Program-made: the position numbers and the translations under genes
The notes under the pieces: generated by a model
The model's input: the letters and a program-made list of their open reading frames with translations, nothing else
Told to the model about the DNA's origin: nothing
Database searches by the model: none
Shown here: in pieces, positions 1-64,000 of the stretch
How the letters are laid out: the number at the start of each line of letters is the position of its first letter
How positions within the stretch are numbered: position 1 is the first letter of the stretch
Source: Candidatus Palauibacter sp.
GTDB lineage: Bacteria; Gemmatimonadota; Gemmatimonadetes; Palauibacterales; Palauibacteraceae
DNA length: 64,000 bases
Reading direction: 5' to 3'
Assembly: GCF_965197445.1 (NCBI RefSeq)
Contig: NZ_CBDANE010000005.1
Coordinates: 139,877-203,876, forward strand

Positions 1-5
1 TCAAC

Positions 6-509
6 GTGGTGTCGCAGCCCAATGACTGGCTCGACCCCCTACCGCCCAAGCTTTCTGAGATCCAAAGGCTGCGCCTGGAGTTCTGGCACGCGTTCTGCGA
101 TCATGTCGCCGAGGAAGGGGCGAGGTTCAGTACTCGCAAGCCACACTCCGAGTCCTGGATGGAGATGGCGGTCGGCGCCGCCGGATTCCGGATCCGAGCC
201 ATCACTTCGACGTGGGATTCCCGGGATGGCAACTACGATTCCGGGGAGTTGCGCGCCGAGTTTGTCGTGAAGCGCCACGACGCCAACGACTTGTACGCTC
301 CGCTGCATGCCCATGCCGATGAGATCCGGGAAGAATTGGGCGAGGACCTAACCTGGGACAACCCACAGGACACGAAGACGTGGAGAGCCTATCTCCGCAA
401 GACCGCTGACATACAAGATCGTTCCAGTTGGCCGGACCAACACGAGTGGCTGCGGAGTCGCCTGGATCGTCTCTCCGAGGTCTTCGGGCCCATGGTGAAA
501 GGACTCTAG
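6..509 (+). CDS. Hypothetical protein, possibly DUF4268-like. It may be truncated by the window edge.
   Basis: Single 167-aa ORF with a GTG start at position 6. There are no catalytic motifs. The assignment is recalled from the general fold/consensus only. Confidence 0.4.
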   Translation: MVSQPNDWLDPLPPKLSEIQRLRLEFWHAFCDHVAEEGARFSTRKPHSESWMEMAVGAAGFRIRAITSTWDSRDGNYDSGELRAEFVVKRHDANDLYAPLHAHADEIREELGEDLTWDNPQDTKTWRAYLRKTADIQDRSSWPDQHEWLRSRLDRLSEVFGPMVKGL

Positions 510-860
510 CGGCAACGGGCCCCTCGAAATCGGTGGACGACTTCGTCGGTATCGGCAAGCTGCAGGGCGGCCTGATAGTTAAGCTGTTCAGTTGTCCAAA
601 AAACTGGGACCACCTCAGTCTGCATCTCCTCCACCGACTCGTACCAAGTCGTCCTTCCCTTCACCCTGAGGTGTTCGTCCAGGAGCGTGCAGTGGAAACG
701 CTCGATGAACCCGTTCGACTGCGGACGGCCCACCTGGGTCTTTCCAATGCTCGATCTCCTCGAGCCTGCAGGAACAGCTCGTAGGGGTGATGGTCCTCCC
801 GACCGCAGAACTCGCGCACGTTGTCGCTGAGGATCGCCCGTGCCCCCGGCCGCATTCGCC
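506..860 (-). pseudogene. DDE transposase fragment (rve/integrase core C-terminal part), frameshifted
   Basis: Frame A translates to ILSDNVREFCGRED...FLQARG. Frame B translates to GRPQSNGFIERFHCTLLDEHL...TTWYESVEEMQ. Both are typical of the C-terminal half of an IS3/IS481-type integrase catalytic domain. The fragment is split over two frames and lacks an N-terminus. Confidence 0.6.
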
Positions 861-879
861 CGGTATCACCGGACGACTC

Positions 880-940
880 CCCACGGAACCAGTGGACGGC
901 TTCGCTCGGAATGGGTGGTCGACTTCGTCGGAATACGCAC
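880..940. repeat. IS-end-like repeat. It is homologous to 515-560 and to 13595-13650.
   Basis: cggaaccagtggacggcttcgctcggaatgggtggtcgacttcgtcggaatacgca is about 85% identical to the segment at 13595-13650. Its core, GGACGACTTCGTCGG, also occurs at 530-545. Confidence 0.6.
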
Positions 941-1019
941 GGTCTCTGTTACGCCTTCGAGAATAAAGTGCCGATTCCGCCCATCGTTTCCGTTCGCCAT
1001 TGTGGGGACCGTGCGCCGA

Positions 1020-2009
1020 CTACGCGTTTGGCTCCGCCAGCCTGTTGCTGACCGCCTTGAGCTCGTCGATCACGACCCGAATCTCCTCCTCCCGGATCCG
1101 CGCCCGCTGCCCGACCAGTGCGTCTTTGAGAACATCGTTTGCTACTCGCGCCACATCGGCGAAGCTCAGTCCCATAGCGCAGTCGGCGAGATCGCTCCAC
1201 GCGATGTCCCGCGAGGCGGCCGGACCAAGCCGCGTTTGCAGTAGCTCGGCGATTTGGGGGACGTCCGGCATCTCGAAGTGAAGAATGTCGTCAAAGCGAC
1301 GGAAGAGTGCCCGGTCGAGCACCTTTGGATGATTCGTCGCTGCCATCACGATGCTGTGGGAGTCGTCCTGCTCGATCATCTGGAGGAAGCTGTTCAGCAC
1401 ACGCCGGATTTCGCCCACGTCGTTGGAGATCCCGCGTTCCGAACCGATTGCGTCGAACTCGTCGAAGAAGTAGACGCCCCTTGTCTGGCCGGTGGCGTCG
1501 AAGATCTGGCGCAGCTTGGCTGCGGTCTCTCCCATGAACCTGGTGATCAGGCCGTCGAGCCGAACCTGAAGCAGGGGGAGACGAAGTTCCCCGGCCAGGA
1601 CGGAGGCGGACAGCGTCTTCCCGGTGCCTGGAGGGCCCACAAGCAGGAGCTTGCGCCTCGGCGAGAGGCCGTGGTCGAGGATCTCGCCGGCGTGGCGCTG
1701 TTCGCGAACGACCCGGCAAATGCGACTTGCCAAGGCCTTTCCGAGGATCATGTCCCCGAGCCGCGCCTTGGGGTAGGAAACTTGGAGCAGGTTGGCCAGC
1801 TCCCCGCGCGGCCGACCAATCGGGACCGGGGATCCTGCCTCACCGCGGCTCTTGGCCTTATCGATAATGTCGCGCAGATCGGTGGCCAGTTTCCCGTGCC
1901 CGACCTTCGCTTCGTGGGCGGCGACCTGCATGGCGACCGAGATGAATCGGTCGTTGTCGCCCTCCAGATGCGACCTCAGCAACGCCTTGAGCTGCTCGGC
2001 ACTGGCCAT
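1020..2009 (-). CDS. AAA+ family ATPase (CbbX/SpoVK-like) with an ~100 aa N-terminal domain
   Basis: Walker A motif LLLVGPPGTGKT. Walker B motif VYFFDEFDAIG. Sensor/arginine-finger region ATNHPKVLDRALFRRF. The ORF is intact at 329 aa. Confidence 0.85.
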   Translation of the reverse strand: MASAEQLKALLRSHLEGDNDRFISVAMQVAAHEAKVGHGKLATDLRDIIDKAKSRGEAGSPVPIGRPRGELANLLQVSYPKARLGDMILGKALASRICRVVREQRHAGEILDHGLSPRRKLLLVGPPGTGKTLSASVLAGELRLPLLQVRLDGLITRFMGETAAKLRQIFDATGQTRGVYFFDEFDAIGSERGISNDVGEIRRVLNSFLQMIEQDDSHSIVMAATNHPKVLDRALFRRFDDILHFEMPDVPQIAELLQTRLGPAASRDIAWSDLADCAMGLSFADVARVANDVLKDALVGQRARIREEEIRVVIDELKAVSNRLAEPNA

Positions 2010-2072
2010 GGAAGCCTCCGGTTGGGATAGTGCGAATCGGATCGGTGGGAACGTAGCGATTCATCCGGTATC

Positions 2073-2838
2073 GTGCCCGTTTCCGCGCTCATGCGCACGC
2101 TGTGTCACGTTCCACCGCCGGAACAGCCGGAACAGGCTGAGGTTGCACCTTCGGACACACCGGCCGACACCGTGGCCGACGCCGCCGCCGAGCAGGAGCC
2201 TCTCCCGGCCGACTCGGCCATCATCCGGCTCGACGCGAGCGACCCCGACCTCGGAGTGTGGCGCGACCGCGACATCTCCGGGGATCCTCCTCGCGAACCC
2301 GGACCCATCCAGGTCGGATCCGTCCTCACGTTCTTCGGGCTGCCGATCGCGCGCACCGCCGAGGACCTCGTCGCGGGCGAGGTCGAAGTCGCCTTTCTGG
2401 GGGCCGGTCGACATGGGGGTGGGGTTCCGCGGGGCGGGCGAGGGGCCGACCGCGCTCCGCGCCATGCGGCGCAGCGTGGGCAGCATGGAGACGATGGTGC
2501 AGTGGCGAAGCGAACTCACGGCGGTCGACTTCGGCAACGCGCCCATCGACAACCTGAGCGTGGAGCGCAGCATGCCGCCGATCCGCCGCATGGTGCGCGA
2601 GATCGCGGAGACCGGCGCCATCCCCGTGATCATCGGGGGAGACCACTCGATCGAGTTCGCCAACGTGGTGGGCTTCGACCTCGTCGAACTCAACCCGCTG
2701 GTCGACCCGGGCTACACGACCGTGCTCAACGCCAAGCAGGTCGTGGACGAGTGCATGACGGGGATCGCGCTCAGGAAGCTGGGACTCGGAAACCGGGACT
2801 ACCTGAGCCCGCTGACGCACGGGGACGGTCGGCGGTAG
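2073..2838 (+). pseudogene. Remnant of an arginase/agmatinase/formiminoglutamase (ureohydrolase) family gene
   Basis: The C-terminal frame has IPVIIGGDHSI (the GGDHS metal-binding motif) followed directly by VGFDLVELNP (the C-terminal Asp motif). The roughly 100 aa that normally lie between them, including the DAHxD motif, are missing. The N-terminal part sits in another frame. Confidence 0.5.
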
Positions 2839-2950
2839 TCTCCCATCGCGCGCCAGCCTCGGGAGCACCCCGGTTTTCTCTCGAGAGAGGCATTTCACCG
2901 GTACGCTGAAAACGCCATATGGGTGAAATTCACTTGATGTTTTTCACCGT

Positions 2951-4072
2951 ATGTGCTATTTTCAGCGTATGATGAAAACCCATGATTCAGTAAACGACCC
3001 AGGAATCGCCGCCTTGCACGCGGCCCGCGACCTGCTCGGACACGTGCCGCACCTGGAGGCCGGTGCGGTCCGCCAGGAGCACCGGCTCGGCCACGCTCGC
3101 ATCGACGGATGCATCGAGTTCGAGCACGGCGATGAGGCCTATGCCCTCCTCATCGAGGTCAAGCGGAGCGGTGCTCCTCGTTTCGTCCGTTCCGCAGTCT
3201 ATCAGCTCAAGGGATACCTGGCGCATGCTCGCGAGTCCGCCCCCGGGGACCCCGGCCAACGATGGATCCCCATGCTCGTGAGCCCATACTTGTCGCCCGA
3301 GTCTCGGTCGATCTGCATGGATCACGACGTCGCTTACCTGGACCTGGTCGGGAACGCACATCTCGCTTTCGATAACGTCTATATCGATCGGACCGTCGCT
3401 GACAGGCCCAAGTCTGCAACCCGCGCTCTAAGATCGATGTTCACGCCGAAGGCGGCCGCGATTCTCCGGGTGCTCCTTCGCGATACTGCCCGGGCATGGC
3501 GCGTAACGGAACTGGCGGAAGCGGCCGACGCGAGCCTCGGCCACGTGAGTAACGTTCGCAAAGCCCTGCTGGCGCGGGAATGGATCGAGACGCAGAAGGA
3601 CGGTGTCATCCTCGTCCAGCCGGACGCGCTACTGAAGACGTGGCGCGAGGAATACCGCAGGCCGACTGGCCGCCGCATCAGCGGGTACACGCTCTTCCAT
3701 GGCAAGCAACTCCACGAGCGGCTGTCGGGAAAGCTCAATTCGGAACCACAGCGTCCGCGCGCAATCTACTCGTCGAATTCAGCCGCCCAATGGCTGGCGC
3801 CCTTCCTCCGTGGTGGCACGCACAACTTCTACGCCGACGAACCGGGCGCTCGGGTGTTGAAGGAGGTGTTGAAGCTGACCCGTGCCGAGAAAGGAGCAAA
3901 TGTTACCGTGTGGGTCCTCAAGGATGAGAGTCTGCTCAAGGACGCTGTTGAGCCGGCGCCAAGCGTCTTCTGCACATGCCCGATCGTCACGTACCTCGAT
4001 CTCTGGAACGGCAACGATCGGGATCGTGAGGCGGCCGACCACTTGGCTTCGAGGTGCTTTCCGTGGCTGTGA
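2951..4072 (+). CDS. Predicted regulator with an N-terminal PD-(D/E)xK-like motif and a central winged helix. It is an AbiEi-like partner of the downstream nucleotidyltransferase.
   Basis: Candidate nuclease signature IDGCIEFEHGDEAYALLIEVKRSG (D...ExK). wHTH-like segment RVTELAEAADASLGHVSNVRKALLAREWIE. The 3' end overlaps the next ORF by 19 bp. The likely true start is ATG ATG AAA at about 2969. Confidence 0.5.
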   Translation: MCYFQRMMKTHDSVNDPGIAALHAARDLLGHVPHLEAGAVRQEHRLGHARIDGCIEFEHGDEAYALLIEVKRSGAPRFVRSAVYQLKGYLAHARESAPGDPGQRWIPMLVSPYLSPESRSICMDHDVAYLDLVGNAHLAFDNVYIDRTVADRPKSATRALRSMFTPKAAAILRVLLRDTARAWRVTELAEAADASLGHVSNVRKALLAREWIETQKDGVILVQPDALLKTWREEYRRPTGRRISGYTLFHGKQLHERLSGKLNSEPQRPRAIYSSNSAAQWLAPFLRGGTHNFYADEPGARVLKEVLKLTRAEKGANVTVWVLKDESLLKDAVEPAPSVFCTCPIVTYLDLWNGNDRDREAADHLASRCFPWL

Positions 4073-4926
4073 CGGAGCCTCAATCCGCCGGCGACTACGA
4101 TGATCGGACGACGGCGGCGGTCAAGTCCGTGTTGGTCGAGATCGGCCAGGTCCTCGGCAGCTTCAGGGGCAAGTTTGCAGTTATCGGCGGGGCTGTTCCC
4201 TGGCTGTTGCTGAGCGAAGCCGACATGCCCCATATCGGAACCCTCGATGTGGACCTCGGTCTCGACGCCTCCGCCCTGGGCGACGGCGAATACGTTCGAC
4301 TTGTCGAAGCCCTGCAGACACACGGCTACCAGCAACGGGAGAGTCTGCGGCGTTTCCAGCTCGTCCGCACCGTACCCACCAGGGATGGGGGACCCGACAT
4401 CGACGTAGTCGTCGACTTCCTGATGCCGCGCGACGCCGAGATTGTAAGGAACAGGCCGCCGCTCATCAGCCAGTTTGCCGTCCAGCGAGCCGACGGGGCC
4501 GACCTGGCGCTCAGATTCTATCAGATGGCCGCCATCGAAGGAGATATGCCCGATGGGGGCAGGAATCTCGTTCGTATCGCCGTTGCGTCGATTCCAGCCC
4601 TCCTGGCCATGAAAGGCTACGCCATCGCCAATCGGTTCAAACGCAAGGACGCCTATGACATCTACTATTCGATCCGGAATTTTCCGGATGGGATGGACGC
4701 ACTTGTAGAAGCAACCAGACCTCTTCTTGACGTACCATCGGCACGGCGAGGCTACTGTTTGATCGCCGACAAGTTCCGTGACGTCGAAGACTTTGGACCG
4801 ACGAGCGTCAGGCGGTTCGTGGAGGAAGCCGACCTGCTCGGCGACCGCACCGCGGATCAATGGCAGCAAGACGCCTTCGGACAGGTTGACGCATGGCTCA
4901 GAGAACTGGGCCTGAGGGTTACATGA
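4054..4926 (+). CDS. Nucleotidyltransferase, AbiEii/AbiGii-like (pol-beta superfamily)
   Basis: IGGAVPWLLLSEADMPHIGTLDVDLGLD matches the pol-beta pattern of GG/GS, a ~14-residue spacer, then DxD. The gene is translationally coupled to the upstream wHTH protein. Confidence 0.65.
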   Translation: MLSVAVTEPQSAGDYDDRTTAAVKSVLVEIGQVLGSFRGKFAVIGGAVPWLLLSEADMPHIGTLDVDLGLDASALGDGEYVRLVEALQTHGYQQRESLRRFQLVRTVPTRDGGPDIDVVVDFLMPRDAEIVRNRPPLISQFAVQRADGADLALRFYQMAAIEGDMPDGGRNLVRIAVASIPALLAMKGYAIANRFKRKDAYDIYYSIRNFPDGMDALVEATRPLLDVPSARRGYCLIADKFRDVEDFGPTSVRRFVEEADLLGDRTADQWQQDAFGQVDAWLRELGLRVT

Positions 4927-5097
4927 ACGCGGCGGTCAGGCGCGTATGCCGGACATGTACCGAAGGATACAAACTCCCTGCACGGCCATCAACTCGAATC
5001 CCTCGACGTGGTCGAGCGGCAGATCGCCGGTCCGGCCATCCATTGAGTCCCTGCTGATCGAGGCCGGGCGCGACTCCGGCAGCCCGGGAATGGACTG

Positions 5098-5529
5098 CTA
5101 CGCGCGCAACTTTCTCGATCCGAACCAGACGCCCACGGCCCCGATCAGCGGGTTGAGCCAGTTGAACCATGCCGGGTGGAGGGCGCCCGCGGTCGCCTCC
5201 ATCATCGACACGTCATCGGGGCGCGGTCCCGCCGGCATCTCCACCGGCATCAGGGCCCTCACCACCCCGAGTACGATCACCATGGCGATCAGAATCGTGG
5301 CGGCCCTGGCATCGTGCGCCACCCTGGCACAGACTCGTCCGCCGATGTACGCCGCCACGAGCCCGAGCACGCCCGAGCCGAGTGCCCAGCCGCCGGGTAC
5401 CTCCCACGAACCCGGCTGGAAGGCCCGCGAGGGCCCCACCGTCAGCCACAGAAGCGAGAAGAGTGCGAAAAGCACGGCGGCCATGGCAATGTAGCCGACG
5501 ATGGCGGCGAGGATGTTCCTGAGCATCAT
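5098..5529 (-). CDS. Small integral membrane protein, hypothetical
   Basis: Three to four hydrophobic helices (ILAAIVGYIAMAAVLFALFSLLWL, GSGVLGLVAAYIGG, ILIAMVIVLGVV). Start assumed at MMLRNI. Confidence 0.45.
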   Translation of the reverse strand: MMLRNILAAIVGYIAMAAVLFALFSLLWLTVGPSRAFQPGSWEVPGGWALGSGVLGLVAAYIGGRVCARVAHDARAATILIAMVIVLGVVRALMPVEMPAGPRPDDVSMMEATAGALHPAWFNWLNPLIGAVGVWFGSRKLRA

Positions 5530-5927
5530 GTGCCTCCCTGAAGGTTCTCCTCTGAAATCTGGATCAGGTTGCCGCACGAATCGTCGAAAACTGCGACAGT
5601 AACACTCCCGAGGTCTGGTGGCGGCTGCACGAATCGCACGCCTTTTGCCGTGAGACGCTCGTGCTCGGCTTCGATGTCATCGACTGCGAAGGAGGCACTG
5701 GGGATCCCGTCCTCCATAAGCGCAGTCTTGAACGGACGGACTGCGGGGTGGCCATCGGGCTCGAGCAGCAACTCCGTCCCCTCGGGAGCTTCCGGGGATA
5801 CCACGGTGATCCAGGCGTGATCTCCCATGGGGATGTTGTGCTTTACCCGAAAGCCGAGCGTCTCCGTGTAGAAACGAAGCGCCTTCTGTTGGTCGTCCAC
5901 GAAGACGCTGGTCAGGTGGATTCTCAT
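5526..5927 (-). CDS. VOC family protein (glyoxalase/bleomycin-resistance/dioxygenase fold)
   Basis: Typical VOC N-terminus VFVDDQQKALRFYTETLGFRV and a C-terminal half ASFAVDDIEAEHERLTAKGVRFVQPP...GNLIQI. Confidence 0.85.
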   Translation of the reverse strand: MRIHLTSVFVDDQQKALRFYTETLGFRVKHNIPMGDHAWITVVSPEAPEGTELLLEPDGHPAVRPFKTALMEDGIPSASFAVDDIEAEHERLTAKGVRFVQPPPDLGSVTVAVFDDSCGNLIQISEENLQGGT

Positions 5928-6235
5928 TTCCTTACGCCCTCATCCGTTGAGTGTGAAGTGTCCTCGTCTGTCGAGGTGGGCCACCGTTCCCCGATTGCCT
6001 TCAGCGGGGCGCCCTCGAACCAGTGGAGCTTCGACCTCCCCTCGCGCCTCGTGCGGATGAGCCCGGCGGCTTCCAGGACGTCCAGGTGTTGCGAGATCGC
6101 TTGCCGCGAGGAGTTGATCCCGTGTTTCATGGTCAGGCGCGCACAGAGTTCGAAGAGCGATTGGCCCGACCGATCGACGAGTTCATCCAGGATGGCCCGC
6201 CTGGTTCGGTCAGAGATCGCGCGATAAACGTCCAC
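5924..6235 (-). CDS. ArsR/SmtB family transcriptional regulator
   Basis: VYRAISDRTRRAILDELVDRSGQSLFELCARL...SRQAISQHLDVLEAAGLIRTRREGRSKLHWF is a canonical ArsR HTH. Start set at the in-frame GTG (VDVYRAI). The longer track ORF runs into the upstream repeat. Confidence 0.8.
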   Translation of the reverse strand: MDVYRAISDRTRRAILDELVDRSGQSLFELCARLTMKHGINSSRQAISQHLDVLEAAGLIRTRREGRSKLHWFEGAPLKAIGERWPTSTDEDTSHSTDEGVRK

Positions 6236-6237
6236 AT

Positions 6238-6300
6238 GCCAGCCTAAGGCAAGTGTCCACTTGCATGCCACGGCTTGATGATTATACAAGCGTGGACTTG
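6238..6300. promoter_or_regulatory. Putative ArsR operator/promoter with two direct repeats
   Basis: GTCCACTTGCATGCCA ... GTGGACTTGCATGCCA, about 30 bp apart. They flank TTGATGATTATACAAG, immediately upstream of the arsR-like gene. Confidence 0.4.
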
Positions 6301-6374
6301 CATGCCAACTCCTTCGGGTCGGTGATCGCCGCGAAGCTCCACCTGCTGGACATGCTGCTCGCCGCGGGCCAGCG

Positions 6375-6490
6375 CCGCTCACGATCGCGTCAGCCTCCGG
6401 AACCTGAACAATGCGAGCCACTGGTCGAAGGTGAGGGCGCGGGGCGGCCCGGAAGGATCGAACCTGAGATCTCGACGCAGCCGGCGAGCA
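6375..6490. repeat. 115-bp copy of the 3' end of the erm-like methyltransferase gene (third copy)
   Basis: About 90% identical to 12235-12350 and 17352-17465 (ACGATCGCGTCAGCCTCCGGAACCTGAACAATGCGAGCCACTGGTCGAAGGTGAG...GGAAGGATCGAACCTGAGATCTCGACTCAGCCGG). Similarity ends at 6490. Confidence 0.8.
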
Positions 6491-6494
6491 ACCT

Positions 6495-6532
6495 GTAGTT
6501 GACATTATGGAGACGATTCACGCAGTTTGTCA
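6495..6532. promoter_or_regulatory. Inverted repeat plus -35-like box upstream of the XRE-ImmA gene
   Basis: GTTGACA...(23 nt)...TGTCAAC, containing TTGACA. Confidence 0.35.
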
Positions 6533-6562
6533 ACCATCGTTTACGCGAAGAGAGGGGACGGC

Positions 6563-7642
6563 ATGTTTGGAAAACGACTACGGCTCGCCCGTAAACGCGC
6601 CGGCCTTTCCATGCGGGCGCTGGCCGAGCGGATGGATCCGAAAATCACCGCTCAGGCCATCAGCAAATACGAGGCGGGGAAGATGATGCCGTCTTCGGCC
6701 GTCCTGGTCGGTCTCGGGCAGGCTCTCGATGTGTCGCTGGACTTCCTCATGAGCTCCCAGGTCGAGGTCCTCGACGGCCTTGAGTTCCGGAAGCACTCCA
6801 GCACCTCCGCCCGGGATCGCGCCAAGGCCGAAGCCGTGCTGATCGACAACCTCGAGCGATATCTGACCATCGAGGAAGTCCTCGGTATTCCACCTGCGAG
6901 CGACCGTTTTGAAGGCCATCGGTACGACGGCGTTGCCGATGTCGAAGAGATCGATGACAGGGCCGATGAACTCCGCAACGCGTGGGACCTCGGCCTGGAT
7001 CCCGTGCCCAGCCTGTGCGCCCTCCTCGAGGAGAAGGGGATAAAGGTGATCGAAGACGATCTCCCCGAGCGCATCAACGGGCTGGCCTGCCGAGTCCTGC
7101 GAGAGGGCAAGCCGGTCGCCGACGCCGTCCTCGTATCGAGTCGGACCAACGTGGAGCGGAAACGATCCACCCTGGCCCACGAACTCGCGCACAGGATCAT
7201 CCGTTCCACCGGCAACCCGGCCATCAAGCTGGAAGCGGCCATGAACCGTTTCGCAGGCGCCTTCCTTGTCCCGGGCCAACATCTCATTCAAGAAGCCGGG
7301 GAAGGCCGCCGCCGCATCACCTATCATGAAATCGTCCGCCTCAAGCACATGTACGGCGTGTCAGCGGCGGCCATGCTGGTACGCCTTGGTCAAGTCGGCG
7401 TGCTGCCTCGTGCCGCGGTCCAGCGCGCGTTTCGAACCTTCGCCCGCTCCTGGCGCAAGTCGGAACCGGAACCCATTCACGGCAACCAAGGGTTCGCGGC
7501 GTTCGAGAAGCCTCGGCGCTTCAAGGGCCTCGTCTTGCGCGCCGTCGGCGAAGAGCTGATCTCGCCGGTTCGGGCGGCCACTCTCCTTAATGAATCCCTC
7601 GACGCGGTCGAGCAGCAGATCACCGGTCCGATCCACCAGTGA
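6563..7642 (+). CDS. Fused XRE-family HTH and ImmA/IrrE-family (DUF955) zinc metallopeptidase regulator
   Basis: N-terminal HTH_XRE (RLRLARKRAGLSMRALAERMDPKITAQAISKYEAGKMMP). The peptidase domain carries the HEXXH motif HELAHRI and the downstream ImmA-type segment AGAFLVP. Confidence 0.8.
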   Translation: MFGKRLRLARKRAGLSMRALAERMDPKITAQAISKYEAGKMMPSSAVLVGLGQALDVSLDFLMSSQVEVLDGLEFRKHSSTSARDRAKAEAVLIDNLERYLTIEEVLGIPPASDRFEGHRYDGVADVEEIDDRADELRNAWDLGLDPVPSLCALLEEKGIKVIEDDLPERINGLACRVLREGKPVADAVLVSSRTNVERKRSTLAHELAHRIIRSTGNPAIKLEAAMNRFAGAFLVPGQHLIQEAGEGRRRITYHEIVRLKHMYGVSAAAMLVRLGQVGVLPRAAVQRAFRTFARSWRKSEPEPIHGNQGFAAFEKPRRFKGLVLRAVGEELISPVRAATLLNESLDAVEQQITGPIHQ

Positions 7643-7861
7643 CGCGTGTCACTGTCAACGACGCTTCCTGCCTGATCGACCTCCGCAAGTTGGCTCGCCG
7701 TTCTACGAGCTGCCTGAACCCGCTCGCTCCGGAACACAAGGTCATCCGGGCAACCCTCCGAGCCTATTTCACACTCTACTTCACAAACGAGACACCCTGC
7801 GGTATGATTCCCTGGCGAGCCACCGCATAGCCACGCCGTTCATCGACAAACGAGCCATCAC

Positions 7862-8671
7862 GTGAATGCTGCCGACACGCCTCTGACCGGGCCGCCCCCG
7901 CCCGAGGTACCGCTGACTGACCCGCCGCTCGTGCGGGTCATCGCCCAGGTGCGCTTTCCGCTCATCGCGTCGTTGGAGAAGCGGGAGTTCATCGCGTCAT
8001 TTCAGGAGGCCATTCGGGAGTTCTACCCGGTGCTGCGTCCAGAGGAGGGACGCAGCGTCGTCCTGGGCTCACAGGGAGCGGTGGACACACGTTCGAACAC
8101 CTTATGGCGCTTCAACGAAGCGAGAGGGGCATGGCGTGTCACACTGGCACCCGACTTCCTCGCGCTGGAGACCACGAAATACACGAGCCGTGAAGACTTC
8201 ATGGAGCGCTTGAGGCTGGTCTTGGAAGCACTCAAGGAGCACGTCGATCCGCAGGTATTGGATCGCCTCGGCGTGCGTTACATCGATCGCGTGTCCGGGG
8301 AGAACCTGAGCGCTCTTCCCCAGCTCGTTCGCCCGGAAGTGGCGGGCATTCTGGGATCCCCACTCGCCGCACGTGCTCACCGCGCCGTCTCGGAAAACGT
8401 GTTCATTCTGCCCGGGAACGCGGGTCAGATTACCGCCCGCTGGGGGCTGCTGGCGCCGCGAAGCACGATTGACCCCGGGGCGCTGGACGCTATCGACGAG
8501 CCCAGCTGGATCCTTGATACCGACGCCTTCCAGTCATTTCAGACAGGCAGCCGGCGGCTCGATGTCGACTCGGCGGTCGAGCAGGCGCGAGGCTTCGCCG
8601 AACGCATCTACAGCATCTTCCGCTGGGCGGTAACGAATGAGTTTCTGCGACGGTACGGAGGTGACCCATGA
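7862..8671 (+). CDS. Conserved hypothetical protein, TIGR04255-like
   Basis: VRVIAQVRFPLIASLE...LWRFNEARGAWRVTLAPDFLALETTKY matches my recollection of TIGR04255. There is no catalytic motif, and the name is not verified. Confidence 0.5.
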   Translation: MNAADTPLTGPPPPEVPLTDPPLVRVIAQVRFPLIASLEKREFIASFQEAIREFYPVLRPEEGRSVVLGSQGAVDTRSNTLWRFNEARGAWRVTLAPDFLALETTKYTSREDFMERLRLVLEALKEHVDPQVLDRLGVRYIDRVSGENLSALPQLVRPEVAGILGSPLAARAHRAVSENVFILPGNAGQITARWGLLAPRSTIDPGALDAIDEPSWILDTDAFQSFQTGSRRLDVDSAVEQARGFAERIYSIFRWAVTNEFLRRYGGDP

Positions 8672-9381
8672 CCCTTGAATCCCTGCTACGCGAGTCGGCC
8701 GTCGGTGACGGAACGACATCCTTTTCCGGTCGCGCTGGCATCCGGGATCGTGCCTCGCTGTCGGTGATCATGGTAAGCGGTGCGTTGTCGATCGCCGGCA
8801 CGTCGTCCGCAGAGCCTACGACAATCTGGGGGGCACCGTACGTACACGAATCCGATACGACCGCTGGCGGACCAAGCCGCGACGCGGTGGCGACACAGAT
8901 GGAGAGCGAGACCGAGGCCACCCGTAAGGCCGTCTCTGAACTGCGTCGAATCTCTGGCCTGACTTGGGAACAGCTCGCCGGGCTGTTCGGGGTATCGCGT
9001 CGCAGCGTCCACTTCTGGGCCAGCGGGAAACCGCTGAACGCCGGCAACCACCAGCGGCTCATGCGTGTGCTGGATGTTGTCCGGGATGCCGACCGTGGCA
9101 CGGCACGCAGCACGCGTGCGGCTCTGCTCGATGCCCGTGCGGGTACGACTCCGTTCGAAATGTTGGCGGACCAGCAGTTTCGGGAGGCATATTTGGCTCT
9201 TGGTCGAGGGCGCACGCGCCTCGTGCCGGCGCTAACCCCGCTCAGTGCAGCGGCGCAGACGGCGCGTAAGCCCCTCCCGCCCGACGAGCTCTACGACGCG
9301 AAGAGCGACCGTGTACACCAGGAACCGGGGCGTGCACGCGCCGCTCGAACCGCAAGGGGCCAGCGGCGTGGGCGCGGTTGA
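8668..9381 (+). CDS. HTH (XRE-like) domain protein. Start overlaps the upstream stop (ATGA).
   Basis: LRRISGLTWEQLAGLFGVSRRSVHFWASGKPLNAGNHQRLMRVLDVV is an HTH_XRE-like segment. The N-terminal ~85 aa and the C-terminal Arg-rich tail are unassigned. Confidence 0.55.
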   Translation: MTLESLLRESAVGDGTTSFSGRAGIRDRASLSVIMVSGALSIAGTSSAEPTTIWGAPYVHESDTTAGGPSRDAVATQMESETEATRKAVSELRRISGLTWEQLAGLFGVSRRSVHFWASGKPLNAGNHQRLMRVLDVVRDADRGTARSTRAALLDARAGTTPFEMLADQQFREAYLALGRGRTRLVPALTPLSAAAQTARKPLPPDELYDAKSDRVHQEPGRARAARTARGQRRGRG

Positions 9382-10213
9382 AAGTGCCGGCGGTGAGCAG
9401 GTCGACGAGAGAATCGCGACTTGGCGTCAGGGCGACTGCGTCGTCGAGGACGACTGGTTTCTGTATCGGACAAGCGCGGAAAACCCGCTGACCGACGCCG
9501 GCAAAGCGGCGGTCGTTGAAGGAGCCGAGAACGCCGAGTCGTCCGTGCGCGGCTTCGCGGTCCTCACGCAGACCTGCGACCTGGTCCGAAGCTGCATTGA
9601 TCGCCCGTTCGCCGAGGTCAGCCCGCTGGTCGACGTGGATGATCGGGTGCTCCGCGAGATCGAGCGCGGGCGAAGGCCAAACTACGGCTTCATCCCGGGA
9701 GTGGCCGACCGCCGCCTCGTGGCAGAACTCGACCGAGTGATGACGGTCGAGAAGGCGGTCGTGGCAGGTTGGGAGCGGATCGAGGGATGCCGGACGGACG
9801 AGGAGATGCGTCGCTTCTCCCTCGCACTGGCCCGGAAGCGATCGAGGACGGCGTTCCCCGACGACTTTGTCGTGTTCGCCAGGCCGTTGATGGACCGGAT
9901 GTCGGAGAGACACGACAGGCAGAGCGATGAGGGGCGGGCCCTCCGCTCGCTCCGCGAAATCCGAGTTAGAGCGGCCCCATCGTGGGACGCCGATGCCGTG
10001 GAATTGATGTTCTGGTTCATCCGGAATGACGACGAGCCAGCATTCGAGACCGAAGACTGGGAGCACTGCCTGACAGCTCTGCCTCAGCCGCATTCGACAT
10101 CGGGGCGCTTCGTCCGTGTGGATGGCGTGGTCCTAACTCTGGATGACCTGACCGCCCGCGACTACGTCGAGAGCGACCCGCTCGATCTGGACCACCTGTC
10201 GACGCGGGGGTAG
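9368..10213 (+). CDS. Hypothetical protein with no recognisable domain. Its GTG start overlaps the stop of the upstream HTH gene.
   Basis: Intact ~280-aa ORF in a single frame, translationally coupled to the upstream gene. Acidic segments and a conserved-looking LTQTCDLVRSC motif are present. Confidence 0.45.
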   Translation: MGAVESAGGEQVDERIATWRQGDCVVEDDWFLYRTSAENPLTDAGKAAVVEGAENAESSVRGFAVLTQTCDLVRSCIDRPFAEVSPLVDVDDRVLREIERGRRPNYGFIPGVADRRLVAELDRVMTVEKAVVAGWERIEGCRTDEEMRRFSLALARKRSRTAFPDDFVVFARPLMDRMSERHDRQSDEGRALRSLREIRVRAAPSWDADAVELMFWFIRNDDEPAFETEDWEHCLTALPQPHSTSGRFVRVDGVVLTLDDLTARDYVESDPLDLDHLSTRG

Positions 10214-10371
10214 TAGGCACAGATCCCACTCCCCAACACCGCATCGGAACTCGCCGGCAGGTCAGATGAGGATGGACACGCCCCCCCGCTTGCCCCCCGA
10301 CTTGGCCCCAATAGGCTTCCCCTCGAGACCACACCTGCCCATCGCCACCTGAGCCGGACGTGATCGAAGCC

Positions 10372-10506
10372 ATGACGTCCCGCCCGTCTTCCGCCGCCCT
10401 CCTCCTGTGCAGCCTGCTGCTGACGGCCTGCGAGGTTCTACCGCCGGAACAGGCCGAGAACTTGGACGATGTCTTGCCGGATTCACGCCATCTCAAGCAC
10501 ACCTGA
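10372..10506 (+). CDS. Small putative lipoprotein (44 aa)
   Basis: MTSRPSSAALLLCSLLLTACEV is a signal peptide with a lipobox (LLTAC). It is below the ORF-track size cutoff. Confidence 0.3.
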   Translation: MTSRPSSAALLLCSLLLTACEVLPPEQAENLDDVLPDSRHLKHT

Positions 10507-10619
10507 TAGGCGTGAGGTCGGTGCTTCACCAACTCCACCCGGGCCCTCTCTCCCGCCGGCTCCGATCTCCGCCAACCGCATCGCCGCTCGAATGCTGGCA
10601 GGATTTGTCCGCGGGCTCC

Positions 10620-11697
10620 CTAGAAGCGCAGCAGTGCCGCCGCCCAATGGAACCCGGCGCCAAATGCGGTAAGCAGGACCAGGTCACCGGGCTTGATCCG
10701 CCCCTGATCCCGGGCCTCCCACAAGGCCAGGGGCACGGACGCCGAGCCTGTGTTGCCATACTTGTGGACGTTGACGAAGACCCGTTCATCGGGGAGGTTC
10801 AGCCGTTTCCTGACCGCATCCAGGATCCGCAGGTTGGCCTGATGCGGCACGACGAGCGCTACGTCGTCGATGGAGACACCGGCCTTCTCCAGCACCTGGT
10901 GGGACGCCGCACTCATGCGGCTGACGGCCTCGCGGAATACCTCCCGTCCCCGCATGACGACATGTTTGTGGAGCCCTTGCTCCACCCGCTCGACGGTGGT
11001 GGGCACGCGCGTGCCGCCCGCCTCCACCCCGAGAATGTGACTCTTGCTGCCGTCCGTTCCCGCCGTAGCGGCCACGATTTCGACCGCGCCCGGGTCCGGT
11101 CCGACGACCGCCGCGCCTGCCGCGTCGCCGAAGAGTACACAGGTGTTGCGATCCTCCCAGTCCATGAGCCGGGTGAGGAGCTCCACGCCGATCACGAGCA
11201 CCCGGCGGCCGTCCGCGAGGGCCCGAGAGCGGGCGATGTCCAGTGCCAGCACGAACCCCGCGCAGCCGCTGCCGCCCAGGTCGTAGCACGGGATGTGGCC
11301 GACGCCGAGACGAGTCTGGACGTACGCCGCCGTATCGGGGATGAAGACCTCGGGCGTGTCGGTCGCAAGGACGATCTCGTCGATATCCGCAGGCTCGAAG
11401 GCGCCGTCGGCCAGAGCTGCCCGGGCTGCGGCCAGCGCCAGATCGGCCGTACTCTCTTCATCCCCTGCAATTCGGCGCGTGTGTATGCCTGTGCGCGTCA
11501 CGATCCATTCGTCCGAGGTGTCGACGTACTCCGTCCATTCGTCGTTCGTCATGACGCGCTCGGGCAGGTAGACGCCGAGGCCCAACAGGCCGATGGGGTG
11601 CGGGCTTCTGGTGCCTGGCTGGTCCACTTCGTCCTCGCCCTGGTGAGTGACCGCGCGGGTGTGGGGGATGCCTTTCCGGTTCGGATTGTAAGGCATT
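10620..11697 (-). CDS. fabH: 3-oxoacyl-ACP synthase III (KAS III / FabH family)
   Basis: IGLLGLGVYLPERVMTNDEW is the FabH N-terminus. Active-site region CYDLGGSGCAGFVLAL. C-terminal VVPHQANLRILDAVRKRLNLP...NVHKYGNTGSASVPLAL carries His and Asn of the Cys-His-Asn triad. The true start is uncertain because of a 40-aa N-terminal extension. Confidence 0.85.
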
Positions 11698-11921
11698 TGG
11701 TGGCCGCTTACGCGGAACCTCGTCGGAGTCCGATGGCCTCGCATGCCTGATACCTGACGGGATGAACCGCACGAGGGGCACATGTTCGAACAGGCACATA
11801 GACTTGGAGGGTTTCGCCGCCAGCCGGATTCCTGACACCTTGAGATGGCGCATCGACTCACTTCCGTGATGCGCGGCAGGAGGCCCGGACTGGAGCGTGG
11901 AGACGGCACTGGTCGCCTTCT

Positions 11922-12101
11922 CTACACCACCGCATGCCGCGGCGTGACTTGCTCGGCGATCTCGCGACCCGCCTCGATCGCCGTCCGGCGAAGCTCCCAG
12001 GTCTTCTGAAGGTTCAACCACAGTTGCGGCGTCGTCCCGAAGTACCTGGCCAACCGCAACGCCGTATCAGCGCTCACGCCGCGCTGGCCGTTGAGGATCA
12101 T
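11922..12101 (-). pseudogene. higA-type antitoxin fragment (C-terminal half only)
   Basis: The reverse strand translates to MILNGQRGVSADTALRLARYFGTTPQLWLNLQKTWELRRTAIEAG. This matches the second half of the HigA HTH, as in the intact higA at 16550-16840. No N-terminal half and no higB are present. Confidence 0.6.
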
Positions 12102-12237
12102 GGTTACCCGGGTGCACCGGCCTCATGCCGTTCCTCGCGTTCATGTCACACGCCTCTCAATGATAATCCACGACCTCGACCTCGCATGGCCCGTCGTCAC
12201 TCCAACGGAAGCTAGTGCTCCGATGCGCCATCGGCGC

Positions 12238-13500
12238 TTACGATCGCAGCAGCCTCCGGAACCTGAACAATGCGAGCCACTGGCCGAAAGTGAGGCCGCT
12301 GGGTGGTCCGGAAGGATCGAACCTGAGATCTCGGCTCAGCGGGTAGACTTGTGTTCGCGTGAATTCGGATCGCAGACACCGCCTGATCGAGCGGCCGTCG
12401 CGGCCGAAGGAACTCTTGATGAAGCGCCGGTAGTCACGGCCTGTAATCGGTCCACAAGCGGTCTGGTTCGACGGGCGAGCCAGAGCGCGACGGCGACCGG
12501 TCGCACCCACGCCACCGCCAGGCGTCAAAGGCCAGCCCGATCGACCTCGCCGCGGGCTATCCCCAGCTGCTGTCAGACGCGTCGATGCCACCTGTGTCGC
12601 CTGTGCTTGGCGGCCTCGGCTCAATCCGGCACCGTGCCTCTGAGCCGTCAGAGCGCGCCAAGTCCACGAGATCTGACTCGCCCGTTCTGTCGGAACCGAC
12701 CGCATCTGGTCAGGCGGAAGGAGGTCCAGGAGTGATCGCGGCCACGCTCTCGATCGTCGTCTGGTTCGTTGCCGCATGGCTCGCCAGCAGGCGGAGGAGC
12801 CTCTCGGAGTTCGGGATCGAGCACGGCGGGGTCCCCCGCGCAGATGGGTGCTGATCCCAACCGCCCGGTGGATCCTCGACCCAGGGGGGACACTTGGTGG
12901 ACCGCGTTCGGCCGACTTGAACGAGTTCTTAGACGGGAGTTAGCCGCCTTGGAATCGGTCCACAAGCAGTCTGGTCGACGCCGGGAGGGGGATCGAAGTC
13001 GGTACGGCAAAAGCGCCGCACGATCTCGATCTGCCACCACGGCTTGAGCAGCAGCGAGGACAGGGTCTCCCGGGAACAGGGACTGCCGGCAAACCGTTCG
13101 GCCGCTTCACGCTGGATCACGAGCCAGGCGTCCTGCGGCGGAGAACCTGCCTGGACAAGCCGCCGGACGATGGCGGCAGTCCGATTGAACGGAATGTTCC
13201 CCAGGACCTTGTAGGGGACATCGGGCAGCCGAAAACGCAGGAAGTCGGACCTGACGATCGTGACACGGTCGTCACTCGGGAAGCGCGTGCGAAGCGCCTC
13301 GGACAGCGCGCCGTCGAACTCTACCGCGACGACCTCACGGCATCGACGTGCCAGTTCTCGAGTGAGAATGCCACGGCCCGGCCCGATCTCGACGACCAGA
13401 TCGCTTCGTTTGACGGGAGCCTGAGCGATCAGGCCAGCCGCAAGCGAACCCTCGGCTGGATGAAACCATGTGAAGTCTTCGCCAGGACTAAGGAGGTGAA
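12238..13500 (-). pseudogene. Erm-like 23S rRNA (adenine-N6)-methyltransferase, copy 1. It is disrupted by a ~475-bp insertion and by replacement of its N-terminus.
   Basis: The C-terminal ~85 aa (12238-12500) and the central SAM/catalytic region (12976-13470: VVEIGPGRGILTRELARR, LGNIPFNRTAAIVRRL) are near-identical to the intact copy at 17353-18144. They are separated by inserted DNA at 12500-12975 and lie in different frames. Upstream of codon ~35 the sequence diverges from the intact copy and runs into IS-end repeats. Confidence 0.75.
12500..12975. mobile_element. ~475-bp insertion inside erm copy 1, flanked by a 22-bp direct repeat (AATCGGTCCACAAGCRGTCTGGT)
   Basis: Alignment of copy 1 against copy 2 (17540-17600) shows contiguous sequence in copy 2 where copy 1 carries 475 extra bp. 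The repeat occurs at 12459-12480 and 12949-12970. The insert contains a GGAAGGAGG RBS and a 44-codon TM-peptide ORF. Confidence 0.55.
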
Positions 13501-13559
13501 GACCGCAGCCTGACGCGCTGACCTCGGCGAGGCCGGGTGTCAGGTGATTACCGTTCTTG

Positions 13560-13660
13560 TACGCCCCGGCTTCGCCCGGAACCGGTGGACGACTCCGCCC
13601 GGAACCGGTGGACGCCTTGGCTCGGAATCGATGGACGACTTCGTCGGAATAGGCATATAC
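13560..13660. repeat. IS-end-like repeat cluster: an internal 23-bp tandem duplication plus a copy of the 880-940 element
   Basis: cggaaccggtggacgactccgcc|cggaaccggtggacgccttggctcggaatcgatggacgacttcgtcggaataggca. The minus-strand reading DEVVHRFR matches the C-terminal residues of the transposase fragment at 506-560. Confidence 0.55.
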
Positions 13661-13929
13661 GCCTTTAATTCCATGTCCCATCTACATGCAATAAGACCCC
13701 TGGCAACACCATGTGCTGACTCTTCACGGAGTTGCATCGAGAACATCATCTATCCCCCTCCAACGAATTCACAGGTGGCGTTGTCCAATATCCCAGGTTC
13801 TGCTGAACATCCAGACCGTCTACGTACACACTTGCTGTATTGCAGATCGGTGCCTCATGGCCATTCGGGTAAACACGGACAGAATCCCCGTTGGTCCACG
13901 CCTTGATCTCCGATGGCGCATGCTCACCC

Positions 13930-15145
13930 AACTTCACGTCCAGCACAGCGATTGCGGATGACTCGAAGTCCTCGCGAGGTGGACCTGCTGGGGCGTGAGC
14001 AGGCCGATGCCGCCGTGCCGGTGTTCGGTGTTGTAACTGGAAGAACTCCCGGCAGAAGTCCTTCGCCTCCTCGATGCAACCGAACCGGCCGCCGGGTGGT
14101 ACTTGACGGTCTTGAAGTGGCCTCCGAGTAGGGGTTGTCGTTCGACTGCGTGTCGGCCAGGAGCTGCGCCGTGCACTTGGCCGTCATCCCCTGTCCGAGT
14201 GCAGCGTGAGCACCCGGGGATTGAGACACGTCTCGCCAACCAGGTGTCCGGAGGCCGGCGGTCTCGCGCTCCGCCACCAGCCATCCGGTGGCGTAGCGGC
14301 TGAAGATGTCCGAATGACGTAGAGATAGAAGTACCGCCACTTCTCCGGCCCGAGGAGCCGCGTGTCCCAGGGACCACACTCGTCGATCTCGGGCTTCGGG
14401 TGGTTCGGGTGGCTGCGCTGGGCCCGGCGCTCCCGGACCGCCCGGTTCTCGGCCAGGACGCGGTACATCGTCCGCTCCGAACACAGATGGACGCCCTCGT
14501 CCAGCAGCGTCGCGTACACTTCCGGGAGCGCGGTCCGCGAAGCGCGGCGAGCACAGCACGCCGAAGACCTCCGTGCGCTCCGCTTCGCCCAGGGCCCGGG
14601 CGGGAGACGGTAGAACGTGGCGCGCGCGACCCCGAGGGTCGCACGCCGCGCGTACGTGCCCGGCCAGATCCCCGGCCGCGCAAGAGCGCTTCCCGTCCCC
14701 GGGGCTCACGCCCAGCAGCCCCGCAACTTTTCCCTGGACATCGATGATGATGCGCGCCTTGCGGAGTCGCGCATCTCCTGCCTCGGGCCGCGCTTCTTCG
14801 CCAGCCCCCTGAGCGACCCCTCCCGCGCCGCCTTCCGCCACGACGACAGGTGCGAACTGTACAGCCCCTCGCGCCGAAGCAACTCTCCGATCTCGCCCGG
14901 CGTCGGCAGGCGTCCGCCTGCTCCACGATCGAAAGCTTGTATGCCGCCGTGAAACGCCGCCGCGTCGCCTTCGCCGACACCTCCGGATCCGGCCCCGCTG
15001 CCGCGCTTCGCTTGCCCTCCCCCGAAGGGAGGGGCGTTCCGTTCAACTTCATTCCTTTTCCTCGTTCCATCCTTCATCTCCCTGCCTCGCCCTACTCTAA
15101 TCTCTTTCTCCCTTCGTGTCTCGCGCGTTGGCAGAGAGGGCATCG
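13930..15145 (-). mobile_element. Degenerate IS3-family insertion sequence, with orfA and orfB carrying multiple frameshifts
   Basis: orfA-like frame: RRRFTAAYKLSIVEQADA...GEIGELLRREGLYSSHLSSWRKAAREGSL. orfB-like frames: MYATLLDEGVHLCSERTMYRVLAENRAVRERR, YFYLYVI...IFSRYATGWLVAERETA, LTLHSDRG, YNTEHRHGGIGLLTPQQVHLA. The pieces are spread over at least three frames. Confidence 0.75.
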
Positions 15146-15838
15146 ATGTGAATCGTCACTCCGGGCAGTCAGATTGGAGCCGATGAGCTTCTGGTTCGGC
15201 GGCGTCAGTACCTCGCCAACGTAGACTGTCGAGTCCATCTCGACATCCGTCACCCAGAGCCCAATCCATCGCGAACGCTCCGGCGAGACACTCGGTCCCG
15301 TAGCAATCCTGAATCGGTATTCCTTCCCTACCTCCCACTCGTAACTGTGCTGAATCTGACCGCAAGAATGACACCCGAAATACGAGTGTCTCGTATCCCT
15401 GTTGATCCTGCCGTTTCTCGTTCGCCAGTCCTGTGCATGCTGAATCACTAGATGGATCCCCCGTCCCAGACCCCGATGACCTCCAATCGTCCCATCAGTC
15501 TGAAACCCGGCAAATCCAGGCAACCTCCGAGGTCCCACAGCGAACTGCATCGAGTAGTCGTGGCGCTGACGCTTCTCATGCAGACTCGCTGGCGGAGCTA
15601 CCACAGGTCGAAACGTCCACTCCAGGTTCTCGTGATACCCGCCGCGAAAGGCATAAGTCGTGTACACGTTCGACGGACCTCCCGTCGTCGCAGGTGGTCC
15701 TAGAGGCGGTGGTGGAGGCGGAGGCGGAATAATCGGAGGTAGTGGTGGTGGCGGAGGTGGCAACGGCCCCTCCGAAACCACCATCTCATCTCCACATGCT
15801 CCCATGAAAGCCAGCAGTGGTATTAGCAGCTTCCTCAT
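15092..15838 (-). CDS. Putative lipoprotein with a proline-rich linker; hypothetical
   Basis: MRKLLIPLLAFMGAC (signal peptide plus lipobox), then PPPPPPLPPIIPPPPPPPP, then a ~180-aa domain. The C-terminus abuts or overlaps the IS3 element and may be truncated by it. Confidence 0.5.
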   Translation of the reverse strand: MRKLLIPLLAFMGACGDEMVVSEGPLPPPPPPLPPIIPPPPPPPPLGPPATTGGPSNVYTTYAFRGGYHENLEWTFRPVVAPPASLHEKRQRHDYSMQFAVGPRRLPGFAGFQTDGTIGGHRGLGRGIHLVIQHAQDWRTRNGRINRDTRHSYFGCHSCGQIQHSYEWEVGKEYRFRIATGPSVSPERSRWIGLWVTDVEMDSTVYVGEVLTPPNQKLIGSNLTARSDDSHRCPLCQRARHEGRKRLE

Positions 15839-16297
15839 ATCTCCATACCGCCTAACTAACTGTCCGTATCGTGATCTCCGAGACTTGGACGCCCGGCCTC
15901 CGGGCTCTTGCCCAAGAACTGCTCCAGATCCCGGATTCGGAGTTCGGACCTCGCTCACCCTCCTCTGCTCGGCGAGAATCTACGGGGTCCGCTCCACGAA
16001 ACGCCGCGCCAGAGCCCCATCGAGTTCGGGTGTACCCCGTCACCTTGATCATGTGCCCGGGCGTCTCTCACGCGAGAGGACAGATTCAGGTCTCGAGTCT
16101 GCTGAGTGCGGCGAGTTCGGGTGGCAGGCTTCCGCACAATTCATTCCCCGCCAGCAAGAGGCGTCACTCCCAACGGGGCCCACCTACTATGGGAATAGTA
16201 AATGCGAGTACGCAAGACTCATTGACGCGCTCGCCAAGGGAGTTCAGAGTCTGCTTAGAACGATGCCCTCGTGGTGATACGTTACACTTCCCACGCA

Positions 16298-16549
16298 ATG
16301 ATTCTTGGCTTTCGCCACCGAGGCCTCGAGCGTTTGTTCGAGAAGGGAGACCGGAGCCGGATTCCCCCGGACTTGATCGCCAAGGTCGAGGACATGAACC
16401 TGCCGGGTCTTCGGCTCCACCCGCTGAAAGGCGACCGCGCAGGATATTGGGCCGTGAAGGTCTCCGCCAACTGGCGCGTGGTCTTCCGCTTCGACGGGCG
16501 CGATGTCAGGGACGTGGACTTGACCGACTACCATTGGGAAACCCGCGAC
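16298..16549 (+). CDS. higB: HigB toxin (RelE/ParE superfamily). There is no stop codon before higA.
   Basis: [79 protein letters not shown] is a canonical HigB. Translation continues in frame through W (TGG at 16535) into higA. Confidence 0.75.
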
Positions 16550-16840
16550 ATGCCGATGAAGAACCCGCCGCATCCGGGCCTGTCCGTGCGCCATGATTGT
16601 CTGGAGCCCTTGGGGCTCACCGTGACGGAGGCGGCGCGGAGGCTGGGTGTCAGCCGAAAGCAGCTTTCCGAACTCGTCAACGGCCGTTCGGGCATCTCTC
16701 CCGAAATGGCGATCCGCCTGGACAAGGCGTTTGGAGGCGGGGCTGCAACCTGGTATCGCCTTCAGTCGGCCTACGACCTTGCGCAGGCCATGAAGAATGC
16801 CGGCCGGATCGACGTGGAGCGAATACCGACTCCCGTTTGA
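16550..16840 (+). CDS. higA: HigA antitoxin (XRE-type HTH)
   Basis: [77 protein letters not shown]. Confidence 0.8.
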
Positions 16841-16979
16841 TGCTCGATTCGGACGTTACGGCAACAGGACCAAAGCACCAGACGACACAAGCGGGCCGTC
16901 CTCCGTCTGGCGGAGACGGCTTCTCTCCGCGAAACTCCCGATGCAGCAGATCGTGCAGTCCATCATCGAGAGGACGTAG

Positions 16980-17342
16980 CGTGCAAAACGTTCAGGGATT
17001 CGGCGGGTTCTTCTTTCGGGCAAAGGACCCGAAAGGACTTGCGAAATGGTATCAGGATCACCTTGGCATCAATCCTGCTCCGACGAACATGGAGATGGCG
17101 CCTGGGTGACCGAGTCCGGGGTCACGGTTTTCTCACCCTTCGCTGCTGACACGGACTATTTCGCAGCGGACAAGACTTTCATGCTGAACTTCCGCGTGGC
17201 CGACCTGGACGCGATGATCACACAACTGAAGTCCGCGGATATCGAGGTCAGCCACGAAAGCGAGATGGAGGGTATCGGTCGCTTCGCCCGCATCCACGAC
17301 CCCGAAGGAAACGCGATCGAGCTTTGGGAACCCGCGTCGTGA
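16980..17342 (+). pseudogene. VOC/glyoxalase family gene with a frameshift near 17105
   Basis: Frame 1 gives VQNVQGFGGFFFRAKDPKGLAKWYQDHLGI and then a stop. Frame 2 continues with FMLNFRVADLDAMITQLKSADIEV...GIGRFARIHDPEGNAIELWEP, a typical VOC C-terminal half. This could be a real frameshift or a sequencing error. Confidence 0.55.
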
Positions 17343-17352
17343 GATTCGGAGC

Positions 17353-18144
17353 TTACGATCGCGTCAGCCTCCGGAACCTGAACAATCCGAGCCACTGGTC
17401 GAAGGTGAGGCCGCGGAGTGGTCCGGAAGGATCGAACCTGAGATCTCGACTCAGCCGGTAGATTTGCGTTCGCGTGAATTCGGATCGCAGACACCACCTG
17501 ATCGAGCGGCCGTCGCGACCGAAGCAACTCTGGATGAAGCGCCGGTAGTCCACGGCCTGGAATCGGTCCACAAGCGGTCTGGTTCGACGGGCGAGCCAGA
17601 GCGCGACGGCGTCGACGCTGGGAGGGGGATCGAAGTCGGTACGGCGAAAGCGCCGCACGATCTCGATCTGCCACCACGGCTTGAGCAGCAGCGAGGACAG
17701 GGTCTCCCGGGAACAGGGACCGCCGGCAAACCGTTCGGCCGCTTCACGCTGGATCACAAGCCAGGCGTCCTGCGGCGGAGAATCGGCCTCGACAAGCCGC
17801 CGGACGATGGCGGCGGTCCGGTTGAACGGAATGTTCCCCAGGACCTTGTAGGGGACATCGGGCAGCCGAAAACGCAGGAAGTCGGACCTGACGATCGTGA
17901 CACGGTTGTCACTCAGGAAGCGCGTGCGGAGCGCCTCGGACAGCGCTCCGTCGAACTCTACCGCGACGACCTCACGGCATCGACGTGCCAGTTCTCGAGT
18001 GAGAATGCCACGGCCCGGCCCGATCTCGACGACCAGATCGCTTCGTTTGACGGGAGCCTGAGCGATCAGGCTAGCCGCAAGCGACCTGCTCCGGAGGAAG
18101 TGCTGCGAGAGGTCCGCACGCCTGGGTGTCCGATGCCTGGACAC
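17353..18144 (-). CDS. Erm-like 23S rRNA (adenine-N6)-dimethyltransferase, RsmA/Erm family (intact copy)
   Basis: N-terminal LSQHFL (the Erm/KsgA QNFL-type motif). SAM-binding motif VVEIGPGRGILTRELARR. Catalytic motif LGNIPFNRTAAIV (NxPY/F). Erm-like C-terminal domain. 263 aa with a GTG start. Confidence 0.8.
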   Translation of the reverse strand: MSRHRTPRRADLSQHFLRSRSLAASLIAQAPVKRSDLVVEIGPGRGILTRELARRCREVVAVEFDGALSEALRTRFLSDNRVTIVRSDFLRFRLPDVPYKVLGNIPFNRTAAIVRRLVEADSPPQDAWLVIQREAAERFAGGPCSRETLSSLLLKPWWQIEIVRRFRRTDFDPPPSVDAVALWLARRTRPLVDRFQAVDYRRFIQSCFGRDGRSIRWCLRSEFTRTQIYRLSRDLRFDPSGPLRGLTFDQWLGLFRFRRLTRS

Positions 18145-18751
18145 GACGAACCATCACGAACGTAGACATGGAGTCTCCTGCGCTGGACGAGCGAGATCGA
18201 AAGCCTTCGCATTACTACGTAGGCATCAGGCGTCTCACCCGCAACCGACTCCGGCGCGACTGATCAGCGTCCTCGCAGCCGAGTGGCGCGGCGAAGGTTC
18301 CCCGCTTACTGATTGGACCGAAACTCATGGGATTTATGCGGAGGGAGGGACATGCATCCTGACGCCCTCGATTCCCGGCTCGGGGCTGTTTGCGTGAACT
18401 TACAGCCCGTCGTTCGCCTCGTGCCCGGCGAGCCCCTTTGCGACGTCCTTGAGCGCATCGAGCGCCAAGACCCGGGCGCCGCGGCTGCGTGGCGCCGCAA
18501 GTACGGGAAGCCGGTCTCCTGGCTCCCCGAACGCGACGCCGGCGCCGTGAGTATCGAAATCGCCAGGGCCGTGAACGCCCGCGCCGACGCGCTCGCCCCT
18601 AGGCGGTAGCCGATCTGCGGGCACGAGAGTTGGAAAGCCGTCGTGAAACCACTCCAAGAAGTCTTCCGTTTGTAGTCTGACTCGCCCACCCTGTCGGAAC
18701 CGACTGCGCAGGTGAGGTGGTCAGGACACTCGCGGAAGGAGGTCAAGGAGT

Positions 18752-19359
18752 GAACCGCTACGACGCATATGACCCCTTTGCGCGTATCTACGATGGGCAC
18801 TGGGGGTTCTTCGCGACGAACGTGTGCCCGATCCTCGACCATCGCGAGGAAGAACGCTCCGGACGTGGAATTCGTCGTCCAGGACGCTCGGAGCATCGCC
18901 TTGCCTCGCAGCTTTTGGGCGGTTTTCTCGACCTTTGACAGCCTGAACCACGTGATGAGCCTGGGCGAACTGGAGCAGGTGTTTCAAGGTGTATTCGCCG
19001 TCCTGGAAGACGGCGGCTACTTCGTGTTCGACCTCAACATGGAAGAAGGTTACCGGTCCAGGTGGCGTGGTTCCTTCGCATATGTGGAGGGGGATCACGT
19101 CTGCGCGGGTCGATCTTCACATGATGCGAACGAGAGAATCGGAAGAGTCGATGTCACTCTGTTCGAACCGAAGGGTTCAGGATGGGAACGGACCGATTTC
19201 TCTCTGACTCAGCGCTGGTACGAAGAAAGTGAAATCAGGGAACGACTGCGAAGAGCCGGATTCGAAGAGTTGCAGTCTGTCGATGGGAACGAACCCATCG
19301 TAGAGGGCGGCGCGTCGCACGAAGGCAGGATGTTTTTCGTCGCGAGGAAGCCTTGGTGA
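18752..19359 (+). pseudogene. Class I SAM-dependent methyltransferase with an internal deletion removing motif I, plus a frameshift
   Basis: N-terminal NRYDAYDPFARIYDGHWGFFATNVCPILD is followed, after only ~8 residues and a frame change, by APDVEFVVQDARSIALP...FSTFDSLNHVMSLGELEQVFQGVFAVLEDGGYFVFDLN (post-motif-I regions). The GxGxG segment is absent. A strong RBS GGAAGGAGGTCAAGGAGTG lies upstream. Confidence 0.6.
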
Positions 19360-20048
19360 GGTATCCGGGTGCCGAGGCCGCGGCCGGACCAAGGGAGGCG
19401 AACCGGCGCGCTGGGACACAACCGCGGCGATTGCTTGGCAGAGTCGTGCGGTGGGGTGTGACCGCTGTCCTGCTTGCGGTGTTTCCCTTCATCCTCCTCG
19501 TCCGCGGAGGCGTCTTCGCCTACCAGCAATGGGGGCTCGGGGCATGGCCCTCGCTGGCCGTCTCGGCGGCCGCCACCGTGCTACTCCTGGCGTTCTACGC
19601 GTGGGCGGCAAGCCGGCGCCTGGGGGCAGGCAAGCGGCTCCGGAAGTTCACGATTCGGGTCGCGGCTCTTGCCGCCGCCGCGTTCGTGCTCTACTCGCTG
19701 CTGGTCATCGCGGGCGGCAACGTGAAATCGGAAGAGGTGCGAGCCGAGTACCTGGGTCTTCATCCGCTGTTGCGGATGGCCGTATCGGTCTTCGTCCTGG
19801 CCGACGCCGACGCCGTGATCACCGATGCGGCTCGCACACCCGAATTCTACGCTCGCGCGGGGCTCCCATCCAACGAGTCTTCACTACACCTCCGCCAGGA
19901 CGACGGATTCGTCCATGCGCTGGATCTTCGCACCATCAACCGGCCCGAATGGCGGAACCTCTTGGCCGAACTGGCGTTCCGGGCGATGGGCTTCCACACG
20001 CTCCGCCACGTGGGCACGGCCGACCATCTGCATGTGTCCCTGAGGTAG
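19353..20048 (+). CDS. Integral membrane protein, hypothetical
   Basis: Four predicted TM helices (VTAVLLAVFPFILLV, AATVLLLAFYAWAA, VAALAAAAFVLYSLLVIAGG, LLRMAVSVFVLA). Confidence 0.5.
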   Translation: MVRYPGAEAAAGPREANRRAGTQPRRLLGRVVRWGVTAVLLAVFPFILLVRGGVFAYQQWGLGAWPSLAVSAAATVLLLAFYAWAASRRLGAGKRLRKFTIRVAALAAAAFVLYSLLVIAGGNVKSEEVRAEYLGLHPLLRMAVSVFVLADADAVITDAARTPEFYARAGLPSNESSLHLRQDDGFVHALDLRTINRPEWRNLLAELAFRAMGFHTLRHVGTADHLHVSLR

Positions 20049-20214
20049 GCACGCCAGAATACCCGCTCAGTCGTACGGGTACCCCTCGTAGTGCCGTGCC
20101 AACTCGAGATCCGGCATCGAGGGGGTACTGGTCTGGTCACGCCGGGGCACATGATGGCATTTCAGCAATCGCTGAAAACGCCCTAAAGAGTGAAATAGAT
20201 CAAGTGAGGAGGAC

Positions 20215-20931
20215 ATGACCATCGAAAGCGGACCGGCCGAACTGAGGCTTCGCACGTTGCGTGTCGGGTATCGCCGGGGGCAGTGGGTGCTGGGTGGACT
20301 CTCCCTCGACATCGTGCCCGGCGAGGTGCTCGCGGTGGTGGGACCCAACGGCTCGGGCAAGACGACCCTCTTCCGCACGCTTCTGGGGGTGCTGGCTCCG
20401 ATTGACGGCGAGGCCACAGTGTCCGGCGCCGGCCCGGCGGACTACCGGCGCCGGCACGGTATCGGCTATCTGGCGGAAGACACGGTGCTCCCGCCGCGCT
20501 GGACATGCGACGAGCTGCTGGCGCTGGCGGCCGCCGCGGCCGGTCCCGAGGCCCATATCGAGCGCGCGTGTCGTCTGGCCGGGCTGGACTTCGACACCCG
20601 CGGTCTCGCCGACTCGCTATCCAAAGGGATGCGGCGCCGACTGGCGCTCGCCATGGCTCTGATGCGACCGACCGGGTTGCTCTTCCTGGACGAGCCCGAA
20701 TCGGGACTGGATCCCGGGCAACGCATCCGCCTCCGCAGGCGGATCGAGGAGATTCGCGGCCGGACTACGATCCTGGTCGCCAGCCACGACCTCGGCGAAC
20801 TGGCGATGATGAGCGACCGCGTGCTCCTGATCGACCAGGGGCGCGGGCGCGTCGTGCAGCAACCGGAAGGCGGGTTTACGCGCGAGTTCCTGGAGACGGA
20901 GTTCGTCGGGCTGGAAGGGGCGGTGTCATGA
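20215..20931 (+). CDS. ABC transporter ATP-binding protein
   Basis: Walker A GPNGSGKTT. Signature LSKGMRRRLALA. Walker B LLFLDEPESGLD. H-loop ASHD. Confidence 0.9.
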   Translation: MTIESGPAELRLRTLRVGYRRGQWVLGGLSLDIVPGEVLAVVGPNGSGKTTLFRTLLGVLAPIDGEATVSGAGPADYRRRHGIGYLAEDTVLPPRWTCDELLALAAAAAGPEAHIERACRLAGLDFDTRGLADSLSKGMRRRLALAMALMRPTGLLFLDEPESGLDPGQRIRLRRRIEEIRGRTTILVASHDLGELAMMSDRVLLIDQGRGRVVQQPEGGFTREFLETEFVGLEGAVS

Positions 20932-21770
20932 ACATCATCAAGGTTTCCCTCCGGAACGCGGTGCGCCGCAAGTGGAAGTTTGCGCTGGTGGTGTTCCTGT
21001 TCGGCGCCGGGGTCGTCGTCCTCACGCACGCCTACGACGTGGCGGAAACCTTCGAACGTATACAGGCCGTGAGCCAGCAGATCGAAAGCGAAGGCGCCGA
21101 GCCGTCCGGCGAGCAGGTTGAAGCCATGGCGCGCGGCGCGGCAGCGTTCGCCCTCTTCAGCCTGTTGAACCTCGCCTTCGGCTTCGGCACGATTCTCTTC
21201 GCCTTCCTCATGCCGGGCGGGATCGTCGCGCACGACCGACGCAGCGGTGCGATCATGCTGTGGGCGCAACATCCGATGCCGCTGCGCTCCTTCTATCTGC
21301 AGCGATACGTCGGCATACAGGTCGCGACGTTCGCCGCGTTCGCAATCTTCGGTCTGACGGGCGCTGTCGCTGCCCTGCCGCCCGGGGCGGCGCCGACCAC
21401 GGAACTGGGAGGGGTGGTGAACGTCTGCCTCACCGGTGTGCTCGCGTGCGCGATCAGCTTCGCCATCACCGCACTCGGCATCCGCCGTGCCGCGCTCATC
21501 GGGCTGCTGTACTATCTGCTCTCGGGGGCTGTGGCGGCGCTGCTCGGAAACCCCCTTTTAGAGACTTCGACAGCGGCGGAATCGGCCCGGGCTGTCCTGC
21601 CGTTCGTCATCTTTCCCGCTGGAGTAATAGACGATCTCGTCGCGGGTTTCGGGTCCGGCGCGGCCTGGGACTGGGGAGCGACGGGATTGGCCGTCTATCA
21701 CTTCGTCCTGTGGACCGGTATCGCGTGGCTCGGACTCCGCAGGATCGAGAGGCGGCCGCTGAAGCTGTGA
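20928..21770 (+). CDS. ABC-2 type transporter permease, coupled to the upstream ATPase (ATGA overlap)
   Basis: Six predicted TM segments with no soluble domains. The start overlaps the ATPase stop. Confidence 0.7.
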   Translation: MNIIKVSLRNAVRRKWKFALVVFLFGAGVVVLTHAYDVAETFERIQAVSQQIESEGAEPSGEQVEAMARGAAAFALFSLLNLAFGFGTILFAFLMPGGIVAHDRRSGAIMLWAQHPMPLRSFYLQRYVGIQVATFAAFAIFGLTGAVAALPPGAAPTTELGGVVNVCLTGVLACAISFAITALGIRRAALIGLLYYLLSGAVAALLGNPLLETSTAAESARAVLPFVIFPAGVIDDLVAGFGSGAAWDWGATGLAVYHFVLWTGIAWLGLRRIERRPLKL

Positions 21771-21967
21771 CGCAGGGAGATCAGTGCCGCCAAGTCACGG
21801 TTGATCCAGGCTATGGTTTCGAGGATCTCCCGGTGGCTTCGGTTGAGCTTCCGGTCCCAAACGGCCTCATGGTGAGAGACGCGGTTACGCAGGTCACGGA
21901 GCGGATCCAAGGCGTGGAAAATCTGGCTGCGTGTGCGCTTGGGGCCCGCCGGTGCGCCCCTGCTCAT
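21698..21967 (-). pseudogene. C-terminal fragment of an Abi_2 (AbiD/AbiF-like) abortive-infection family protein
   Basis: LRDLRNRVSHHEAVWDRKLNRSHREILETIAWINRDLAALI matches the conserved C-terminal RNxxAHHE block of Abi_2. Only ~90 aa remain, and they overlap the 3' end of the ABC permease gene on the opposite strand. Confidence 0.5.
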
Positions 21968-22313
21968 ATGGCGTCCTGCACAGGTTCATCCAGAAACTTC
22001 GCCGTCCCGAGCACAACGACCAGCGTCGGAATGACGATTCTCCCGGTGGCGACGATCGCGCGATTCCAGTCGGTGTTTCCCTGCGGCTGGACACACACCG
22101 CGTAAAGCAGGATGCCCGCGAATCCCTTGTCGTAGTGCCAGTACAGCGTGAAGTCGGCCGAGGAGGCTGACACGAACACGCGGTCCAGGACAAGAACGTT
22201 GTGGATCCCCGGTACCTGGTTGGTGGCCAGGGCTGCGGTGAGGATCACCGCGACGCCCCACGCCAGGGTACGGGAGGGCGTACATGAAGTCGATCGCAAT
22301 GTTTGACCCTTGG

Positions 22314-22988
22314 TCAAGCCTCGCTTCGGCGCCGGTAGTGTGCCGCCTGCATCCGGCTGACTGCTCCGACGATGGCCAGGAGAACGAGAGCCAGTGGAAT
22401 TTCCAAAACCCAATCGACCAGCTCTGTGGCCACCTCCACGGTCTCCGTGCCCGCCTCGTCCAGATTGCGATTCGCCACCCAACCCACGATCTCCAAAGCT
22501 CCCCCGAACCGCACAATCCACAGACCCCACCACCAGCGCAGCAGGGTTGATACCGGTACCGCGCGCCAGTCGGAAGGGCTCACGGAGGCACGCCAGATCT
22601 CTCTCATCGCCTGGTACGGTTTCCAGAACCACGCGATCGGTACGAAATACCACCCGACCGCCCAACCCGGCGTGAAGTGCATGTCGGCCGCGCCCAACTG
22701 CCTGGCATTGTGATTAGCGCGATAGATCCAGGTGAGCACGAGGATCGCGGTGGTGAGCCCGATCGCGATTTCTGCGAAGCGCCAGACGATCGCGCCTGGC
22801 GTCAGGCCTTCCTGCGATCCCTCACCTCCGCCCATCTGCAGGCCGCCGGCAACCTCCCATGCCGACACGAGCGCCAGCGCGATGCCTGCGTAGAGAAAGA
22901 CCCGTGTCCACTTCGTGAGCGTGGTCGGGTCGCGGAAGCCGGAGTGCGAGCTTGTCTCTTCGCCGGTCGCCGGCTTGGCGTCTTCCAT
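22314..22988 (-). CDS. Membrane protein, DUF4328-like
   Basis: Four TM helices. The segment WFWKPYQAMREIW resembles the conserved DUF4328 block. Confidence 0.5.
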   Translation of the reverse strand: MEDAKPATGEETSSHSGFRDPTTLTKWTRVFLYAGIALALVSAWEVAGGLQMGGGEGSQEGLTPGAIVWRFAEIAIGLTTAILVLTWIYRANHNARQLGAADMHFTPGWAVGWYFVPIAWFWKPYQAMREIWRASVSPSDWRAVPVSTLLRWWWGLWIVRFGGALEIVGWVANRNLDEAGTETVEVATELVDWVLEIPLALVLLAIVGAVSRMQAAHYRRRSEA

Positions 22989-23047
22989 GTTCTTTCTCCC
23001 GGAAGAAGGTTACGCGCGGTCGAATACCGGCGATCGGGCGATCGAGG

Positions 23048-23836
23048 TCAGCCTGAAGGCGGCGTGTACCTCCCGTCGATGGCGGTCCAGCCGCCGTCCG
23101 CGAACAGGACCGTCCCGGTCACGTAGCTGGCCGCGTCCGAGGCGAGGAACACCGTGGGGCCGGCCATCTCCCTGGCGCTTCCCCAACGGTTGAGGATGTT
23201 CCGCGCGGCGTAGGCACCGTACCAGTCCGGGTCGTCCTTGATCGGGATCGTGAGCGGCGTGTCGATCACGCCCGGCGCGACCGCGTTCACCCGCACCCCG
23301 TGGGGCCCCAGTTCGGCCGCGGCCACGCGCACCATCTGCACGATCCCCGCCTTGGTGGCCGCGTACATGCTCTGGCCCGGCTCGACCACGACTGACCGGA
23401 TCGAACTGAAGAGGATGACGGACCCCGATCCCTGCGCGCTCATGATCCGTCCCGCCGCCTGGAGGACGTGCGCGCCGCCCTTGAGGTTCAGGCCCAGAAC
23501 GCGGTCGATCTCCTCGTCCGTGTAGTCGAGGAGAGGCTTGCGCACGTTGACTCCGGGCGTGCAGACCACGATGTCGAGGGATCCGCGAGCGGTGGTGATG
23601 TCCTCGAACGCGCCGGTGACGGCCGCGCCGTCCAGGATGTCCAGGCGGGCGGAGTCGGCCTCGCCCCCCACCGCGCGGATGGTCGCCGCGGTGCGGGTCG
23701 CGGCGTCCGCATCGATGTCGAGGCAGGACACGTGCGCGCCCGCCTCCGCACACCCGATCGCGACAGCTTCGCCGATGCCGGAGCCGCCTCCGACGACCGC
23801 GGCGGTGCGTCCCTCCAGGCTGAACATCGTGGTCAT
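23048..23836 (-). CDS. SDR family short-chain dehydrogenase/reductase
   Basis: TAAVVGGGSGIGEAV (TGxxxGxG). Catalytic YAATK (YxxxK). Rossmann-type layout. 262 aa. Confidence 0.9.
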   Translation of the reverse strand: MTTMFSLEGRTAAVVGGGSGIGEAVAIGCAEAGAHVSCLDIDADAATRTAATIRAVGGEADSARLDILDGAAVTGAFEDITTARGSLDIVVCTPGVNVRKPLLDYTDEEIDRVLGLNLKGGAHVLQAAGRIMSAQGSGSVILFSSIRSVVVEPGQSMYAATKAGIVQMVRVAAAELGPHGVRVNAVAPGVIDTPLTIPIKDDPDWYGAYAARNILNRWGSAREMAGPTVFLASDAASYVTGTVLFADGGWTAIDGRYTPPSG

Positions 23837-23891
23837 GGGGAGTCTTTGGCAGGGTTTCGTGTGGTGTAGGGGCGGGGCACAATGTAACGGC

Positions 23892-25184
23892 ATGCACCAC
23901 GTAAACCCATCTGCCAGCATCCGCCGGGAGGACCGCGTCCTCGCCGAAGTGGAGGCGGCAAGCGACGAGATCGTGGCCTTCACGGCGGAGATGATCCGGA
24001 TCCCCACGGTGAATCCCCCGGGAGAGTGCTACCGGGACTGCGCCGAGCTGATCGGTCGGCGGTTGGGAATGTCGGGCCTGGCAGTGGAGTACGTGGCGGC
24101 CGAGGGGCGCCCCGAGCACACTGCCGAATACCCCCGCGTGAATGTGGTGGGGCGGGGCCTGGCCGTTCCGGGACGCCCGCGGCTCCACCTGAACGGCCAC
24201 TTCGACGTGGTCCCCCCGGGTGACGGGTGGACGGTCGACCCGTTTGCGGGCGTGGTGCGCGAAGGGCGCATCTACGGGAGGGGGGCGTCGGACATGAAAT
24301 CCGGGATCGCCGCCGCAGTCTTCGCGCTCGAGGCGTTGCGACGGGCCGGAGTCGAACTCGATGGAGCCGTGGACATCAGTGCCACCGTCGACGAGGAGAG
24401 CGGCGGCTTCGCAGGGGTGGCGCACCTGTGCGAGGCCGGGATCATCTCGAGCGATGACACCAGTTACGCCATCATCCCCGAGCCGTTCGGACCCGCTCGC
24501 GTGTGCCTGGGGCACCGGGGCGTCTACTGGTTCGACGTCATCGCGCACGGCCACACGGCCCACGGCAGCATGAGCCACCTCGGCCGCAGCGCCATCGATG
24601 ACATGGGCGCCCTGCTGGAAGCCTTCCGAACCAGACTCGCCCCCGAGCTTGCAACGCGTTTTTCCGCGCTGCCCGTCGTGCCGGAGCCCTCCCGGCGCCC
24701 CTCTCTGAACGTCAACGCGGTCACCGGCGGCCAGTCCGGCGCGGCAGGCCAGTCGCCCTGCGTGGCCGACCGCTGCGTGGCGACGTTCGACCGCCGCTTC
24801 ATCCCCGAGGAGCCCTTCGACGAGGTCCGCGCCGAAATCGCGCGCCTGGTCGCGTCGGTGGAGGGCGACGACCCGGAACGTCGCTTCACGATCCAGGAGC
24901 GCATGGTGGTGCACCCGACGTCCGCGCCGTCCGGCTCGCCGCTCGTGGCCGCCCTGTCCCGTGCGGTGGAGACGGTACGCGGCCGTCCCCCGGAACTCGT
25001 GGCGAGTCCCGGCACCTACGACCAGAAGCACTTCGCCCGGATCGCCGGCATCGAGCACTGCGTGGCCTACGGCCCCGGCCCCCTCGAGGAGGCCCACCAG
25101 CCGGACGAGTCCTGCGCGGTCGACGACCTTGTGGCGAGCACGCAGGTGCTCGCGCTGGCGGCGCTCGAACTGATGTCGGGCTAG
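23892..25184 (+). CDS. M20 family metallopeptidase (ArgE/DapE/Acy1-like deacylase)
   Basis: HLNGHFDVVPPG, GRGASDMKSGIAA, SATVDEESGG and GHTAHGS are the characteristic M20 metal-binding and catalytic motifs. Confidence 0.85.
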   Translation: MHHVNPSASIRREDRVLAEVEAASDEIVAFTAEMIRIPTVNPPGECYRDCAELIGRRLGMSGLAVEYVAAEGRPEHTAEYPRVNVVGRGLAVPGRPRLHLNGHFDVVPPGDGWTVDPFAGVVREGRIYGRGASDMKSGIAAAVFALEALRRAGVELDGAVDISATVDEESGGFAGVAHLCEAGIISSDDTSYAIIPEPFGPARVCLGHRGVYWFDVIAHGHTAHGSMSHLGRSAIDDMGALLEAFRTRLAPELATRFSALPVVPEPSRRPSLNVNAVTGGQSGAAGQSPCVADRCVATFDRRFIPEEPFDEVRAEIARLVASVEGDDPERRFTIQERMVVHPTSAPSGSPLVAALSRAVETVRGRPPELVASPGTYDQKHFARIAGIEHCVAYGPGPLEEAHQPDESCAVDDLVASTQVLALAALELMSG

Positions 25185-26149
25185 CCGGTCACGAACACGG
25201 AGATCACGAACGCGGGAATCAGCACCAGCGAGTAGAGCATGTACGCGCCGACGGACTTGGCCACCGTCAATATCCAGCCGTTCTCGTAGTAGCGCCTGAG
25301 GGCAATCACGAAATAGGGGTACGGGATCAGCAGGCAACCCACCCGGAGCCATTCCGCCGGCCCCGAATCGGGGAGCAGAAGCGCGACCGCATAGATGCAG
25401 AAGGTGAAGGTCTGGATGTGGATGGCGAAGACCAGATGCTCCACGTAGAAGCGCTTCTTCCGAAAATGGAGAGCCGCGAGCACCAGCCCGAGGAACGGAA
25501 GCAGGCAGAACATCGCGATCGGCATGTTCGCGATCAAACGCCGGGGGATGACCGAGGGATCGTGAAACATGTCGATCATCCCCAACAGTCCGAATCTCTC
25601 AATCCAGCTTCGCTCCTCGAAGTCCCCTGCCGAGGCTGCGAAGAGGACGGCCTGCCTCCCGAGATCGTCCTCCGAACGACCGAGAATGTCGTCGACCTTC
25701 CTCCGCTGCTCCGGGGGTAGTGCCGCCCTGAAAGCCGCGAGGCGCTCCTCCGTCGGGAGCGGGGTTGCCGCGTTTCCCCGGTCCTCCTCGGTCATGCCCA
25801 TCACGACCGCTTCGCCGAGGTCCCCCACCAGCGACAGCAGGAGGAAGAACACGAAGCTGGCGAAGATGTAGAGCCTGACCGGTGACACGAAGCTCACCCG
25901 GCGATTGCGCGAGAACTCCCTGCTGAGGCTTCCGGGCCTGAAAAGGAGAAGCTTCAGCGTGCGAAAGAGCCTGGAATCCAGCTCGAACATCTCGCGCAGA
26001 AACTCGACAACCACGGAGCCGAGCGAACGCGCGTAGTACCGGTCGCTCTGCCCGCATTGAGAACAGAAGCTCTCCGGCCGCTCGCGTCCGCAGTTCGGGC
26101 ATTCGCTCGTGGCGGCGGGCAATTTACTGTCGTGGCTGGACTCCGACAT
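25181..26149 (-). CDS. DUF3667-like protein: N-terminal zinc ribbon plus multi-pass membrane domain
   Basis: CPNCG...CSQCG zinc ribbon followed by five to six TM helices. Confidence 0.55.
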   Translation of the reverse strand: MSESSHDSKLPAATSECPNCGRERPESFCSQCGQSDRYYARSLGSVVVEFLREMFELDSRLFRTLKLLLFRPGSLSREFSRNRRVSFVSPVRLYIFASFVFFLLLSLVGDLGEAVVMGMTEEDRGNAATPLPTEERLAAFRAALPPEQRRKVDDILGRSEDDLGRQAVLFAASAGDFEERSWIERFGLLGMIDMFHDPSVIPRRLIANMPIAMFCLLPFLGLVLAALHFRKKRFYVEHLVFAIHIQTFTFCIYAVALLLPDSGPAEWLRVGCLLIPYPYFVIALRRYYENGWILTVAKSVGAYMLYSLVLIPAFVISVFVTG

Positions 26150-26160
26150 CGTTTTCTCTC

Positions 26161-26583
26161 CTACGCGTTCCGTTCGATCCAATCGGTGGGAGTGAAAGCC
26201 CCGGCCCGATCGATCAGCTCCCCATCCCACGACACGACCTCGGCACCCAGCCAATCGGCGAGGGCGGCGTAGAGAGCGTCCCCGGAGCGCAGTAAGTCTC
26301 GGGTGCCGACCTCGAGGGCCTGTCGGAGCATCGCCCGGTTCAATGAGTGCACGGTGACCAGCGGAGAGCCCAGCATTTGATCGGCCAGGCTCCGGCCGCG
26401 CTCGGCGTCGCGCAGCCTCCGGGCGAGCGCGCAGGCAATCTCCAGCTTCGCCAGCTCCGGGAGAGAAATCGGGAGCTCTCGTTCCGCTACCAGGGAGAGA
26501 AAGGCTCGGCTTGACTCGGACAATCCATCGGTTGCGTCTGCCGCCGAGACCCACACGCTGGCGTCAATGACCAGCGCCGTCAC
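26161..26583 (-). CDS. vapC: PIN-domain toxin, VapC family
   Basis: N-terminal VIDASVWVSAA with the conserved Asp. Acidic residues at LDAL/WDGELIDRA. The GTG start overlaps the vapB stop. Confidence 0.75.
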   Translation of the reverse strand: MTALVIDASVWVSAADATDGLSESSRAFLSLVAERELPISLPELAKLEIACALARRLRDAERGRSLADQMLGSPLVTVHSLNRAMLRQALEVGTRDLLRSGDALYAALADWLGAEVVSWDGELIDRAGAFTPTDWIERNA

Positions 26584-26855
26584 TCGGCTCCCAACCGGTT
26601 CCGGTCGGCGGCCAGCTCTTCCCTCGCCGAACGGCCCCCGGGCGCACGCTTGAGCGCTTCGTCGGCCGCATCCAGCCAGGAGCGCAGCCATGCTTTGGGG
26701 GCCTCACGGGTATCCGCACCTTCGTCCTCGCTCAGCCAGCGCCGATAGAGTTGCGTCGTGACTTCGCGAATCGTAAGGCCCCGCAGGGCTGCCTCCGACT
26801 TGATCTGCCGGTACAGGTCATCCGGGATATCGATGGTCGCCTTCATGGCGCCCAT
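26580..26855 (-). CDS. vapB: Type II antitoxin, VapB-like
   Basis: MKATIDIPDDLYRQIKSEAALRGLTIREV is a typical VapB/CopG-like antitoxin N-terminus. Gene is 91 aa and coupled to the PIN gene. Confidence 0.7.
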   Translation of the reverse strand: MGAMKATIDIPDDLYRQIKSEAALRGLTIREVTTQLYRRWLSEDEGADTREAPKAWLRSWLDAADEALKRAPGGRSAREELAADRNRLGAE

Positions 26856-26879
26856 GATAGCTGTATTACCGTATACCCG

Positions 26880-29735
26880 TCAACGTGCGCCGCGCGGCTT
26901 CCCCGCCACCCGCTTCTTCTCCTCCTCCAGCGCGTCCAGCGCCACCCCGTCCGTGATCCACGCCGGCGCCGGCTCGCCCTTCAGGTAGTGCCCGAACCAC
27001 TCCAGGATGCGCCGGTGGTAGTCCTTCTGGTTCGCCTCCTCGCGGAAACCGTGGTCCTCCCCTTCGTAGACGAGCAGCACCATCTGCTTCCCGGCGCGGC
27101 GGGCGAAGTTGAAGAACTCGGTCCCCTGATCCCAGTCCACCACGCCATCCTCGTCGCCGAAGGCCATCAGCAGCGGCGTCTCCATGTTGTGCACTTCGTG
27201 GACCGGCGAATTACGGCGATGCGCCTCCGGATCCTCCCAGAACGGCACCTCCATGCGAGCCTGGCCGGTCTCCCAGTGGCTCAGCTCGGCGATGCCCGGG
27301 TTCCAGTGCAGCGCGCCCATGAAGCTCACGAAGTCGGTGAGCGGCGCGCCCGCCACGGAAGCCGCGAAGATGTCGGTCCGCGTGGGCAGGAAGGTCGCCT
27401 GATAGCCGCCCCACGAGTGCCCGATCAGGCCGACCGCGTCCGGGTCCGTCACTCCCATCTCGACGGCCTTCGCCACCGCCGCCCGCACGGACTCCAGCGC
27501 GCTCACCCCCGGATCCCGCACCCGGTATACGATGTCGGGCAGCAGCACCGCGTATTCGTGCTGGGTCCAAGCCGTGTAGTTGTAGTAGTCCCGCTCGCTG
27601 GGGACCTCGAAGAGGTGCATCTGCGGGGAGAGGATCTCGTAGGTGTACACGATCGTGGGGACCGCGCTGCCTTCCTCGTAGTTCGGGGGAAGAAGGAGGA
27701 CGAACTGAAGGTCGCGGCCCGATCCGCTCACGAAGTCGACCAGCTCCGCTCGGCCCCACGCCACCTCGTCGATGAAGGGGTTGATGCCGGTCACCTGGTC
27801 GGAGTCGGCGAGGTCGGGCCCCGCCACGAAGTAGTCCGGCGGGTCGTCGAAGCGCTCGGCGCGGTAGAAGAGCACGTCGGCGCTGTCGGCGCGTTCGAGG
27901 CCGCGCACGTAGGCATCTTCCAGGATCAGGGTCTCGGCCAGGTCCCGGTCCGGCGCCCCGGCCCAGCCGGTCGTGAAGCGGGCGTAGCCGCGCTCCTCCG
28001 TCTTCTCGTTGTAGAGGGACAGGTAGGGGCGCGAGTCGGGGTCGAGACCGGGTTCATCGTCGTCGTCCGTGACGCGGGTCATGCGGTGCGTGAGTCCCGT
28101 CTCCGCGCCGTGCGTCAGCCGCTCGCCGCCCGAGCCGTCCGGTGCGACGCGCCAGACGTCGTGCTCGTCGTAGAGCAGAACCGCGTTGTCGCCTTCCAGC
28201 CACCCGCCGGGACCGAAACCGTGCGGGGGCGTCACGTCGGTGGGCGTGTCGTAGTCCGTGTCGGCGAACTCGGCGGCCAACCCCGACGTCAGGTCATGCT
28301 TCGCGCCCGTGGCGATATGGAGGCTGTGGTAGGCGGAGCCGTCCCATGAGAGCAGCCAGTCGCCGCTCGCGCTTGGCCATTCGTAGCGCACGCGGGTCAG
28401 GAGCTGGCGGCGCTCGCCGGTGCCCGCGTCGACGGCCCGGACATCGTGGTACGGACGGCCGAACATCGCGCCCCACGGATAGGGCTCGCTGATGTCCTCC
28501 AGCGCGTACTCCCAGCCGTGCAGGAGTTGAGCGGCGCTCATCAGGTCGGACCCGAGGACGACCACCCGGTCGTCGTCCAGGTGCCAGACGGCCAGCAGCG
28601 ATCGCGTGCTGTCGCGGTCCTCGGAGACCTGCTGCTCCGGGAAGAGGCGGACGTCCCCGGTGTGCCAGATCTGCAGGGCGGGGAGGTCGGGTTCGGAGTC
28701 GGAGGCCGGGGCGTCCGGGGCGCCCTGATCCGGTTCCGTCTCTACCTCCGGCTCGTCTTCCGTGCCGTCGCCGGGATCGTCGCCCTCTTCCTTCTCGATC
28801 GGCCGGAGCCCCAGAGAGATCATGCGGCCATCGTCCGACCAGGCGGGGGCGCGGTGATGGACCGCCTCGAGCGTGTCGGGGATACCGGCGGTGTTCGCAC
28901 CGAGGACCGTCGTCTCGACGCGGCGGTCCAGGTCGCGCCATGCCAGAACGTCGTAGGCGCTGCCGTCGGCGGAAGCGGCATCCCTGGAGCGGAGGGCGGC
29001 CAGATCTGCGGAGTCATCGCGCCAGCGGAGGCTCCGGTAGGCGGAACCGGAAGCGTCGGCGGAACGCAGGATACCGGCAGCGGCATCGTACACCTGCACC
29101 CCGTTGCCCACATCGGTGCCCGTCGCGATGGCGAGCGCAAGCAGGGATCCGGCCGGGCTCCAGGCCATCTCGCTCACGTTGCCGAAGCTGGTTTGCGTCC
29201 CCGTTGCCAGCGTGACAATGCGGAGGTCGGCGCCCTTGCCCGAGGGCTCGTCCGGCGGGTAGCCGCGTAGCGCCATGAAACTGCCGGAGGCGTCGAAGCG
29301 CTGCTCGGAGACCGCGTCGAACTCATGGGTCTCTCCGGTCTGCAGATCCATCGCCGAAGCCTTCTCACGGATCGGCTCGTCGCTCTTCTCAAGCCGCTCC
29401 CGTTCCTCCGGCGGCAGACCGATGGTCCAGGCCAGCCAGCGGCCGTCGGGGGAGAACCGCGGCGCTGAGCCCCATGGGAAGATCCGGACGGAGTCCTCTT
29501 CGAGCTTGCGCACGCGGAGTTCCGACTTCTCGTCCACCCGGGTGACCACGTAACCGACCCACTCACCGAAGGGCGAGAACTCGACGACGCCGAGTCCTTC
29601 CCAGCGGCCGTAGTCGTCGGGGGTGACGAGGGGGCGGTCCTGGGGGGAGGCGGGGGAGGGGAGGACGAGCGCGAGACCGCCAAGGGCGGCCAGTGTGGCG
29701 AGCGTCGGGAAGCGGGAGGGGAGGGTTGAAGTCAT
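26880..29735 (-). CDS. Secreted S9 family serine peptidase (prolyl oligopeptidase/dipeptidyl-peptidase type) with a large N-terminal beta-propeller
   Basis: Signal peptide MTSTLPSRFPTLATLAALGGLALVLP. Catalytic nucleophile motif GHSWGGY. C-terminal DEDGVVDWDQG and EDHGF (Asp and His of the triad). Confidence 0.85.
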   Translation of the reverse strand: MTSTLPSRFPTLATLAALGGLALVLPSPASPQDRPLVTPDDYGRWEGLGVVEFSPFGEWVGYVVTRVDEKSELRVRKLEEDSVRIFPWGSAPRFSPDGRWLAWTIGLPPEERERLEKSDEPIREKASAMDLQTGETHEFDAVSEQRFDASGSFMALRGYPPDEPSGKGADLRIVTLATGTQTSFGNVSEMAWSPAGSLLALAIATGTDVGNGVQVYDAAAGILRSADASGSAYRSLRWRDDSADLAALRSRDAASADGSAYDVLAWRDLDRRVETTVLGANTAGIPDTLEAVHHRAPAWSDDGRMISLGLRPIEKEEGDDPGDGTEDEPEVETEPDQGAPDAPASDSEPDLPALQIWHTGDVRLFPEQQVSEDRDSTRSLLAVWHLDDDRVVVLGSDLMSAAQLLHGWEYALEDISEPYPWGAMFGRPYHDVRAVDAGTGERRQLLTRVRYEWPSASGDWLLSWDGSAYHSLHIATGAKHDLTSGLAAEFADTDYDTPTDVTPPHGFGPGGWLEGDNAVLLYDEHDVWRVAPDGSGGERLTHGAETGLTHRMTRVTDDDDEPGLDPDSRPYLSLYNEKTEERGYARFTTGWAGAPDRDLAETLILEDAYVRGLERADSADVLFYRAERFDDPPDYFVAGPDLADSDQVTGINPFIDEVAWGRAELVDFVSGSGRDLQFVLLLPPNYEEGSAVPTIVYTYEILSPQMHLFEVPSERDYYNYTAWTQHEYAVLLPDIVYRVRDPGVSALESVRAAVAKAVEMGVTDPDAVGLIGHSWGGYQATFLPTRTDIFAASVAGAPLTDFVSFMGALHWNPGIAELSHWETGQARMEVPFWEDPEAHRRNSPVHEVHNMETPLLMAFGDEDGVVDWDQGTEFFNFARRAGKQMVLLVYEGEDHGFREEANQKDYHRRILEWFGHYLKGEPAPAWITDGVALDALEEEKKRVAGKPRGAR

Positions 29736-30586
29736 AGGGCACTCTCCTGGGAATCGCTGGAATCAGGGAATGAAGCCGACCCCTTCCACGGGTCGCCCGG
29801 CACGAGGGCGACGAACCGGTCCCGAACGACGTTCATGGCTGTGCGGATGTCCCACAAGAGTCCAGGTCGGAGCAGGGGGTCCATGTCTTCGCGGAAGTCG
29901 TGCAGTGTCTGTTTACCGTGGAGATTCTCCTCGAACTGTGCCCGCGTGACGGAGTGGCCATTCTCCGTCATGTAACGAAGGAAGCACGTCAGCACGGTAC
30001 GCGGGTCGACCGAACCCATCTCCGAGGCATACCAGAGATCGAAGAGATCGCGCCCCTTCTTGCGCTGGTAGAGCGCCCTGAGCTTGGTTCCGAGCAGTTC
30101 CTCGAGTGCGTAAGTGGTCACTTCTGCAGATCCGCCAAACCATGGACTGTCGACGAAAAACGCTACACTCCTGAGCCCGAGTTCGGAAAAGTGCTCTCGG
30201 GTGTTGATCTCAACCTTCAAGCGTAGTTTCAGCGGCGGCACATCTTCCGAAGCGAAACGGTACATCAGCTTGACCGCACCCTCCTTGAGAGTCCGTCGAG
30301 GTTCTCCCAACCACGGATCGAGCCGCGACCGCATCTGGTCAAGCGTATCCCCAATCGGCTCAGGGCGGACCTGAACGAGGTCGATGTCTTCCGAGTATCT
30401 TGGCGACGGCGTCAGGTGGAGCTTGTACAGTGCCGTGCCGCCGCGGAAGGCGAGCCTGTTTGCCAGATCGGGCACTCGAAACAGCTCGACCAGTGCTCGA
30501 CTTATCACAAGATCCTGCTCAACCTGCGCGTCGATCACCCACGGCGCCTGGGCGCGCCAGCGTGTAATGTAGTCCCGAGGGATCAT
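29732..30586 (-). CDS. AbiEii/AbiGii family nucleotidyltransferase toxin (type IV TA / abortive infection)
   Basis: AFRGGTALYKLHL...RYSEDIDLV is the hallmark DUF1814 nucleotidyltransferase motif. Confidence 0.85.
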   Translation of the reverse strand: MIPRDYITRWRAQAPWVIDAQVEQDLVISRALVELFRVPDLANRLAFRGGTALYKLHLTPSPRYSEDIDLVQVRPEPIGDTLDQMRSRLDPWLGEPRRTLKEGAVKLMYRFASEDVPPLKLRLKVEINTREHFSELGLRSVAFFVDSPWFGGSAEVTTYALEELLGTKLRALYQRKKGRDLFDLWYASEMGSVDPRTVLTCFLRYMTENGHSVTRAQFEENLHGKQTLHDFREDMDPLLRPGLLWDIRTAMNVVRDRFVALVPGDPWKGSASFPDSSDSQESAL

Positions 30587-31365
30587 TCGTCCGGCTCGAT
30601 GTCGATGTTCACGATGAGCTTCCAGGTTCCATTGCGGTCGGCCCCGGTGCGGCTGACGGCGCGGCGAAGGGGCGTAAAGCTTTGAGCGTGCGCGCTGACA
30701 AACGGACGCAGCGTTCGGGCAAGATCAATTTCCTCGATGCGTTCAAGGAGATATCCGAGGCGCTGCGACCAGCTCACCGGTGAGAGGTGTGCGGCCTCCA
30801 CTAGACTCTCGGCCTCCATCTCGTCGACAAGATCGTGCAGGACCGCAAGAACGTTGCTTAACCCCCCCGCATGGTTCGGGTAGCCGACGAGTTCCAGCGC
30901 CGTCAGTTCCGGGGTGGAGTAGCGAGCCGTCCCGCGCGGTGTGTTGAACTCGCGCACAGGCATTCGGCGGAGATCACGACGTGCGACGAACTCGACGCGA
31001 ACCTGCCCGCACTCGATGGAGGGGCGGTTCTTTCGCATCATGACCTTGTCGACTTGCGGACGCTGGTGGGCCGCGCCGTGTCTCTGAGCCGCGCTGAGCA
31101 GCGCAAAGTAGTAGGGCTCTCCGATCAGCCCCATCAGTTGCGGAATGAACTGCTCCGCCGGGAGACAGCCTCGGCTCCTGTATTCCGGCGGGATGATGAT
31201 GTGAAAGCTCTGCACGGGTTCGGCGATCGCGCCTCGGGCCTTTAGTCGCCGCAACTGCGCTCGAACGGCGCCCGGACTACGTCCGGTAGCCTTGGCGACC
31301 TCATCGGTGGTGAAATGATAGTCTCCACGCGCCGCCAGGTTGGCGACATATTCCCGAGCAAACAT
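30583..31365 (-). CDS. AbiEi family antitoxin/transcriptional regulator
   Basis: N-terminal wHTH (FTTDEVAKATGRSPGAVRAQLRRLKARGAI). 260 aa. The stop overlaps the AbiEii start. Confidence 0.8.
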   Translation of the reverse strand: MFAREYVANLAARGDYHFTTDEVAKATGRSPGAVRAQLRRLKARGAIAEPVQSFHIIIPPEYRSRGCLPAEQFIPQLMGLIGEPYYFALLSAAQRHGAAHQRPQVDKVMMRKNRPSIECGQVRVEFVARRDLRRMPVREFNTPRGTARYSTPELTALELVGYPNHAGGLSNVLAVLHDLVDEMEAESLVEAAHLSPVSWSQRLGYLLERIEEIDLARTLRPFVSAHAQSFTPLRRAVSRTGADRNGTWKLIVNIDIEPDE

Positions 31366-31524
31366 GTTCCGACATCCTGCGGTGGTGATACGATTCTGCG
31401 GAAAAGTAATATATTATGTTACTTTTACCAAGAATCGTCATGGGACCGGGGTGCCGGCCCGCGTTTTGATCGGTCCGGGAAGGGAGGCAGGACTGAGCCG
31501 GACTCGGAGGGGTCGGTCCTGAGG

Positions 31525-32868
31525 CTACTTCTGCAGGCGCAGGACGAAGAGGCCTTCGTTCCAGCTCGTGGCGACGAAGAGTCCGCTCTCGAAGTAGGGG
31601 TAGTTCGACCAGGAGCCCGAGAAAGTCACGTTGTTGTGGCTGGGCACGGTGTCAAAATATCCAGCTTCGACGGGGTGTTCGGGGTCCGAGATGTCGACGA
31701 TCCGCACTCCGAACGCGTAATTGGAGTGGTAGATCAGGTCGCCGTGAACGTACAGGTTGTGGTCGACCGCGCCGCTGGGCCCCATGTGCTCGGCCGCCAG
31801 GATCGGATCGTCGAGATCTGCGAGATCCCACACCAGCATTCGCGTGTGCGTAGCCTGACCGTAAATCTCGTCCAGTTCATCGTTCTGATAGAAGTACCGG
31901 TGATCTTCGCTGAGCCACCCCTGATGGACGTAACCATGGTCCGCGTACCTAGCGATCGACAGAGTCTCCGGATTCTCCTTCTCCGTTACGTCCGACACGA
32001 CGACGGCGTCCGCGTTCGATCCGATGCAGATCTCGCGCCCCGAGTGTTCCGCGTCGGGACCCCGATACACGACGCACTGAACATCGTGCGTGTAGCCTTG
32101 CTTGGGGCCATGCCCGGTGCCTTCCACAGCGTGACAACCCGCGAAGCTCGGATTCATGGGGTCCGAGAGGTCGATCATGTGCAGCCCGCGCCCGCAGGTG
32201 TCGCCACCCGAGTTGCTGCCTACGGCGTAGGCAAAGCCGGTTTCTTCGTTGATCGCAAGATTGTGGACCGCGCTCAACCGTCCGTAGTGCGCGTCGGCCT
32301 GCAACTCGGTGAACTCCGTCAGGCCGCGGAGCCGCGTGAGGTCGAGGATCTGCATCCCGTGGCCGTTGATGCCGTCGGCGACGACGTACACCTGGTCCGC
32401 GTACACCTTTATGTCGCGCCACACAGCCGTCCCGGTATGCGAGGAGAGGTACGCGATCGGCTGCGGTTCGACTGGGTTCGAAAGATCTACGATGGAGAGT
32501 CCGTCATGGCGACCGACCAGCGCGTACTCCACCCCCGTCTGCGGGTCGGTCCACCCCCAAATGTCGTTCGTTGCCCAGAAGTTACTCGGCCCGGCGGGCG
32601 TTAGCCCCGGGCTCAAGTCACGCACAGACACCTGCGCCACGAGATCGACGCGATCGCAGGGGAAACCGTCGGCCGAACCGCCCTCGCATGGGACGATCTG
32701 CGCTGCAACGGGTGGGGGCGGAGGCGGCGGGGGCGCAGGGGCAGGTGGGGCGACCGGATCCGGGGTGACCGGGCCGGTGGCGTCTTCCTCGCATGCGCCG
32801 AGGGCCACACTCACCAGGAGCACCGGAATGGCGCGCCGGAGGGGCACGGAGGCACAACTGCGGATCAT
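31525..32868 (-). CDS. Choice-of-anchor B family lipoprotein (LVIVD-repeat beta-propeller)
   Basis: Lipobox LLVSVALGAC. Repeated D-I/V-x-V-x-D motifs (LSIVDLSNP, MQILDLTRL, LHMIDLSDP, VVVSDVTEK, VRIVDISDP). Shares ~60% identity with the C-terminal half of 56900-59248. Confidence 0.7.
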   Translation of the reverse strand: MIRSCASVPLRRAIPVLLVSVALGACEEDATGPVTPDPVAPPAPAPPPPPPPPVAAQIVPCEGGSADGFPCDRVDLVAQVSVRDLSPGLTPAGPSNFWATNDIWGWTDPQTGVEYALVGRHDGLSIVDLSNPVEPQPIAYLSSHTGTAVWRDIKVYADQVYVVADGINGHGMQILDLTRLRGLTEFTELQADAHYGRLSAVHNLAINEETGFAYAVGSNSGGDTCGRGLHMIDLSDPMNPSFAGCHAVEGTGHGPKQGYTHDVQCVVYRGPDAEHSGREICIGSNADAVVVSDVTEKENPETLSIARYADHGYVHQGWLSEDHRYFYQNDELDEIYGQATHTRMLVWDLADLDDPILAAEHMGPSGAVDHNLYVHGDLIYHSNYAFGVRIVDISDPEHPVEAGYFDTVPSHNNVTFSGSWSNYPYFESGLFVATSWNEGLFVLRLQK

Positions 32869-32887
32869 CTGACGGTACTCCTGCGCT

Positions 32888-34036
32888 TCAGTTGGCGAGC
32901 AGCAACCGCCGGCCCAGGAGTCTCTCCGGGTCGGCGCCCGGCTGCGGCGTGAACTTGTTGATCCAGCCACCGCTGTACGAGGCAATGTACAGGTTGCCGT
33001 CCTCGTCCATGTCGAGCTGGTGCGGCAGAGACAGGCCGCCGGGCCAGGTCCCGCGGCCGATGGCGCCGGCCTGCCCGTAGGCGCCCCAATAGTCCTGCAG
33101 GACGCCATCCCGGTCGTACTTGAGCGCGCGATTCAGGGTCGCGTCCAGGACCCACACCGCCCCCTTCGCATCCAGCCAGATATTGACGGGATCAAAGATG
33201 TTCGGCCATTCCTCGATGAATTCGCCCTCGTGCGTGAACAGCTGCAGGCGCTCGTTCTGGCGGTCCGCGACGTAGACGCGGTCCTCATCCACCGCGAGAC
33301 CGTGCAGGAGATCGAATTCGCCCGGGCCGGTACCGAGCGCGCCCCACTGCATGATGAACTCGCCGTCCTCCGAGTACTTGATGATCCTTGAGTTCCAGTA
33401 CCCGTCGGCCAGGAGGAAGCTCCCATCCGGCAGGAACGCCAGCTTCGACGGCCAGCCGTACGTGTAGGGCCCCCAATCGGATCTTGCGCGCGCCGCCTCG
33501 CGGGTCTTGGGATGGTCCCGCTCGCCGAGCCGCATGACGATCTCGCTGCCGTCGTTCGTGAACTTGACGACCTGCATGTGCCCTTCCCCGCCGCCGCTGT
33601 CGATCACCCACACGTGCCGGTCGGGATCGTAGGGGTTGATGTACACCTGGTGCGGGAGCGTGAAGATCGAGTCCCACTGGGCCCACTGTTCGACGATTTC
33701 GCCGTCTCCGTTCGCGACGACGATGAAGTTCGTGCGGCGCAGTTGCCCGTTGCGGGGAACCGAACGGTCGGCGGGCCAGTCGCCGCGCGTGACGACGATG
33801 ATCCGGTCTGCGTGGTCCACCGCGACGCCGGCCACCTGTCCCCAGCCCCACTCGTCGGCGTGGTCGGGCGCCGGCTTCCACCAGCCCTCTACGGGGTCGT
33901 AGGCGCCGGTGCGGTCGTCGCCGCCCTTCACGACTGCCCCGTTCGCCGGGTTGGCGGCCCGGCCCTCGCCGCCGCACGCCCACGCGACGGCCGTAGCTGC
34001 GATCGCGACCCGGAGGGTCCCCGGACGAGTCTTCAT
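32888..34036 (-). CDS. NHL repeat-containing secreted protein (six-bladed beta-propeller)
   Basis: Signal peptide MKTRPGTLRVAIAATAVAWACG. Recurrent NHL-type blades (GVAVDHADRIIVVTRG, VWVIDSGG, SFLLADGYWNSRIIKY, GLAVDEDRVYVADRQNERLQLF, AVWVLDATLNRALKY, GNLYIASYSGGWINKF). Confidence 0.8.
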   Translation of the reverse strand: MKTRPGTLRVAIAATAVAWACGGEGRAANPANGAVVKGGDDRTGAYDPVEGWWKPAPDHADEWGWGQVAGVAVDHADRIIVVTRGDWPADRSVPRNGQLRRTNFIVVANGDGEIVEQWAQWDSIFTLPHQVYINPYDPDRHVWVIDSGGGEGHMQVVKFTNDGSEIVMRLGERDHPKTREAARARSDWGPYTYGWPSKLAFLPDGSFLLADGYWNSRIIKYSEDGEFIMQWGALGTGPGEFDLLHGLAVDEDRVYVADRQNERLQLFTHEGEFIEEWPNIFDPVNIWLDAKGAVWVLDATLNRALKYDRDGVLQDYWGAYGQAGAIGRGTWPGGLSLPHQLDMDEDGNLYIASYSGGWINKFTPQPGADPERLLGRRLLLAN

Positions 34037-35991
34037 CGGTTCCCCCCGGTTCCGGTCTTGCTGTCTTCGCTCGTCGCGCGAGGCGCCCAGGGATCATCGA
34101 CGCCGGCACCGGGACATGAGTCTCCCGTGTCGAGGAAGTGGGTGTGCAGACACTCGAGCGTGGACCCGAGGCTCGTCAGAAGTTCGACCGTTTCGGGATA
34201 CGGGACGCGGGTGAAGAACCCCGCCCGGCCGCCGCGCGCCATGTCCGCCGTGGACTGTCCGAGGCGAGTGATGGCCGTGACATCCCCACCCCGAGATACC
34301 AGGTACTCGACGAGTTCGTTGTCGCCCCGCGACGCCGCGTAGTGCATCGGTGTGTAGAGCCACGAATCGCGCTGGTTCACGTCGGCGCCCAGCTCCTCGA
34401 TCAGGTACTTCACCGCGGGGATGAACTGGTTGGGACGGTTCCGGACGCTGAACGCGCCCAGACCCAGATACCCTCCGCCCGCCGCAGCGTGCACGGGCGA
34501 GGCGTTGGGTGCGCCCTCGGGGATCCAGGGCAGCGCGGAATCTTCCTGCTGCCGCCCGTCCTGCTGCCGCCGCTCACGCATCCCGACCTCGGGCCAGCGC
34601 GTGGGTATGTGGGGGTCCGCCCCGTGCGCGACGAGCAGCTTCATGGCATCGAGGTCCTGCGCGAAGGCGGCCCGCCAGAACGGCGTCGCCCCGGTGAGGT
34701 CGATCCCCATCTTGGTGAGACCGTACTCCCAGTACCACAGGTGCGTGTTCAGCCTGGGGTTGGGATCGGCGCCCGCCTCGAGCAGCGCGCGCAGCACGTC
34801 CATGTGCCCGGCCTGCTGGAGGTCCTGGGCGCGCGGCTGCGGGTAGTTGGACTTGGGTGCCCATTGGGTCTGCAGCACGGCGAACAGAGGCGTGGCGCCG
34901 TCGGTCGAAGCGGCAGGATCGGGGTCGGCACCGCGCTCGATCAGAACGAGAGCGAGATCGAACTGGCCGTTGAGCGTGGCCATGAGGAGCGGGCTCGTCG
35001 CGTCCGCGCTCGCCTGGTCTATGTCCGCGCCGCCGTCGAGCAGCGCCGTGGCCGCTTCGATGTGTCCCTCGCGGGCGGCGTGGAGGAGCGCGGTCAGGCC
35101 CCCGGTCTTGCCGACGAGAACCTCGCGGTACGGAGGACGTACGACTTCGGGGCCGCCCGGGTAGTCGGGCCCGACACGCGCAAGCGAGTGCGCGCTGACG
35201 GCGCCGACGTCGAAGCCGGAACGGAGGAACTCGCGCTGCGCGCGTATGGCCGCCTGGACGCGGGCCGGGCCGGGCTCGCCCGGCCACTCGGCTTCGGGGT
35301 CCACCTCGGGCCCGTACGGTCCGATCGTCTCGGCGGGCGCGCCGATCCAGTCGCGGAAGCGGCGGTTGGCTTCCCGGTCCAGCGCCAGACTGGGCAGGAC
35401 GTCCACCACCGCGGTCGCCAGGCCGGAGTCGGCACCACCCTCGAGCAGTGCGGCCGCGGACGCCGCCCGGTTCGCTGCGGCCGCGAACATCAGGGGCGTC
35501 TGACCCGCCGACGCCTCGCGGACGTCCGGGTCCGCGCCGTGGTCCAGAAGCGCTGTCACGGCGCCCGTGCCTTCCACGGCGGCGGCGGCGAGGTGCAGCG
35601 CGGTCACGCCGCTGTTCGTCGTCGCGGCGTTCGGATCGGCTCCGGCTCCGAGCAGGAGCGCGACGACCTCGCCATGTCCGCCTCGCCCGGCCAGGTGCAG
35701 CGGCGTATAGCGGCCGATGCGCGTTCCGGCTTCCACCGCCGCGCCCGCGTCGATCAGCACCCGGACCACGCCCGCGTGTCCCCGTTCGGCGGCCAGGTGC
35801 AGCGCGGTGATGCCGTCCCCCCGTGCCGCACTCACGTCCGCACCTTCGCGCGCGAGCGCACGCACGACCTCTGCCTCCCCACCCTGGGCGGCATCGAGCA
35901 GCCGATGGCCCGCGACGGGCGACCCTTCCTGCGCGACAACCCCCGCGGGGAGGGCCGTCGTGAGCAGGAGCGCCAGTGCGGCGGGCCTCAT
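34033..35991 (-). CDS. Ankyrin repeat protein, secreted
   Basis: Signal peptide MRPAALALLLTTALPAGVVAQ. At least eight ankyrin repeats (GITALHLAAERGHAGVVRVLIDAGA, TPLHLAGRGGHGEVVALLLGAGADPN, and others). Confidence 0.85.
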   Translation of the reverse strand: MRPAALALLLTTALPAGVVAQEGSPVAGHRLLDAAQGGEAEVVRALAREGADVSAARGDGITALHLAAERGHAGVVRVLIDAGAAVEAGTRIGRYTPLHLAGRGGHGEVVALLLGAGADPNAATTNSGVTALHLAAAAVEGTGAVTALLDHGADPDVREASAGQTPLMFAAAANRAASAAALLEGGADSGLATAVVDVLPSLALDREANRRFRDWIGAPAETIGPYGPEVDPEAEWPGEPGPARVQAAIRAQREFLRSGFDVGAVSAHSLARVGPDYPGGPEVVRPPYREVLVGKTGGLTALLHAAREGHIEAATALLDGGADIDQASADATSPLLMATLNGQFDLALVLIERGADPDPAASTDGATPLFAVLQTQWAPKSNYPQPRAQDLQQAGHMDVLRALLEAGADPNPRLNTHLWYWEYGLTKMGIDLTGATPFWRAAFAQDLDAMKLLVAHGADPHIPTRWPEVGMRERRQQDGRQQEDSALPWIPEGAPNASPVHAAAGGGYLGLGAFSVRNRPNQFIPAVKYLIEELGADVNQRDSWLYTPMHYAASRGDNELVEYLVSRGGDVTAITRLGQSTADMARGGRAGFFTRVPYPETVELLTSLGSTLECLHTHFLDTGDSCPGAGVDDPWAPRATSEDSKTGTGGNR

Positions 35992-37415
35992 GACGCGCCG
36001 CTCCGGCCCGACGCCGCCTCGCCCGTGAAGTCCAGTGAGAAAGCACCGTCGCTGTCCCCGAAGGAGGCCATTCCCGGGTGCCCGATCTTCCGCATGAGGC
36101 TGACGAAGGCGTTCGCCATCGGGGTCCCGTCGGGAGCCCGCAGATGGAGTCCGCCCTCCAGCGCGCCGTTCGCCCCTCCCAGGAGCAGCAGAGGCGCACG
36201 CCGGTGGTTGTGGAGGTTGCCGTCGGCCATGGGAGAGCCCCATACGATCGCCGTCTTGTCGAGCAGCGAGGCGTCGCCTTCCACGGTGTCGCGCATCTTC
36301 CGGAGGAAGTAGGCGAGCTGGCCCAGCCGATAGGTGTTGATCCGGTTGAAGTCCATGATGTCGTCGGGGACGTTGCCGTGGTGCGAGGCCCCGTGGACGG
36401 ACTTCGTCGTTCCGCTCCCCGGGAACGCCCGGTTGGACTGGTCGAATCCGGTCTTGAAGGTGATCACGCGCGTCAGGTCGGTCTGCAGCGCGAGCAGCTG
36501 CAGGTCGAACATGAGCTGCGTGTGTTCCTCGAAGGAATCCGGGACTCCGGACGGGGCCTCGGGCATCTCCCGCTCTTCTCCGCTCGTGTTCCGCGCTTCG
36601 ACGAGCTGGATGCGGCGTTCGATCTCCCGGATATGCTCGACGTACTCGTCCAGCGCGACGCGGTCCGCCGCGCCCAGCGTCCTCCTGAGCCGAGCGACCT
36701 CGGTCGCGATCCAGTCGATCATGCTGCGGTCCGTGCGACGCCGCGCCGCTCGATCTTCCGCAGTGTCCCCGGCCCCGAACAGCCTCTCGAACACGACGCG
36801 GGGCTCCCGGATCGCCGGCAGCGGCTGGTTCGGGGAAGCCCAGGCGAGCGAAGTCGTGTACGCACAATGGTAGTTGTACGCGCAGCCCCCGCCCCGATCG
36901 ATGCCCTCGATACAGAGTTCAAGCGACGGGAGCACCGTTTCCTGCCCGAATCGCTGTGCGTGGAGCTGGTCGAGCGAGGTCCCGAGGAAGAGGTCGGACC
37001 CCTGCGTCTGCTTCGGGTGCGCCTGCGTCAGGAACACCGCCGTCGACCGGTCGTGATCCCCCCCGATCTCTTCCGCGCGCCAGGCCTCGGCCGACCGGCA
37101 GTCCGTGTTGCTGATGATCGTCATGTACTCGCGGAACGCCTCCAGCGGTTTCAGCTGGCTGTCCGCGACCAGCTCGAAGTCGCGCCCGGTGCTCGCCGGC
37201 GCGAAGAGGTGACGGGCATCGCCCCAATCGCTGGAACCCGCCGCTCCCATCGACTCCTCGACGCAGACGAACCGCGTGAAGCCGGTCGCCTTCATTGGGT
37301 CGGCCCACAGCCGCCCGGCCGGAATCATCGCGTCGAGGAGGGGCAGGGCGACGCTCGCGCCGGCCCCCCGCAGGAAGGTGCGGCGCGAGAGGTGTGTGCC
37401 GCTGATGAAGTTCAT
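35988..37415 (-). CDS. DUF1552 domain protein (Tat signal)
   Basis: Twin-arginine signal SRRTFLRGAGASVALPLL. The DUF1552 architecture is typically paired with a DUF1592-family partner, which is the next gene. Confidence 0.7.
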   Translation of the reverse strand: MNFISGTHLSRRTFLRGAGASVALPLLDAMIPAGRLWADPMKATGFTRFVCVEESMGAAGSSDWGDARHLFAPASTGRDFELVADSQLKPLEAFREYMTIISNTDCRSAEAWRAEEIGGDHDRSTAVFLTQAHPKQTQGSDLFLGTSLDQLHAQRFGQETVLPSLELCIEGIDRGGGCAYNYHCAYTTSLAWASPNQPLPAIREPRVVFERLFGAGDTAEDRAARRRTDRSMIDWIATEVARLRRTLGAADRVALDEYVEHIREIERRIQLVEARNTSGEEREMPEAPSGVPDSFEEHTQLMFDLQLLALQTDLTRVITFKTGFDQSNRAFPGSGTTKSVHGASHHGNVPDDIMDFNRINTYRLGQLAYFLRKMRDTVEGDASLLDKTAIVWGSPMADGNLHNHRRAPLLLLGGANGALEGGLHLRAPDGTPMANAFVSLMRKIGHPGMASFGDSDGAFSLDFTGEAASGRSGAS

Positions 37416-39904
37416 GATCCGGCTCCTCCCGTCCTTCCACTCTCACCCTCGTGGCGTGCACCCGCCTGCTCGTCCACGACGGGCGCGGGGCGCGCCATCC
37501 GGAAGGCGTCGCTGTTCACGACCCCGAGGATGAAGGAGGACATCCGGTAGTCGTTCGCTTCCGCTTCATGTGTAATGGTCCGGATTCCGGGCTGGTCGAA
37601 GTACTCCGCGCGCCGCCCGATCGCATACGCGAGGAGGTGCGCCGTGAAGTTCCGGACCAGCGGGATCGGCCGCTTCATGAGCACGTCGACGAGTTCCGCG
37701 GGCGTGCTCACATCGGTCCCGTCGTAGAAGGTACCGCGGGTGTCGAGCGGGACGCCGTTCTCCCGGATCCGCACTCGTCCCGTCACATCGTAGTTGTCGA
37801 GCGCGAGTCCGATCGGGTCCATGAACCTGTGACAGGAGCGACACGTCGGATTGGCGCGGTGGATTTCCAGTCGTTCTCGGGTCGTGAGCAGCCGCCCCCC
37901 CTGTGCCGATTCCGTCTCATCGAACGCGGGGATATTGGGCGGCGGCGGGGGCGGCGGGGTGCCCATGAGCACCTCCATCACCCACTTGCCGCGCAGGACC
38001 GGCGAGGTCCGCGCCGACATGGACGTCAGGAGCAGCACGCTCCCGTGACCCAGGACGCCGCGCCGGCTGTCGTCCGGATAGGGAACGCGCCGGAACTCGG
38101 GCCCCGAAACGCCCGGGATCCCGTAGTGAACCGCGAGCCGTTCGTTGAGGAAGGTGTAGTCCGCCGTGAACAGTTCCAGCAGGCTTCGGTCCTCGCGCAC
38201 GAGCCGGTCGAAGAGGAGTTGTGTCTCCCGCACCAGGTCCTCGCGCAGCTGGCCCGTGAAATCCGGGTACAGGTAAGGCTCGGGCTGGTTGTCTTCCGCA
38301 TCCTGCAGCCGCAGCCACTGCGAGGCGAAGCGGACGGAGAGCGCCTCCGCGCGCGAGTCCGACAGCATCCGCCTCACCTGAGATTCCAGAACCGCCGGGT
38401 CCGAGAGCCGCCCTTCCGCGGCGATGCCCCGCAACTCGTCATCCGGGACCGTCGCCCAGAGGAAGAAGGAGAGGCGCGAGGCAAGATCGAGATCGTCGAT
38501 CGCGTAGCTCTCGCCGGCGACCGTCTCTTCCGGCGCCCGCTCGAGACGGAAGATGAAGGACGGGCCGGCGAGGATCGCCTGGAGCGCGGTGCGGACCCCG
38601 GCCTCGAACCCGTCTTCCGCCACCGCCTGATCGTAGAACGACATCGGACCCGCCAGGTCCTGTTCCGTGACCGGACGCCGGTACGCTTCGCGCGCGAGCC
38701 GCGAGACGATTCCCCTCGCGCAGGCGCGCGCTTCCGAGGGGATCTCCGCCGCTGGCCGCGCGGGATGGCATTGGAAGAGCTTGCGGCGGCTCGCCGTCTC
38801 GGAGACGCCCGCCCCGCGACGCGGCCCGGTGATCATCAGATCGCTCAGATGGGGCAGCGCCGTGATCCCGTAGTTCGCCCACGCCTGCGAATCCTCGCCC
38901 CCGACGAACGACCAGCCCGGGGTCTTGAGGCGGTCTTCGTACGGTCCCTCGATGGTCCGCACGAACGCCGCGGCGATCTGCCTCTGGCCCGCTCGCACGA
39001 AGATCGGCTCCGTCCGGATCGGGAAGGTCGAGCGGGCGCCGTGCTCGAGGCCGAGGAGCGCGACGCCCTCGCCGTCGATCGAGATGTCGACATCCTGGAA
39101 TCCCGTCCCCTGGCCGAAGAGCGTCTCGATCGTGAACACGTACTCCCCGTCCACCGGAAAATCGTGAGTCACCACCATCCCGCCGCGCGTCCCGTATGGA
39201 GTGCCCTCGAGGTGATCCCAGGCATGCTGAGAGACGTCGATCGGATTCGTGTACTTGGCGGAACGGGACCGGGCGTCCGGGTTCCCGACGGCGAGCCGGC
39301 TCACCTCGGTGGCTGCCCGCAGGTAGGCTTCGAGCAGGGTGGTCGAAAGCCCCTGGGCGTCGGACATGTTGTCGAAGGCGCCCAGGTAGGTGTCCGCCGG
39401 GAGCCAGCGGCTCGCGTCGATCTCGAGGTCGAGGAGGTCGCGGATCACGCGCTCGTACTCGGCCCGGTTCAGCCGCTGGAAGCGCCGCGAGCCGGGGTTC
39501 CGGTCCAACGCGGCGTCGCGGTCGACCACCATCTCCAGTGTCTCGACGAGGGCGAGCAGCGTGTCCGGCGACGGCCGGCGCTGGCCGGGCGGCGGCATCA
39601 TCCCGGCCCGCAGCTTCCGGATCATCTTCTCCGCAGTCGGCGCCCGTTCGTGCGCCGCATCGACGTCGAACGTCTCCAGGATGAGGTTCCCGCGCAGCAG
39701 CCGGTCATTGTGGCAGCGGGCGCAGTAGCGCTGGACCACAGCGGTCAGATCCGCCGTGTCGGCGAGGGCAGCCACGTCGTGCTCCGGGAGGGGTGCCGCG
39801 GGTCCCGGACCGGGCGCACGGTCCCCCGCGGGCTGCCCCATGAGGGCGAACCACAACCACAGAACCGCACTCGCACCCAATGTCTTCACACGCCCGTCCT
39901 TCAA
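37412..39904 (-). CDS. DUF1592/DUF1595/DUF1587/DUF1588/DUF1585 multi-domain protein with a cytochrome-c-like CxxCH motif
   Basis: CARCHND near the N-terminus (PSCyt-like). Long all-alpha body with a C-terminal CRSCH. Coupled to the DUF1552 gene with a 4-bp overlap. Confidence 0.7.
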   Translation of the reverse strand: MKDGRVKTLGASAVLWLWFALMGQPAGDRAPGPGPAAPLPEHDVAALADTADLTAVVQRYCARCHNDRLLRGNLILETFDVDAAHERAPTAEKMIRKLRAGMMPPPGQRRPSPDTLLALVETLEMVVDRDAALDRNPGSRRFQRLNRAEYERVIRDLLDLEIDASRWLPADTYLGAFDNMSDAQGLSTTLLEAYLRAATEVSRLAVGNPDARSRSAKYTNPIDVSQHAWDHLEGTPYGTRGGMVVTHDFPVDGEYVFTIETLFGQGTGFQDVDISIDGEGVALLGLEHGARSTFPIRTEPIFVRAGQRQIAAAFVRTIEGPYEDRLKTPGWSFVGGEDSQAWANYGITALPHLSDLMITGPRRGAGVSETASRRKLFQCHPARPAAEIPSEARACARGIVSRLAREAYRRPVTEQDLAGPMSFYDQAVAEDGFEAGVRTALQAILAGPSFIFRLERAPEETVAGESYAIDDLDLASRLSFFLWATVPDDELRGIAAEGRLSDPAVLESQVRRMLSDSRAEALSVRFASQWLRLQDAEDNQPEPYLYPDFTGQLREDLVRETQLLFDRLVREDRSLLELFTADYTFLNERLAVHYGIPGVSGPEFRRVPYPDDSRRGVLGHGSVLLLTSMSARTSPVLRGKWVMEVLMGTPPPPPPPNIPAFDETESAQGGRLLTTRERLEIHRANPTCRSCHRFMDPIGLALDNYDVTGRVRIRENGVPLDTRGTFYDGTDVSTPAELVDVLMKRPIPLVRNFTAHLLAYAIGRRAEYFDQPGIRTITHEAEANDYRMSSFILGVVNSDAFRMARPAPVVDEQAGARHEGESGRTGGAGS

Positions 39905-40018
39905 CGCCGACGGATCACAGTGCCTCGCAACCGTTGAACCTAGGAAACGCGATCTCCACGGGCCACGGCGGTACCGACACCGTAGCGCGTCGTGGAGTTC
40001 GCTACGGGCGAGATCCGC

Positions 40019-42910
40019 CTAGCGCCTCCACTGTTCCGCCGCCGGGAGACCTCGGGAGATAAGGACCTCGAGGTCGGCAACGTCGGGGAGAATGGACGCG
40101 ATGGAGGCCGGATCCGCTGCGGCTCCGGCAAGCGCTGCGAGGCCACCATTGAGGCTCGTGAGGTCGCGCAGGATCCCGCGTACACGACGGGTCTGTGGAT
40201 CGCGGAGGAGAGCTGCCGGGGGACCACTCGCATCGCTCAGCGTCGCCGTCCCTCCGGGCCCGACCAGTACGATCGCTGCCAGTCGGTCCGCCCACATCGG
40301 CGACGCGGGAAGCGCGAGCGCGAATCCCGACTCCCCATCGCCGTCCGCCATTTCCTGCATATCGAAGTGGAGCGAGAACAACTCCTCTTCCTCGGCGGTC
40401 GTTCCGAGAATCACGTAGGGACCCGTGGATCGAGGAAGCGTCGGGGGAGCGTCGACCACGAACGCGGGCTCAAGGAACGGTACACCGTCGGAGTCGGCGC
40501 CGCCCCATAGCAGGATAGTCGGCGCGGCGTTGGTCGACGCGGCCTCCGTTCCGTCTTCCGCATGAAGGCGGTGACCGAACGCTTTGCTGAAGCTGAAATC
40601 GCCGATCCAGCGTGGCCGGCAGTAGGACATCAAGTCCGGCGTGTCGGGAGCGACGAGTGAACTGTCGGAGCTGTCGAAACCCCACGCGGCAGTCGTGCCA
40701 TCGCTCGTCGGGAAGGCGGGATCAGGACTGGGGGCGAAACCGCAGGGGGCATGCCGGAGGCTCATGTTGTGTCCGAGTTCATGCGCGACGGTGGTGGAGT
40801 CGAGCGCCGCGATGGAGCTCCAGCCGGAGAGAAGCGCCCGACCCCCTATGTCAAGCCTTTGCACCAGATCGCCGGGCAGCCCGCCCATGTAGTAGCCCGC
40901 CCCGCCCTCCAGCACGCGAATCGCCTCGATCTCCCGGAGTAACTGAACACTCGTCTCCGCCCGGCTGAATACGAAGTCCTTTATGACCAGCGTGAAGTCG
41001 GCAACGGGCAACCACTCCCGGGCAGATCGGAACAGCCGATCGTCTTGCGTCAGATTCCGTACACGACGTATGAACTCGGCGTCCGTTCCGAAGACCGGCA
41101 AGTATGTGAGTTGCAGCGGGGGCACAACTCTTACATCGAGTACCTGCCGACCGGTTTCCGGGATCCGCCTCGTAATCCGGTTGCCGAGGCCGAGCGTTTC
41201 GTCCGGGTCGACCTGCACAACGAGTTCCAGGCCGGGTTGAAGGACTTCGGCCGGGATCGCGACGTCTGCTGACGCTTCGAGTCTACCTTCCTCGACCCGG
41301 GACGGAACCGTCCCCGGGGCTCCCGGAATGTCGACTCTGTGCACCTCCGCGGCCCCCAGATAGAACCGCGCGCGCACCGGCGGAAACGGCACCGATTCCC
41401 CATCCGGAGCGGTAAGGAACACCCGAAGGAGGGCCGATCGATCCGCCACCAGGGGGACCGGAAACTCGAGCGATTGCACTGCCTGGGTGAGGTAGACGGG
41501 CGACGCGTCGCGCTCGCAGCGAGCGACGCGCTGATCCTGCAGAGTCCAGAGCCAGACCCGGAAGTCGGGATCCGGGGGGGCACACAGGGACGTGCCGCCG
41601 GCATGCAGCGTCGTGAGGTGTCCGAGATCCTTGAGACCTGTTGGAAGAAAACCCGACAGGCGAGTGTTCGCGTTCACGTACAGTTCCCTCAGCGCGACGA
41701 GACTGGACAGTTCCGCCGGGACCGGGCCGGACAGGTAGTTCTGCGCGAGAGAGAGGTGTTCGAGGAGCGTCAGGTTGCCCAGACTGGCCGGGATGGGGCC
41801 CGTGAGATCGTTGTCCTCCAGCCACAATTCAGTGAGCGCTCCGAGGTTTCCGAGTTCGGAGGGGATCGAGCCCGCCAGGTCGTTGGACCACAGCCCCAGG
41901 ATCTGGAGTTCCGAGAGCTTGCCGATCTCCGGAGGGATCGATCCAGTCAGATCGTTACGGTTGGCATAAAACTCCGTGAGCCTGGAGAGGTTGCCGATCT
42001 CGGGTGGGATGGGGCCCGTCAGGTCGTTGTGCCCCAGGTACAGGATCCGGAGCTCGGAGAGTTCGCCGAGTTCCGGCGGGATCGGGCCCGACAGGTTGTT
42101 ACTCCACAGCGACAGCGTGTCGAGTCCGGACAGCCGGCCCAGTCCCGGAGGGATTGAGTCTCTCAGAACGTTGTGCTCGAGCCTCAGCCGCTTGAGCGCC
42201 GCGAGGTTTCCGAGTTCGGAGGGGATCGAGCCCGAGAGGTGGTTGGACCACAGCCCCAGGGCGCGGAGTTCCGACAGCCTGCCGATCTCCGGCCGAATCG
42301 GACCCAACAGCATGTTGTCGTTTAGGTACAACTCGGTGAGCCTGGTCAGGCTGCCGATTCCGGCCGGGATCTGGCCCTGGAGACCATTCTCGGCGAGCAC
42401 GAGCTTGCTTACGCGGCCATCGGCGTCGACGTCGACCCCATACCAGTCGGCGAGCGGTGCGTCGCTGAGCCAGTTGCTCCCGTTCTTCCAACCTGTACCG
42501 TTCGTCGCCTCGTACAGGCCGACCAGTACCTCTCGGTCAGCTAGTCGGTCGTTTACGGTCACGGCCGCCATCGCTGTAAGGGCGTCGACTGTCGCCGTGA
42601 TCGTGGCTCTTCCCCACTGGACGGCCGTGACGAGCCCCGTCTCGTCGACCGTCGCCGTAGAGGGATCACTCGACCGCCAGGTGGCCGTGGTGCCGACCAT
42701 GGCTTGGTCGTACTGGTCGCGCGCCGTCGCGGTGAATTGGAGGGTATCGCCTTGTCTCAACACGGCGATGGGCGGGGAGACCGTGATCGATGTCGGTACG
42801 GGGGGCGGCGGTAGTTGAGGAGGTGGAGGCTGCGTGGGGTCGGCGTCGCCGCACCCCAGGAGAGGCAGGACGAAGAGAGCGCGGGCGCGAAACCTGCCGA
42901 CGTGTCTCAT
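40019..42910 (-). CDS. Multi-domain lipoprotein: Big_2 Ig-like domain, about ten plant-type leucine-rich repeats, and a C-terminal zincin metalloprotease domain
   Basis: Lipobox LPLLGC. Big_2-like segment TSITVSPPIAVLRQGDTLQFTATARD...ATVDETGLVTAV. LRR units LxxLxLxxNxLxGxIPxELGNL repeated about ten times. HELGHNMSLRH is a HExxHxxxxxH motif. Confidence 0.8.
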   Translation of the reverse strand: MRHVGRFRARALFVLPLLGCGDADPTQPPPPQLPPPPVPTSITVSPPIAVLRQGDTLQFTATARDQYDQAMVGTTATWRSSDPSTATVDETGLVTAVQWGRATITATVDALTAMAAVTVNDRLADREVLVGLYEATNGTGWKNGSNWLSDAPLADWYGVDVDADGRVSKLVLAENGLQGQIPAGIGSLTRLTELYLNDNMLLGPIRPEIGRLSELRALGLWSNHLSGSIPSELGNLAALKRLRLEHNVLRDSIPPGLGRLSGLDTLSLWSNNLSGPIPPELGELSELRILYLGHNDLTGPIPPEIGNLSRLTEFYANRNDLTGSIPPEIGKLSELQILGLWSNDLAGSIPSELGNLGALTELWLEDNDLTGPIPASLGNLTLLEHLSLAQNYLSGPVPAELSSLVALRELYVNANTRLSGFLPTGLKDLGHLTTLHAGGTSLCAPPDPDFRVWLWTLQDQRVARCERDASPVYLTQAVQSLEFPVPLVADRSALLRVFLTAPDGESVPFPPVRARFYLGAAEVHRVDIPGAPGTVPSRVEEGRLEASADVAIPAEVLQPGLELVVQVDPDETLGLGNRITRRIPETGRQVLDVRVVPPLQLTYLPVFGTDAEFIRRVRNLTQDDRLFRSAREWLPVADFTLVIKDFVFSRAETSVQLLREIEAIRVLEGGAGYYMGGLPGDLVQRLDIGGRALLSGWSSIAALDSTTVAHELGHNMSLRHAPCGFAPSPDPAFPTSDGTTAAWGFDSSDSSLVAPDTPDLMSYCRPRWIGDFSFSKAFGHRLHAEDGTEAASTNAAPTILLWGGADSDGVPFLEPAFVVDAPPTLPRSTGPYVILGTTAEEEELFSLHFDMQEMADGDGESGFALALPASPMWADRLAAIVLVGPGGTATLSDASGPPAALLRDPQTRRVRGILRDLTSLNGGLAALAGAAADPASIASILPDVADLEVLISRGLPAAEQWRR

Positions 42911-42913
42911 CCG

Positions 42914-44164
42914 CTACCGTCGGCCGACGGGCACCAGTCTCACGATGCCGGTCGGCGGGCCGTCCACATCCCGCGTCTCTCCATCGATGGCCAGGTAAAT
43001 GAACCCGTCCGGACCCTGCCGTACGTCGCGGATGCGGCCGATACCCTGTAGCAGCGTCTCCTCGTGCGTTACTTCGCGTCCTTCCATCCGCAGCCGCGCG
43101 AGACGCCGCCCGCTCAGCCCGCCGACGATCATGTCCCCGCGCCACTCGGGGAAGGCCTCGCCGGTGTAGAAGAGCATCCCGGAGACGCCGATCGACGGGA
43201 CCCAGATGTAGTCCGGCGGTTCCATGCCCTCCATGAGGGTTCCGGAGTGGATGCGCGCGCCGGTCCGGTAGTTCACGCCGTAGCCCACGACGGGCCAGCC
43301 GTAGTTGAGGCCGGGCTCGATCAGGTTCAGTTCGTCCCCGCCCTGCGGGCCGTGTTCATTCTGCCACAGCTCGCCCGTCTCCGGATGGACCGCCATCCCC
43401 TGCGCGTTCCGGTGGCCCCACGTCCAGATCTCGGGGTGGATCCCGTCGCGGCCCACGAACGGGTTGTCCTCCGGGATCCGACCATCGTCGTGGATGCGGA
43501 TCGTGCTTCCGTTGTGATTGGAGAGATCCTGCGCCGGGTGCGCCTCCAGGTCGCCGGCCGAAGGCCATTGCCGGTCGCCCAGCGTCATGAACAGGTAGTC
43601 GCCATGGTCGAAGACGAGCCGCCCGCCCCACATCGAGCTTCGATCCGTCCCGTTTCCGAACGCGTCCGCGTGGAACAGTTCCTCGACATCGGTCAGACGG
43701 TCGTTCTCGAACCGGCCCCGGGCGATGGCGATCGTGCCCAGCGAATCCGGACCCGGTCTCACGTAGCTCAGGTAGAGCAGCCGGTTCGTCGCAAAGTCCG
43801 GGTGAAGGATCGCGTCGCGCAGCCCGGCCTGCTCGAAGCCGCTCATGGAGCGCGCGCCGCGGCCCAGCGCCCGGATCGGAGGCAGGCCCTCCACGGAATC
43901 GGGCAGGAGGAAGCCATCGCGGATGATGCGGAGCCGGCCCGGCCGCTCGGTGACGAGCAGGTCGCCCTCCGGCGTGAAGACCATCGAGAACGGGCGCACG
44001 AGGCCGTCCGCCACCTCCTCGACCCGGAAATCGTGGAGCGCCGTCTGGATGTCGCCGCCGGCTGCCCCTCCCGCGTCGCCCGCGGCACACCCCGCGAATG
44101 GCAGAAGCAGTAGCAGGAAAGAGGTGCGTTCGAAGCTTTGCAGGGTGCGGGGGATATGGGTCAT
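42914..44164 (-). CDS. PQQ-dependent sugar dehydrogenase (soluble glucose/sorbosone dehydrogenase family)
   Basis: Signal/lipobox LLLLPFAGC. Motifs HNGSTIRIHDDG, WTWGHRNAQGMAVHPETGELWQNEHGPQGGDELNLIEPGLNYGWP and GFIYLAIDG. Confidence 0.85.
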   Translation of the reverse strand: MTHIPRTLQSFERTSFLLLLLPFAGCAAGDAGGAAGGDIQTALHDFRVEEVADGLVRPFSMVFTPEGDLLVTERPGRLRIIRDGFLLPDSVEGLPPIRALGRGARSMSGFEQAGLRDAILHPDFATNRLLYLSYVRPGPDSLGTIAIARGRFENDRLTDVEELFHADAFGNGTDRSSMWGGRLVFDHGDYLFMTLGDRQWPSAGDLEAHPAQDLSNHNGSTIRIHDDGRIPEDNPFVGRDGIHPEIWTWGHRNAQGMAVHPETGELWQNEHGPQGGDELNLIEPGLNYGWPVVGYGVNYRTGARIHSGTLMEGMEPPDYIWVPSIGVSGMLFYTGEAFPEWRGDMIVGGLSGRRLARLRMEGREVTHEETLLQGIGRIRDVRQGPDGFIYLAIDGETRDVDGPPTGIVRLVPVGRR

Positions 44165-44249
44165 CGCAGGCTCGGTCTCGTCCGTGTACACGCAAGTAAT
44201 CGGGCTCCTATACTAATGGCGTCCCAGCAGAGCCTGACAGGAGGTTGAA

Positions 44250-45560
44250 ATGCGTCGAACCACGAGATCCCCATCGGTCACCCTCGCCCGCCTTGCGCTC
44301 TTCCTTCCGGCCGCCGGGCTGCTGGCGGGCTGCGCGTCGGACAGCGGCGGAGATGGCGGCGGCGCGGTCGTGTACGAGGGTGCCCGCGTGATCGCGGGCG
44401 ACGGCTCGGTCATCGAATCCGCCGTGTTCGTCGTCGAAGACGGGCAGTTCGCGGCCGTCGGAGCAAGCGGCGAAGTCGAGGTGCCGGACGAGGCCGAGCG
44501 GGTGGATCTCGCCGGGAAGACCGTCATGCCGGCGATCGTGAACGCGCATATCCACCTCGCCTCCGAGCGTGATGAACGAACCGCGCAGCTCCGGCACATG
44601 GCCTACTACGGGGCCGGGGCCGTCGTGAGCCTCGGCACGGAGAGCGGGAACGCCGGGCTGGAGATGCGTGACGAACTCGTGCCGGACGCCGCCCGTTCGA
44701 AGACGGCCGGCCGCGGCATCACGATGCCGGAGCCCGGCCGCTCCGATGTCCCCTACTGGATCGAGACGGAGGAAGAGGCGCGCACCGCGGTTCGGGAGTT
44801 GGCCGAGCGGCAGGTCGACATCGTCAAGATCTGGGTGGACGACCGCGGGGGGCAGTACGAGAGACTCTCCCCGGAACTCTACGGCGCGATCATCGACGAG
44901 GCGCACCAGCACGGGCTCATGGTGACGGCCCACGTCTTCTACCTGGAAGACGCCAAGGGGCTGCTCGAGGCGGGGATCGATGTCTTCGCCCACGGTGTGC
45001 GCGACCTCGACGCCGACGACGAACTGATGGCACTCTGGGCCGAGCGTCCGGAGGTAGTCCTCGTCCCCAACCTCCCGGGTCCCGGAGTCGCGCTCGACCT
45101 GAGCTGGCTGAACGGCACCGTACCCGCCGAGCAGCTCGCCGAGATGCAGGCGGCGTCCGCCGACAATCCCGCCGCGCAGGAGTCGTTCGGCATTCAGGCA
45201 CGCAACCTGGCCCGCTTCGCCGCGGCCGGCGTGAACATCGCCTTCGGCACGGACGGCAACGCGGCCTGGGCGCCTCACCAGGAGATGGAGGACATGGTCC
45301 GATCCGGCATGACGGCCGGAGACGTGATCGTGGCCGCGACGAAGACCTCCGCCGACCTGATGAACTGGAACGAACTCGGCCAAATCGCGGCGGGCAAGAG
45401 CGCCGACTTCATCGTTCTCGGGGCGAACCCGCTGGAGGACATCACGAACACGCGGCAGATCGACGCCGTCTACCTGCGGGGGACAATGGTCGATCGGGAG
45501 GGGATCAGCGCCCGCATGCTCGGCGCGGAACCGAGTGCGGGCCCGGAAACCGGTCGATGA
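44250..45560 (+). CDS. Amidohydrolase family lipoprotein (metal-dependent hydrolase)
   Basis: Lipobox LLAGCAS. PAIVNAHIHLA (HxH metal ligands). FGTDGNA (the Asp ligand) in the C-terminal region. Internal His ligands. Confidence 0.8.
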   Translation: MRRTTRSPSVTLARLALFLPAAGLLAGCASDSGGDGGGAVVYEGARVIAGDGSVIESAVFVVEDGQFAAVGASGEVEVPDEAERVDLAGKTVMPAIVNAHIHLASERDERTAQLRHMAYYGAGAVVSLGTESGNAGLEMRDELVPDAARSKTAGRGITMPEPGRSDVPYWIETEEEARTAVRELAERQVDIVKIWVDDRGGQYERLSPELYGAIIDEAHQHGLMVTAHVFYLEDAKGLLEAGIDVFAHGVRDLDADDELMALWAERPEVVLVPNLPGPGVALDLSWLNGTVPAEQLAEMQAASADNPAAQESFGIQARNLARFAAAGVNIAFGTDGNAAWAPHQEMEDMVRSGMTAGDVIVAATKTSADLMNWNELGQIAAGKSADFIVLGANPLEDITNTRQIDAVYLRGTMVDREGISARMLGAEPSAGPETGR

Positions 45561-46156
45561 TCGAACTTCAACCCGTGACGCTCGAGGGCCGCGGTGTCCG
45601 CCTGGAGCCGCTGGGTCCCGAGCACGCCGACGCCCTCGCCGAGGCGGCGAAGGACGGTGAGTTGTGGAACCTCTTCTTCACCTTCGTCCCCGCGCCGGAC
45701 GAGGTGACGGACTACATCGAGACCGCCCTCGAGGGCCAGGCCGCAGGCCACATGCTGCCGTGGGCGGTCCGGCTCCTGGAGACGAGCGCCGTGATCGGAT
45801 CCACGCGCTACCACGACATCCTGCCGCACGTGGACCGGGTCGAGATCGGCTACACCTGGTACGGCGCGAGCCACCAGCGGACGCACGTCAACACCGCCTG
45901 CAAGCTCCTCCTCATGACCCACGCGTTCGAGACGGTGGGTTGCGGAGTGGTGGGACTCCGCACGGACGGCATGAACCTGCGCTCCCAGCGGGCCATCGAA
46001 GCGCTGGGCGCGCAGAAGGACGGCGTCCTCCGCAACCACTCGCTACGCCGCGACGGGAGCGTGCGCGACGACGTGATGTACTCCGTGCTCCTCCACGAAT
46101 GGCCCGCCATCAGGCAGCACCTCGAAACCCGCCTCTGGCGCCACCACGGCGGCTGA
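45557..46156 (+). CDS. GNAT family N-acetyltransferase (RimJ/RimL-like)
   Basis: VEIGYTWYGASHQRTHVNTACKLLLMTHAFETVGCGVVGLRTDGMNLRSQRAIEALG is the acetyl-CoA binding core. Confidence 0.8.
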   Translation: MIELQPVTLEGRGVRLEPLGPEHADALAEAAKDGELWNLFFTFVPAPDEVTDYIETALEGQAAGHMLPWAVRLLETSAVIGSTRYHDILPHVDRVEIGYTWYGASHQRTHVNTACKLLLMTHAFETVGCGVVGLRTDGMNLRSQRAIEALGAQKDGVLRNHSLRRDGSVRDDVMYSVLLHEWPAIRQHLETRLWRHHGG

Positions 46157-46177
46157 CGGTGGCGCCGGGCGTTCGGC

Positions 46178-46786
46178 TTACATGCCGAGCGGGATGTCGA
46201 CCTGGGTGTTTTCCCACGAGAGACGGAGCGCGCCGTCCACATGCTCGAACGTCATCATCTCGACCATCTCCGCGGTGGCCGAGGGCATCGCACTGAAGCT
46301 GCCGATCTCGGCGCTTCGGACGTCGGCGTCGATCGGGATCCCCCAGCGCTCGAAGTTCGAGTTCAGGTGAAACTCCCAACCGGCCTCGCCGGGCGTCGCA
46401 TATAGCGAGTAGCTGCCGGCCGCGAGCGCGACCCCGCCGACCGTGGCGTCCGCCGACAGGTGGAGCGTCGTCGGCTCGTTCGCCCCGACTCGCCAGACCT
46501 CGCCGAACGGGACGAGGCCGCCCATGATCTCGCGCTCGCGAGCCGATGGCGCCCCGTAGCACAGCAGGGCCTCTCCACCGCCGGCCGAGAACCGAAGCTC
46601 CTGGAGCGGGCTCTGCCGTCCCTCGACATCCCCCATCACGACACAACTCAGTTCGGCAGACGCCATTTCGGCCGCGGCCATTTCGGCCCCGGCTTCGCCC
46701 GTCTCCGCCATCTCGCCCTCACCGGATCCTCCGCCGCACCCCGCGACGAAGAAGACGGCCAGGTACCACGCATTGCTTCTCTTCAT
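46178..46786 (-). CDS. DUF2911-like lipoprotein
   Basis: Signal/lipobox AVFFVAGCGG. Recalled DUF2911 blocks (SPLQELRFSAGGGEALLCYG, RVGANEPTTLHLSADATVGGVALAAGSYSLYATP). Confidence 0.5.
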   Translation of the reverse strand: MKRSNAWYLAVFFVAGCGGGSGEGEMAETGEAGAEMAAAEMASAELSCVVMGDVEGRQSPLQELRFSAGGGEALLCYGAPSAREREIMGGLVPFGEVWRVGANEPTTLHLSADATVGGVALAAGSYSLYATPGEAGWEFHLNSNFERWGIPIDADVRSAEIGSFSAMPSATAEMVEMMTFEHVDGALRLSWENTQVDIPLGM

Positions 46787-46817
46787 CTCTTCTCCTCCCA
46801 GGTCTCTCTGCCGAGAC

Positions 46818-47867
46818 CTATTTTGTCCACACAACGATGATCCCACACCGTGATGCGGGGAACTCCGCCGGACCCGACGCCAGTCCCTTGTATACCTCGA
46901 TGCCTGCGATCTCAACCGGTTTCACGAATTCGTCCAGCGCAGCCCCCCTCGCCGGCATGCCGTCCACATAGAAACTCAGCGGACAGGCGTCGGGCGTGAA
47001 CCCAGACGACAGCCTCGTGTTTACCAGGCGGCACGTGGTACGCCGGAGGCCGCACTCGAGTCGGATGCCCGACTCGTCGGCGATCATGTGCGAGATCAGC
47101 ACCGGTCGCCGACGATCGACGTCATCCGCCGTGTAGAAGGTGCCCGTGCCGGCGAGTTCACCCCAGTACCTGCGCTCGTAGAATCCCTTGACCTCCAGCC
47201 GGCGCGACCTCATGGCCGTCGCCACGAGCGGTTCCATCTTCACCGGGTCCGGGACCAGACCGATCTCCACCTCCGTGGTAAGGCCACGTGAGATCCCGAC
47301 CATATGAGAAAGCGGAGCGTAACCGAGGTGCCGCACGGCCAGCTCCTGCATTCCGACCGGAACACCGCTGAGGACGAACCGCCCCCGGCGGTTGGTCTCG
47401 GCCACCTCCATACGACCGGGGACGGACACCGCCGCCGCGACCACCGGATCATCCGTCAGGGCGTCCCGCACCTCGCCGATCAGCCGCCCGGTCCTTACCG
47501 GCCCCGAGCGCAGCGTGAGTTCTACTTCGTGGGAGGCCCCGGCGACCAGGACGACCACCGCCTCCTCGCTGGACGTGTCCCCGAACTCGGCCCACAGCGT
47601 TGCCTGTCTCGCGTCCCGCGGAGCACAGAGAACCAGACGCCCACCGGTTCCGACATCCTCGCGCACCGGCCTTCTTACCCGCTCGGTGTCGGTCCACCGC
47701 ACGATCACGGTCGCGTTCGGAACCGGAACCGCCCCGGACTCGTCGAGGACCACCGCCCCCAGGACCGCACGGTCGTCACAGTCCGGGTCCTGGGCCGCGA
47801 GATCCCCGGCGCCAGCTCCAAATCCGAGCAGCGCAGCGAGGACGGCGCGAGGCCCTCGCCCGGTCAT
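46818..47867 (-). CDS. Carboxypeptidase-regulatory-like (CarbopepD_reg) domain protein, secreted
   Basis: Signal peptide MTGRGPRAVLAALLGFGAGAG. VRDALTDDPVVAAAVSVPGRMEVAETNRRGRFVLSGVPVG matches the CarbopepD_reg_2 consensus (G-x-V-x-D...PL-x-GA-x-V...T-x-GRF). Confidence 0.55.
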   Translation of the reverse strand: MTGRGPRAVLAALLGFGAGAGDLAAQDPDCDDRAVLGAVVLDESGAVPVPNATVIVRWTDTERVRRPVREDVGTGGRLVLCAPRDARQATLWAEFGDTSSEEAVVVLVAGASHEVELTLRSGPVRTGRLIGEVRDALTDDPVVAAAVSVPGRMEVAETNRRGRFVLSGVPVGMQELAVRHLGYAPLSHMVGISRGLTTEVEIGLVPDPVKMEPLVATAMRSRRLEVKGFYERRYWGELAGTGTFYTADDVDRRRPVLISHMIADESGIRLECGLRRTTCRLVNTRLSSGFTPDACPLSFYVDGMPARGAALDEFVKPVEIAGIEVYKGLASGPAEFPASRCGIIVVWTK

Positions 47868-47935
47868 GTTGGCAGGTTCGACATCCAGAGCGCCTCCTTT
47901 CTCCCCTCCCAAGATCAAGGAGCCGCGACGAGGGA

Positions 47936-49249
47936 TCAAGCGAGAAGGAGGAAACCTCCGGCGGCCAGCGCCGCCGCGAAGAGGGCATAGGGGAGTTGCG
48001 TGAGCGCGTGCTCGACGACACCGCAGCCGGCGCCCCTCGCGGCCAGGACGGTCGAGTCGCCGTAGAAGCAGGCGTGGCTCCCGAACGCGCTTGCGGAGAT
48101 GAGCGCCCCGATCACGAGCGGCATCTCCGCCCCCACCGAGTCCGCGAGCGGCAGCACGATGGGGATCGCCACCGCGAAGATTCCCCAGAAGGAGGCCGTC
48201 GCGAAGGCGACGAACGACATGGTGAGGAAGGTGATCGCCGGGAGCAGCCGCGGTGTCATCAGCGGTTCCACCGTCTCGATGAGATAGGCGGTGAGGCCGA
48301 GCCCGTCGTTCACCTCCTTGAGGAGGAAACCACCGAACACCGTGGCCAGCGGCACGATCATCGTGAGGACCCCTGCCATGGCCGTGTCGAGTGCCGCGCG
48401 CACGCGCAGGAGCCGCGTCCCCACCACCATGGCGAGCGTGAGGCCGAGAGCCACGACGACACCCTTCAGGATGTCGAGGTCGAGCAGCCAGGTGGCGGCC
48501 ACGAGCGTCACGATCGGGACGATGAAATGCCACAGGCGCGCGCGTTCGGCGGCGGCCGGGTCGGTATCCTCCTCGAGCGCCGCCTCCTCGAGGCCCGGGG
48601 GGACGACCTGGCCCGTCTCCCGGGCGCGGCGCTCGGCTTTCCGCATCGGTCCGATCGCCGGGACGAGGCCGATCCCGACCAGCACCGCCAGGGCGACGGC
48701 GATCCACGCGTACAGCATGTACGGGATCGCATCGGCGTATAGGGCGAGACCGCGGCCGGGCTCCGCCCATCCGGTGTCCTCGAGCAGGCCGGCGAAGAAA
48801 GCGGCCCACGTCGAGATGGGGACGAGGATGCACACCGGTGCCGCGGTCGAGTCCACGACGTAGGCGAGCATCTCACGCGAGACGCGGTAGCGGTCGGTGA
48901 AGCGTTTCACGGAGGAACTGACGGCGAGCACGTTCAGGTAGTCGTCGATGAACACGACGAGTCCCAGTAGCCACGTCACGGCGAGCGACCCGCTGCGAGT
49001 CCGAATGCGCGCGGAAGCGGCATCGCCGAACCTGGCTGCCGCGCCCACGCGGACGAGAAGCGTGATGAGGCTGCCGAACAGCGCGCAGACGAGGATGATC
49101 CAGCCCACCGTCTCGTTCTGCATGACGGCGACCATGCCGTCCGTGAACGCCGTGAGCGGGTCGCGGGGCGCCAGGATCACGAACCCGACGAGCGCGCCCG
49201 CGATGAGCGATTCGACCGGTCGGCGCGTCGCTATGGCGGCGGCCAGCAC
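47936..49249 (-). CDS. Na+/H+ antiporter NhaC family transporter
   Basis: About eleven TM helices with the NhaC-like conserved segment LAVSSSVKRFTDRYRVSREMLAYVVDSTAAP. The N-terminus may extend upstream in frame. Confidence 0.7.
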   Translation of the reverse strand: MLAAAIATRRPVESLIAGALVGFVILAPRDPLTAFTDGMVAVMQNETVGWIILVCALFGSLITLLVRVGAAARFGDAASARIRTRSGSLAVTWLLGLVVFIDDYLNVLAVSSSVKRFTDRYRVSREMLAYVVDSTAAPVCILVPISTWAAFFAGLLEDTGWAEPGRGLALYADAIPYMLYAWIAVALAVLVGIGLVPAIGPMRKAERRARETGQVVPPGLEEAALEEDTDPAAAERARLWHFIVPIVTLVAATWLLDLDILKGVVVALGLTLAMVVGTRLLRVRAALDTAMAGVLTMIVPLATVFGGFLLKEVNDGLGLTAYLIETVEPLMTPRLLPAITFLTMSFVAFATASFWGIFAVAIPIVLPLADSVGAEMPLVIGALISASAFGSHACFYGDSTVLAARGAGCGVVEHALTQLPYALFAAALAAGGFLLLA

Positions 49250-49339
49250 GACCGCGGTCGGGATCAGGCTTACGGCGCCGAAATGCTCCAGCAGGGACTC
49301 CCTTCTCCGGAGGCGAGATCTCGCGCCCCCAGCGGCGGT

Positions 49340-50170
49340 TCAGCCGAGACGCACTTCGTCGCCGACCCTGGCCGTGCCCGCCCCGGCCACCTCGCACTTG
49401 ACGCCGACGTTCCCGTCGTTGTGGTCGAAGGCGGCGCGCAGGACCCGCGGATCCTTCGGCAGTTCCCCCTGCGGGAGCGTGACCATGACGCAGCGCAGGC
49501 AGGGCCTGGTCACCCGCATGCGGGCGTCGCCGATGCGCAGCGTCTGGCCCACCCAGCCGTTCTCGACGAACCCCCGCGCGCCGGCCGTCGGCTCGATGAC
49601 GATGTTGGGACGGAACCGGTCCGGGTGGAAATCGCTCCCGGGCACGAGGCCGCGCAGGTGATCCAGGCTCGCGGTCGTCAGGAGGTGCAGGCTCGAGCTG
49701 TCGAAGAACTCCCCGGACGGCAGTTCCCACGACGTGACCTCGTCGCGGTACGTCCGTCCGTCCTGGACCAGCCCGTCCATGTCGGGCCAGTGGTACTCGC
49801 ACGTCGCCCCCTCTGGCGACTCCGTCGCGAACACGACTTCACGGCCCAGCAGCGCGCTCAGGCGAGCGTCCAGACGGCTGCGGTCCGCGCTCGATACGCT
49901 TTCGCCGTCTTCGAAGCGGACGGAAATCGGCCCCTCCCCGTTCTCCCCCGCGAAGCTCGCCGAGAGACCGAACACGCTGCCCCACGTCCGCGGTCGCTTC
50001 GCGCTGACGACACGCCCGGTTTCGCGGTCGATCAGCGCCCCGGTCCTGTCTCCCTCCACGCCTCGGGGCGTAATCCGGACCGCCTCGAGGGACTCTCCCC
50101 CCATCGACTTCACGGGATAGCGGTGAAGACTCACGACGCGACCGACCACCTCTCCGTGCGCCGCGTTCAC
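49340..50170 (-). CDS. MOSC domain-containing protein (N-terminal beta-barrel plus MOSC)
   Basis: VSLHRYPVKSMGGESL (MOSC_N). RPNIVIE. TRPCLRCVMVTLPQG with the conserved Cys. Confidence 0.8.
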   Translation of the reverse strand: MNAAHGEVVGRVVSLHRYPVKSMGGESLEAVRITPRGVEGDRTGALIDRETGRVVSAKRPRTWGSVFGLSASFAGENGEGPISVRFEDGESVSSADRSRLDARLSALLGREVVFATESPEGATCEYHWPDMDGLVQDGRTYRDEVTSWELPSGEFFDSSSLHLLTTASLDHLRGLVPGSDFHPDRFRPNIVIEPTAGARGFVENGWVGQTLRIGDARMRVTRPCLRCVMVTLPQGELPKDPRVLRAAFDHNDGNVGVKCEVAGAGTARVGDEVRLG

Positions 50171-51544
50171 AGGAGCAGCGACGCGAGGTAGGCGACGCCG
50201 GTCCCGCCGAGCAGCACGAGCCCCACCCAGGTCAGGACCACCATGCCGCGCCCCGGCCGATGCTCCGTCGGCACGGCCGAAGAGGTCACCGCGCGCAGGT
50301 TGAAGTACCCGAGGACGGGTGCGGTGAGGAAGGCCACGATCGTCGCGAAGTCCACCATCGCGGTCAGACTGCCGGAGAAGCCGAGGATGATGAAGAAGGC
50401 GATGACAGGCAGCGCGACCATGCTCCACCAGTAGACGGGGCCCACCCGGGTGACGGTCTCCGCCGCGACGCGCCCGCGCAGGTTCGCGAACGTGCGCTCG
50501 ATGGCCCGGGGAAAACCGTCCGTCACGGCGAGGAGGCTCGAGAAAATCGTCGCCATCGCCGCCACCAGAACGATCGGACGAGACCACGAGCCGAGCGTCG
50601 TGCTGTACATGTCGACGAGTTGCGTCGAGAAGACGGCGCCGGCGCCGCTCAGCGTCACATCCGCCTGGTAGAGGACCGTGGCCCCGACCGACACGAAGAT
50701 CGAGGGCGAGGATACCGGTCCCGACAAACCCGATCAGGAAGTCACGTTTCGCGTCCGCGACCGAGGTTCGCGCACCCGTCGACTTGTCCTTGGCCAGCGT
50801 CCACAGGCTGCTCCACACCGCCACATCCACGGGCGACGGCATCCACCCGATGAGGGCGAGGAGGAAGGCGAAGGGCACAACCGTTCCCACGACGCCACCG
50901 GGCCAGAGGGCGAGCGTCGAAAGGTCGGCTCGCGGGGCCGCGACGAGCGCGGTCGCCACGGTCGAGAGGACCAGCATCGCGAGCAGGATCTTGATCGTGA
51001 TGTCGAGGCCCCGGAAGCGCCCCACGGCGAGCACCGCCGCGCAGGCGCCCATCAGCACCGCCGCGGTCGCGGCCAGCGGCCACTCCACGCCGAAGGCGTA
51101 GCGCGTGAGGTAGGCCATGAACATCGCCAGCGCGGCGAGCGAGATGATCGCGGTGACGAGAGTGATGGCCAGAAACAGCCATAGCGCCCAGCGGCCGATG
51201 TCGCGGTATCCCTCGACCAGACTCCGTCGGGTGGCGGCCGCGTACCGCGCCCCGTACTCGAAGAAGGGATACTTGAGGATGAGCGCGAAGACGATCACGC
51301 CGACGAAGGCGAACCCCGCCTCCGCCCCCGCGCGCGTGGACTGCACGAGATGGGAAACGCCGACGGAGGTCGCGGCCCAGATGAGGCCGGGGCCGAAGCT
51401 CTTCCAGAAGCTGGAGCGGGTGCGCGCGGTGGGTTCGCTCAATGGGTCTTCTCCGGCCGGACCGTGAGTCGCGGGGCGAGGGTCAGTGGAATCTGAGGAT
51501 GAACCCTCGCCGCCCCATGGTGCAACGCCGTGCGGATCGTGCAA
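50167..51544 (-). pseudogene. Nramp family divalent metal cation transporter with a frameshift near 50700-50730
   Basis: The N-terminal two-thirds (FGPGLIWAATSVGVSHLVQSTRAGAEAGFAF...) is in one frame. The C-terminal third (MSGPVSSPSIFVSVGATVLYQADVTLSGAGAVFSTQLVDMYS...) is in another. This may be a genuine frameshift or a sequencing error. Confidence 0.6.
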
Positions 51545-54201
51545 TAGTGAGTCGCCGCCCGTTCGTTTCTCGAACCCCGGAGATACGCCCCGTGCTATCC
51601 ACGCTCGCGCTCGCCGCGATCATTCAGCTACCCGTCCAGGCCCAGGAACTGGCGCCGGGCGCACGTTACGATCCCGACATCCCGACTCTCCGCGAGGTGG
51701 TGGGACACGGCTTCCGGGAGGCCGTAACCCCGCCGGACGATGTGATCCGGTACATGGAAGCGCTGGCCGACGCGGCCCCCGAGCGGACGCGCCTCATTCA
51801 CTACGCGGAGAGCTGGGAGGGGCGTCCCCTCATCGTCCTCGTGATCGGATCTCCGGACCGCATGGCGCGGCTCGACGAGGTGAAGGCGGGACTCGCGCGG
51901 CTCGCGAACCCCCGCGGGCTCTCCGAGGCTGAAGCCGAGGCGCTTCTGGACGAGTTGCCCGTCGTGACGGCGCTCATGCACGGCGTGCACGGGAACGAGA
52001 TCAGTTCCAGCGGCGCCGCCATGGCCGAGGCCTACCACCTGCTCGCGGCCCGGGGAGATGCGGATGTCGAACTGATCCTCTCCGAATCCCTCGTCCTCAT
52101 CGACCCCATGGAGAATCCCGACGGGCGCAACCGCTTCGTGTACCAGAACGGGATCGCCCAGGCCCGGTGGCCCGACGAAGCCGGGGTCTCCGCCGAACAC
52201 GACGAGCCGTGGCCGGGCGGCCGGGGGAACCACTACCTGTTCGACCTGAACCGGGACCTCTTCATCCAGAGTCAGCCCGAGACGCGCGGCAAGGTCGACA
52301 TCTTCCTCGAATTCCGGCCCCAGATCGTGGTGGATCTCCACGAGATGGGCGGGGACGCGACCTACTTCTTCCCGCCCACGGCGCCGCCCTCCAACCCGTG
52401 GTACGGGGAGCGGCAGATCGCGCTGATGGACGTGTTCGGGGAGGCGATCGCGGGGAGGTTCGACGAACGCGGCTTCGCGTACTTCAACCGGGATGTGTAC
52501 GACCTTTTCTATCCGGGTTACGTGGACATGTGGCCGATGGGCCACGGCGCTCTCGGAATGACGTACGAACAGGCGAGCGCCCGCGCGCTCAAGCTTCGGC
52601 GGTCGGACGGGGATCTGCTGACGTACGGCGACGGCGTGCTGCACCACTTCACCGCGGCGACCGAGACCGCGCTCACGTCCGCCCGGAATCGCGAACGGAT
52701 CCTGCGCGACTACCTGGCCTTCGCGCGGGAAGGGATCGCGCTCGGCGGGCGGGGTCCTGCGGAGATCGTGCTCCATTCGACGCACGACCCGGGGATGGCG
52801 GAACGGCTCGCCATGATGCTGGTCGAGAACGGGATCGACGTGTTCCGCGCCGCCGGGCCCGTGACGGTCGAAGATCGGACGCTGGCCCCCGGCTCGAGCT
52901 TCATCGTGCCGCTCGACCAGCCGACGCACCGCTTCATCCACAACCTCCTCGACACGCATGTGCCCATGGAGGAGGACTTCGTGCGGCGGCAGATCGAGCG
53001 CCGCGCGCAACGGCAGCCGGACGAAATCTACGACCTCACGGCGTGGAGCCAGCCGCTGTTGTGGGACGTGGAGGCGATCGAGACGCCGGCGACCGGGGCG
53101 CGTGGTGAAGCCGTAACGGTCGGCGGCATGGCCGCGGCGGATGTGGCCCCGCTGCCCGAAGCGCTCGTCGGGTACCTGATCCCGTGGGGCACGAACGGGG
53201 CCGCGGCGGTTGCGGAGGCGCTGCGTGAAGGCATCCGCGTCCGGGCGGCCGGCGCGGCGTTCACCCTGGACGGCCGCGGCTACGGCGTCGGCACCGCGAT
53301 CGTCCGCGCGGGCGAGAACGGACCCGATCTGCGCCGGCGCCTGGCCGACATTGCCGCGGGCCACCGCGCCGAAGTCGTCCCCATCGACGACGCCTATGTG
53401 CGCGAAGGCATGTCGCTCGGAAGCCGCCGGGTCCGGGCGTTGCGCGAACCCGGCGTGCTGCTCGTCTACGATGCCCCCGGTCGGAGCCTCTCCGTGGGCT
53501 GGGCCCGCTATGTCCTCGAGCGGCGCTACGGCCAGCGCACGAGCGCCGTGCGGGCGTCGGGCCTGGGCCGCGCGCGGCTCAACGACTACGACGTGATCGT
53601 CTTTCCGAGCGGCAACTACGGCAGTGCCGTGGGCGAGGGCCTCCTGGATCGCATCCGGGCGTGGATGCGCGACGGAGGCACGCTTATCACCATGGCCGAG
53701 TCCTCGCGCTGGGCCTCGGAGGTCGGGCTCATCGCCACCGAAACGGAACGCCGGGGCGGACGGGCCGAGGGCGACGACCCGCCGGAGCCCGGCACGCCGG
53801 AGCAACCCATCGAATACCTCGACGCGATCTCGCCGGGGGATGAGTCACCCGAAGGCGTGCCGGGCGCGATCCTTCGCACGCTGCTCGACACGGAACACTG
53901 GCTCGCGGCCGGGACCGATGGCGAGATCGGCGTCCTCGTCGAGGGCTCGCGCGTATTCCGCCCGATCACCCTCGATCAGGGCACGAACGTCGGCCGCTAC
54001 GCCGAACTCGAAGATCTCGTCCTGAGTGGCATCGTGTGGGAGGAGTCGCAGCCGCAGCTGGCCAGCAAGGCCTTCCTCATCCACCATCCGGTCGGACGCG
54101 GGCAGCTCGTGGCCTTCGCCGAGGACCCGAACTACCGCGCCTACAGCGAGGCGACCCAGCTACTGTTCATGAACGCCGTCCTTCTCGGACCGGGTCGATA
54201 A
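51517..54201 (+). CDS. M14 family zinc carboxypeptidase, secreted multi-domain
   Basis: HGVHGNEISS (the HxxE zinc motif). Signal-like N-terminus. About 890 aa. Confidence 0.7.
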   Translation: MVQRRADRAIVSRRPFVSRTPEIRPVLSTLALAAIIQLPVQAQELAPGARYDPDIPTLREVVGHGFREAVTPPDDVIRYMEALADAAPERTRLIHYAESWEGRPLIVLVIGSPDRMARLDEVKAGLARLANPRGLSEAEAEALLDELPVVTALMHGVHGNEISSSGAAMAEAYHLLAARGDADVELILSESLVLIDPMENPDGRNRFVYQNGIAQARWPDEAGVSAEHDEPWPGGRGNHYLFDLNRDLFIQSQPETRGKVDIFLEFRPQIVVDLHEMGGDATYFFPPTAPPSNPWYGERQIALMDVFGEAIAGRFDERGFAYFNRDVYDLFYPGYVDMWPMGHGALGMTYEQASARALKLRRSDGDLLTYGDGVLHHFTAATETALTSARNRERILRDYLAFAREGIALGGRGPAEIVLHSTHDPGMAERLAMMLVENGIDVFRAAGPVTVEDRTLAPGSSFIVPLDQPTHRFIHNLLDTHVPMEEDFVRRQIERRAQRQPDEIYDLTAWSQPLLWDVEAIETPATGARGEAVTVGGMAAADVAPLPEALVGYLIPWGTNGAAAVAEALREGIRVRAAGAAFTLDGRGYGVGTAIVRAGENGPDLRRRLADIAAGHRAEVVPIDDAYVREGMSLGSRRVRALREPGVLLVYDAPGRSLSVGWARYVLERRYGQRTSAVRASGLGRARLNDYDVIVFPSGNYGSAVGEGLLDRIRAWMRDGGTLITMAESSRWASEVGLIATETERRGGRAEGDDPPEPGTPEQPIEYLDAISPGDESPEGVPGAILRTLLDTEHWLAAGTDGEIGVLVEGSRVFRPITLDQGTNVGRYAELEDLVLSGIVWEESQPQLASKAFLIHHPVGRGQLVAFAEDPNYRAYSEATQLLFMNAVLLGPGR

Positions 54202-54237
54202 CAACCCGGGGAGACTCTCAGGGAAAGGAGCCGAACC

Positions 54238-54597
54238 ATGAGCGCACGCACCAGAGGACAAGCCGGCGCGTTCGTCGCCATCCTCATCCTCTACTACATC
54301 CTTCACCGCTTCGTGTACGAACCGGTCTCCGGGGTGGCCGTTCCGGGATGGGTCGCCCTCATCGTCGGCGGGGCCATCTCCGTGTGTTTCCTGGACTGGG
54401 TCAACCAGACGGTCCGTAGCTCGATCAGATCAGCCGTCATCATCGCGATCTCCCAGGCCATCGTCGTCCACGTCTACGGCTGGCTGAGGGGAGAAACCGA
54501 GTTGGTGACCGGCGTGGTGGGCTCCGTTCTCCTCATTGTCGGCTGGGCCGCGGTCGGCTTCGTCTACGGCAAGCTCGGAGGCGACGTCCACTCCTGA
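54238..54597 (+). CDS. Small membrane protein, hypothetical
   Basis: Good RBS GGAAAGGAG seven nt upstream of the ATG. Three TM helices. Confidence 0.5.
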   Translation: MSARTRGQAGAFVAILILYYILHRFVYEPVSGVAVPGWVALIVGGAISVCFLDWVNQTVRSSIRSAVIIAISQAIVVHVYGWLRGETELVTGVVGSVLLIVGWAAVGFVYGKLGGDVHS

Positions 54598-54602
54598 AGC
54601 GC

Positions 54603-54642
54603 GACGCCCCGTTCGAACCGAACGTCGAACGGGGCGTCGCCA
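54603..54642. terminator. Bidirectional intrinsic-terminator-like hairpin
   Basis: GCGACGCCCCGTTCGA-accgaacg-TCGAACGGGGCGTCGC is a perfect 16-bp stem. It lies between convergent genes. Confidence 0.5.
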
Positions 54643-54645
54643 GGC

Positions 54646-56709
54646 CTACGAGCCGGCGTCCTCGGAGACGGCCGGCCGATCACGGTGGGTGCCGAAGCGC
54701 TCGAACCAGCTGCGCAGGAAGAGCTGTGTGCGCAGGAAGTTCGAGGGCGTGCTGCTCGTCCCGTGCCACTCGTTGCGGAAGCGGATCATGGCCGTCGGCA
54801 CGCGCTCCATCTTCAGCGCCTGGTAGTACTCCTCGGTCTGCGGCATCGGCGTCCGCAGGTCCATCTCCCCCGTCATCAGCATGGTGGGCGTCGTCACGTT
54901 GCCCACGTACATAAGCGGCGAGCGGCGCAGGTGTTCCGAGGGGTCGTCCCACGGGAAGTTCTCGAAGTTGCGATACCAGCCGGGGCCGTCCGTCGTCCCC
55001 ACGAAGGAGAGCCAGTTCGTGACCGGACAGTTCGCCGAGGCGGCGCGGAAGCGGTCCGTGTGGCCGACCACCCATGAGGTGAGCACGCCGCCTCCGGAGC
55101 AGCCGTACACGAACATGTTGTCTTCGTCGACGTAGCCGCGGTCCAGGACCTCATCGACGCCCGCCATCAGGTCGTCGAAGTCCTTCGAGGGGTACGCGTT
55201 CTTGATCGCGTTCCCGAAGTCCGTGCCGTACCCGGAGCTGCCGCGGGGGTTGGTGTAGAGGACGACGTACCCGTTCGCGGCGTGTTCCTGCCACCCGAAG
55301 TTGAAGCCCGTGTTGTACATGCCGTGCGGGCCGCCATGGATCGAGAGGATCAGCGGATACCGCTCCGACGGATCGAAGTCCGGCGGCTTCACGATCCAGC
55401 CCTGGATGTCCCAGTCATCCACCGATTTGTACCAGACTTCCTCGACATCGCCGAGGGTGACGCCCGCCAGCACGTCGTCGTTCACGTGCGTGAGCTGCCG
55501 CAGGTCGCCTCCGTCGTCTAGATCGAAGGACACGACATCGCCCGGACCGTGGGCGTCGCTCAGGGTGCCGACCGCCATCCCGTTCTGGTTGAAGGAACTC
55601 AGGCCGAGGAGGTGGTTGCCGTTCGTGACCTGGGTCACGCCCCCGTCCAGAGACGCGAAGTGCAGGTTGCGCGTGCCCTCCCGGTTCACGTTGAAGTAGA
55701 CCCCGCTCCCGTCCGGTGCCCACATGAGCTGCGGGCTCCCGCGCATGCCGCGGTCGAAGTCTCCCGAGATCTGCCGCATGCCCGTGCCATCCGGGTTCAT
55801 CACGTAGATGTGGGAGTTCCGGTACGTGTCGTCGTTCCACGGCTGACCCGAGTAGGCGATGAGGCTGCCGTCGGGCGAGGGATAGGCGCCGCCGTCCGGC
55901 CCGTATCGCGACGTGAGCTGCCGGATCGAACCCGCGCCCACGTTCACCGCATAGATCTCCGATTCCCGCCAGTTGTACTCGGAGTCCTGCTCGCGCAGCG
56001 ACGAGAAGTAGACTTCGCCCCCGTCCGGACTCCACTGCGGGTTGCTATGGTTCCATATGCCGTCGGTGAGCTGCCGCGGCGTTCCGCCGTCGGCCGGAAC
56101 CACGAAGATGTGGGAATGACCCTGGTCGACGTACCCGCGCCGGTCCTGACGATAGTCCATGCGGGTGACGATCTTGGGGCCTTCCGTCCACTTGGCTCCG
56201 TCCGGGCGGCTCGGCATGTCGAGCGGCCAGCTCTCCTCGTCCTCCACCAGCATGGTGAACGCGATCTGCGTGCCGTCCGGGGACCAGCGGAGGCTGCCGG
56301 GAGACTGTTCAACCCGCGTGATCTGGGTGGTCGCGCCCTCCGCATCCATCCAGCGCACGAAGATCTGCGAGCCCTCCGGCTCGCCCTCCGCGGTGAAGGC
56401 GATGCGGGTGCCGTCCGGTGACCAGATCGCCCCCGAGCCGTCGATCAGCTCGCGCTTTCGGGTGCCATCTGCGTTCATGATGTACAGGGTGGATTCCCAG
56501 CGGTCGTTGATCTGATCGATCAAGCCCTTCGTGTAGACGACGTGGCGACCATCCGGGGAGATCTGGGGGTTGGAGACGCGCTCCCAGTCCATGTACATGT
56601 CGAGGGACAGGGTTTTGGGCCCGTCCCCGTTCTGGGCCGAGAGCGGCGCGACCCCGACGAAGAGGACCAGAAGCAGACTCGCGGAAGTGAAGCGGGCGGC
56701 GCGATACAT
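54646..56709 (-). CDS. S9 family serine peptidase with an N-terminal TolB-like beta-propeller, secreted
   Basis: Signal peptide MYRAARFTSASLLLVLFVGVAPLSAQ. SPDG-repeat propeller. Catalytic nucleophile motif GCSGGG. C-terminal Asp and His of the triad (GEMDLRTP, NEWHG). Confidence 0.85.
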   Translation of the reverse strand: MYRAARFTSASLLLVLFVGVAPLSAQNGDGPKTLSLDMYMDWERVSNPQISPDGRHVVYTKGLIDQINDRWESTLYIMNADGTRKRELIDGSGAIWSPDGTRIAFTAEGEPEGSQIFVRWMDAEGATTQITRVEQSPGSLRWSPDGTQIAFTMLVEDEESWPLDMPSRPDGAKWTEGPKIVTRMDYRQDRRGYVDQGHSHIFVVPADGGTPRQLTDGIWNHSNPQWSPDGGEVYFSSLREQDSEYNWRESEIYAVNVGAGSIRQLTSRYGPDGGAYPSPDGSLIAYSGQPWNDDTYRNSHIYVMNPDGTGMRQISGDFDRGMRGSPQLMWAPDGSGVYFNVNREGTRNLHFASLDGGVTQVTNGNHLLGLSSFNQNGMAVGTLSDAHGPGDVVSFDLDDGGDLRQLTHVNDDVLAGVTLGDVEEVWYKSVDDWDIQGWIVKPPDFDPSERYPLILSIHGGPHGMYNTGFNFGWQEHAANGYVVLYTNPRGSSGYGTDFGNAIKNAYPSKDFDDLMAGVDEVLDRGYVDEDNMFVYGCSGGGVLTSWVVGHTDRFRAASANCPVTNWLSFVGTTDGPGWYRNFENFPWDDPSEHLRRSPLMYVGNVTTPTMLMTGEMDLRTPMPQTEEYYQALKMERVPTAMIRFRNEWHGTSSTPSNFLRTQLFLRSWFERFGTHRDRPAVSEDAGS

Positions 56710-56899
56710 GACTACCTCCTGCCGAAAGCGGGACACCGTGCAGATCTTCAACGTACGCCGGAGAACGCGGGCCGCGAAACCGCACGCCCCCGCCGGACGC
56801 CGCGAGCCACAAGGGGAAGCGTCGGCGCTGGCGTGCCGGCCGGGTGGCGATGCAGCTTGCGTCGAGCTTGAGCAGAGGGAATTCCGGAAGAGGTGCATC

Positions 56900-59248
56900 A
56901 TGGATCGACGAGTGCTCTCGGTGGCGGCGGCGCTGGTCCTCGCGGTGCCGGCGGGCGTCGGCGCGCAGCAGTTCGGCGGTGCGCTGGCGGTGAGCGGCGA
57001 TCAGGTGCTGGTCGGCGAGGCCGGCAACGGGACGATGTCGGGGATCGTTTGGGTCTTCGGCCGAACCGCCGCGGGCTGGGCCGAGACAGGCCAGGTCACG
57101 GTGTCCGACGAGATACGGGTGCCGGACGGCTTCGGGCGCGCGATCGCCGCACGCGGGGAGTGGTTGTGGGCGGGCGCGCCGCTCGAAGGGGACGGCGCCG
57201 GCGCGGTCTACGTGTTCCGGGCGGACGGGTCGGGCGGCTGGGAGCAGGTCGCCCGGCTTGAAGCGCCGGGGGACGCGAGCGCGTTCGGGAGCGCGATCGC
57301 CCTCACCGGCGACGTAGCGATCGTGGCCGCACCCGGGGCGGAGAATGGCCGCGGGACTGTGTTCTCCTACGCCGTCGGCCCGGACGGGGGGTTGACCACC
57401 GGCCGGGCCGTGCGACCGCCGGACGGTGTGGCCGTCTCCGGTTTCGGCGCGGCGCTGGCGCTCGACGGCGGCACGCTGCTCGTAGGCACGCGCGAGGACG
57501 ATGGCGCGCCCCCCGCCGTGTTCGCGTTTGAGCCCAGCGGCGACGGCGCGTGGACGGCCGCCGGCCAACTCGAAGCGCCGTCGCTCTCGGAGCGGAGCAA
57601 CTTTGGCGCCACGCTCGCGCTGCGCGACGGTTTCGCGCTCGTGGGCGCCGCGACGATGAGGGAGAGCGGCGGAGCGGTGTTCGCGTTCGCACGCGGTCCG
57701 GAGGACTGGGCCCTGGAAGCCCGGCTCGGCCCGCTGCTGCCCGAACCCAACGCGCAGTTCGGGTCCTCCATCGGCTTTGATGGCGACGCGATCCTCATCG
57801 GGGCGGCGGGCAGTTCGTTCGGCGCCGGAACGCTGTACGCCTACCGGCGCGACGCGGACGGCCGCTGGAGCGAGGCGTCCGTACTGATGCGCTCGCCGCT
57901 CGGGGAGCGTTCCGGCTTCGGCAGCGCGACCGCCCGGTCAGGTGACCATCTCGTCATTGGGGCGACCGGCATGGATTCGCGCGCCGGCGCCGCTGTCGTC
58001 TACGAGCGGTCCGGCGGCGGCGCCTGGGAAGCGGCCGGAACTCTCGTGAACGACCACCGGGGCTTCCCCGCCATCGCGGGCGAGGAGATCGAGTGCACCG
58101 AAGGCCACGCCACGGTGTTCGAATGCCGGGACGTGAACATCACCGCGTTCATGCCGATCAAGGACCTTGGCGGCACCCGGGCCACGCGCGTCAACGACAT
58201 CTGGGGCTGGACGGACCCGGAAACGGGCCGCGAGATCGCGATCGTCGGCCGCACGGACGGCACCTCTTTCGTCGACGTCAGCGACCCCTACCGCCCGCGC
58301 TTTCTCGGCGACCTGCCGGCCACCGAGGGCTCGCGGCACATGATCTGGCGCGACATCAAGGTGTATCGCGATCACGCCTACATCGTCGCCGACGCCGCCC
58401 TCGAGCACGGGGTGCAGGTCTTCGATCTCCGGCAACTGCGAGACGTGGGGGACGAACCGGTGACGTTCGGGGAGACCTACCTCTACGACGGGATTCACTC
58501 GGCCCACAACATCGTCATCAACGAGGAGACCGGCTTCGCCTATACCGTCGGGAACAGCGGAGGAGGCGAGACCTGCGGCGGCGGCCTCCACATGCTGAAC
58601 CTCGAGGAACCCGGCCGGCCGGTCTTCGCCGGCTGTTTCGCGCAGGAGGGGACGGGGCGTCGCGGCACCGGCTACGTGCACGACGCGCAGTGCGTCACCT
58701 ACCGCGGGCCCGATACTGAACACGCCGGCAAGGAGATCTGCCTCGGGTCGAACGAGACGGCGTTCAACATCGCCGACGTGACGGACAAGGATGCGCCGGT
58801 TGCCCTGGCCACGATCGACTATCCGAACGTGGCCTATGCGCACCAGGGGTGGCTGACCGACGACCACCGCTACTTCTACATGAACGACGAGGGAGACGAG
58901 CCCCAGGGTCTCGTGCCCGGGACGCGCACGCTGGTGTGGGACGTGACGGATCTCGACGACCCCATCCTCGTCACCGAATACATCGCCGAGACGACGGCCA
59001 CGGACCACAACCTCTACATCGTCGGCGATCTCATGTACCAGTCGAACTACTCGGCCGGATTCCGGGTCCTCGACATCTCGGACCCCGAGAACCCGGTCGA
59101 GATCGGCTTCTTCGACACTTCGCCCTACGAGGGCGGCGCATCGTGGAGTAACTACCCGTACTTCGAGAGCGGGACGATTGCGGTGACGGGAACGGGCGAC
59201 GGGCTCTTCCTGCTCAAGAACATGGCGAGACCGCGCCTCGTGCCGTGA
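56900..59248 (+). CDS. Secreted beta-propeller protein: N-terminal FG-GAP-like repeats fused to a choice-of-anchor B (LVIVD) domain
   Basis: Signal peptide MDRRVLSVAAALVLAVPAGVGAQ. Repeated FG...G blades. The C-terminal 400 aa is paralogous to 31525-32868 (NDIWGWTDPETG, HMIWRDIKVY, GLHMLNLEEP, FRVLDISDPENP). Confidence 0.7.
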   Translation: MDRRVLSVAAALVLAVPAGVGAQQFGGALAVSGDQVLVGEAGNGTMSGIVWVFGRTAAGWAETGQVTVSDEIRVPDGFGRAIAARGEWLWAGAPLEGDGAGAVYVFRADGSGGWEQVARLEAPGDASAFGSAIALTGDVAIVAAPGAENGRGTVFSYAVGPDGGLTTGRAVRPPDGVAVSGFGAALALDGGTLLVGTREDDGAPPAVFAFEPSGDGAWTAAGQLEAPSLSERSNFGATLALRDGFALVGAATMRESGGAVFAFARGPEDWALEARLGPLLPEPNAQFGSSIGFDGDAILIGAAGSSFGAGTLYAYRRDADGRWSEASVLMRSPLGERSGFGSATARSGDHLVIGATGMDSRAGAAVVYERSGGGAWEAAGTLVNDHRGFPAIAGEEIECTEGHATVFECRDVNITAFMPIKDLGGTRATRVNDIWGWTDPETGREIAIVGRTDGTSFVDVSDPYRPRFLGDLPATEGSRHMIWRDIKVYRDHAYIVADAALEHGVQVFDLRQLRDVGDEPVTFGETYLYDGIHSAHNIVINEETGFAYTVGNSGGGETCGGGLHMLNLEEPGRPVFAGCFAQEGTGRRGTGYVHDAQCVTYRGPDTEHAGKEICLGSNETAFNIADVTDKDAPVALATIDYPNVAYAHQGWLTDDHRYFYMNDEGDEPQGLVPGTRTLVWDVTDLDDPILVTEYIAETTATDHNLYIVGDLMYQSNYSAGFRVLDISDPENPVEIGFFDTSPYEGGASWSNYPYFESGTIAVTGTGDGLFLLKNMARPRLVP

Positions 59249-59682
59249 GCTTCGAGGAAGGTCCGATCGTTCTCTTTGACGGCGTCTGCAACCTGTGTGC
59301 GGGCGCCGTCCGCTTCATCATCCCCCGCGACCGGCGCGGCCGGTTCCGCTTCGCCGCGCTCCAGTCGGAGGCCGGTCGCCGGATTCTCGCCGGTATCGGT
59401 GTGGAGGCGCCGGAGCCCGGCGAGACTCCCCGGTCGCTTGTCCTGGTTGCGAACGGGCGGGCCTATCTGAGGAGCGCCGCCGCCCTGCGCATCGCTGCGC
59501 GCCTGGACCGGGGCTGGCGGCTGGCCTCGGTTTTCCTCGTCGTCCCGGGCCCGCTGCGCGACCTCGTCTACCGCTTCGTGGCCCGGAACCGATACCGCTG
59601 GTTCGGCCGTGAGACGGCCTGCGATCTCCCACGAGCCGAGGAAGGCTGGCGGTTCCTCGACGCTGCTCGCGAGGTCCGCTGA
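59245..59682 (+). CDS. Thiol-disulfide oxidoreductase DCC family protein (DUF393)
   Basis: VLFDGVCNLCAGAVRF is the DCC motif. Confidence 0.8.
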   Translation: MSFEEGPIVLFDGVCNLCAGAVRFIIPRDRRGRFRFAALQSEAGRRILAGIGVEAPEPGETPRSLVLVANGRAYLRSAAALRIAARLDRGWRLASVFLVVPGPLRDLVYRFVARNRYRWFGRETACDLPRAEEGWRFLDAAREVR

Positions 59683-59710
59683 ACCTCGTGACGGGCCCGT
59701 TGCGCGGTCG

Positions 59711-60118
59711 CTAGAGCGAACCCCGCGGGGCGACCCACTCGGCTTTCTGTCCTGTGACGGCCGCGATCGTGTCGAAGTCCGCAGCGTAGTGGAGAATGGT
59801 CATGCGCGCGGCCTCCGCGGCGGCCGCAATGATGAGGTCCGGGATCGGCACCCGGTGCTGTGCGCGACGCGCCAGGAGTCCCTGCACCGCAATGGCCCGC
59901 TGGAAGATTACTTCGGTGAGTGGCACCTGACGGTAAGCCAGTGCACGCCGGGCGCGTGCCCGTGCGTGCTCTTCGTGATTCCCGGTGGAGTAGAGAACTT
60001 CCAGTTCCATGATGGCGCAGGTCGCTGCCTGGCCTGATTCGATGATCGGTGCGAGCCTCGCCTGGACACTCGGATGTGCGATGCGGGACAGCGCACTCTT
60101 GTCGATGAGGTAAGGCAC
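59711..60118 (-). CDS. vapC: PIN-domain toxin, VapC family
   Basis: MPYLIDKSALSRI...MELEVLYS...IPDLIIAAAAEAARMTILHYAADFD carries the conserved acidic residues of the PIN fold. Confidence 0.7.
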   Translation of the reverse strand: MPYLIDKSALSRIAHPSVQARLAPIIESGQAATCAIMELEVLYSTGNHEEHARARARRALAYRQVPLTEVIFQRAIAVQGLLARRAQHRVPIPDLIIAAAAEAARMTILHYAADFDTIAAVTGQKAEWVAPRGSL

Positions 60119-60138
60119 GTCCGTTCGATGAGACAGGT

Positions 60139-60348
60139 TCAGGAACGCCAGGCGCCGGCCATGACCTTCTCGTCGGCCAGTTCGAGTCCATCCATCTTCA
60201 CCAGGGCCTCGATTTCCTGGCGTCTAGCCTCCCGGCGCAAGACTTCGCGCAGAGCCGAGTCGATCGTCTCCTTGATGGAGGATGTCCCAAGCAGGATCCG
60301 TACCTGTTCGATCAGCCTGTCGTCAATTTCTACGCTGGTCTTTCTCAT
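60139..60348 (-). CDS. vapB: VapB-type antitoxin
   Basis: MRKTSVEIDDRLIEQVRILLGTSSIKETIDSALREVL. Confidence 0.65.
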   Translation of the reverse strand: MRKTSVEIDDRLIEQVRILLGTSSIKETIDSALREVLRREARRQEIEALVKMDGLELADEKVMAGAWRS

Positions 60349-60371
60349 TCGACACATCCCAGCCACCATGG

Positions 60372-60410
60372 AGGATATATAGATCGTTCCTATCTATATA
60401 TCTCCGTCGT
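60372..60410. promoter_or_regulatory. AT-rich imperfect palindrome upstream of vapB; likely operator/promoter
   Basis: GGAGGATATATAGATCG-ttc-CTATCTATATATCTCC. It is a local AT-rich island in a ~68% GC background and contains TATATA -10-like elements. Confidence 0.45.
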
Positions 60411-60493
60411 GCAAGTCAAGAGATCCCCGCAACACGGAACTCGCCGTCTTGATAGCTGGATGCGGCCAAGCCGGACACTGCGCCTGGCCCCTC

Positions 60494-60688
60494 GGAGGCG
60501 AGGGTTCGGCGGGGGCGGTACTGGTGTACCCGGTGTGGACTCGACACCCGACCGGCGGGGTTCAATTCCCCGCGCCTCCACCTCTCCCTCAACGAGGGTT
60601 CGGCGGGGGCGGTACTGGTGTACCCGGTAAGGGCTTGACACTCGACCGGCGGGGTTCGATTCCCCGCGCCTCCACCTTCCCCTCGACG
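60494..60688 (+). repeat. Tandem repeat (~94-bp period, two full units plus a partial) of tRNA-like modules with canonical T-arm and acceptor sequences
   Basis: Each unit contains CGGGGTTC(A/G)ATTCCCCG (a perfect T stem-loop), then CGCCTCC-A-CC, plus a conserved GGTAC-TGGT-GTACC hairpin. Only unit 1 has a complementary 5' GGAGGCG acceptor strand and a 5-bp/7-nt anticodon-like hairpin (GGTGT-GGACTCG-ACACC). Unit 2 lacks both. Confidence 0.5.
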
Positions 60689-60747
60689 TTTGAACCTATT
60701 CCGGGCTCGCAGCCGCGTAAAGCGACGACCCGGAGGGCGGCGTCCCG

Positions 60748-62589
60748 CTACGGAGTGCCGCGCTCGTAGACGACCCGGCCGCCGACGATCGTGTACAGGG
60801 CCTCGGCATCGAGCAGCCGCGCGGGGTCATCCCGCCCGGCTTCGACCAGATCGACGTCGAACACCGCGATGTCCGCCAGCTTGCCGGGCGTCAGGGTGCC
60901 CTTGATGTCCTCCTCGAAGGAGGCCCAGGCCGGGTTCCGCGTGTAGGCCTCGATCGCCTCCTCGATCGTCAACCGCTGCCCCGGGAACCAGCCCTCCGCC
61001 GGCTCGCCGCCCAGCGTCTGCCGGCTCACGGCCGCGTACAGCCCGTATTTCGGATGAAGGAAATAACGCGCCGCGTTCGTCCCCGGGCTGTCGCTCCCGA
61101 ACACAAGCACCGTGCCCGCGTCCTTCAGGGCGCGGAACGCGTACGCGCCCAGCGATCGCTCGGAGCCGATCCTCTCCTCCATCCAGCGCATGTCGTCCGA
61201 TATGTGGTACGGGTTCACCTCCGCCACGAGGTCGAGCTCGCCGAAGCGGTGGAAGTCCGCCTCCTCCACGACCTGTGCGTGGATCATCCTCCACCGGTGA
61301 TCCGCATCGATCATATCGTTCTCGCTCAACACGGCCTCAAACAGGTCGAGCAGGATCTTCACCGCCTTGTCGCCGATCGCGTGGATGTGGGGCGGGAGGC
61401 CCGTCGGCACGGCCTCCTGCATGAGCCGCTGGAGGTTCCCCTGCGGGAACTCGGTGTAGTTCTGCTCGCGCGTGAGCGAGAGCGCGAGGCCGTCGATCCC
61501 CTCGGGAAGCATGATCTGGCGCACGATGCCGAAGTTGCCGGGCGCGTGGTCGTATTCCTCGTAGAACATGGCGCTCGAGCCGCCCATGATGCCGTCCACC
61601 CATGCCTTGTAGCCGATGAAGCGGAGCCAGTCGTCGCCGAAGCCGCGGGTGATGCCGAGTCCGCCGGTGTGGGTCACGTTGTCGAGCGAGGGCCGGATGT
61701 TGATGCGGGCGGTCAGCTCGCCGCGCGCCCGCAGCTCCTGGTAGGCGCGCAGCTGCTCGGAGGAGGTGATGTCCTGGATCGTGGTCACGCCGCCCTCGCG
61801 CGCCTCGTTCAGCACCGCGCGGACCTCGGTGAGGCGCTGCTCGAACGACTTGGGCGTGATGGCCGCCCGGACGAGATCGACGGCGGAGCCCGTGAGGATG
61901 CCCGTGACCCGGCCGTCCGGGCCCCTGTCGATCGTGCCCCCCGGCGGGGGCGCGGTGGATTCGGTGATACCCGCCATCTCGAGCGCGAGGCTGTTGGCGA
62001 GGGACATCGAACGGTCGAAGCGATTGACCAGGACGGGGTGGTCCGGGGTCACGTCGTCGATGAGGTCGCGGTGCGGTGTGAACGGCCCGTCCGCCCCCGC
62101 GCCGCCGTCCCCTCCGCGGCCCGTCGAGCCGGCCTCCCACTGCTCGTAGGCCCCCCAGTCGCCGCGCGTGATCCAGCTCCCGGGCGCAAGACGTTCCGCC
62201 GCGCGCGCGATCTCCTCCGTAAACGCCCGCGGCTCGTGGACCTCGAGCAGGTTCACGCCGACGATGAGCGCCCCGGTGCTCTCCACATGCACATGGCCGT
62301 CGTTGAAGCCGGGCGAGACGAAGGCGCCGCCCAGGTCGATGACGCGCGTGTTCCCGCCCACGAGCGCCTGAGCCTCGGCATTGGAGCCGACTACGGCGAT
62401 GTGTTCACCGCGGATCGCGATCGCTTCGGCGGCGGGACGTCCCTCGTCGAGCGTGTACACGTCCCCGTTGATGAGGACGAGATCCGCAGGGTCTTCCGGT
62501 CCCCCGGCCGCGCAGGCGACAGTCACGGTCACGGTGGCCAGGATCACGGCGGCCAGCGCCGCCGACTTTGTTGCCCCAGGTCTCCTCAT
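60748..62589 (-). CDS. Amidohydrolase 3 family lipoprotein (metal-dependent hydrolase)
   Basis: Lipobox VTVTVACAAG. Metal motifs PGFNDGHVHV, HIHAIGD and VFGSDSPG. Confidence 0.75.
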   Translation of the reverse strand: MRRPGATKSAALAAVILATVTVTVACAAGGPEDPADLVLINGDVYTLDEGRPAAEAIAIRGEHIAVVGSNAEAQALVGGNTRVIDLGGAFVSPGFNDGHVHVESTGALIVGVNLLEVHEPRAFTEEIARAAERLAPGSWITRGDWGAYEQWEAGSTGRGGDGGAGADGPFTPHRDLIDDVTPDHPVLVNRFDRSMSLANSLALEMAGITESTAPPPGGTIDRGPDGRVTGILTGSAVDLVRAAITPKSFEQRLTEVRAVLNEAREGGVTTIQDITSSEQLRAYQELRARGELTARINIRPSLDNVTHTGGLGITRGFGDDWLRFIGYKAWVDGIMGGSSAMFYEEYDHAPGNFGIVRQIMLPEGIDGLALSLTREQNYTEFPQGNLQRLMQEAVPTGLPPHIHAIGDKAVKILLDLFEAVLSENDMIDADHRWRMIHAQVVEEADFHRFGELDLVAEVNPYHISDDMRWMEERIGSERSLGAYAFRALKDAGTVLVFGSDSPGTNAARYFLHPKYGLYAAVSRQTLGGEPAEGWFPGQRLTIEEAIEAYTRNPAWASFEEDIKGTLTPGKLADIAVFDVDLVEAGRDDPARLLDAEALYTIVGGRVVYERGTP

Positions 62590-62657
62590 GATTCGTCCTT
62601 GCAGAGAATCGGGCGCGGGGAGTCCTTCCTGCCCGCGCGTGACGGGATCTGTGAGGA

Positions 62658-63161
62658 TCACCGCGCCGGGATGCGCTCCCAGTGAAGCGTGTTCACGCCG
62701 CTTGCTACCATTTGCGGGTCCGGAGCGGTGCTCAGGATCAGCCGGTCCCGTCCCTCGAACCGGAACGAACGCGGCCGGTCCGAGTCGAGCCACTCCAGGT
62801 GGAGCGCGCCCTCCACATGATGGGTGACGACGCCCGCCTCGGGATCCACGGTGTATTCCCCGTAATAGGAGAAGTAGCCGCCGAGGATGAAAGTCCGCAT
62901 CTCTTCGGCGGTCGCGGTGGCCGTGTCCGGGAACACGCGGCCGGGCCGCATGAGTTGGGCGGACATGCGGCCGTTCGCCGTGTACACGACCTGGCCGGCG
63001 GGCGTCTCCCCATACGGCAGCGTCACCTCCCCGTCCGGCGTCCGCCGTTCCCACGAAACGAGACTCCACACGCCGACGAGGGGATGGTCCGGCTCGCGGG
63101 GCTCCGCCCCCGATTCGGGCGCACAACCAGCGATCAAGGCCAACGCAAGTGCGGCAAGCAT
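62658..63161 (-). CDS. Lipocalin-like domain lipoprotein
   Basis: Lipobox LALALIAGCAP. Conserved core LVGVWSLVSWERRTPDGEVTLPYGETPAGQVVYTANGRMSAQ shared with the next gene. Confidence 0.55.
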   Translation of the reverse strand: MLAALALALIAGCAPESGAEPREPDHPLVGVWSLVSWERRTPDGEVTLPYGETPAGQVVYTANGRMSAQLMRPGRVFPDTATATAEEMRTFILGGYFSYYGEYTVDPEAGVVTHHVEGALHLEWLDSDRPRSFRFEGRDRLILSTAPDPQMVASGVNTLHWERIPAR

Positions 63162-63351
63162 GCCGCTGCCTACGCGCGCGCACACGAATGAGTAACTGAT
63201 CAGAGGACCTCCGTGGGGGCGGCGCTGCCAATGGCTACCGCCCGTGGACGGTTTGCCGAGGGTCGGACCATGCCGACGGGGACCGACATCCTGTGGCCGA
63301 TGCGCGCGCCAGGGCAAGTTTTCTTGGGAATCCGACCCGCGTCGGCCCCGG

Positions 63352-63870
63352 TCAGCGACCGGAGACGCGCTCCCAAACGAGGGTGCCCACGGCGCCTCCG
63401 CCCCGCGCGGGGTCCGGTTCCGTACTCAGGATCAGTCGGTCCGGTCCATCGAAGGTGAACGAGCGCGGCCGATCGGAGCCGACCCAGCTCGGGAGCAGCG
63501 CCCCCTCCACGTGGTGCGTGACGACCGCCGCCTCCGAGTCGACGCTGTAGTCGCCGTAGTAGGAGAAGAAGCCGCCCAGGATCGCCTCCCGCATCTCCTC
63601 GCCGCTCGCCTCCGCAGCGTCGGGCAACTCCCGCCCCACCCGCATCAACTGGGCGGACATGCGGCCGGTCGCCGTATACGAGATCTGGCCGGCGGGATGC
63701 CCGTCGTAGGGGAGGGTCACCTGCCCGTCCGCCGACCGGCTCTCCCACGACGCGAGCGTCCACGCTCCGACGAAGGGATTGTCCGACGACGGCTCGGGGG
63801 CGCAAGCCGCGGTCAGGGCAAGGAGAATCACGGAATAAACGCCGCGCACTGGGGGAAGACTCGCCGACAT
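63352..63870 (-). CDS. Lipocalin-like domain lipoprotein (tandem paralog, ~60% identity)
   Basis: Lipobox LLALTAACAP. FVGAWTLASWESRSADGQVTLPYDGHPAGQISYTATGRMSAQ. Confidence 0.55.
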   Translation of the reverse strand: MSASLPPVRGVYSVILLALTAACAPEPSSDNPFVGAWTLASWESRSADGQVTLPYDGHPAGQISYTATGRMSAQLMRVGRELPDAAEASGEEMREAILGGFFSYYGDYSVDSEAAVVTHHVEGALLPSWVGSDRPRSFTFDGPDRLILSTEPDPARGGGAVGTLVWERVSGR

Positions 63871-64000
63871 GGGTTCCTCCGTTGGGCCGGGGCAGCCGAG
63901 GGTCTTCCGGAACGATATGCCTCCACCCGGCGTCCTACCACCATCGGGGTCTCGGCAGACGGGCGCATCTTCCATACCTTCCCACCTCGTTTCGAGTTGT

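Follow-up and report, generated by a model that had tools for sequence, protein, structure and literature searches.

The locus consists of two overlapping genes, ORF A and ORF B, which are preceded by a promoter and two operator-like palindromes (Table 1) and lie in a 64,000-nucleotide stretch of Candidatus Palauibacter sp. DNA, hereafter the window. An earlier note on this DNA had placed two open reading frames on the forward strand at 2951–4072 and 4054–4926, and both were recovered, together with the strings it had quoted from their translations (RIDGCIEFEHGDEAYALLIEVKRSG and IGGAV...GTLDVDL). Since homologues are numerous, i.e., more than 1,200 database entries with 65–90% identity for ORF A and more than 2,850 with 78–97% identity for ORF B, the two are real genes rather than chance ORFs. 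The product of the upstream gene is slightly shorter than the 370 residues first given, as translation of ORF A most probably begins at ATG 2969 (MMKT..., 367 residues). The alternative start, ATG 2951, was dismissed because homologues measure 366–368 residues and begin with M[MVL]K; it also falls within the spacer of the conserved promoter, 5' of the -10 box. The most likely start of ORF B is GTG 4069, which yields 285 residues and a 4-nt GTGA overlap with the ORF A stop codon (4070–4072), and an equivalent ATGA or GTGA junction was found in most related loci. The translational coupling suggested previously is consistent with this junction, with the start of ORF B at 4069 instead of 4054. The window additionally carries, as reported before, a canonical AbiE pair at 29732–31365 (AbiEii, E 3.7e-39; AbiEi_1, E 2.1e-45).

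Table 1. Features of the ORF A–ORF B locus (positions in the window)
Feature	Positions	Strand	Description
Distal operator-like palindrome TTTCACCGGTACGCTGAAA	2893..2911	+	TTTCA-N9-TGAAA; 0.00 expected by chance in the window
Extra half-sites beside the -35 box	2924..2947	+	TGAAA 2924-2928, TTTCAC 2942-2947
Sigma-70-type promoter	2934..2962	+	TTGATG - 17 nt - TATTTT; read from sequence
Proximal operator-like palindrome TTTCAGCGTATGATGAAA	2960..2977	+	TTTCA-N8-TGAAA; 0.00 expected by chance in the window
ORF A	2969..4072	+	367-aa three-domain COG4861 / Pfam AbiEi_2 protein; presumed antitoxin and autoregulator
ORF A N-domain (aa 10-144)	2996..3400	+	Predicted PD-(D/E)xK restriction-endonuclease-like fold
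D46	3104-3106	+	N-domain triad residue
E63	3155-3157	+	N-domain triad residue
K65	3161-3163	+	N-domain triad residue
ORF A winged helix-turn-helix (aa 157-228)	3437..3652	+	Foldseek matches; weak Pfam matches
ORF A C-terminal domain (aa 234-363)	3668..4057	+	Pfam AbiEi_2
ORF B	4069..4926	+	285-aa DUF1814/AbiEii-type nucleotidyltransferase; presumed toxin; GTG start

The promoter was recognised solely through its conservation across loci, the TTGAC...TAtTTT arrangement being kept in related loci of many phyla, while a generic promoter scan detected no promoter at the locus because only 8 of the 12 consensus positions match. Its -10 box is separated from ATG 2969 by 6 nt, no Shine-Dalgarno sequence was found upstream of this codon, and the mRNA is probably leaderless. 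The proximal palindrome overlaps the -10 box, the predicted transcription start and codons 1–3 of ORF A; its TGAAA half-site forms codons 2 and 3, which accounts for the M-[MVL]-K N-terminus of the family. An exact copy of this palindrome is present in 112 of 141 related loci, all but one of these (111) with the 8-nt spacer, and it is also found in relatives with only 42–47% protein identity. The exact distal palindrome, with a spacer of 8 or 9 nt, occurs in 53 of the 141 loci, 64–69 bp upstream of the proximal copy; the distance in the window is 67 bp. An orphan site is located at 20160–20177 of the window. When the window was aligned with 78 loci (79 sequences in all), the palindromes, the promoter boxes and the TTTCAC box proved to be conserved at 81–97% per base, adjoining bases being random or, beside the TTTCAC box, near random, and the latter box is discernible in a more distant clade too. 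The putative operator, an 18-bp TTTCA-N8-TGAAA palindrome placed over a probably leaderless promoter, is conserved across phyla.

An AlphaFold2 model of ORF A (mean pLDDT 88.8, pTM 0.81) comprises three domains. The C-terminal domain had been left unmodelled in a first run based on close homologues only (pLDDT about 30–40), and was obtained, at a pLDDT of about 90, when a clade with 43–50% identity was added to the alignment. The central domain is a predicted winged helix-turn-helix, with weak Pfam matches to the MarR, IclR, RepL and Crp HTH families (aa 158–230) and Foldseek matches to NolR, ArsR, MarR and Crp wHTH proteins; its recognition-helix stretch, S189-L-G191-H192-V-S194-N195, is invariant among relatives. 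The C-terminal domain passes the Pfam AbiEi_2 model PF09952 (24.0–24.1 bits, cutoff 21; E 5e-5; aa 215–362), a model that 43 of 57 diverse relatives also match (best 5e-17), and it returned no PDB match among the best 50 Foldseek results. Model, Foldseek and Pfam thus uphold the domain order read in the earlier note, with a winged helix and then a C-terminal domain following the N-domain. That note had also considered that the whole protein might be a standard AbiEi/COG5340 regulator without a nuclease fold, which is not borne out: ORF A has no Pfam match to AbiEi_1, AbiEi_3 or AbiEi_4, neither the AbiEi models nor any other PADLOC model match it, and hhalign returned only marginal similarity to the AbiEi protein encoded in the window (E 1.3e-3, probability 18%). 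Sequence searches of the PDB with ORF A and ORF B gave no match at E ≤ 10.

The N-domain, encompassing approximately 145 N-terminal residues, is predicted to adopt an alpha-beta-beta-beta-alpha-beta fold, on which two AlphaFold2 models agree (pLDDT about 80–95). It is composed of a helix (11–24), three strands (30–40, 43–53 and 56–64), a second helix (70–90) and a final strand (97–105); strand 2 carries D46, and strand 3 carries E63-x-K65. The best PDB matches returned by Foldseek are PD-(D/E)xK nucleases, namely XisH, NucS/EndoMS, PaqCI, MspJI, Cdn1, Card1 and FokI, and the top BFVD matches are likewise PD-(D/E)xK proteins. For XisH (2okf, 2inb), E is 1e-3 and the TM-score 0.51–0.53; across XisH, NucS/EndoMS (2vld, 5gke) and PaqCI (8em1), matches range from E 4e-4 to 2e-3 (probability 1.00) over 116–128 aligned columns at 3.8–7 Å rmsd. 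The restriction-endonuclease-like N-terminus noticed earlier is therefore borne out as to its fold by the AlphaFold model and Foldseek. Sequence-profile matches are weak (NucS, E 0.045; Cas4, E 0.049), NucS_C (3.6e-4) and VRR_NUC (1.5e-3) being each detected in a single relative; the N-domain family profile finds NucS in the PDB only at E 0.1–0.4, and the domain has no Pfam model. The top PDB matches of the profile, designer pentatricopeptide and helical-repeat proteins, were rejected as spurious sums of sub-threshold repeats. The N-domain stands at the N-terminus of essentially every relative among the matches listed (506 cluster representatives), and the predicted nuclease fold is standard for the family and not special to this locus. 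The proposal that the locus represents a distinct, new variant associated with a nucleotidyltransferase is accordingly abandoned: ORF A passes PF09952, the N-domain belongs to the normal architecture of the family, and the pair class has been described and is annotated by NCBI.

ORF B proved to be a nucleotidyltransferase of the pol-beta type, as proposed. Its motifs, i.e., G40-G41, T58-L-D60-V-D62, K182...A185...R189 and K193-D194-A-Y-D197, are invariant in 42 relatives; motif definitions for DUF1814 were taken from PMC3985639 and the MenT1 residues T39, D41, K137 and D152 from PMC11375011. Motifs I and II (I-G40-G41 and D60-V-D62) are separated by 18 residues, a longer spacer than that of pol beta, while a spacer of 15 is reported for AbiEii (PMC3985639). 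Motifs III (K182-G-Y-A185-I-A-N-R189) and IV align with those of the AbiEii protein of the window. The Pfam model PF08843 scores ORF B at 22.0–22.1 bits, just under its cutoff of 22.5 (E 1.7e-4, aa 159–225 only), and detects all 42 relatives with 78–93% identity at E ≤ 0.01 (best 1.5e-7); many relatives of ORF B also carry a precomputed PF08843 match. The ORF B family profile matched no MenT or AbiEii structure in the PDB, its sole and marginal match being 5uvd, a ‘nucleotidyltransferase-like protein’, over motifs I and II (E 1.5). A CBASS-like or CD-NTase assignment was dismissed, as no such PADLOC or Pfam matches were obtained and DUF1814 motifs III and IV are present.

The two genes are tightly linked. 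In 74 of 80 genome loci ORF A is immediately followed by the transferase, in most cases through an ATGA or GTGA overlap, and ORF A lies upstream of the transferase in all 63 metagenome loci, which had been selected for an intact transferase with sufficient upstream DNA. Their decay is uneven: of 78 loci with an intact ORF A, 24 have a defective transferase or none at all (frameshifted in 8, truncated in 13 and absent from 3; some of the frameshifts are possibly assembly errors), whereas none of the 63 loci has an intact transferase without ORF A (Fisher p = 1e-7, or p = 6e-5 when frameshifts are ignored, for two samples drawn from different collections and each biased towards an intact query gene). 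A toxin and its antitoxin would be expected to decay in this way; copies of ORF A that stay intact beside a deleted transferase could also reflect a function of its own.

Approximately 350 loci of the subfamily were found among GTDB species genomes, patchily distributed across phyla (one alignment was too diverse to seed the locus search). A relative is carried by 108 plasmid records, of which 52 are conjugative or mobilizable, and full-length plasmid-borne relatives with 41–46% identity are named ‘AbiEi family antitoxin’ and ‘AbiEii/AbiGii toxin family protein’ by NCBI. A phage-borne origin was dismissed, as 2.9 million viral contigs hold a single relative and the BFVD matches are at domain level only.

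The pair is best interpreted, with a probability of about 0.6, as a bicistronic module of toxin-antitoxin type that belongs to the COG4861-COG4849 class, regulates its own expression and would operate as follows. Judged by its spacing and conservation, the promoter would fire at or next to ATG 2969 to give a leaderless mRNA, and translation of ORF B would be coupled to that of ORF A through the GTGA overlap, the overlap itself being evident from the sequence. ORF A, probably as a dimer, would bind the two palindromes via its invariant recognition helix, as suggested by conservation and by analogy with AbiEi; with the -10 box, the transcription start and the start codon all lying under the proximal site, such binding would repress the operon. 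ORF B, in which motifs I–IV are intact, may act in analogy to MenT1, MenT3, MenT4 and AbiEii, adding nucleotides to tRNA acceptor ends and so arresting translation. The AbiEi_2 domain of ORF A would neutralise it by binding, by inducing autophosphorylation of T58 (the predicted equivalent of MenT1 T39), or by both. Two qualifications apply. MenT2, the only studied COG4861-linked member, was found non-toxic in two hosts (PMC7450476), and toxicity of ORF B can therefore not be assumed; furthermore, the C-terminal domain has no detectable similarity to that of AbiEi, and the ‘antitoxin’ role thus rests on gene context and a Pfam name. The PD-(D/E)xK-fold domain would constitute a nucleic-acid-binding and possibly catalytic module, a function more speculative than the modelled fold, and most likely serves dimerisation and/or DNA sensing; in members that keep D46, E63 and K65, ORF A included, it may have nuclease activity.

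Conservation of the triad bears on how far the N-domain can be considered an enzyme. Among diverse relatives (24–63% identity) the aspartate is kept in 53 of 57, the glutamate in 46 and the lysine in 44, far above the mean column identity of 27% in the same set. In closer relatives the triad is complete in 39 of 54 proteins accompanied by an intact transferase and in 12 of 16 without one; the remaining 15 and 4 proteins, otherwise 62–99% identical, have each lost one of the three residues. Since about a quarter of close relatives are affected in this manner, nuclease activity is doubtful. The Y-L-D125-L-x-G128-N129 motif of the N-domain is invariant.

It is conceivable, if rather unlikely, that the locus encodes a defence system with two effectors, in which the N-domain, as an active DNA endonuclease, would cut or sense invading DNA, and ORF A also holds ORF B in check until phage DNA releases the latter by titrating or activating ORF A. 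Such a system would be in line with the complete triad on the correct strands of the window protein, with the conservation of these residues far above the column average, with true nucleases as the best structural matches, and with the other defence or toxin-antitoxin genes among which the locus sits. The full-length ORF A proteins that accompany truncated or deleted transferases, most of which keep the D-E-K triad, also suggest a value independent of the transferase. Nevertheless, catalytic residues are normally the most conserved ones of an essential enzyme, whereas here it is D125, G128 and N129 that are invariant while triad residues are lost. In addition, no methyltransferase or other self-protection gene adjoins the locus, and PADLOC has no model that matches ORF A. 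To our knowledge, no phage-defence phenotype is known for the COG4861-COG4849 class.

The repeated loss of triad residues in close relatives is compatible with the opposite and somewhat less probable view, that an exapted and catalytically dead nuclease fold only holds the repressor together as a dimer at its palindromic operators, ORF A being otherwise an AbiEi-like repressor and antitoxin. Palindromic operators call for a dimer, whereas a monomer is reported for canonical AbiEi (PMC3985639), and the most conserved motif of the N-domain, YLDLxGN, lies outside the classical catalytic triad. Retention of triad residues in 72–80% of the family over deep divergence is, by contrast, more than would be expected without constraint. 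Finally, it is very improbable that the locus is neither a toxin-antitoxin nor a defence module and instead pairs a regulator with a non-toxic nucleotidyltransferase of physiological role, e.g., in RNA or small-molecule modification: the lack of toxicity or detectable activity of MenT2 (PMC7450476, PMC11375011) and the unusual conservation of the transferase (73–97% identity across phyla, above that of ORF A) would fit, but the transferase often decays beside an intact ORF A and is never seen without it, the pair is common on plasmids and patchy across phyla in the manner of selfish or defence modules, and ORF B keeps all catalytic motifs of the known toxins.

The locus belongs to an abundant class (about 350 GTDB loci for the subfamily alone, 108 plasmid records and a Mycobacterium tuberculosis member), which is the only AbiE/MenAT branch without a mechanism, because MenT2 is inert in standard assays. 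The analysis contributes the fold assignment, the conserved palindrome at the probably leaderless promoter, and the uneven decay of the partners. The partner protein contains a predicted restriction-endonuclease-fold domain with a mostly conserved triad, its 18-bp palindromic operator is nearly universal, and D46, E63, K65 and T58, together with the two palindromes, offer handles for experimenters. A more far-reaching and decidedly tentative proposition is that the COG4861-class ‘antitoxin’, MenA2 included, is a working PD-(D/E)xK enzyme that senses or cuts DNA, the modules being nuclease-gated systems in which foreign or damaged DNA at the N-domain releases or activates a tRNA-modifying transferase; if true, this would also explain the inertness of MenT2 in standard toxin-antitoxin assays.

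With regard to known systems, PF09952 corresponds to COG4861 (PMC7251935), whose tight linkage to COG4849 has been described since 2014 (PMC3985639) and to which, as a COG4861-COG4849 pair, M. tuberculosis MenA2 (Rv0837c)–MenT2 (Rv0836c) belongs (PMC7450476). MenT2 showed no toxicity in M. smegmatis or Escherichia coli (PMC7450476), nor any detectable activity, and later biochemistry left it out (PMC7450476, PMC11375011). The present locus shares with these pairs the AbiEi_2/COG4861 match, a larger ORF A that precedes the transferase gene, and an overlapping, co-transcribed arrangement (PMC3985639, PMC7450476); no architectural difference was detected, MenA2–MenT2 being compared by its published description. 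The locus is an ordinary member of this known class and not a new system. The searchable literature presents COG4861 proteins as large wHTH regulators, and no mention of a nuclease-fold N-domain was found in it for AbiEi, COG4861 or MenA2; DUF2186, COG4861 and PF09952 are likewise absent from the main text of the 2012 PD-(D/E)xK survey.

The nucleases XisH, NucS/EndoMS and PaqCI (nuclease domain) share with the N-domain the core fold and the placement of D...ExK, while sequence identity amounts to only 14–20% with no significant sequence-profile match (best NucS, E 0.045–0.1). The N-domain differs in being joined to a wHTH and an AbiEi_2 domain, and not all members of its family have the triad. 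As to the transferase, the invariant T58-x-D60 of ORF B resembles T39-x-D41 of MenT1, in which T39 is the phospho-acceptor and D41 is catalytic (PMC11375011), and equivalents of K137 and D152 are present, although ORF B has no sequence-level match to the solved MenT structures. MenA1–MenT1 and MenA3–MenT3 exemplify type VII control through antitoxin-induced autophosphorylation, with antitoxins unrelated to ORF A; MenA1, for example, has 68 residues and no wHTH.

The AbiEi–AbiEii systems of Streptococcus agalactiae and Lactococcus lactis (COG5340-COG2253) are likewise bicistronic, with a wHTH regulator preceding a DUF1814 transferase, inverted repeats over the promoter and transferase motifs I–IV (PMC3985639). 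AbiEi is a two-domain protein with an N-terminal wHTH, whereas the wHTH of ORF A is central and follows the 145-residue PD-(D/E)xK-fold domain. The C-terminal domain of ORF A has no detectable similarity to that of canonical AbiEi (hhalign E 0.049), ORF B can be aligned with the AbiEii protein of the window over motifs III and IV only, and the operators comprise a pair of 18-bp palindromes here as opposed to two 23-bp inverted repeats in AbiEi–AbiEii. The COG4861-COG4849 class, which is widespread and routinely annotated yet has never been characterised, is the sister class to the characterised AbiE systems (COG5340-COG2253).

Two overlapping plus-strand reading frames (2951-4072 and 4054-4926), reported in an earlier note on this DNA, are present in the window, and both are genes rather than chance ORFs. 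Their families are very large: database searches returned more than 1,200 homologues at 65-90% identity for the upstream ORF A, the presumed antitoxin and autoregulator, and more than 2,850 at 78-97% identity for the downstream ORF B, the presumed toxin (the transferase). The lengths of these homologues (366-368 and 283-287 aa, respectively), an ORF A N-terminus conserved as M-[MVL]-K and an ATGA/GTGA junction between the two genes in related loci identify the likely starts, which give ORF B a 4-nt overlap with the stop of ORF A. The closest genome match (99% identity) is a MAG of Candidatus Palauibacter, a genus of Gemmatimonadota whose species names point to sponge and coral hosts.

Positions, strands and supporting data for features in the window
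Feature	Position	Strand	Evidence or sequence
DUF4268 gene	6-509	+	Pfam E 1e-23; window edge, next to rve fragment
Integrase-core (rve) fragments	~506-884		
IetA-like AAA ATPase gene	1020-2009	minus	PADLOC IetA E 4e-73
Terminator-like hairpin and T-run	2859-2882	+	TCGGGAGCACCCCGG TTTTCTCTCG
Distal palindrome	2893-2911		TTTCACCGGTACGCTGAAA
Half-site	2924-2928		TGAAA
-35 box	2934-2939		TTGATG
Box	2942-2947		TTTCAC
-10 box	2957-2962		TATTTT
Proximal palindrome	2960-2977		TTTCAGCGTATGATGAAA
ORF A (367 aa)	start ATG 2969	+	homologue lengths, M-[MVL]-K N-terminus
ORF B (285 aa)	start GTG 4069	+	homologue lengths, ATGA/GTGA junction in relatives
RmrA-like XRE-HTH + M78 peptidase gene	6527-7642	+	PADLOC RmrA E 5e-43
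TIGR04255-family gene	7862-8671	+	E 3e-44; after RmrA-like gene
Other TTTCA-N8-TGAAA site	20160-20177		TTTCAGCAATCGCTGAAA
Canonical AbiE pair	29732-31365	minus	AbiEi_1 E 2e-45, AbiEii E 4e-39

Pfam returned no match for the first ~150 aa of ORF A, weak HTH matches over aa 158-230, and AbiEi_2 (PF09952) above its cutoff over aa 215-362. A first AlphaFold2 model gave a good prediction for the N-domain (the first ~145 aa) and winged helix and a poor one for the C-terminal domain, while a second, based on an alignment of 88 sequences (43-82% identity), reached a mean pLDDT of 88.8 and a pTM of 0.81; the winged helix and C-terminal domain previously proposed to follow the N-domain are seen in the model, the latter coinciding with AbiEi_2. 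Residues 10-144 are modelled as a helix (11-24), three strands (30-40, 43-53 and 56-64), a second helix (70-90) and a further strand (97-105), and this predicted layout corresponds to the PD-(D/E)xK nuclease core, alpha-beta-beta-beta-alpha-beta, with D46 near the beginning of strand 2 and E63-V-K65 closing strand 3. For both models the best Foldseek matches in the PDB were PD-(D/E)xK proteins, namely XisH (2okf, 2inb), NucS/EndoMS (2vld, 5gke), PaqCI (8em1) and MspJI (4f0p), with additional matches to Cdn1, Card1, FokI and Nt.BspD6I. The nuclease-fold matches had E-values of 4e-4 to a few times 1e-2, single-domain matches spanned ~116-128 aligned columns, and winged-helix regulators ranked below the nucleases. 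A viral structure library yielded domain-level nuclease matches only, e.g., herpesvirus UL24 and a phage restriction endonuclease. Support at the sequence level is weak but consistent: ORF A itself matched NucS (E 0.045) and Cas4 (E 0.049) weakly, NucS_C (3.6e-4) and VRR_NUC (1.5e-3) were each found in one relative only, and the family profile weakly retrieved NucS from the PDB (E 0.1). The restriction-endonuclease-like N-terminus claimed for ORF A is thus borne out by the predicted fold and the Foldseek matches.

The triad of this domain (D46, E63 and K65) is conserved well above background, since mean column identity in the diverse ORF A set is 27%: among 57 diverse relatives D46 is retained in 53, E63 in 46 (D in one other) and K65 in 44 (R in two others), and the corresponding counts among 67 close relatives are 63, 61 and 61. 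The triad is not the most conserved feature, D125, G128 and N129 (motif YLDLxGN) being invariant. Within the set of the 80 closest genome loci, all three triad residues occur in 39 of 54 with an intact transferase and in 12 of 16 with a truncated or absent one, and so about a quarter of ORF A proteins that are otherwise 62-99% identical carry one triad substitution. These sequence patterns suggest that the N-domain is nuclease-derived and may be active in the ORF A of the window, and on our reading catalysis would not be essential to the core function of the module; cutting, sensing and mere dimerisation are candidate roles.

For the nucleotidyltransferase ORF B, Pfam AbiEii gave a match of 22.1 bits, just under the 22.5-bit cutoff, and it also matched each of the 42 relatives in the alignment (best E 1.5e-7). 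Dy et al. (PMC3985639) defined four DUF1814 motifs, and all of them are present in ORF B and invariant among aligned relatives: motifs I and II (G40-G41, 18 residues, D60-V-D62), III (K182..A185...R189) and IV (K193-D194-A-Y-D197). An equally invariant T58 lies two residues ahead of D60, a spacing that matches T39 and D41 of MenT1, the autophosphorylation site and catalytic base, respectively (PMC11375011). The family is too divergent to be matched by sequence to a solved structure of MenT or AbiEii, and the window's own AbiEii can be aligned with ORF B over motifs III and IV only.

Linkage of the two genes was assessed in two samples. The first, 80 genome loci picked by ORF A, covers Gemmatimonadota, Latescibacterota, Acidobacteriota, Binatia, Rhodothermales, Alpha- and Gammaproteobacteria, Thermodesulfobacteriota and Trueperaceae, many of the loci being sponge-symbiont MAGs, and a transferase homologue directly follows ORF A in 74 of them. 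Among the 78 loci not cut by a contig end, the transferase is full length in one frame in 54, frameshifted in eight, a 20-174-aa remnant in 13 and absent in three, where an unrelated gene comes next; the total is thus 24 of 78 loci in which an intact ORF A accompanies a transferase that is frameshifted, truncated or deleted. In the second sample, 80 metagenome loci picked by an intact transferase, ORF A lies directly upstream in all 63 with enough upstream DNA, none of which has an intact transferase without ORF A, and 13 contig-cut loci agree. The difference (0/63 vs 24/78; Fisher p = 1e-7, or 6e-5 for truncations and deletions only) is between samples from different collections, each biased towards intact copies of its own query gene, and assembly errors may underlie some frameshifts. 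Such asymmetric decay is the pattern expected if the downstream gene is costly and dependent on the upstream one. Conservation is also higher in the transferase than in ORF A, e.g., ~72% vs ~45% identity in the metagenome set.

Several individual loci deserve mention. A SurE-like gene is directly next at L034, L037 and L052, preceded at the first two by a transferase remnant of at most 20 aa, and the transferase is split at L001, the closest relative (ORF A 99% identical). Relatives in the genome sample, 62-78% identical in ORF A and 73-88% in ORF B, come from at least eight phyla or classes and in many cases from sponge-associated MAGs, a distribution that implies horizontal spread in recent times. 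Two copies are present in each of two genomes (OZ253557.1, L040 and L053; OZ220750.1, L054 and L068), and these copies could cross-regulate through the shared operator.

Repeated TTTCA/TGAAA boxes occur in the 90-bp stretch that precedes ORF A. When the window and 78 related loci were aligned on the start codon, these boxes were 81-97% conserved per base and the intervening bases near random; a distant clade (42-47% protein identity) has the same promoter layout, with consensus TTTCAGCAnnTGCTGAAA. Of 141 loci, 112 have the exact proximal palindrome (TTTCA-N8-TGAAA), 111 of them with an 8-nt spacer, and 53 have an exact distal copy, 64-69 bp upstream; fewer than one occurrence of either pattern is expected by chance in the window. 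The ORF A mRNA is probably leaderless, as the -10 box ends 6 nt before the ATG and no Shine-Dalgarno sequence precedes it. The right half-site TGAAA forms ORF A codons 2-3 (window 2969-2977, and the equivalent position in the 141 loci), which is why residue 2 is always one of the NTG-encoded M, V or L and K3 hardly varies; here a regulatory site limits the residues that the N-terminus of a protein can have. The most conserved ORF A segment is the winged-helix recognition helix, S189-L-G-H-V-S-N195, and this pairing of an invariant helix with an invariant operator argues that ORF A probably represses its own promoter, by analogy with AbiEi, for which autorepression was demonstrated experimentally (PMC3985639).

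Transcription arriving from upstream could be kept out of the operon by the terminator-like hairpin that immediately precedes the distal operator. The 64-kb window has just one further exact TTTCA-N8-TGAAA (0.00 expected by chance), located 38 nt before the start ATG of a gene for an ABC-transporter ATPase (20215-20931), and ~45 nt around it resemble the ORF A distal-operator segment (GGCATTTCA..CGCTGAAAACGCC..GTGAAAT, region 20154-20215); this site could be what remains of a second copy, since lost, or the winged helix of ORF A could target it as well.

The pair sits amid other defence or TA-type genes. No IetS protease partner for the IetA-like ATPase is recognisable, and what lies downstream of the ATPase gene is limited to short ORFs in several frames, among them one that contains an rve_3 integrase-core fragment; this Iet system looks degraded, possibly by an insertion sequence. 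The RmrA-like gene, also matched by the NCBIfam spr1629-family repressor/antitoxin (E 5e-23), and the TIGR04255-family gene may form another TA or defence module. The pair's family is essentially absent from viral contigs (one locus among 2.9 million).

The canonical AbiE pair noted previously is confirmed by strong AbiEi_1 and AbiEii scores, its genes overlapping by 4 nt (start/stop, 30583-30586), and the genome thus carries both classes of DUF1814 module. Profile similarity between this AbiEi and ORF A is marginal (E 1.3e-3, probability 18%), spanning the winged helix plus the opening strand and helix of the C-terminal domain, with E 0.049 for the C-terminal domain alone, which furthermore has no PDB match within the Foldseek top 50; the 'AbiEi' label on COG4861 therefore reflects gene context rather than any demonstrated homology between the antitoxin domains. 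When the N-domain alone was used in an exhaustive HMMER search, 506 cluster representatives came up; those listed carry the match at their N-terminus, full-length members being ~350-400 aa and shorter ones looking like fragments. AbiEi_2 is present in 43 of 57 diverse full-length ORF A relatives (24-63% identity), and the nuclease-fold N-domain is the norm for the family. Full-length relatives (41-46% identity) also occur on 108 plasmids of Agrobacterium, Rhizobium, Ralstonia, Cupriavidus, Klebsiella and further genera, named by NCBI 'type IV toxin-antitoxin system AbiEi family antitoxin' and followed by a 'nucleotidyl transferase AbiEii/AbiGii toxin family protein'.

PF09952 corresponds to COG4861 (PMC7251935), which Dy et al. 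(2014) described as tightly linked to COG4849 (STRING score 99%) and as sharing no sequence identity with COG5340 AbiEi (PMC3985639). MenT2, from the M. tuberculosis MenA2-MenT2 pair of this class, showed no toxicity in M. smegmatis or E. coli (PMC7450476) and was omitted from later biochemistry (PMC11375011). No mention of a nuclease-like domain in COG4861-class proteins was found in the searchable literature, and DUF2186, COG4861 and PF09952 are not listed in the main text of the 2012 PD-(D/E)xK superfamily survey. What this analysis adds is the fold assignment of the N-domain, the conserved, probably leaderless promoter with twin palindromes, and genomic evidence of a toxin-like, ORF A-dependent transferase. 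The suggestion of a distinct new variant is not supported, given that the N-domain is the family norm: the pair is a regular member of the catalogued, uncharacterised COG4861-COG4849 (MenA2-MenT2-type) class.

Follow-up and report, generated by a model that had tools for sequence, protein, structure and literature searches.

Tripartite toxin-antitoxin (TA) modules are known, among them HipBST, PaaR-PaaA-ParE and the toxin-antitoxin-chaperone systems. The type II TA systems MazEF, Kis-Kid and CcdAB consist of two genes. HTH-DUF955 proteins (COG2856) are found with PIN-like partners (COG2405/DUF3368, DUF4411), and their combination with COG2405/DUF3368 has been predicted to form TA systems (PMC5499597). 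In RosmerTA, the ImmA-domain protein RmrA is the antitoxin and is paired with diverse toxins (PMC10440598).

The region described here lies in a 64-kb window (the whole stretch of DNA that was analyzed) and contains four genes, A, B, C, and D, all on the + strand and all found where the original prediction had placed them. It is composed of two unrelated, separately mobile modules side by side, namely gene A with a toxin remnant and, after it, the B-C-D cassette. The four genes are under purifying selection, with dN/dS values of 0.10-0.38 versus relatives. Taken as a whole, the region is best explained, with a confidence slightly above even, as a decayed TA locus (module 1) followed by an autonomous tripartite TA-like cassette (module 2), where a rearrangement would have brought the two horizontally mobile modules into adjacency. 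The setting had been described as rich in TA, Abi, and IS remnants. An AbiEi/AbiEii-like pair (2951-4926), a HigA-like fragment (11922-12101), and repeated elements are indeed present in the surrounding DNA, and no transposase was identified within the examined part of the window.

Gene A and the remnant of its partner gene

Gene A (6563-7642, + strand) encodes an RmrA-like protein of 359 aa in which an XRE helix-turn-helix (HTH) is fused to an M78 (ImmA/IrrE-type) zinc peptidase. The expectation of an HTH together with a HEXXH metallopeptidase was borne out by Pfam profile searches, where both domains score above their cut-offs (HTH_3, PF01381, 49 bits versus 23, residues 6-62; Peptidase_M78, PF06114, 51.5 bits versus 22, residues 156-275). 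The zinc motif HELAH is intact at residues 206-210, and E224, which is also intact and lies inside EAAMNRFA, would be the third zinc ligand, judging from the family motif. The best match of A in the PADLOC defense library is RmrA (14 RmrA models, best E-value of 4.6e-43), and the fusion of an XRE HTH to an intact M78 peptidase is likewise a property of RosmerTA. The matches of A to capP and capH are weak (8e-12 and 6e-6), and the 81.8 bits obtained with the spr1629 family repressor/antitoxin model (NF052239) are under its curated cut-off of 335. The CBASS CapH/CapP, ImmR/ImmA, and IrrE/DdrO systems also have XRE HTH and M78 domains, whereas in A both are fused. What is conserved beside A is a PIN toxin and not a CBASS, SOS-type, or integrase target operon. 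Nor was a CD-NTase/effector operon found there, with no PADLOC-DB v2.0.0 family matching B, C, or D at E-values up to 0.1 and the weak capP/capH matches limited to A.

The inverted repeat with TTGACA that had been noticed upstream of A is present at 6499-6533 (TTGACA-N23-TGTCAA, strand not assigned), with arms GTTGACA and TGTCAAC in which TTGACA occupies 6499-6504 and TGTCAA occupies 6528-6533. The sequence GGTTGAyA...TGTCAACC is kept upstream of A homologues in other phyla, and a promoter scan places a minus-strand sigma-70-like promoter (6533-6504) inside the repeat, which is probably A's own operator/promoter region.

Homologues of A with 77-78% identity in Immundisolibacterales and Caldilineaceae are in each case followed by a DUF3368 gene with a 4-nt overlap, which, together with the strong RmrA matches, is a further likeness to RosmerTA. 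The full-length DUF3368 genes downstream of A homologues encode 167-169 aa. In the window, the stop of A is also overlapped by 4 nt, here by an open reading frame of 63 codons (7639-7830, + strand) of which only the first 17 codons (7639 to ~7690) are native. The sequence that these codons encode, M..VNDASCLIDLRK, agrees with the DUF3368 proteins of loci L091 and L094, with no similarity beyond it, and the remainder is junction sequence and cassette leader read in frame; in the L007 copy of this remnant the stop comes earlier. No RmrT was matched by PADLOC among the neighbors of A, the overlapping downstream gene being the truncated DUF3368 remnant. With its toxin gene truncated beyond the 17th codon, A does not form a functional pair, unlike RosmerTA, and is most likely the orphan antitoxin/regulator of a broken two-gene TA locus of the RosmerTA RmrA / ImmA type. 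In its normal context, A would neutralize and co-regulate the overlapping DUF3368 PIN-like toxin, and it would bind its own inverted-repeat operator.

Conservation and spread of the B-C-D cassette

The cassette (7742-10232, + strand, ~2.5 kb) begins with a leader that holds the promoter and the repeat, continues with the three coupled genes, and ends in ~20 nt of 3' flank. Its edges (7742/7750 to 10207/10232) were obtained by blastn against loci L005 (91%) and L012 (89%), and the sequences upstream and downstream were also aligned to delimit it. Genes B (7862-8671), C (8668-9381), and D (9368-10213), all on the + strand, form the overlapping operon that had been predicted, with 4 nt shared by B and C and 14 nt by C and D. 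These overlaps are kept across loci (4 nt for B/C in 74 of 81, and 11-17 nt for C/D in 68 of 81). The three genes co-occur in one order in ~79 of 83 loci from at least nine phyla, which establishes the conserved neighborhood on which the original prediction hinged. Gene order and stop/start overlaps are kept from Gemmatimonadota to Cyanobacteria and Enterobacterales plasmids, and the cassette is also carried by Klebsiella, Acinetobacter, Pseudomonas, Vibrio, and Rhizobium plasmids. In the nine plasmids that were read, TIGR04255 genes of 21-37% identity head the same triad. Of the 14 plasmids that have a match to B, 12 also have a D-family match within ~1.4 kb downstream of it on the same strand. 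Clustered at 50% identity, the D family alone gives more than 1,200 groups, which come from at least nine phyla and include members on Klebsiella, Acinetobacter, Pseudomonas, and Vibrio plasmids. Degraded copies of the cassette also occur.

Of the gene families that flank the cassette, none is shared by more than 7 of the 84 loci. ICEs and conjugative plasmids carry it, and TA and restriction-modification genes are among its neighbors; ~10% of the nearest neighboring open reading frames match defense models, a proportion that has no proper baseline for comparison. No description or name for the triad was found in the literature searched and no known defense model matches it, in agreement with the suggestion that the module may be undescribed.

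Proteins and promoter of the cassette

Protein B (269 aa) is acidic, with a family median pI of 5.15. Its proposed likeness to TIGR04255 is clear, given that it reaches 151.7 bits against a cut-off of 30 and covers positions 2-250 of the 252 of the NCBIfam model. It has no match in Pfam, no sequence match in the PDB, and no toxin domain recognizable by profile searches. B is the most conserved of the three proteins, with a mean column identity of 62%, and C, with 44%, evolves fastest.

Protein C (237 aa) is basic, with a family median pI of 10.45. In the family alignment, the N-terminus varies and bears a GTSS motif, the HTH is central (about residues 85-175), and the C-terminal tail is basic and conserved. 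For the protein of the window, HTH_3 is matched only below threshold (E-value of 0.0027) and Xre-like-HTH (PF20432) reaches 16 bits versus a curated cut-off of 25.8, while among 34 members of the family HTH_3 is matched weakly in 17 and Xre-like-HTH in 11. The internal XRE-like HTH that had been attributed to C is, in this way, sub-threshold for the single protein and backed by weak matches in part of the family. The best PDB match of the family profile is MbcA (6fkg_C, E-value of 1.1e-3), spanning the HTH and the helices that follow. These similarities suggest that C may be the autorepressor and antitoxin-like component. The likeness to MbcA/ParS/Xre (Xre-RES) antitoxins has its bounds, as the matches are below curated cut-offs, C has extra conserved N- and C-terminal segments, and the RES domain has no match in B, in D, or in their families. 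The middle position of the HTH gene is also compatible with a toxin-first B-C pair.

The leader contains the direct repeat TTCACA-N6-TTCACA (7768-7785, + strand), with a 12-bp period, which occurs a single time in the 64-kb window. In 72 of 78 loci, the 200 nt upstream of B contain an exact copy, and the 2.06 Mb of loci have no other exact match on either strand. The sigma-70-like promoter of the cassette (7780-7808, + strand; TTCACA, a 17-nt spacer, and TATGAT) agrees with 10 of 12 consensus positions, and its -35 hexamer is the second repeat unit. It is one of only two matches in a scan of positions 6300-10500, where 0.3 are expected. Position counts give a TAnnAT consensus 17 nt past the second repeat in most loci. 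Furthermore, in distant triads the repeat co-varies with the recognition helix of C (RRSVHFW with TTCACA, RKTL(Y/H)NW with TGTGTAA, and RQxIYNW with TGTAAAC). This points to the direct repeat as the operator of C, a basic HTH protein that would bind the repeats, including the unit that doubles as the -35 hexamer, and would in this way autorepress the operon.

Protein D (281 aa) is acidic (pI of 5.0). In the predicted structure, an N-terminal barrel of the MazF/Kid/CcdB fold (SH3-like; median pI of 4.7) is followed by a helical linker and, at the C-terminus, by an alpha/beta domain. The invariant residues are Q21, G62, C70 (in the TQTCD motif), and R160. D has no match in Pfam, NCBIfam, PADLOC, or PHROGs and belongs to no housekeeping family. 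The earlier view that D has no visible effector domain stands at the level of sequence and fails at the level of fold, where the N-terminal domain is of the MazF/CcdB type; on the basis of this model, D is a candidate effector. Neither D nor 32 members of its family match MazF/PemK (PF02452) or CcdB (PF01845) at E-values up to 0.05, and hhalign of D versus E. coli MazF and F-plasmid CcdB gave nothing (probability below 1%). The positions of the catalytic Arg and Thr of MazF appear not to be conserved in D, according to a manual mapping onto the secondary structure of the model. The cassette differs from MazEF, Kis-Kid, and CcdAB in having three genes and not two, in the additional linker and C-terminal domain of D, in the acidic character of the toxin-fold domain, its lack of profile matches, and its apparent lack of conserved MazF catalytic residues, and in the upstream C, which has an XRE/MbcA-type HTH and not an AbrB or ribbon-helix-helix fold. 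It resembles the tripartite TA modules in its three coupled genes, one of them for a dedicated HTH protein and one for a protein of toxin fold, but has no sequence or fold kinship with them beyond a generic HTH, and its first gene is TIGR04255.

Possible function of the cassette

The cassette is most likely a TA-like or defense cassette autorepressed by C, as far as function can be read from sequence and predicted fold, and it would act as a TA-like module of three components, serving addiction or abortive infection. The conserved N-terminal motif and the basic C-terminal tail of C would keep the acidic B and D inactive. Upon loss or titration of C, triggered by element loss, phage infection, or stress, D alone or together with B would inhibit growth through a CcdB-like action on a protein target, RNA cleavage of the MazF type being less likely.

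It is improbable that toxin B and antitoxin C form a pair with the toxin gene first, as in HigBA and MqsRA, with D as an accessory protein (sensor, adaptor, or second regulator) that reuses a MazF/CcdB-like barrel. Such an arrangement would agree with the position of B directly before the HTH gene with its 4-nt overlap, with weak matches of C to antitoxin models of the MqsA and HigA-like kinds (TIGR03830 and TIGR03070), with the high conservation of B, and with an acidic D apparently devoid of MazF catalytic residues. Locus L053 keeps C and D without B, and B can therefore be lost, as would be the case for a toxin. Nonetheless, B has no recognizable toxin domain, D, the protein covered by structure prediction, is the sole component with a toxin-type fold, and the overlapping order of C followed by D is the canonical antitoxin-then-toxin layout.

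Equally, there is little likelihood that the triad is not toxin-based and serves as a mobile-element accessory (e.g., in establishment, anti-defense, or exclusion) expressed from a self-repressed promoter. The triad is often beside conjugation and leading-region-type genes (TraG_N, TraH, TraF, a T4SS coupling protein, ArdC-like, methyltransferase, SSB, and MT-A70), its K. pneumoniae copy is close to prophage tail genes, and both B and D are acidic and without catalytic signatures. However, many copies are in chromosomal settings without mobile-element genes, the triad is barely represented in collections of phages and viruses, and its compact, coupled, putatively autoregulated layout, MazF/CcdB fold, and MbcA-like HTH are typical of TA systems.

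The original prediction that A regulates the triad, de-repressing or activating it upon sensing damage or infection as an XRE/M78 regulator comparable to ImmA/ImmR, IrrE/DdrO, or CapP/CapH, is very unlikely and would apply at most as a lineage-specific co-option in Palauibacter, given that A adjoins the triad in only 4 of 84 loci and is missing from the other ~80, that its conserved partner is the DUF3368 PIN gene, that its inverted repeat travels with A and not with the triad, and that in every phylum the triad comes with a promoter, a repeat, and an HTH protein of its own. Three of the four A-adjacent loci are close relatives with one common 3.75-kb block: A, the PIN remnant, and B-C-D (6477/6484-10225) are common with L004 and L007 at 94%, with differing flanks and with the PIN truncation present in all three Palauibacter copies. 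Because this block moves as a unit and A is under purifying selection after the loss of PIN (dN/dS of 0.10-0.13 versus relatives), a lineage-specific link keeps a slight chance. It would also be in line with the common strand of A and the triad, with the absence of a predicted terminator between A and B, and with the weak capP and capH matches of A. The XRE-like character of C also suits this reading, as XRE-family repressors are substrates of M78 peptidases of the type of A. In the fourth locus, L012, the gene that stops ~37 nt short of the cassette is a second and different M78 gene, which has an in-frame stop and no HTH and is probably degenerate.

For the putatively C-autorepressed cassette, it is tentatively proposed, at somewhat less than an even chance, that TIGR04255-HTH-D represents an undescribed, widespread family of tripartite TA/anti-phage modules, in which D would act by a non-canonical mechanism centered on its invariant Cys and the repressor would recognize direct repeats with a 12-bp period. 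If this is true, TIGR04255 would gain its first functional assignment.

Conservation and spread of the three-gene cassette

The four open reading frames of the original prediction, A (6563-7642), B (7862-8671), C (8668-9381) and D (9368-10213), are all present as described, in a window that has a G+C content of about 63% and is most closely related to Candidatus Palauibacter and to further members of the Gemmatimonadota. The stop and start codons described as overlapping do overlap, B and C sharing 4 nt and C and D 14 nt. The assignment of B to TIGR04255 holds (151.7 bits; cut-off 30), and D, said to have no recognisable domain, gives zero matches in Pfam, NCBIfam, PADLOC and PHROGs. For C an XRE-like HTH had been proposed; HTH matches are present, but all of them are sub-threshold. 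Searches of the three proteins against these libraries and the PDB gave nothing beyond TIGR04255 for B and weak HTH/MbcA matches for C, and there are no Pfam families for B or D. PADLOC v2 has no model for B, C or D. The intuition that the three genes form an undescribed module is supported.

A word-indexed search returned 2274 homologues of D and an exhaustive one 1206 clusters at 50% identity, with a length of approximately 280 aa in nearly all homologues. Eighty loci, one genome per species, were fetched via D (225 confirmed hits), and the window proteins were run against them by tblastn. In about 79 of 83 loci the three genes stand side by side in unchanged order; these loci belong to Gemmatimonadota, Acidobacteriota, Planctomycetota, Myxococcota, Gamma- and Alphaproteobacteria, Cyanobacteria, Actinomycetota, Deinococcota and Nitrospirota. 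The overlap between B and C is 4 nt in 74 of 81 loci, and that between C and D is 11-17 nt in 68 of 81. The nearest neighbours of the triad are heterogeneous between loci, none of the flanking ORF families turns up in more than 7 of 84 loci, and comparison with relatives by blastn places the boundaries at 7742/7750 and 10207/10232. About a tenth of the nearest neighbours match defence-associated models (AbiE, PARIS AriA, methyltransferases, PDC candidates), a raw proportion, uncorrected for background. All three genes are under purifying selection (dN/dS 0.13-0.38). The triad is a conserved, self-contained cassette.

More distant TIGR04255 genes, 21-37% identical to B, also stand first in the same triad on plasmids of Rhizobium, Sphingomonas, Paenarthrobacter, Vibrio, Mesorhizobium, Acinetobacter baumannii, Klebsiella pneumoniae and Pseudomonas putida. 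The third protein matches the D profile with an hhalign probability of 94% in Vibrio and 48% in Acinetobacter, and in both it retains the WxQG, SQSCDI, C-terminal LDxLS and RxAxP motifs. D has no matches in phage records and only three loci in IMG/VR, and the Vibrio cassette has no DNA match in E. coli genomes.

Several loci depart from the usual arrangement. In a Planctomycetota MAG (L063, 2098-3489), B and C are in frame with no intervening stop, a possible fusion, while L053 (6806-8008) is without B and its C carries a 160-aa N-terminal extension. An ORF resembling a DDE-type transposase lies directly upstream of D at the usual position of B and C in L071 (29-1186). In L007, the intact cassette is preceded by fragments (239-746 and 2261-2522) that match stretches of C and D at 93-96% identity and are a decayed second copy in the same genome. 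On K. pneumoniae pVA126-339 (L099, 1-5837), the triad has a tape-measure gene, the sole annotated phage gene there, approximately 3 kb upstream of it, and xseA, followed by guaB, approximately 2.3 kb downstream; it may occupy an accessory-gene site at a prophage edge.

Cis element, proteins and nature of the cassette

A leader of approximately 110 nt upstream of B, starting at 7748 in the window, is common to the Gemmatimonadota loci and has no Rfam family. Within it, the direct repeat TTCACA-N6-TTCACA occurs once in the window (7768-7785), and its second hexamer doubles as the -35 element of a predicted cassette promoter, TTCACA-17-TATGAT (7780-7808), one of only two sigma-70-like matches in 6300-10500, where 0.3 are expected. 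Of 78 loci from all phyla, 72 have the exact repeat no more than 200 nt ahead of B; these 72 are its sole occurrences on both strands of 2.06 Mb of locus sequence, and a TAnnAT consensus follows 17 nt past the second repeat in most loci. Distant triads have analogous direct repeats with an 11- or 12-bp period, the sequence of which tracks the recognition helix of C: RRSVHFW goes with TTCACA in the main family, RKTL(Y/H)NW with TGTGTAA in Vibrio and Acinetobacter, and RQxIYNW with TGTAAAC in Klebsiella and P. putida. From this covariation we infer that C would bind the repeats and autorepress the operon.

The C protein is basic (median pI 10.45). Its N-terminus is variable but for a conserved GTSS motif, the HTH (ELRRxSGLTWEQLAxLFxVSRRSVHFWASGKPL) is strongly conserved, and the basic tail is conserved as well; the best match to the family profile is the antitoxin MbcA (E 1.1e-3). 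A membrane anchor in the N-terminus of C was considered and dropped, given a median maximum 19-mer hydropathy of 1.14, with only 6 of 78 sequences reaching 1.6.

The AF2 model of D was built from a 120-sequence alignment; a shallow alignment with 17 sequences gave a pLDDT of 42. A fold search of BFVD with D returned weak PemK-like phage matches only, the D profile has no hhalign signal against E. coli MazF or F-plasmid CcdB, and at the sequence level D falls outside the PemK and CcdB families. Residues Q21, G62, C70 and R160 are invariant, and the near-invariant ones include W19, D23, Q68, T69, D71, R74, K129, R156 and R199. By manual mapping, the catalytic Arg and Thr positions of MazF are not conserved in D, and its N-terminal domain is acidic (pI 4.7), which makes canonical RNA cleavage seem unlikely.

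The cassette is classed as a toxin-antitoxin-like (TA-like) module built on a putative MazF/CcdB-fold protein; that it represents a new tripartite TA or defence family is a tentative reading, less likely than not. A reversed assignment, with B as the toxin and D as an accessory factor, is unlikely, and a non-toxic mobile-element function is equally so. B is acidic (pI 5.15), has no detectable relatives with a solved structure and gives no hhalign signal against D. A partition system and a GyrI-like fold for B were both dropped, there being no Walker motif in B by inspection and no Pfam GyrI-like match to it.

Gene A, its probable toxin partner and the surrounding DNA

The domains proposed for A, an XRE HTH and an ImmA/IrrE-type peptidase, are borne out over the Pfam cut-offs (HTH_3, 49 bits; Peptidase_M78, 51.5 bits), and the metal-binding motif is intact, with HELAH at 206-210 and E224 within EAAMNRFA. 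The best match in the defence library is the RosmerTA antitoxin RmrA (E 4.6e-43). The family of A is widespread and highly conserved; in Immundisolibacterales and Caldilineaceae, homologues 77-78% identical overlap by 4 nt with a downstream DUF3368 PIN-like gene of 167-169 aa. A Palauibacter homologue (L096) is without this neighbour. In the window, an ORF at 7639-7830 overlaps the stop of A by 4 nt and has only its first 17 residues (M..VNDASCLIDLRK) in common with those DUF3368 proteins, the remainder being junction sequence and then the cassette leader; the L007 copy has acquired an earlier stop. The upstream inverted repeat, TTGACA (6499-6504) and TGTCAA (6528-6533), was found as predicted and is kept upstream of A homologues in other phyla (GGTTGAyA...TGTCAACC), for which reason 6499-6533 is the predicted operator of A itself. 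By sequence comparison, A belongs to a module distinct from the triad. This is consistent with the literature, in which HTH-DUF955 (COG2856) with COG2405/DUF3368 are predicted TA systems (PMC5499597) and the ImmA-domain RmrA is an antitoxin pairing with many different toxins (PMC10440598).

The regulation of B-C-D by A, central to the original prediction, is not supported, given that family-wide the triad does not need A. The block comprising A, the PIN remnant and B-C-D (6477/6484-10225) is 94% identical in two other Palauibacter genomes with different flanks, while L005 and L012 have only the B-C-D block in common with the window. L005 has its copy of A 7.7 kb away, and L012 carries a different, apparently degenerate M78 gene ending approximately 37 nt before the cassette, which indicates that the cassette has inserted on two occasions immediately 3' of an M78-type gene. 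These two insertions, the purifying selection on A persisting after loss of the PIN gene (dN/dS 0.10-0.13) and the absence of a predicted terminator between A and B leave co-option of A as a regulator in the Palauibacter lineage a small probability, the lowest among the alternatives.

In L091-L093, the intact pair of A and DUF3368 genes rides on an integrative element, as its neighbours upstream of the A homologue show: a ThiF-family gene, a ScoMcrA-like gene and tyrosine integrases. In the window, 51 nt at 4996-5046 are 84% identical to the 3' end of A (7592-7642), stop codon included, and are a relic of a second A-type gene. Divergent ArsR-type HTH and glyoxalase/VOC genes occupy the minus strand at 5526-6505, and a strong minus-strand sigma-70-like promoter (6533-6504, TTGACA-18-CATAAT, 11/12) lies within the inverted repeat of A, so binding of A could also affect leftward transcription.

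A 117-nt direct repeat is present in three copies, 88% identical (6368-6484, 12227-12343 and 17342-17458). The first two flank a 5.9-kb segment with A, the triad, a minus-strand FabH/KAS-III-like gene directly downstream of the cassette (10620-11909) and, after it on the same strand, a 59-aa C-terminal fragment of an XRE/HigA-like HTH protein (11922-12101). L007 has one copy 1.3 kb downstream of its triad. The repeat has no Rfam family, ARAGORN calls no tRNA in it, and an att-like or REP/MITE-like nature is possible. A segmental duplication (12231-12495 and 12974-13273 versus 17346-17910, 92-98% identity), whose first copy is interrupted by an insertion of approximately 480 nt, takes in the 3' portion of a minus-strand rRNA-adenine-dimethylase-like gene (12929-13681) that also matches the PADLOC model mad2. 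At 2951-4926, two overlapping genes match AbiEi_2 and AbiEii (nucleotidyltransferase toxin) weakly and probably constitute an Abi or type IV TA module. The only tRNA genes of the window, tRNA-Phe(GAA) at 57223-57304 and tRNA-Thr(GGT) at 60494-60582, are far from the cassette.

Significance of the cassette

For genome scans, these observations caution that an XRE-M78 gene adjoining an operon does not imply regulation of that operon. TIGR04255 is an NCBI annotation family without known function, and the literature searched makes no mention of TIGR04255, CHP04255 or the RefSeq accessions tried. The family can now be placed first in a cassette of three genes in fixed order, which is marked by a recognisable cis element and includes a partner modelled with a toxin fold. 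A set of hypothetical proteins thus becomes a testable system, in which a candidate repressor, its DNA site, a candidate effector and invariant residues are defined. Cultivable or clinically relevant hosts are at hand, namely K. pneumoniae (pVA126-339), A. baumannii (plasmid), P. putida (p716811-VIM), Vibrio, Rhizobium etli and Chroococcidiopsis PCC 7203. Should the cassette turn out to be a true TA or defence module, the known repertoire would gain a tripartite layout and, with it, a divergent role for the MazF/CcdB fold.

Follow-up and report, generated by a model that had tools for sequence, protein, structure and literature searches.

Does an Erm-like gene that occurs three times within one stretch of chromosome represent a resistance determinant or a housekeeping methylase, and do its copies record the movement of a cassette or some other history of recombination? 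We addressed this question for a 64,000-nucleotide stretch of DNA (hereafter the window) from the chromosome of a Candidatus Palauibacter (Gemmatimonadota) of sponge or marine type. Our overall reading, to which we assign a probability of about 65%, is that of a lineage-typical, leader-tuned erm gene accompanied by recombination-scar copies in a defence islet. The central feature is as follows.

17353-18144, minus strand: E1, the intact erm-family gene, 263 aa with a GTG start (open reading frame, NCBIfam, AF2)

The intact gene and its motifs, as described in an initial annotation of this DNA, were confirmed (QHFL, residues 14-17; EIGPGRGILT, 40-49; NIPF, 104-107), and the SAM and catalytic motifs were invariant or nearly so throughout the erm family; relatives use ATG at the position equivalent to the GTG start. 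E1 scored 233.4 bits against the NCBIfam Erm model NF000499 (cut-off 212) and 143 bits against the ksgA model TIGR00755 (cut-off 171), and all 30 family members scanned matched the Erm model, which gave the lowest (best) E-value, while E1 was far under the cut-off of each class-specific model (e.g., 163 vs 320 for erm_SHROVE and 102 vs 800 for Erm38). Its top PDB sequence matches were ErmE, Erm38, and ErmAM, with alignments extending through the C-terminal domain, and its AlphaFold (AF2) model (pLDDT 89.4) superposed best on ErmE (TM 0.86/0.92, rmsd 1.8 Å), compared to an rmsd of 3.4-5.7 Å for KsgA/Dim1 structures. A neighbor-joining tree, whose KsgA side comprised two sequences only, nested the family among Erm classes. 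Sequence and modeled fold thus indicate that E1 is an Erm-type rather than a KsgA-type protein, C-terminal domain included, as had been proposed initially. That it could instead be the lineage's housekeeping KsgA/RsmA, or a non-resistance paralogue merely resembling Erm, appears quite unlikely. The two groups are homologous and share fold, SAM chemistry, and a QxFL N-terminal motif, TIGR00755 still gives E1 its 143 bits, KsgA structures also fit the model (TM 0.67-0.77), and the gene is near-universal in the Palauibacter lineage, but ErmE, Erm38, and ErmC' are closer in sequence and fold over both domains, and identity is 26-35% to named Erm classes vs ~22% to KsgA. Moreover, the copies of relatives are often IS-disrupted, deleted, or duplicated, and the gene is therefore unlike one of an essential pathway; in contrast to the 16S rRNA dimethyltransferase KsgA/RsmA, the E1 family seems dispensable and putatively regulated by a leader ORF, of a type known to regulate erm genes.

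Among characterized enzymes, E1 resembles the actinobacterial 23S rRNA A2058 N6-methyltransferases ErmE (Saccharopolyspora erythraea, PDB 6nvm) and Erm(38) (Mycobacterium smegmatis, PDB 7f8a) in its two-domain fold (Rossmann plus C-terminal helical; alignment covering residues 5-256), its SAM-binding and (N/S)IP(F/Y) motifs, and its chromosomal location in a high-GC host, although it is only ~31-34% identical to them and its host is an uncultured member of the Gemmatimonadota. E1 most likely N6-methylates A2058 of 23S rRNA, and ribosomes would thereby be shielded against macrolide, lincosamide, and streptogramin B antibiotics.

Upstream of and across the E1 start lie several elements of possible regulatory relevance:

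18071-18169, minus strand: leader uORF of 32 codons, MSTFVMVRRVQASDTQACGPLAALPPEQVACG followed by a stop (SD and ATG conservation, substitution pattern)
18174-18179, minus strand: Shine-Dalgarno (SD) sequence AGGAGA of the leader uORF (sequence; kept across loci)
18126-18144, minus strand: hairpin over the erm start, in which GTGTCC (18144-18139) pairs with GGACAC (18131-18126) (RNAalifold)
18211-18244, minus strand: promoter-like element TTGCGG-N17-TACGTAGTAAT, of putative function (conservation profile)

The leader uORF runs across the erm start in another reading frame and extends 74 nt into the gene, stopping at a CTAG in erm codon ~24. An ATG-plus-SD uORF was found in the leader frame of 50 of 58 unique leaders (0/58 in a control frame), and synonymous to nonsynonymous substitutions stood at 35:31 in this frame vs 5:40 and 3:40 in the others, a pattern of the type predicted for coding sequence. 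Leaders outside the main Palauibacter clade place R-x-R over the erm start codon in 25 of 27 cases, whereas R-x-R is absent from the window's own clade, which has R-R-V-Q there; R-L-R is the arrest motif of ErmDL (PMC8298421). The 6-bp start-codon stem was predicted from 26 diverse sequences, with in-register pairing of 76.5% vs 30-44% when slid; its covariation was weak (27/500 shuffles) and its energy not exceptional for GC-rich RNA (mean z about -0.9). No match to the leader was found among NCBIfam leader families or Rfam families. Translation of the leader by ribosomes probably modulates E1 expression, and in a macrolide-responsive manner, though one point against such switching is that an arrested ribosome would itself occupy the erm start codon. 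In the ErmDL-ErmD translational attenuator, the leader (MTHSMRLR...) arrests ribosomes at Arg6-Leu7-Arg8 (PMC8298421). The Palauibacter arrangement is similar in having a short leader ORF preceded by a strong SD of its own, an mRNA hairpin that occludes the erm initiation region and, in relatives, an R-x-R at codons ~7-9, but it differs in that these codons fall exactly over the GTG start (RRVQ in the window clade), leader and erm overlap in different frames at the erm start, and one hairpin is present rather than alternative hairpins. The ErmCL leader, unlike the leader here, is separate from the erm(C) start, and the regions preceding the other erm genes fetched likewise showed no leader with such an overlap. 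Conservation between genomes starts at the promoter-like element and spans ~-105 to ~10 nt beyond the stop, with fairly sharp ends, such that the conserved unit in E1 is, as judged from the conservation profile, delimited by the promoter-like element and a terminator-like hairpin. E1 is a complete erm-family gene, typical of its lineage, with promoter-like element, probably translated leader ORF, start-codon hairpin, and post-stop hairpin.

Two further copies, with likeness among all three far beyond chance, lie in direct orientation to E1:

12974-13447, minus strand: E2a, 5' block of copy 2, erm nt 61-534 (codons 21-178), 97.0% identical to E1
12496-12973, minus strand: insertion of 478 bp in copy 2 (homology to island DNA of L006 and L004)
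12231-12495, minus strand: E2b, 3' block of copy 2, erm nt 534-799, 93.2% identical to E1
6368-6484, minus strand: E3, a 3'-end stub with the last ~35 codons and ~10 nt past the stop, 88-93.5% identity

All three copies abut unrelated DNA, as first reported, and the two others are degraded paralogous pieces. Copy 2 had been placed at 12238-13500 with a 475-bp insertion and about 90% nucleotide identity; it is real and split, but it spans 12231-13447, with homology ending at 13447, the insertion measures 478 bp, and identity is 93-97%. It is devoid of promoter, leader, and codons 1-20, and in E2b the loss of 1 nt at erm nt 594 puts the 3' portion out of frame. E2b retains the native post-stop hairpin flank, and its 3' flank matches the independent assemblies L006 and L022. 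The opening 26 nt of the insertion repeat erm nt ~562-587, and the rest matches L006 11799-12315 (84%) and L004 12835-12990 (83%); the ends of the insertion showed neither terminal inverted repeats nor a target duplication. We considered this insertion as a mobile element and rejected that interpretation, as the DNA is that of the neighboring island and also occurs in L006 and L004. The 250-aa ORF called at 12929-13681 is a miscall with a foreign N-terminus and E2a inside. As to the description of a 5' end running into IS-end repeats, a decayed IS3-family element lies at ~13924-15143, and a short dispersed repeat (13564-13655, 81% to 844-939) lies between it and copy 2. The stub exists upstream of arsR (5924-6250), albeit at 6368-6484 with an alignment of 108-117 bp rather than as 115 bp at 6375-6490. 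Its upstream junction equals that at L022 15798, where XRE-ImmA is followed by erm codon 20, which implies a later internal deletion of ~620 bp between CGGCT microhomologies.

The copies delimit two accessory blocks, with anchor genes beyond E1:

13448-17345, no strand assigned: block A, between E1 and copy 2 (Pfam, IS3 homology)
17046-17342, plus strand: block A, VOC/glyoxalase fragment (Pfam)
16271-16840, plus strand: block A, HigB-HigA (Pfam)
15092-15958, minus strand: block A, hypothetical gene (Pfam scan)
~13924-15143, minus strand: block A, decayed IS3-family element (79% to an intact copy in L073)
6485-12230, no strand assigned: block B, copy 2 to stub E3 (family models; 93.9% to L022 in part)
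11922-12101, minus strand: block B, HigA fragment
10620-11642, minus strand: block B, FabH (TIGR00747, 360 bits vs cut-off 292)
7862-10213, plus strand: block B, three unknown genes (a TIGR04255 match in the block)
6527-7642, plus strand: block B, RmrA-like XRE+M78 peptidase (RmrA, 5e-43)
18769-19359, plus strand: upstream anchor, class I SAM methyltransferase
19353-20048, plus strand: upstream anchor, ORF

Positions 6484-10225 are 93.9% identical to L022 12062-15803, the FabH neighbor of copy 2 was also seen in L002 and L006, and island cargo includes RosmerTA-like, HigBA, AbiE, and Iet systems. The 3' junction of E1, leading into the VOC fragment, is derived, and copy 2 holds the native 3' flank. 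Other genomes have IS-split, internally deleted, or second erm copies. We propose that E1 borders a hypervariable islet of defence and toxin-antitoxin genes, cargo that may have entered repeatedly by recombination with erm itself as the homologous anchor, through Campbell-type insertion of erm-bearing DNA (an order of events that we infer from junction sharing) or unequal exchange between locus variants. Each event would have deposited, downstream and in direct orientation, a partial copy of erm, and the redundant copies would then have decayed, copy 2 by losing its promoter, leader, and first 20 codons and acquiring a frameshift as well as 478 bp of island DNA, and E3 by microhomology-mediated trimming of a copy starting at codon 20. 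As in the direct-repeat scars of island accretion at tRNA-gene integration hotspots and in Campbell-type single-crossover duplications, an intact gene stands at the edge and direct 3' partial copies delimit accessory blocks; unlike in those, neither a site-specific recombinase nor a short att core is present here, the repeats are long (108-740 bp) and unequal, and the anchor is a protein-coding, resistance-type gene rather than a tRNA.

The initial annotation had left recombination and mobilization of an rRNA-methylase cassette side by side; recombination fits the junctions common to relatives, whereas a mobile erm unit, inserted three times in the window and moving between genomes, is an unlikely explanation. 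The fairly sharp unit ends, the 26-27 distinct contexts that immediately flank erm in 43 genomes, the several MAGs with two erm copies, and a recurring breakpoint at codon ~20 with CAGGT-like microhomology would all suit a cassette, and this breakpoint has at least three different flanks, for which simple homologous recombination does not account. Nevertheless, the unit ends coincide with the promoter-like element and the terminator-like hairpin, the extent that purifying selection would maintain for a gene, the upstream anchor genes (18769-20048) are again found ahead of erm in ~12 related genomes, and the partial copies begin at differing internal points rather than at cassette ends. Neither an integrase, a consistently adjacent transposase or transposase pair, terminal inverted or direct repeats, nor a target duplication was found at the erm ends, no tRNA was found nearby as an anchor, and no E1 relative above 35% identity was found on 72,556 plasmids or in 50,697 phage records; every plasmid match to the E1 query was annotated as an Erm gene. 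It is very improbable that assembly error, through chimeric joins or the mis-collapsing of strain variants, produced the copies, even though they come from a MAG and from a region rich in repeats and variable between strains, and no other record of the exact intact E1 protein was found. The copies diverge by 3-12% and carry distinct lesions and are therefore not duplicated reads, and independent assemblies share the arrangement: the erm/VOC junction is also found in L004, L006, and L022, the XRE-ImmA/erm codon 20 junction in L022, and insert-like DNA, a 3' stub, a HigA fragment, and FabH in L006. The disrupted 250-aa ORF is also identical to P0110, deposited at NCBI on a 1.78-Mb contig. The extra copies are thus best read as scars at a variable island edge, not as a spreading cassette.

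The erm family was found in ~45 species-level Palauibacter/Longimicrobiales genomes, and the NCBI pipeline already names some members "23S ribosomal RNA methyltransferase Erm," such that the suggested novelty of E1 for resistance-gene surveillance was overstated. E1 belongs to the NCBIfam "Erm broad" family together with Erm(Q), Erm(42), Erm(46), Erm(B), and Erm(C), but differs from these mobile genes in its 26-35% identity and in that none of its kind were found on plasmids, phages, or transposons. Overall, E1 is a predicted further member of a well-known resistance family, with a putative role in resistance. Assignment to an erm class uses 80% identity, and because its identity to named classes is well under this value, E1, if functional, would represent a new Erm class.

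The intact erm-family gene in the window (E1) is supported as an Erm rather than a KsgA methyltransferase by five independent computational lines. E1 scored 233.4 bits against the family-wide Erm model NCBIfam NF000499, above its cut-off of 212, and 143 bits against the ksgA model TIGR00755, below its cut-off of 171, and 30 of the 30 diverse relatives scanned matched the Erm model, which outranked every other family by E-value among them. The protein carries the SAM-binding motif I (GxGxG), the acidic motifs II/III, and the catalytic motif IV, (N/D/S)(I/L)P(Y/F); across 30 members, the SAM/motif residues E40, G42, G44, G46, E63, D65, D88, F89, and P106 were invariant, and in catalytic motif IV residue 104 was N or S and residue 107 was F or Y. 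The best PDB sequence matches were ErmE (6nvm), Erm(38), and ErmAM, with alignments that, like that to the Erm HMM, extend through the C-terminal domain to residues 256–261, and the KsgA/Dim1 alignments ended near residues 188–222. An AlphaFold (AF2) model from 30 homologues was confident (pLDDT 89.4, pTM 0.85) and contained the two-domain architecture with an Erm-type C-terminal helical domain; its best Foldseek superposition was on ErmE (TM 0.86/0.92, rmsd 1.8 Å, 241 columns), with rmsd values of ~2.5 Å for Erm38 and ErmC' (TM 0.81/0.89 for the latter) and 3.4–5.7 Å for KsgA/Dim1 structures. The initial annotation had read this gene as Erm-type and not KsgA, and the two model scores and the best fold bear it out; the phylogeny it proposed as a check, a small NJ tree, placed the family within the Erm classes and apart from E. 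coli RsmA and an Enterococcus KsgA-like protein, a weak test with only these two KsgA sequences.

Identity of E1 to the named Erm classes was 26–35% (closest ErmQ, 35.5%; Erm38, 33.5%; ErmE, 30.8%) and to KsgA ~22%. An erm class is defined by at least 80% amino-acid identity to its prototype, and E1 fell in no named class, as every class-specific NCBIfam model scored far below its cut-off and all identities were <80%; if functional, it would represent a new class by this usual rule. E1 is best described as a new, divergent chromosomal member of the known Erm family, with a putative function, that automatic annotation already recognizes.

In a large protein collection, 781 relatives of the E1 protein were found at E ≤ 1e-10, the closest of which (80–94% identity) belonged to Gemmatimonadota MAGs and included two named “23S ribosomal RNA methyltransferase Erm” by NCBI. 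Among one-genome-per-species references, ~45 Palauibacter/Longimicrobiales genomes carried the gene at 76–96% identity, and relatives at 48–63% were present in Dehalococcoidia/SAR202 and a few other MAGs. The true GTG start of this family is SD-poor and systematically miscalled in public gene sets. For example, ~25 homologue clusters of ~202 aa starting with “MEFDGAL” had the appearance of a recurrent N-terminal truncation, but are gene-caller artefacts begun at an internal GTG (V62), because tblastn on their contigs gave the full 263-codon GTG-start ORF. An ecogenomic description of Palauibacterales listed macrolide efflux pumps but not Erm, and found these bacteria to be commonest in sponges and marine sediments (PMC10469786).

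Self-comparison of the window and base-level alignment delimited three erm copies, so that their description in the initial annotation stands, with small corrections to its coordinates and percentages. The copies, all in the same orientation, and the cargo around them are as follows.

1020–2009: IetA-like AAA ATPase (PADLOC, 4e-73)
2951–4926: AbiEi-like/AbiEii-like pair (weak Pfam matches)
6368–6484, minus strand: third, 3'-end-only erm copy (stub)
6527–8671: RmrA-like XRE-HTH and M78 peptidase (PADLOC RmrA, 5e-43), with a TIGR04255 protein after it
12231–13447, minus strand: broken second erm copy (copy 2)
between the erm copies: decayed IS3
16271–16840, between the erm copies: HigB-HigA
17353–18144, minus strand: intact erm gene (E1), 263 aa, GTG start

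Copy 2 consists of two blocks, 13447..12974 (erm nt 61–534, codons 21–178; 97.0% identity) and 12495..12231 (erm nt 534–799; 93.2% identity), the second of which is missing 1 nt at nt 594; a clean 478-bp insertion at 12496–12973 lies between them. Because its homology starts at erm nt 61, copy 2 is without the promoter, the leader, and codons 1–20, and the QHFL motif is thereby absent. A miscalled 250-aa ORF across copy 2 (12929–13681) is identical to an NCBI “Candidatus Palauibacter sp.” protein on a 1.78-Mb contig, and exact-sequence look-ups with the intact and disrupted proteins found 0 contigs. The stub comprises the final ~35 codons and ~10 nt past the stop (88–93.5% identity) and lies just upstream of an ArsR-family gene.

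E1 sits at the edge of a variable islet, and its immediate contexts among 43 genomes comprised 26 distinct upstream and 27 distinct downstream arrangements. Upstream of erm, a SAM-methyltransferase and the ORF at 19353–20048 recurred in about a dozen genomes; downstream, related loci carried FabH (L002/L003) or a VOC/glyoxalase fragment (L004, L006, L022), and ArsR and VOC lay 3–9 kb from erm in L018, L050, and others. The erm unit itself is conserved from a promoter-like TTGCGG-N17-TAGCGT at about −100 through a hairpin that closely follows the stop, and represents the presumed functional gene, not a repeat-bounded cassette. The copies enclose cargo of defence and toxin-antitoxin type, in which the XRE and M78 peptidase gene with its TIGR04255 partner resembles, by sequence, a RosmerTA-like defence pair; the block at 6484–10225 shares 93.9% identity with 12062–15803 of L022. 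Here, one 189-aa ORF contains both the HigB-like toxin domain and the HigA-like HTH antitoxin domain, which in relatives L006 and L045 are encoded by two overlapping genes; a truncated second HigA copy was seen at 11922–12101. The IetA-like ATPase and the AbiEi/AbiEii-like pair suggest that a defence island occupies the first ~20 kb of the window.

Other features of the window relate to the host setting. Ankyrin-repeat and leucine-rich-repeat proteins are typical of sponge symbionts, and the window encodes a 944-aa ankyrin-repeat protein (34033–36867) and a 963-aa leucine-rich-repeat/Big_2 protein (40019–42910, with internal repeats at 41709–42377 within the gene); these eukaryote-like proteins fit a sponge-symbiont host. 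ARAGORN called an 82-nt “tRNA-Phe” (57223–57304) and an 89-nt “tRNA-Thr” (60494–60582), the latter directly followed by a 96-bp direct repeat (60593–60688; 90.6%). Neither call reached the Rfam tRNA gathering score, so both tRNAs are doubtful and may instead be a tRNA-like tandem repeat.

The initial annotation had proposed repeated recombination or mobilisation of an rRNA-methylase cassette as the origin of the extra copies, and the former is supported by junctions common to independent assemblies. The junction between E1 and the VOC fragment, right after the stop, also occurs in L004, L006, and L022 (there with an additional 93 bp), and copy 2 retains its native post-stop hairpin, the HigA fragment, and FabH as L006 does, which also has insert-like DNA and then a 3' erm stub. 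The sequence preceding the stub in the window matches exactly that before an erm fragment starting at codon 20 in L022 (“...TGTCAACyACAGGTTG” before and “sTCGC” after the junction), and because of this identical upstream junction the stub is probably such a codon-20-start copy, later shortened by ~620 bp between two CGGCT microhomologies. The simplest reading is that successive recombination events used erm as a homologous anchor, either through Campbell-type insertion of erm-bearing DNA or through unequal exchange between locus variants. Under this scheme, the upstream copy would remain whole and gain a new 3' neighbour, and the downstream copy would begin at the truncation point of the donor and keep its old 3' neighbour, a pattern that the arrangement in the window matches; the order of the events is one that we infer.

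Mobilisation of a cassette, in contrast, found no support, with no integrase nearby and no repeats bounding the erm unit to mark a mobile cassette, transposon, or integrative element, and no relative of E1 above 35% identity among 72,556 plasmids and 50,697 phage records; the plasmid matches were all annotated Erm genes. A genomic island driven by a tRNA or an integrase was rejected as neither lies within reach of the copies, near which the decayed IS3 is the sole transposase. A MITE or IS was rejected as the identity of the 478-bp insertion in copy 2, which has no transposon features (neither terminal repeats nor a target duplication) and is homologous to island DNA of L006 and L004 at 84% identity. 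One candidate cause of the codon-20 breakpoint, a direct repeat shared by the promoter region (“CCGGAGTCGGTTGCGG”) and codons 17–22 (“CCGGAGCAGGTCGCTTGCGG”), fits only part of the cases: it accounts for the L076 deletion (about −88 to codon 19) and gives no clear account of copy 2 or of the L022/stub junction.

Decay of redundant erm copies is common in this lineage. An IS1182-like element is inserted at a CTAG in erm codon ~22–24 in L022, an IS630-like element occupies the same CTAG in L073, which has a second IS at codon ~232, and microhomology deletions were found in L042, L065/L066, L071, L055, and L067; three MAGs carry two erm copies each. A breakpoint at codon ~19–21 is recurrent, with at least three different flanks. 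The 20 nt around codons 19–24 form a hotspot (window ~18084–18089; L022 8419/10065 and 15798; L073 8724/10001; L076 973) with two different IS elements at CTAG, at least three different rearrangement junctions within ~5 nt, and CAGGT-like microhomology in all. Separately, a short dispersed repeat at 13564–13655, similar to 844–939 (~81% identity) and with a tandem “GTCCACCGGTTCCGGGCG” motif, is present in L025 as an inverted pair (18896–18968 and 19786–19857, ~0.8 kb apart) and could be a terminus of a small mobile element so far unrecognised.

Upstream of E1, a strong Shine-Dalgarno sequence (AGGAGA, 18174–18179, minus strand) precedes an ATG at 18169, 25 nt upstream of the erm GTG. This ATG opens a 32-codon uORF (MSTFVMVRRVQ...), which passes through the erm start out of frame with erm and terminates at 18071. 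The uORF was also found upstream of erm in the related loci L002 and L004–L082, and of 58 non-identical leaders, drawn from taxa ranging from Palauibacter to Dehalococcoidia, 50 had a Shine-Dalgarno plus ATG uORF overlapping the erm start (control frame, 0/58). In the part that precedes the erm coding region, the uORF frame had 35 synonymous to 31 non-synonymous codon differences, compared to 5:40 and 3:40 in the other two frames, in sequences that are related and so not independent; second codon positions were the least variable. Taken as a whole, the features of this region are good evidence that the uORF is a translated leader, and they offer supporting evidence that E1 may respond to ribosome-targeting drugs. 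We consider it unlikely that the uORF ATG feeds into the erm frame by programmed frameshifting: no slippery site is present, and the erm start position carries ATG instead of GTG in three relatives (L035, L036, L039), which confirms it as the true start codon.

Arg-X-Arg is a macrolide/ketolide arrest motif, and arrest at residues 6–8 of ErmDL induces ErmD (PMC8298421). At the erm start, the three overlying uORF codons spell R-V-R, R-G-R, or R-A-R in 25 of the 27 leaders that lie outside the main Palauibacter clade, and in the clade of the window they spell R-V-Q (with a further R before it), R-V-H, or R-V-P; the motif is inseparable from the nucleotide constraints of the start codon and hairpin. 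In that predicted hairpin (GTGTCC/GGACAC; RNAalifold, 26 diverse sequences), the erm GTG is paired, with 76.5% pairing in register versus 30–44% with a slid partner; its covariation is weak (observed score reached by 27 of 500 shuffles), its folding energy is unremarkable against shuffles, and no alternative RNA structure was identified at the erm start. Neither Rfam (region, E ≤ 1; whole window, gathering score) nor the NCBIfam leader-peptide models matched the uORF. ErmCL lies at −120 to −60 without overlapping the erm(C) start, whereas the uORF here overlaps the erm start, and the other reference erm genes fetched had no overlapping leader upstream.

An arrested ribosome would, in this geometry, occupy the erm start itself and might, speculatively, re-initiate in place after arrest or peptidyl-tRNA drop-off. 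We give roughly one chance in five to the fuller proposal that the uORF is a new type of macrolide sensor, in which the arrest motif (R-x-R, here RRVQ) would be written in the erm start-codon nucleotides, a drug-bound ribosome would arrest or drop an 8–9-residue peptide on the sequestered GTG, and erm translation would be turned on through re-initiation in place or a change of frame, not through hairpin rearrangement; such a sensor would be common to the Erm of Gemmatimonadota, Dehalococcoidia/SAR202, and some Proteobacteria MAGs.

For resistance surveillance, E1 represents a low-risk background, being chromosomal, in a divergent clade with at most 36% identity to named classes, from uncultured marine/sponge hosts, without a plasmid or phage link, and already flagged by an NCBI HMM. 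The surveillance interest that the initial annotation saw in an Erm-like gene is retained at only modest value. Erm-type genes form a stable part of the Palauibacter gene pool, residing in recombination-prone defence islands, and their repeated duplication and breakage argues that ribosome-targeting metabolites in sponge microbiomes exert a selection that fluctuates and is not constant. Regulation offers the more interesting lead, namely a start-overlapping erm leader ORF kept across phyla, which is the feature most deserving of experiment and, if it is a macrolide sensor, would be a compact variant of translational attenuation.
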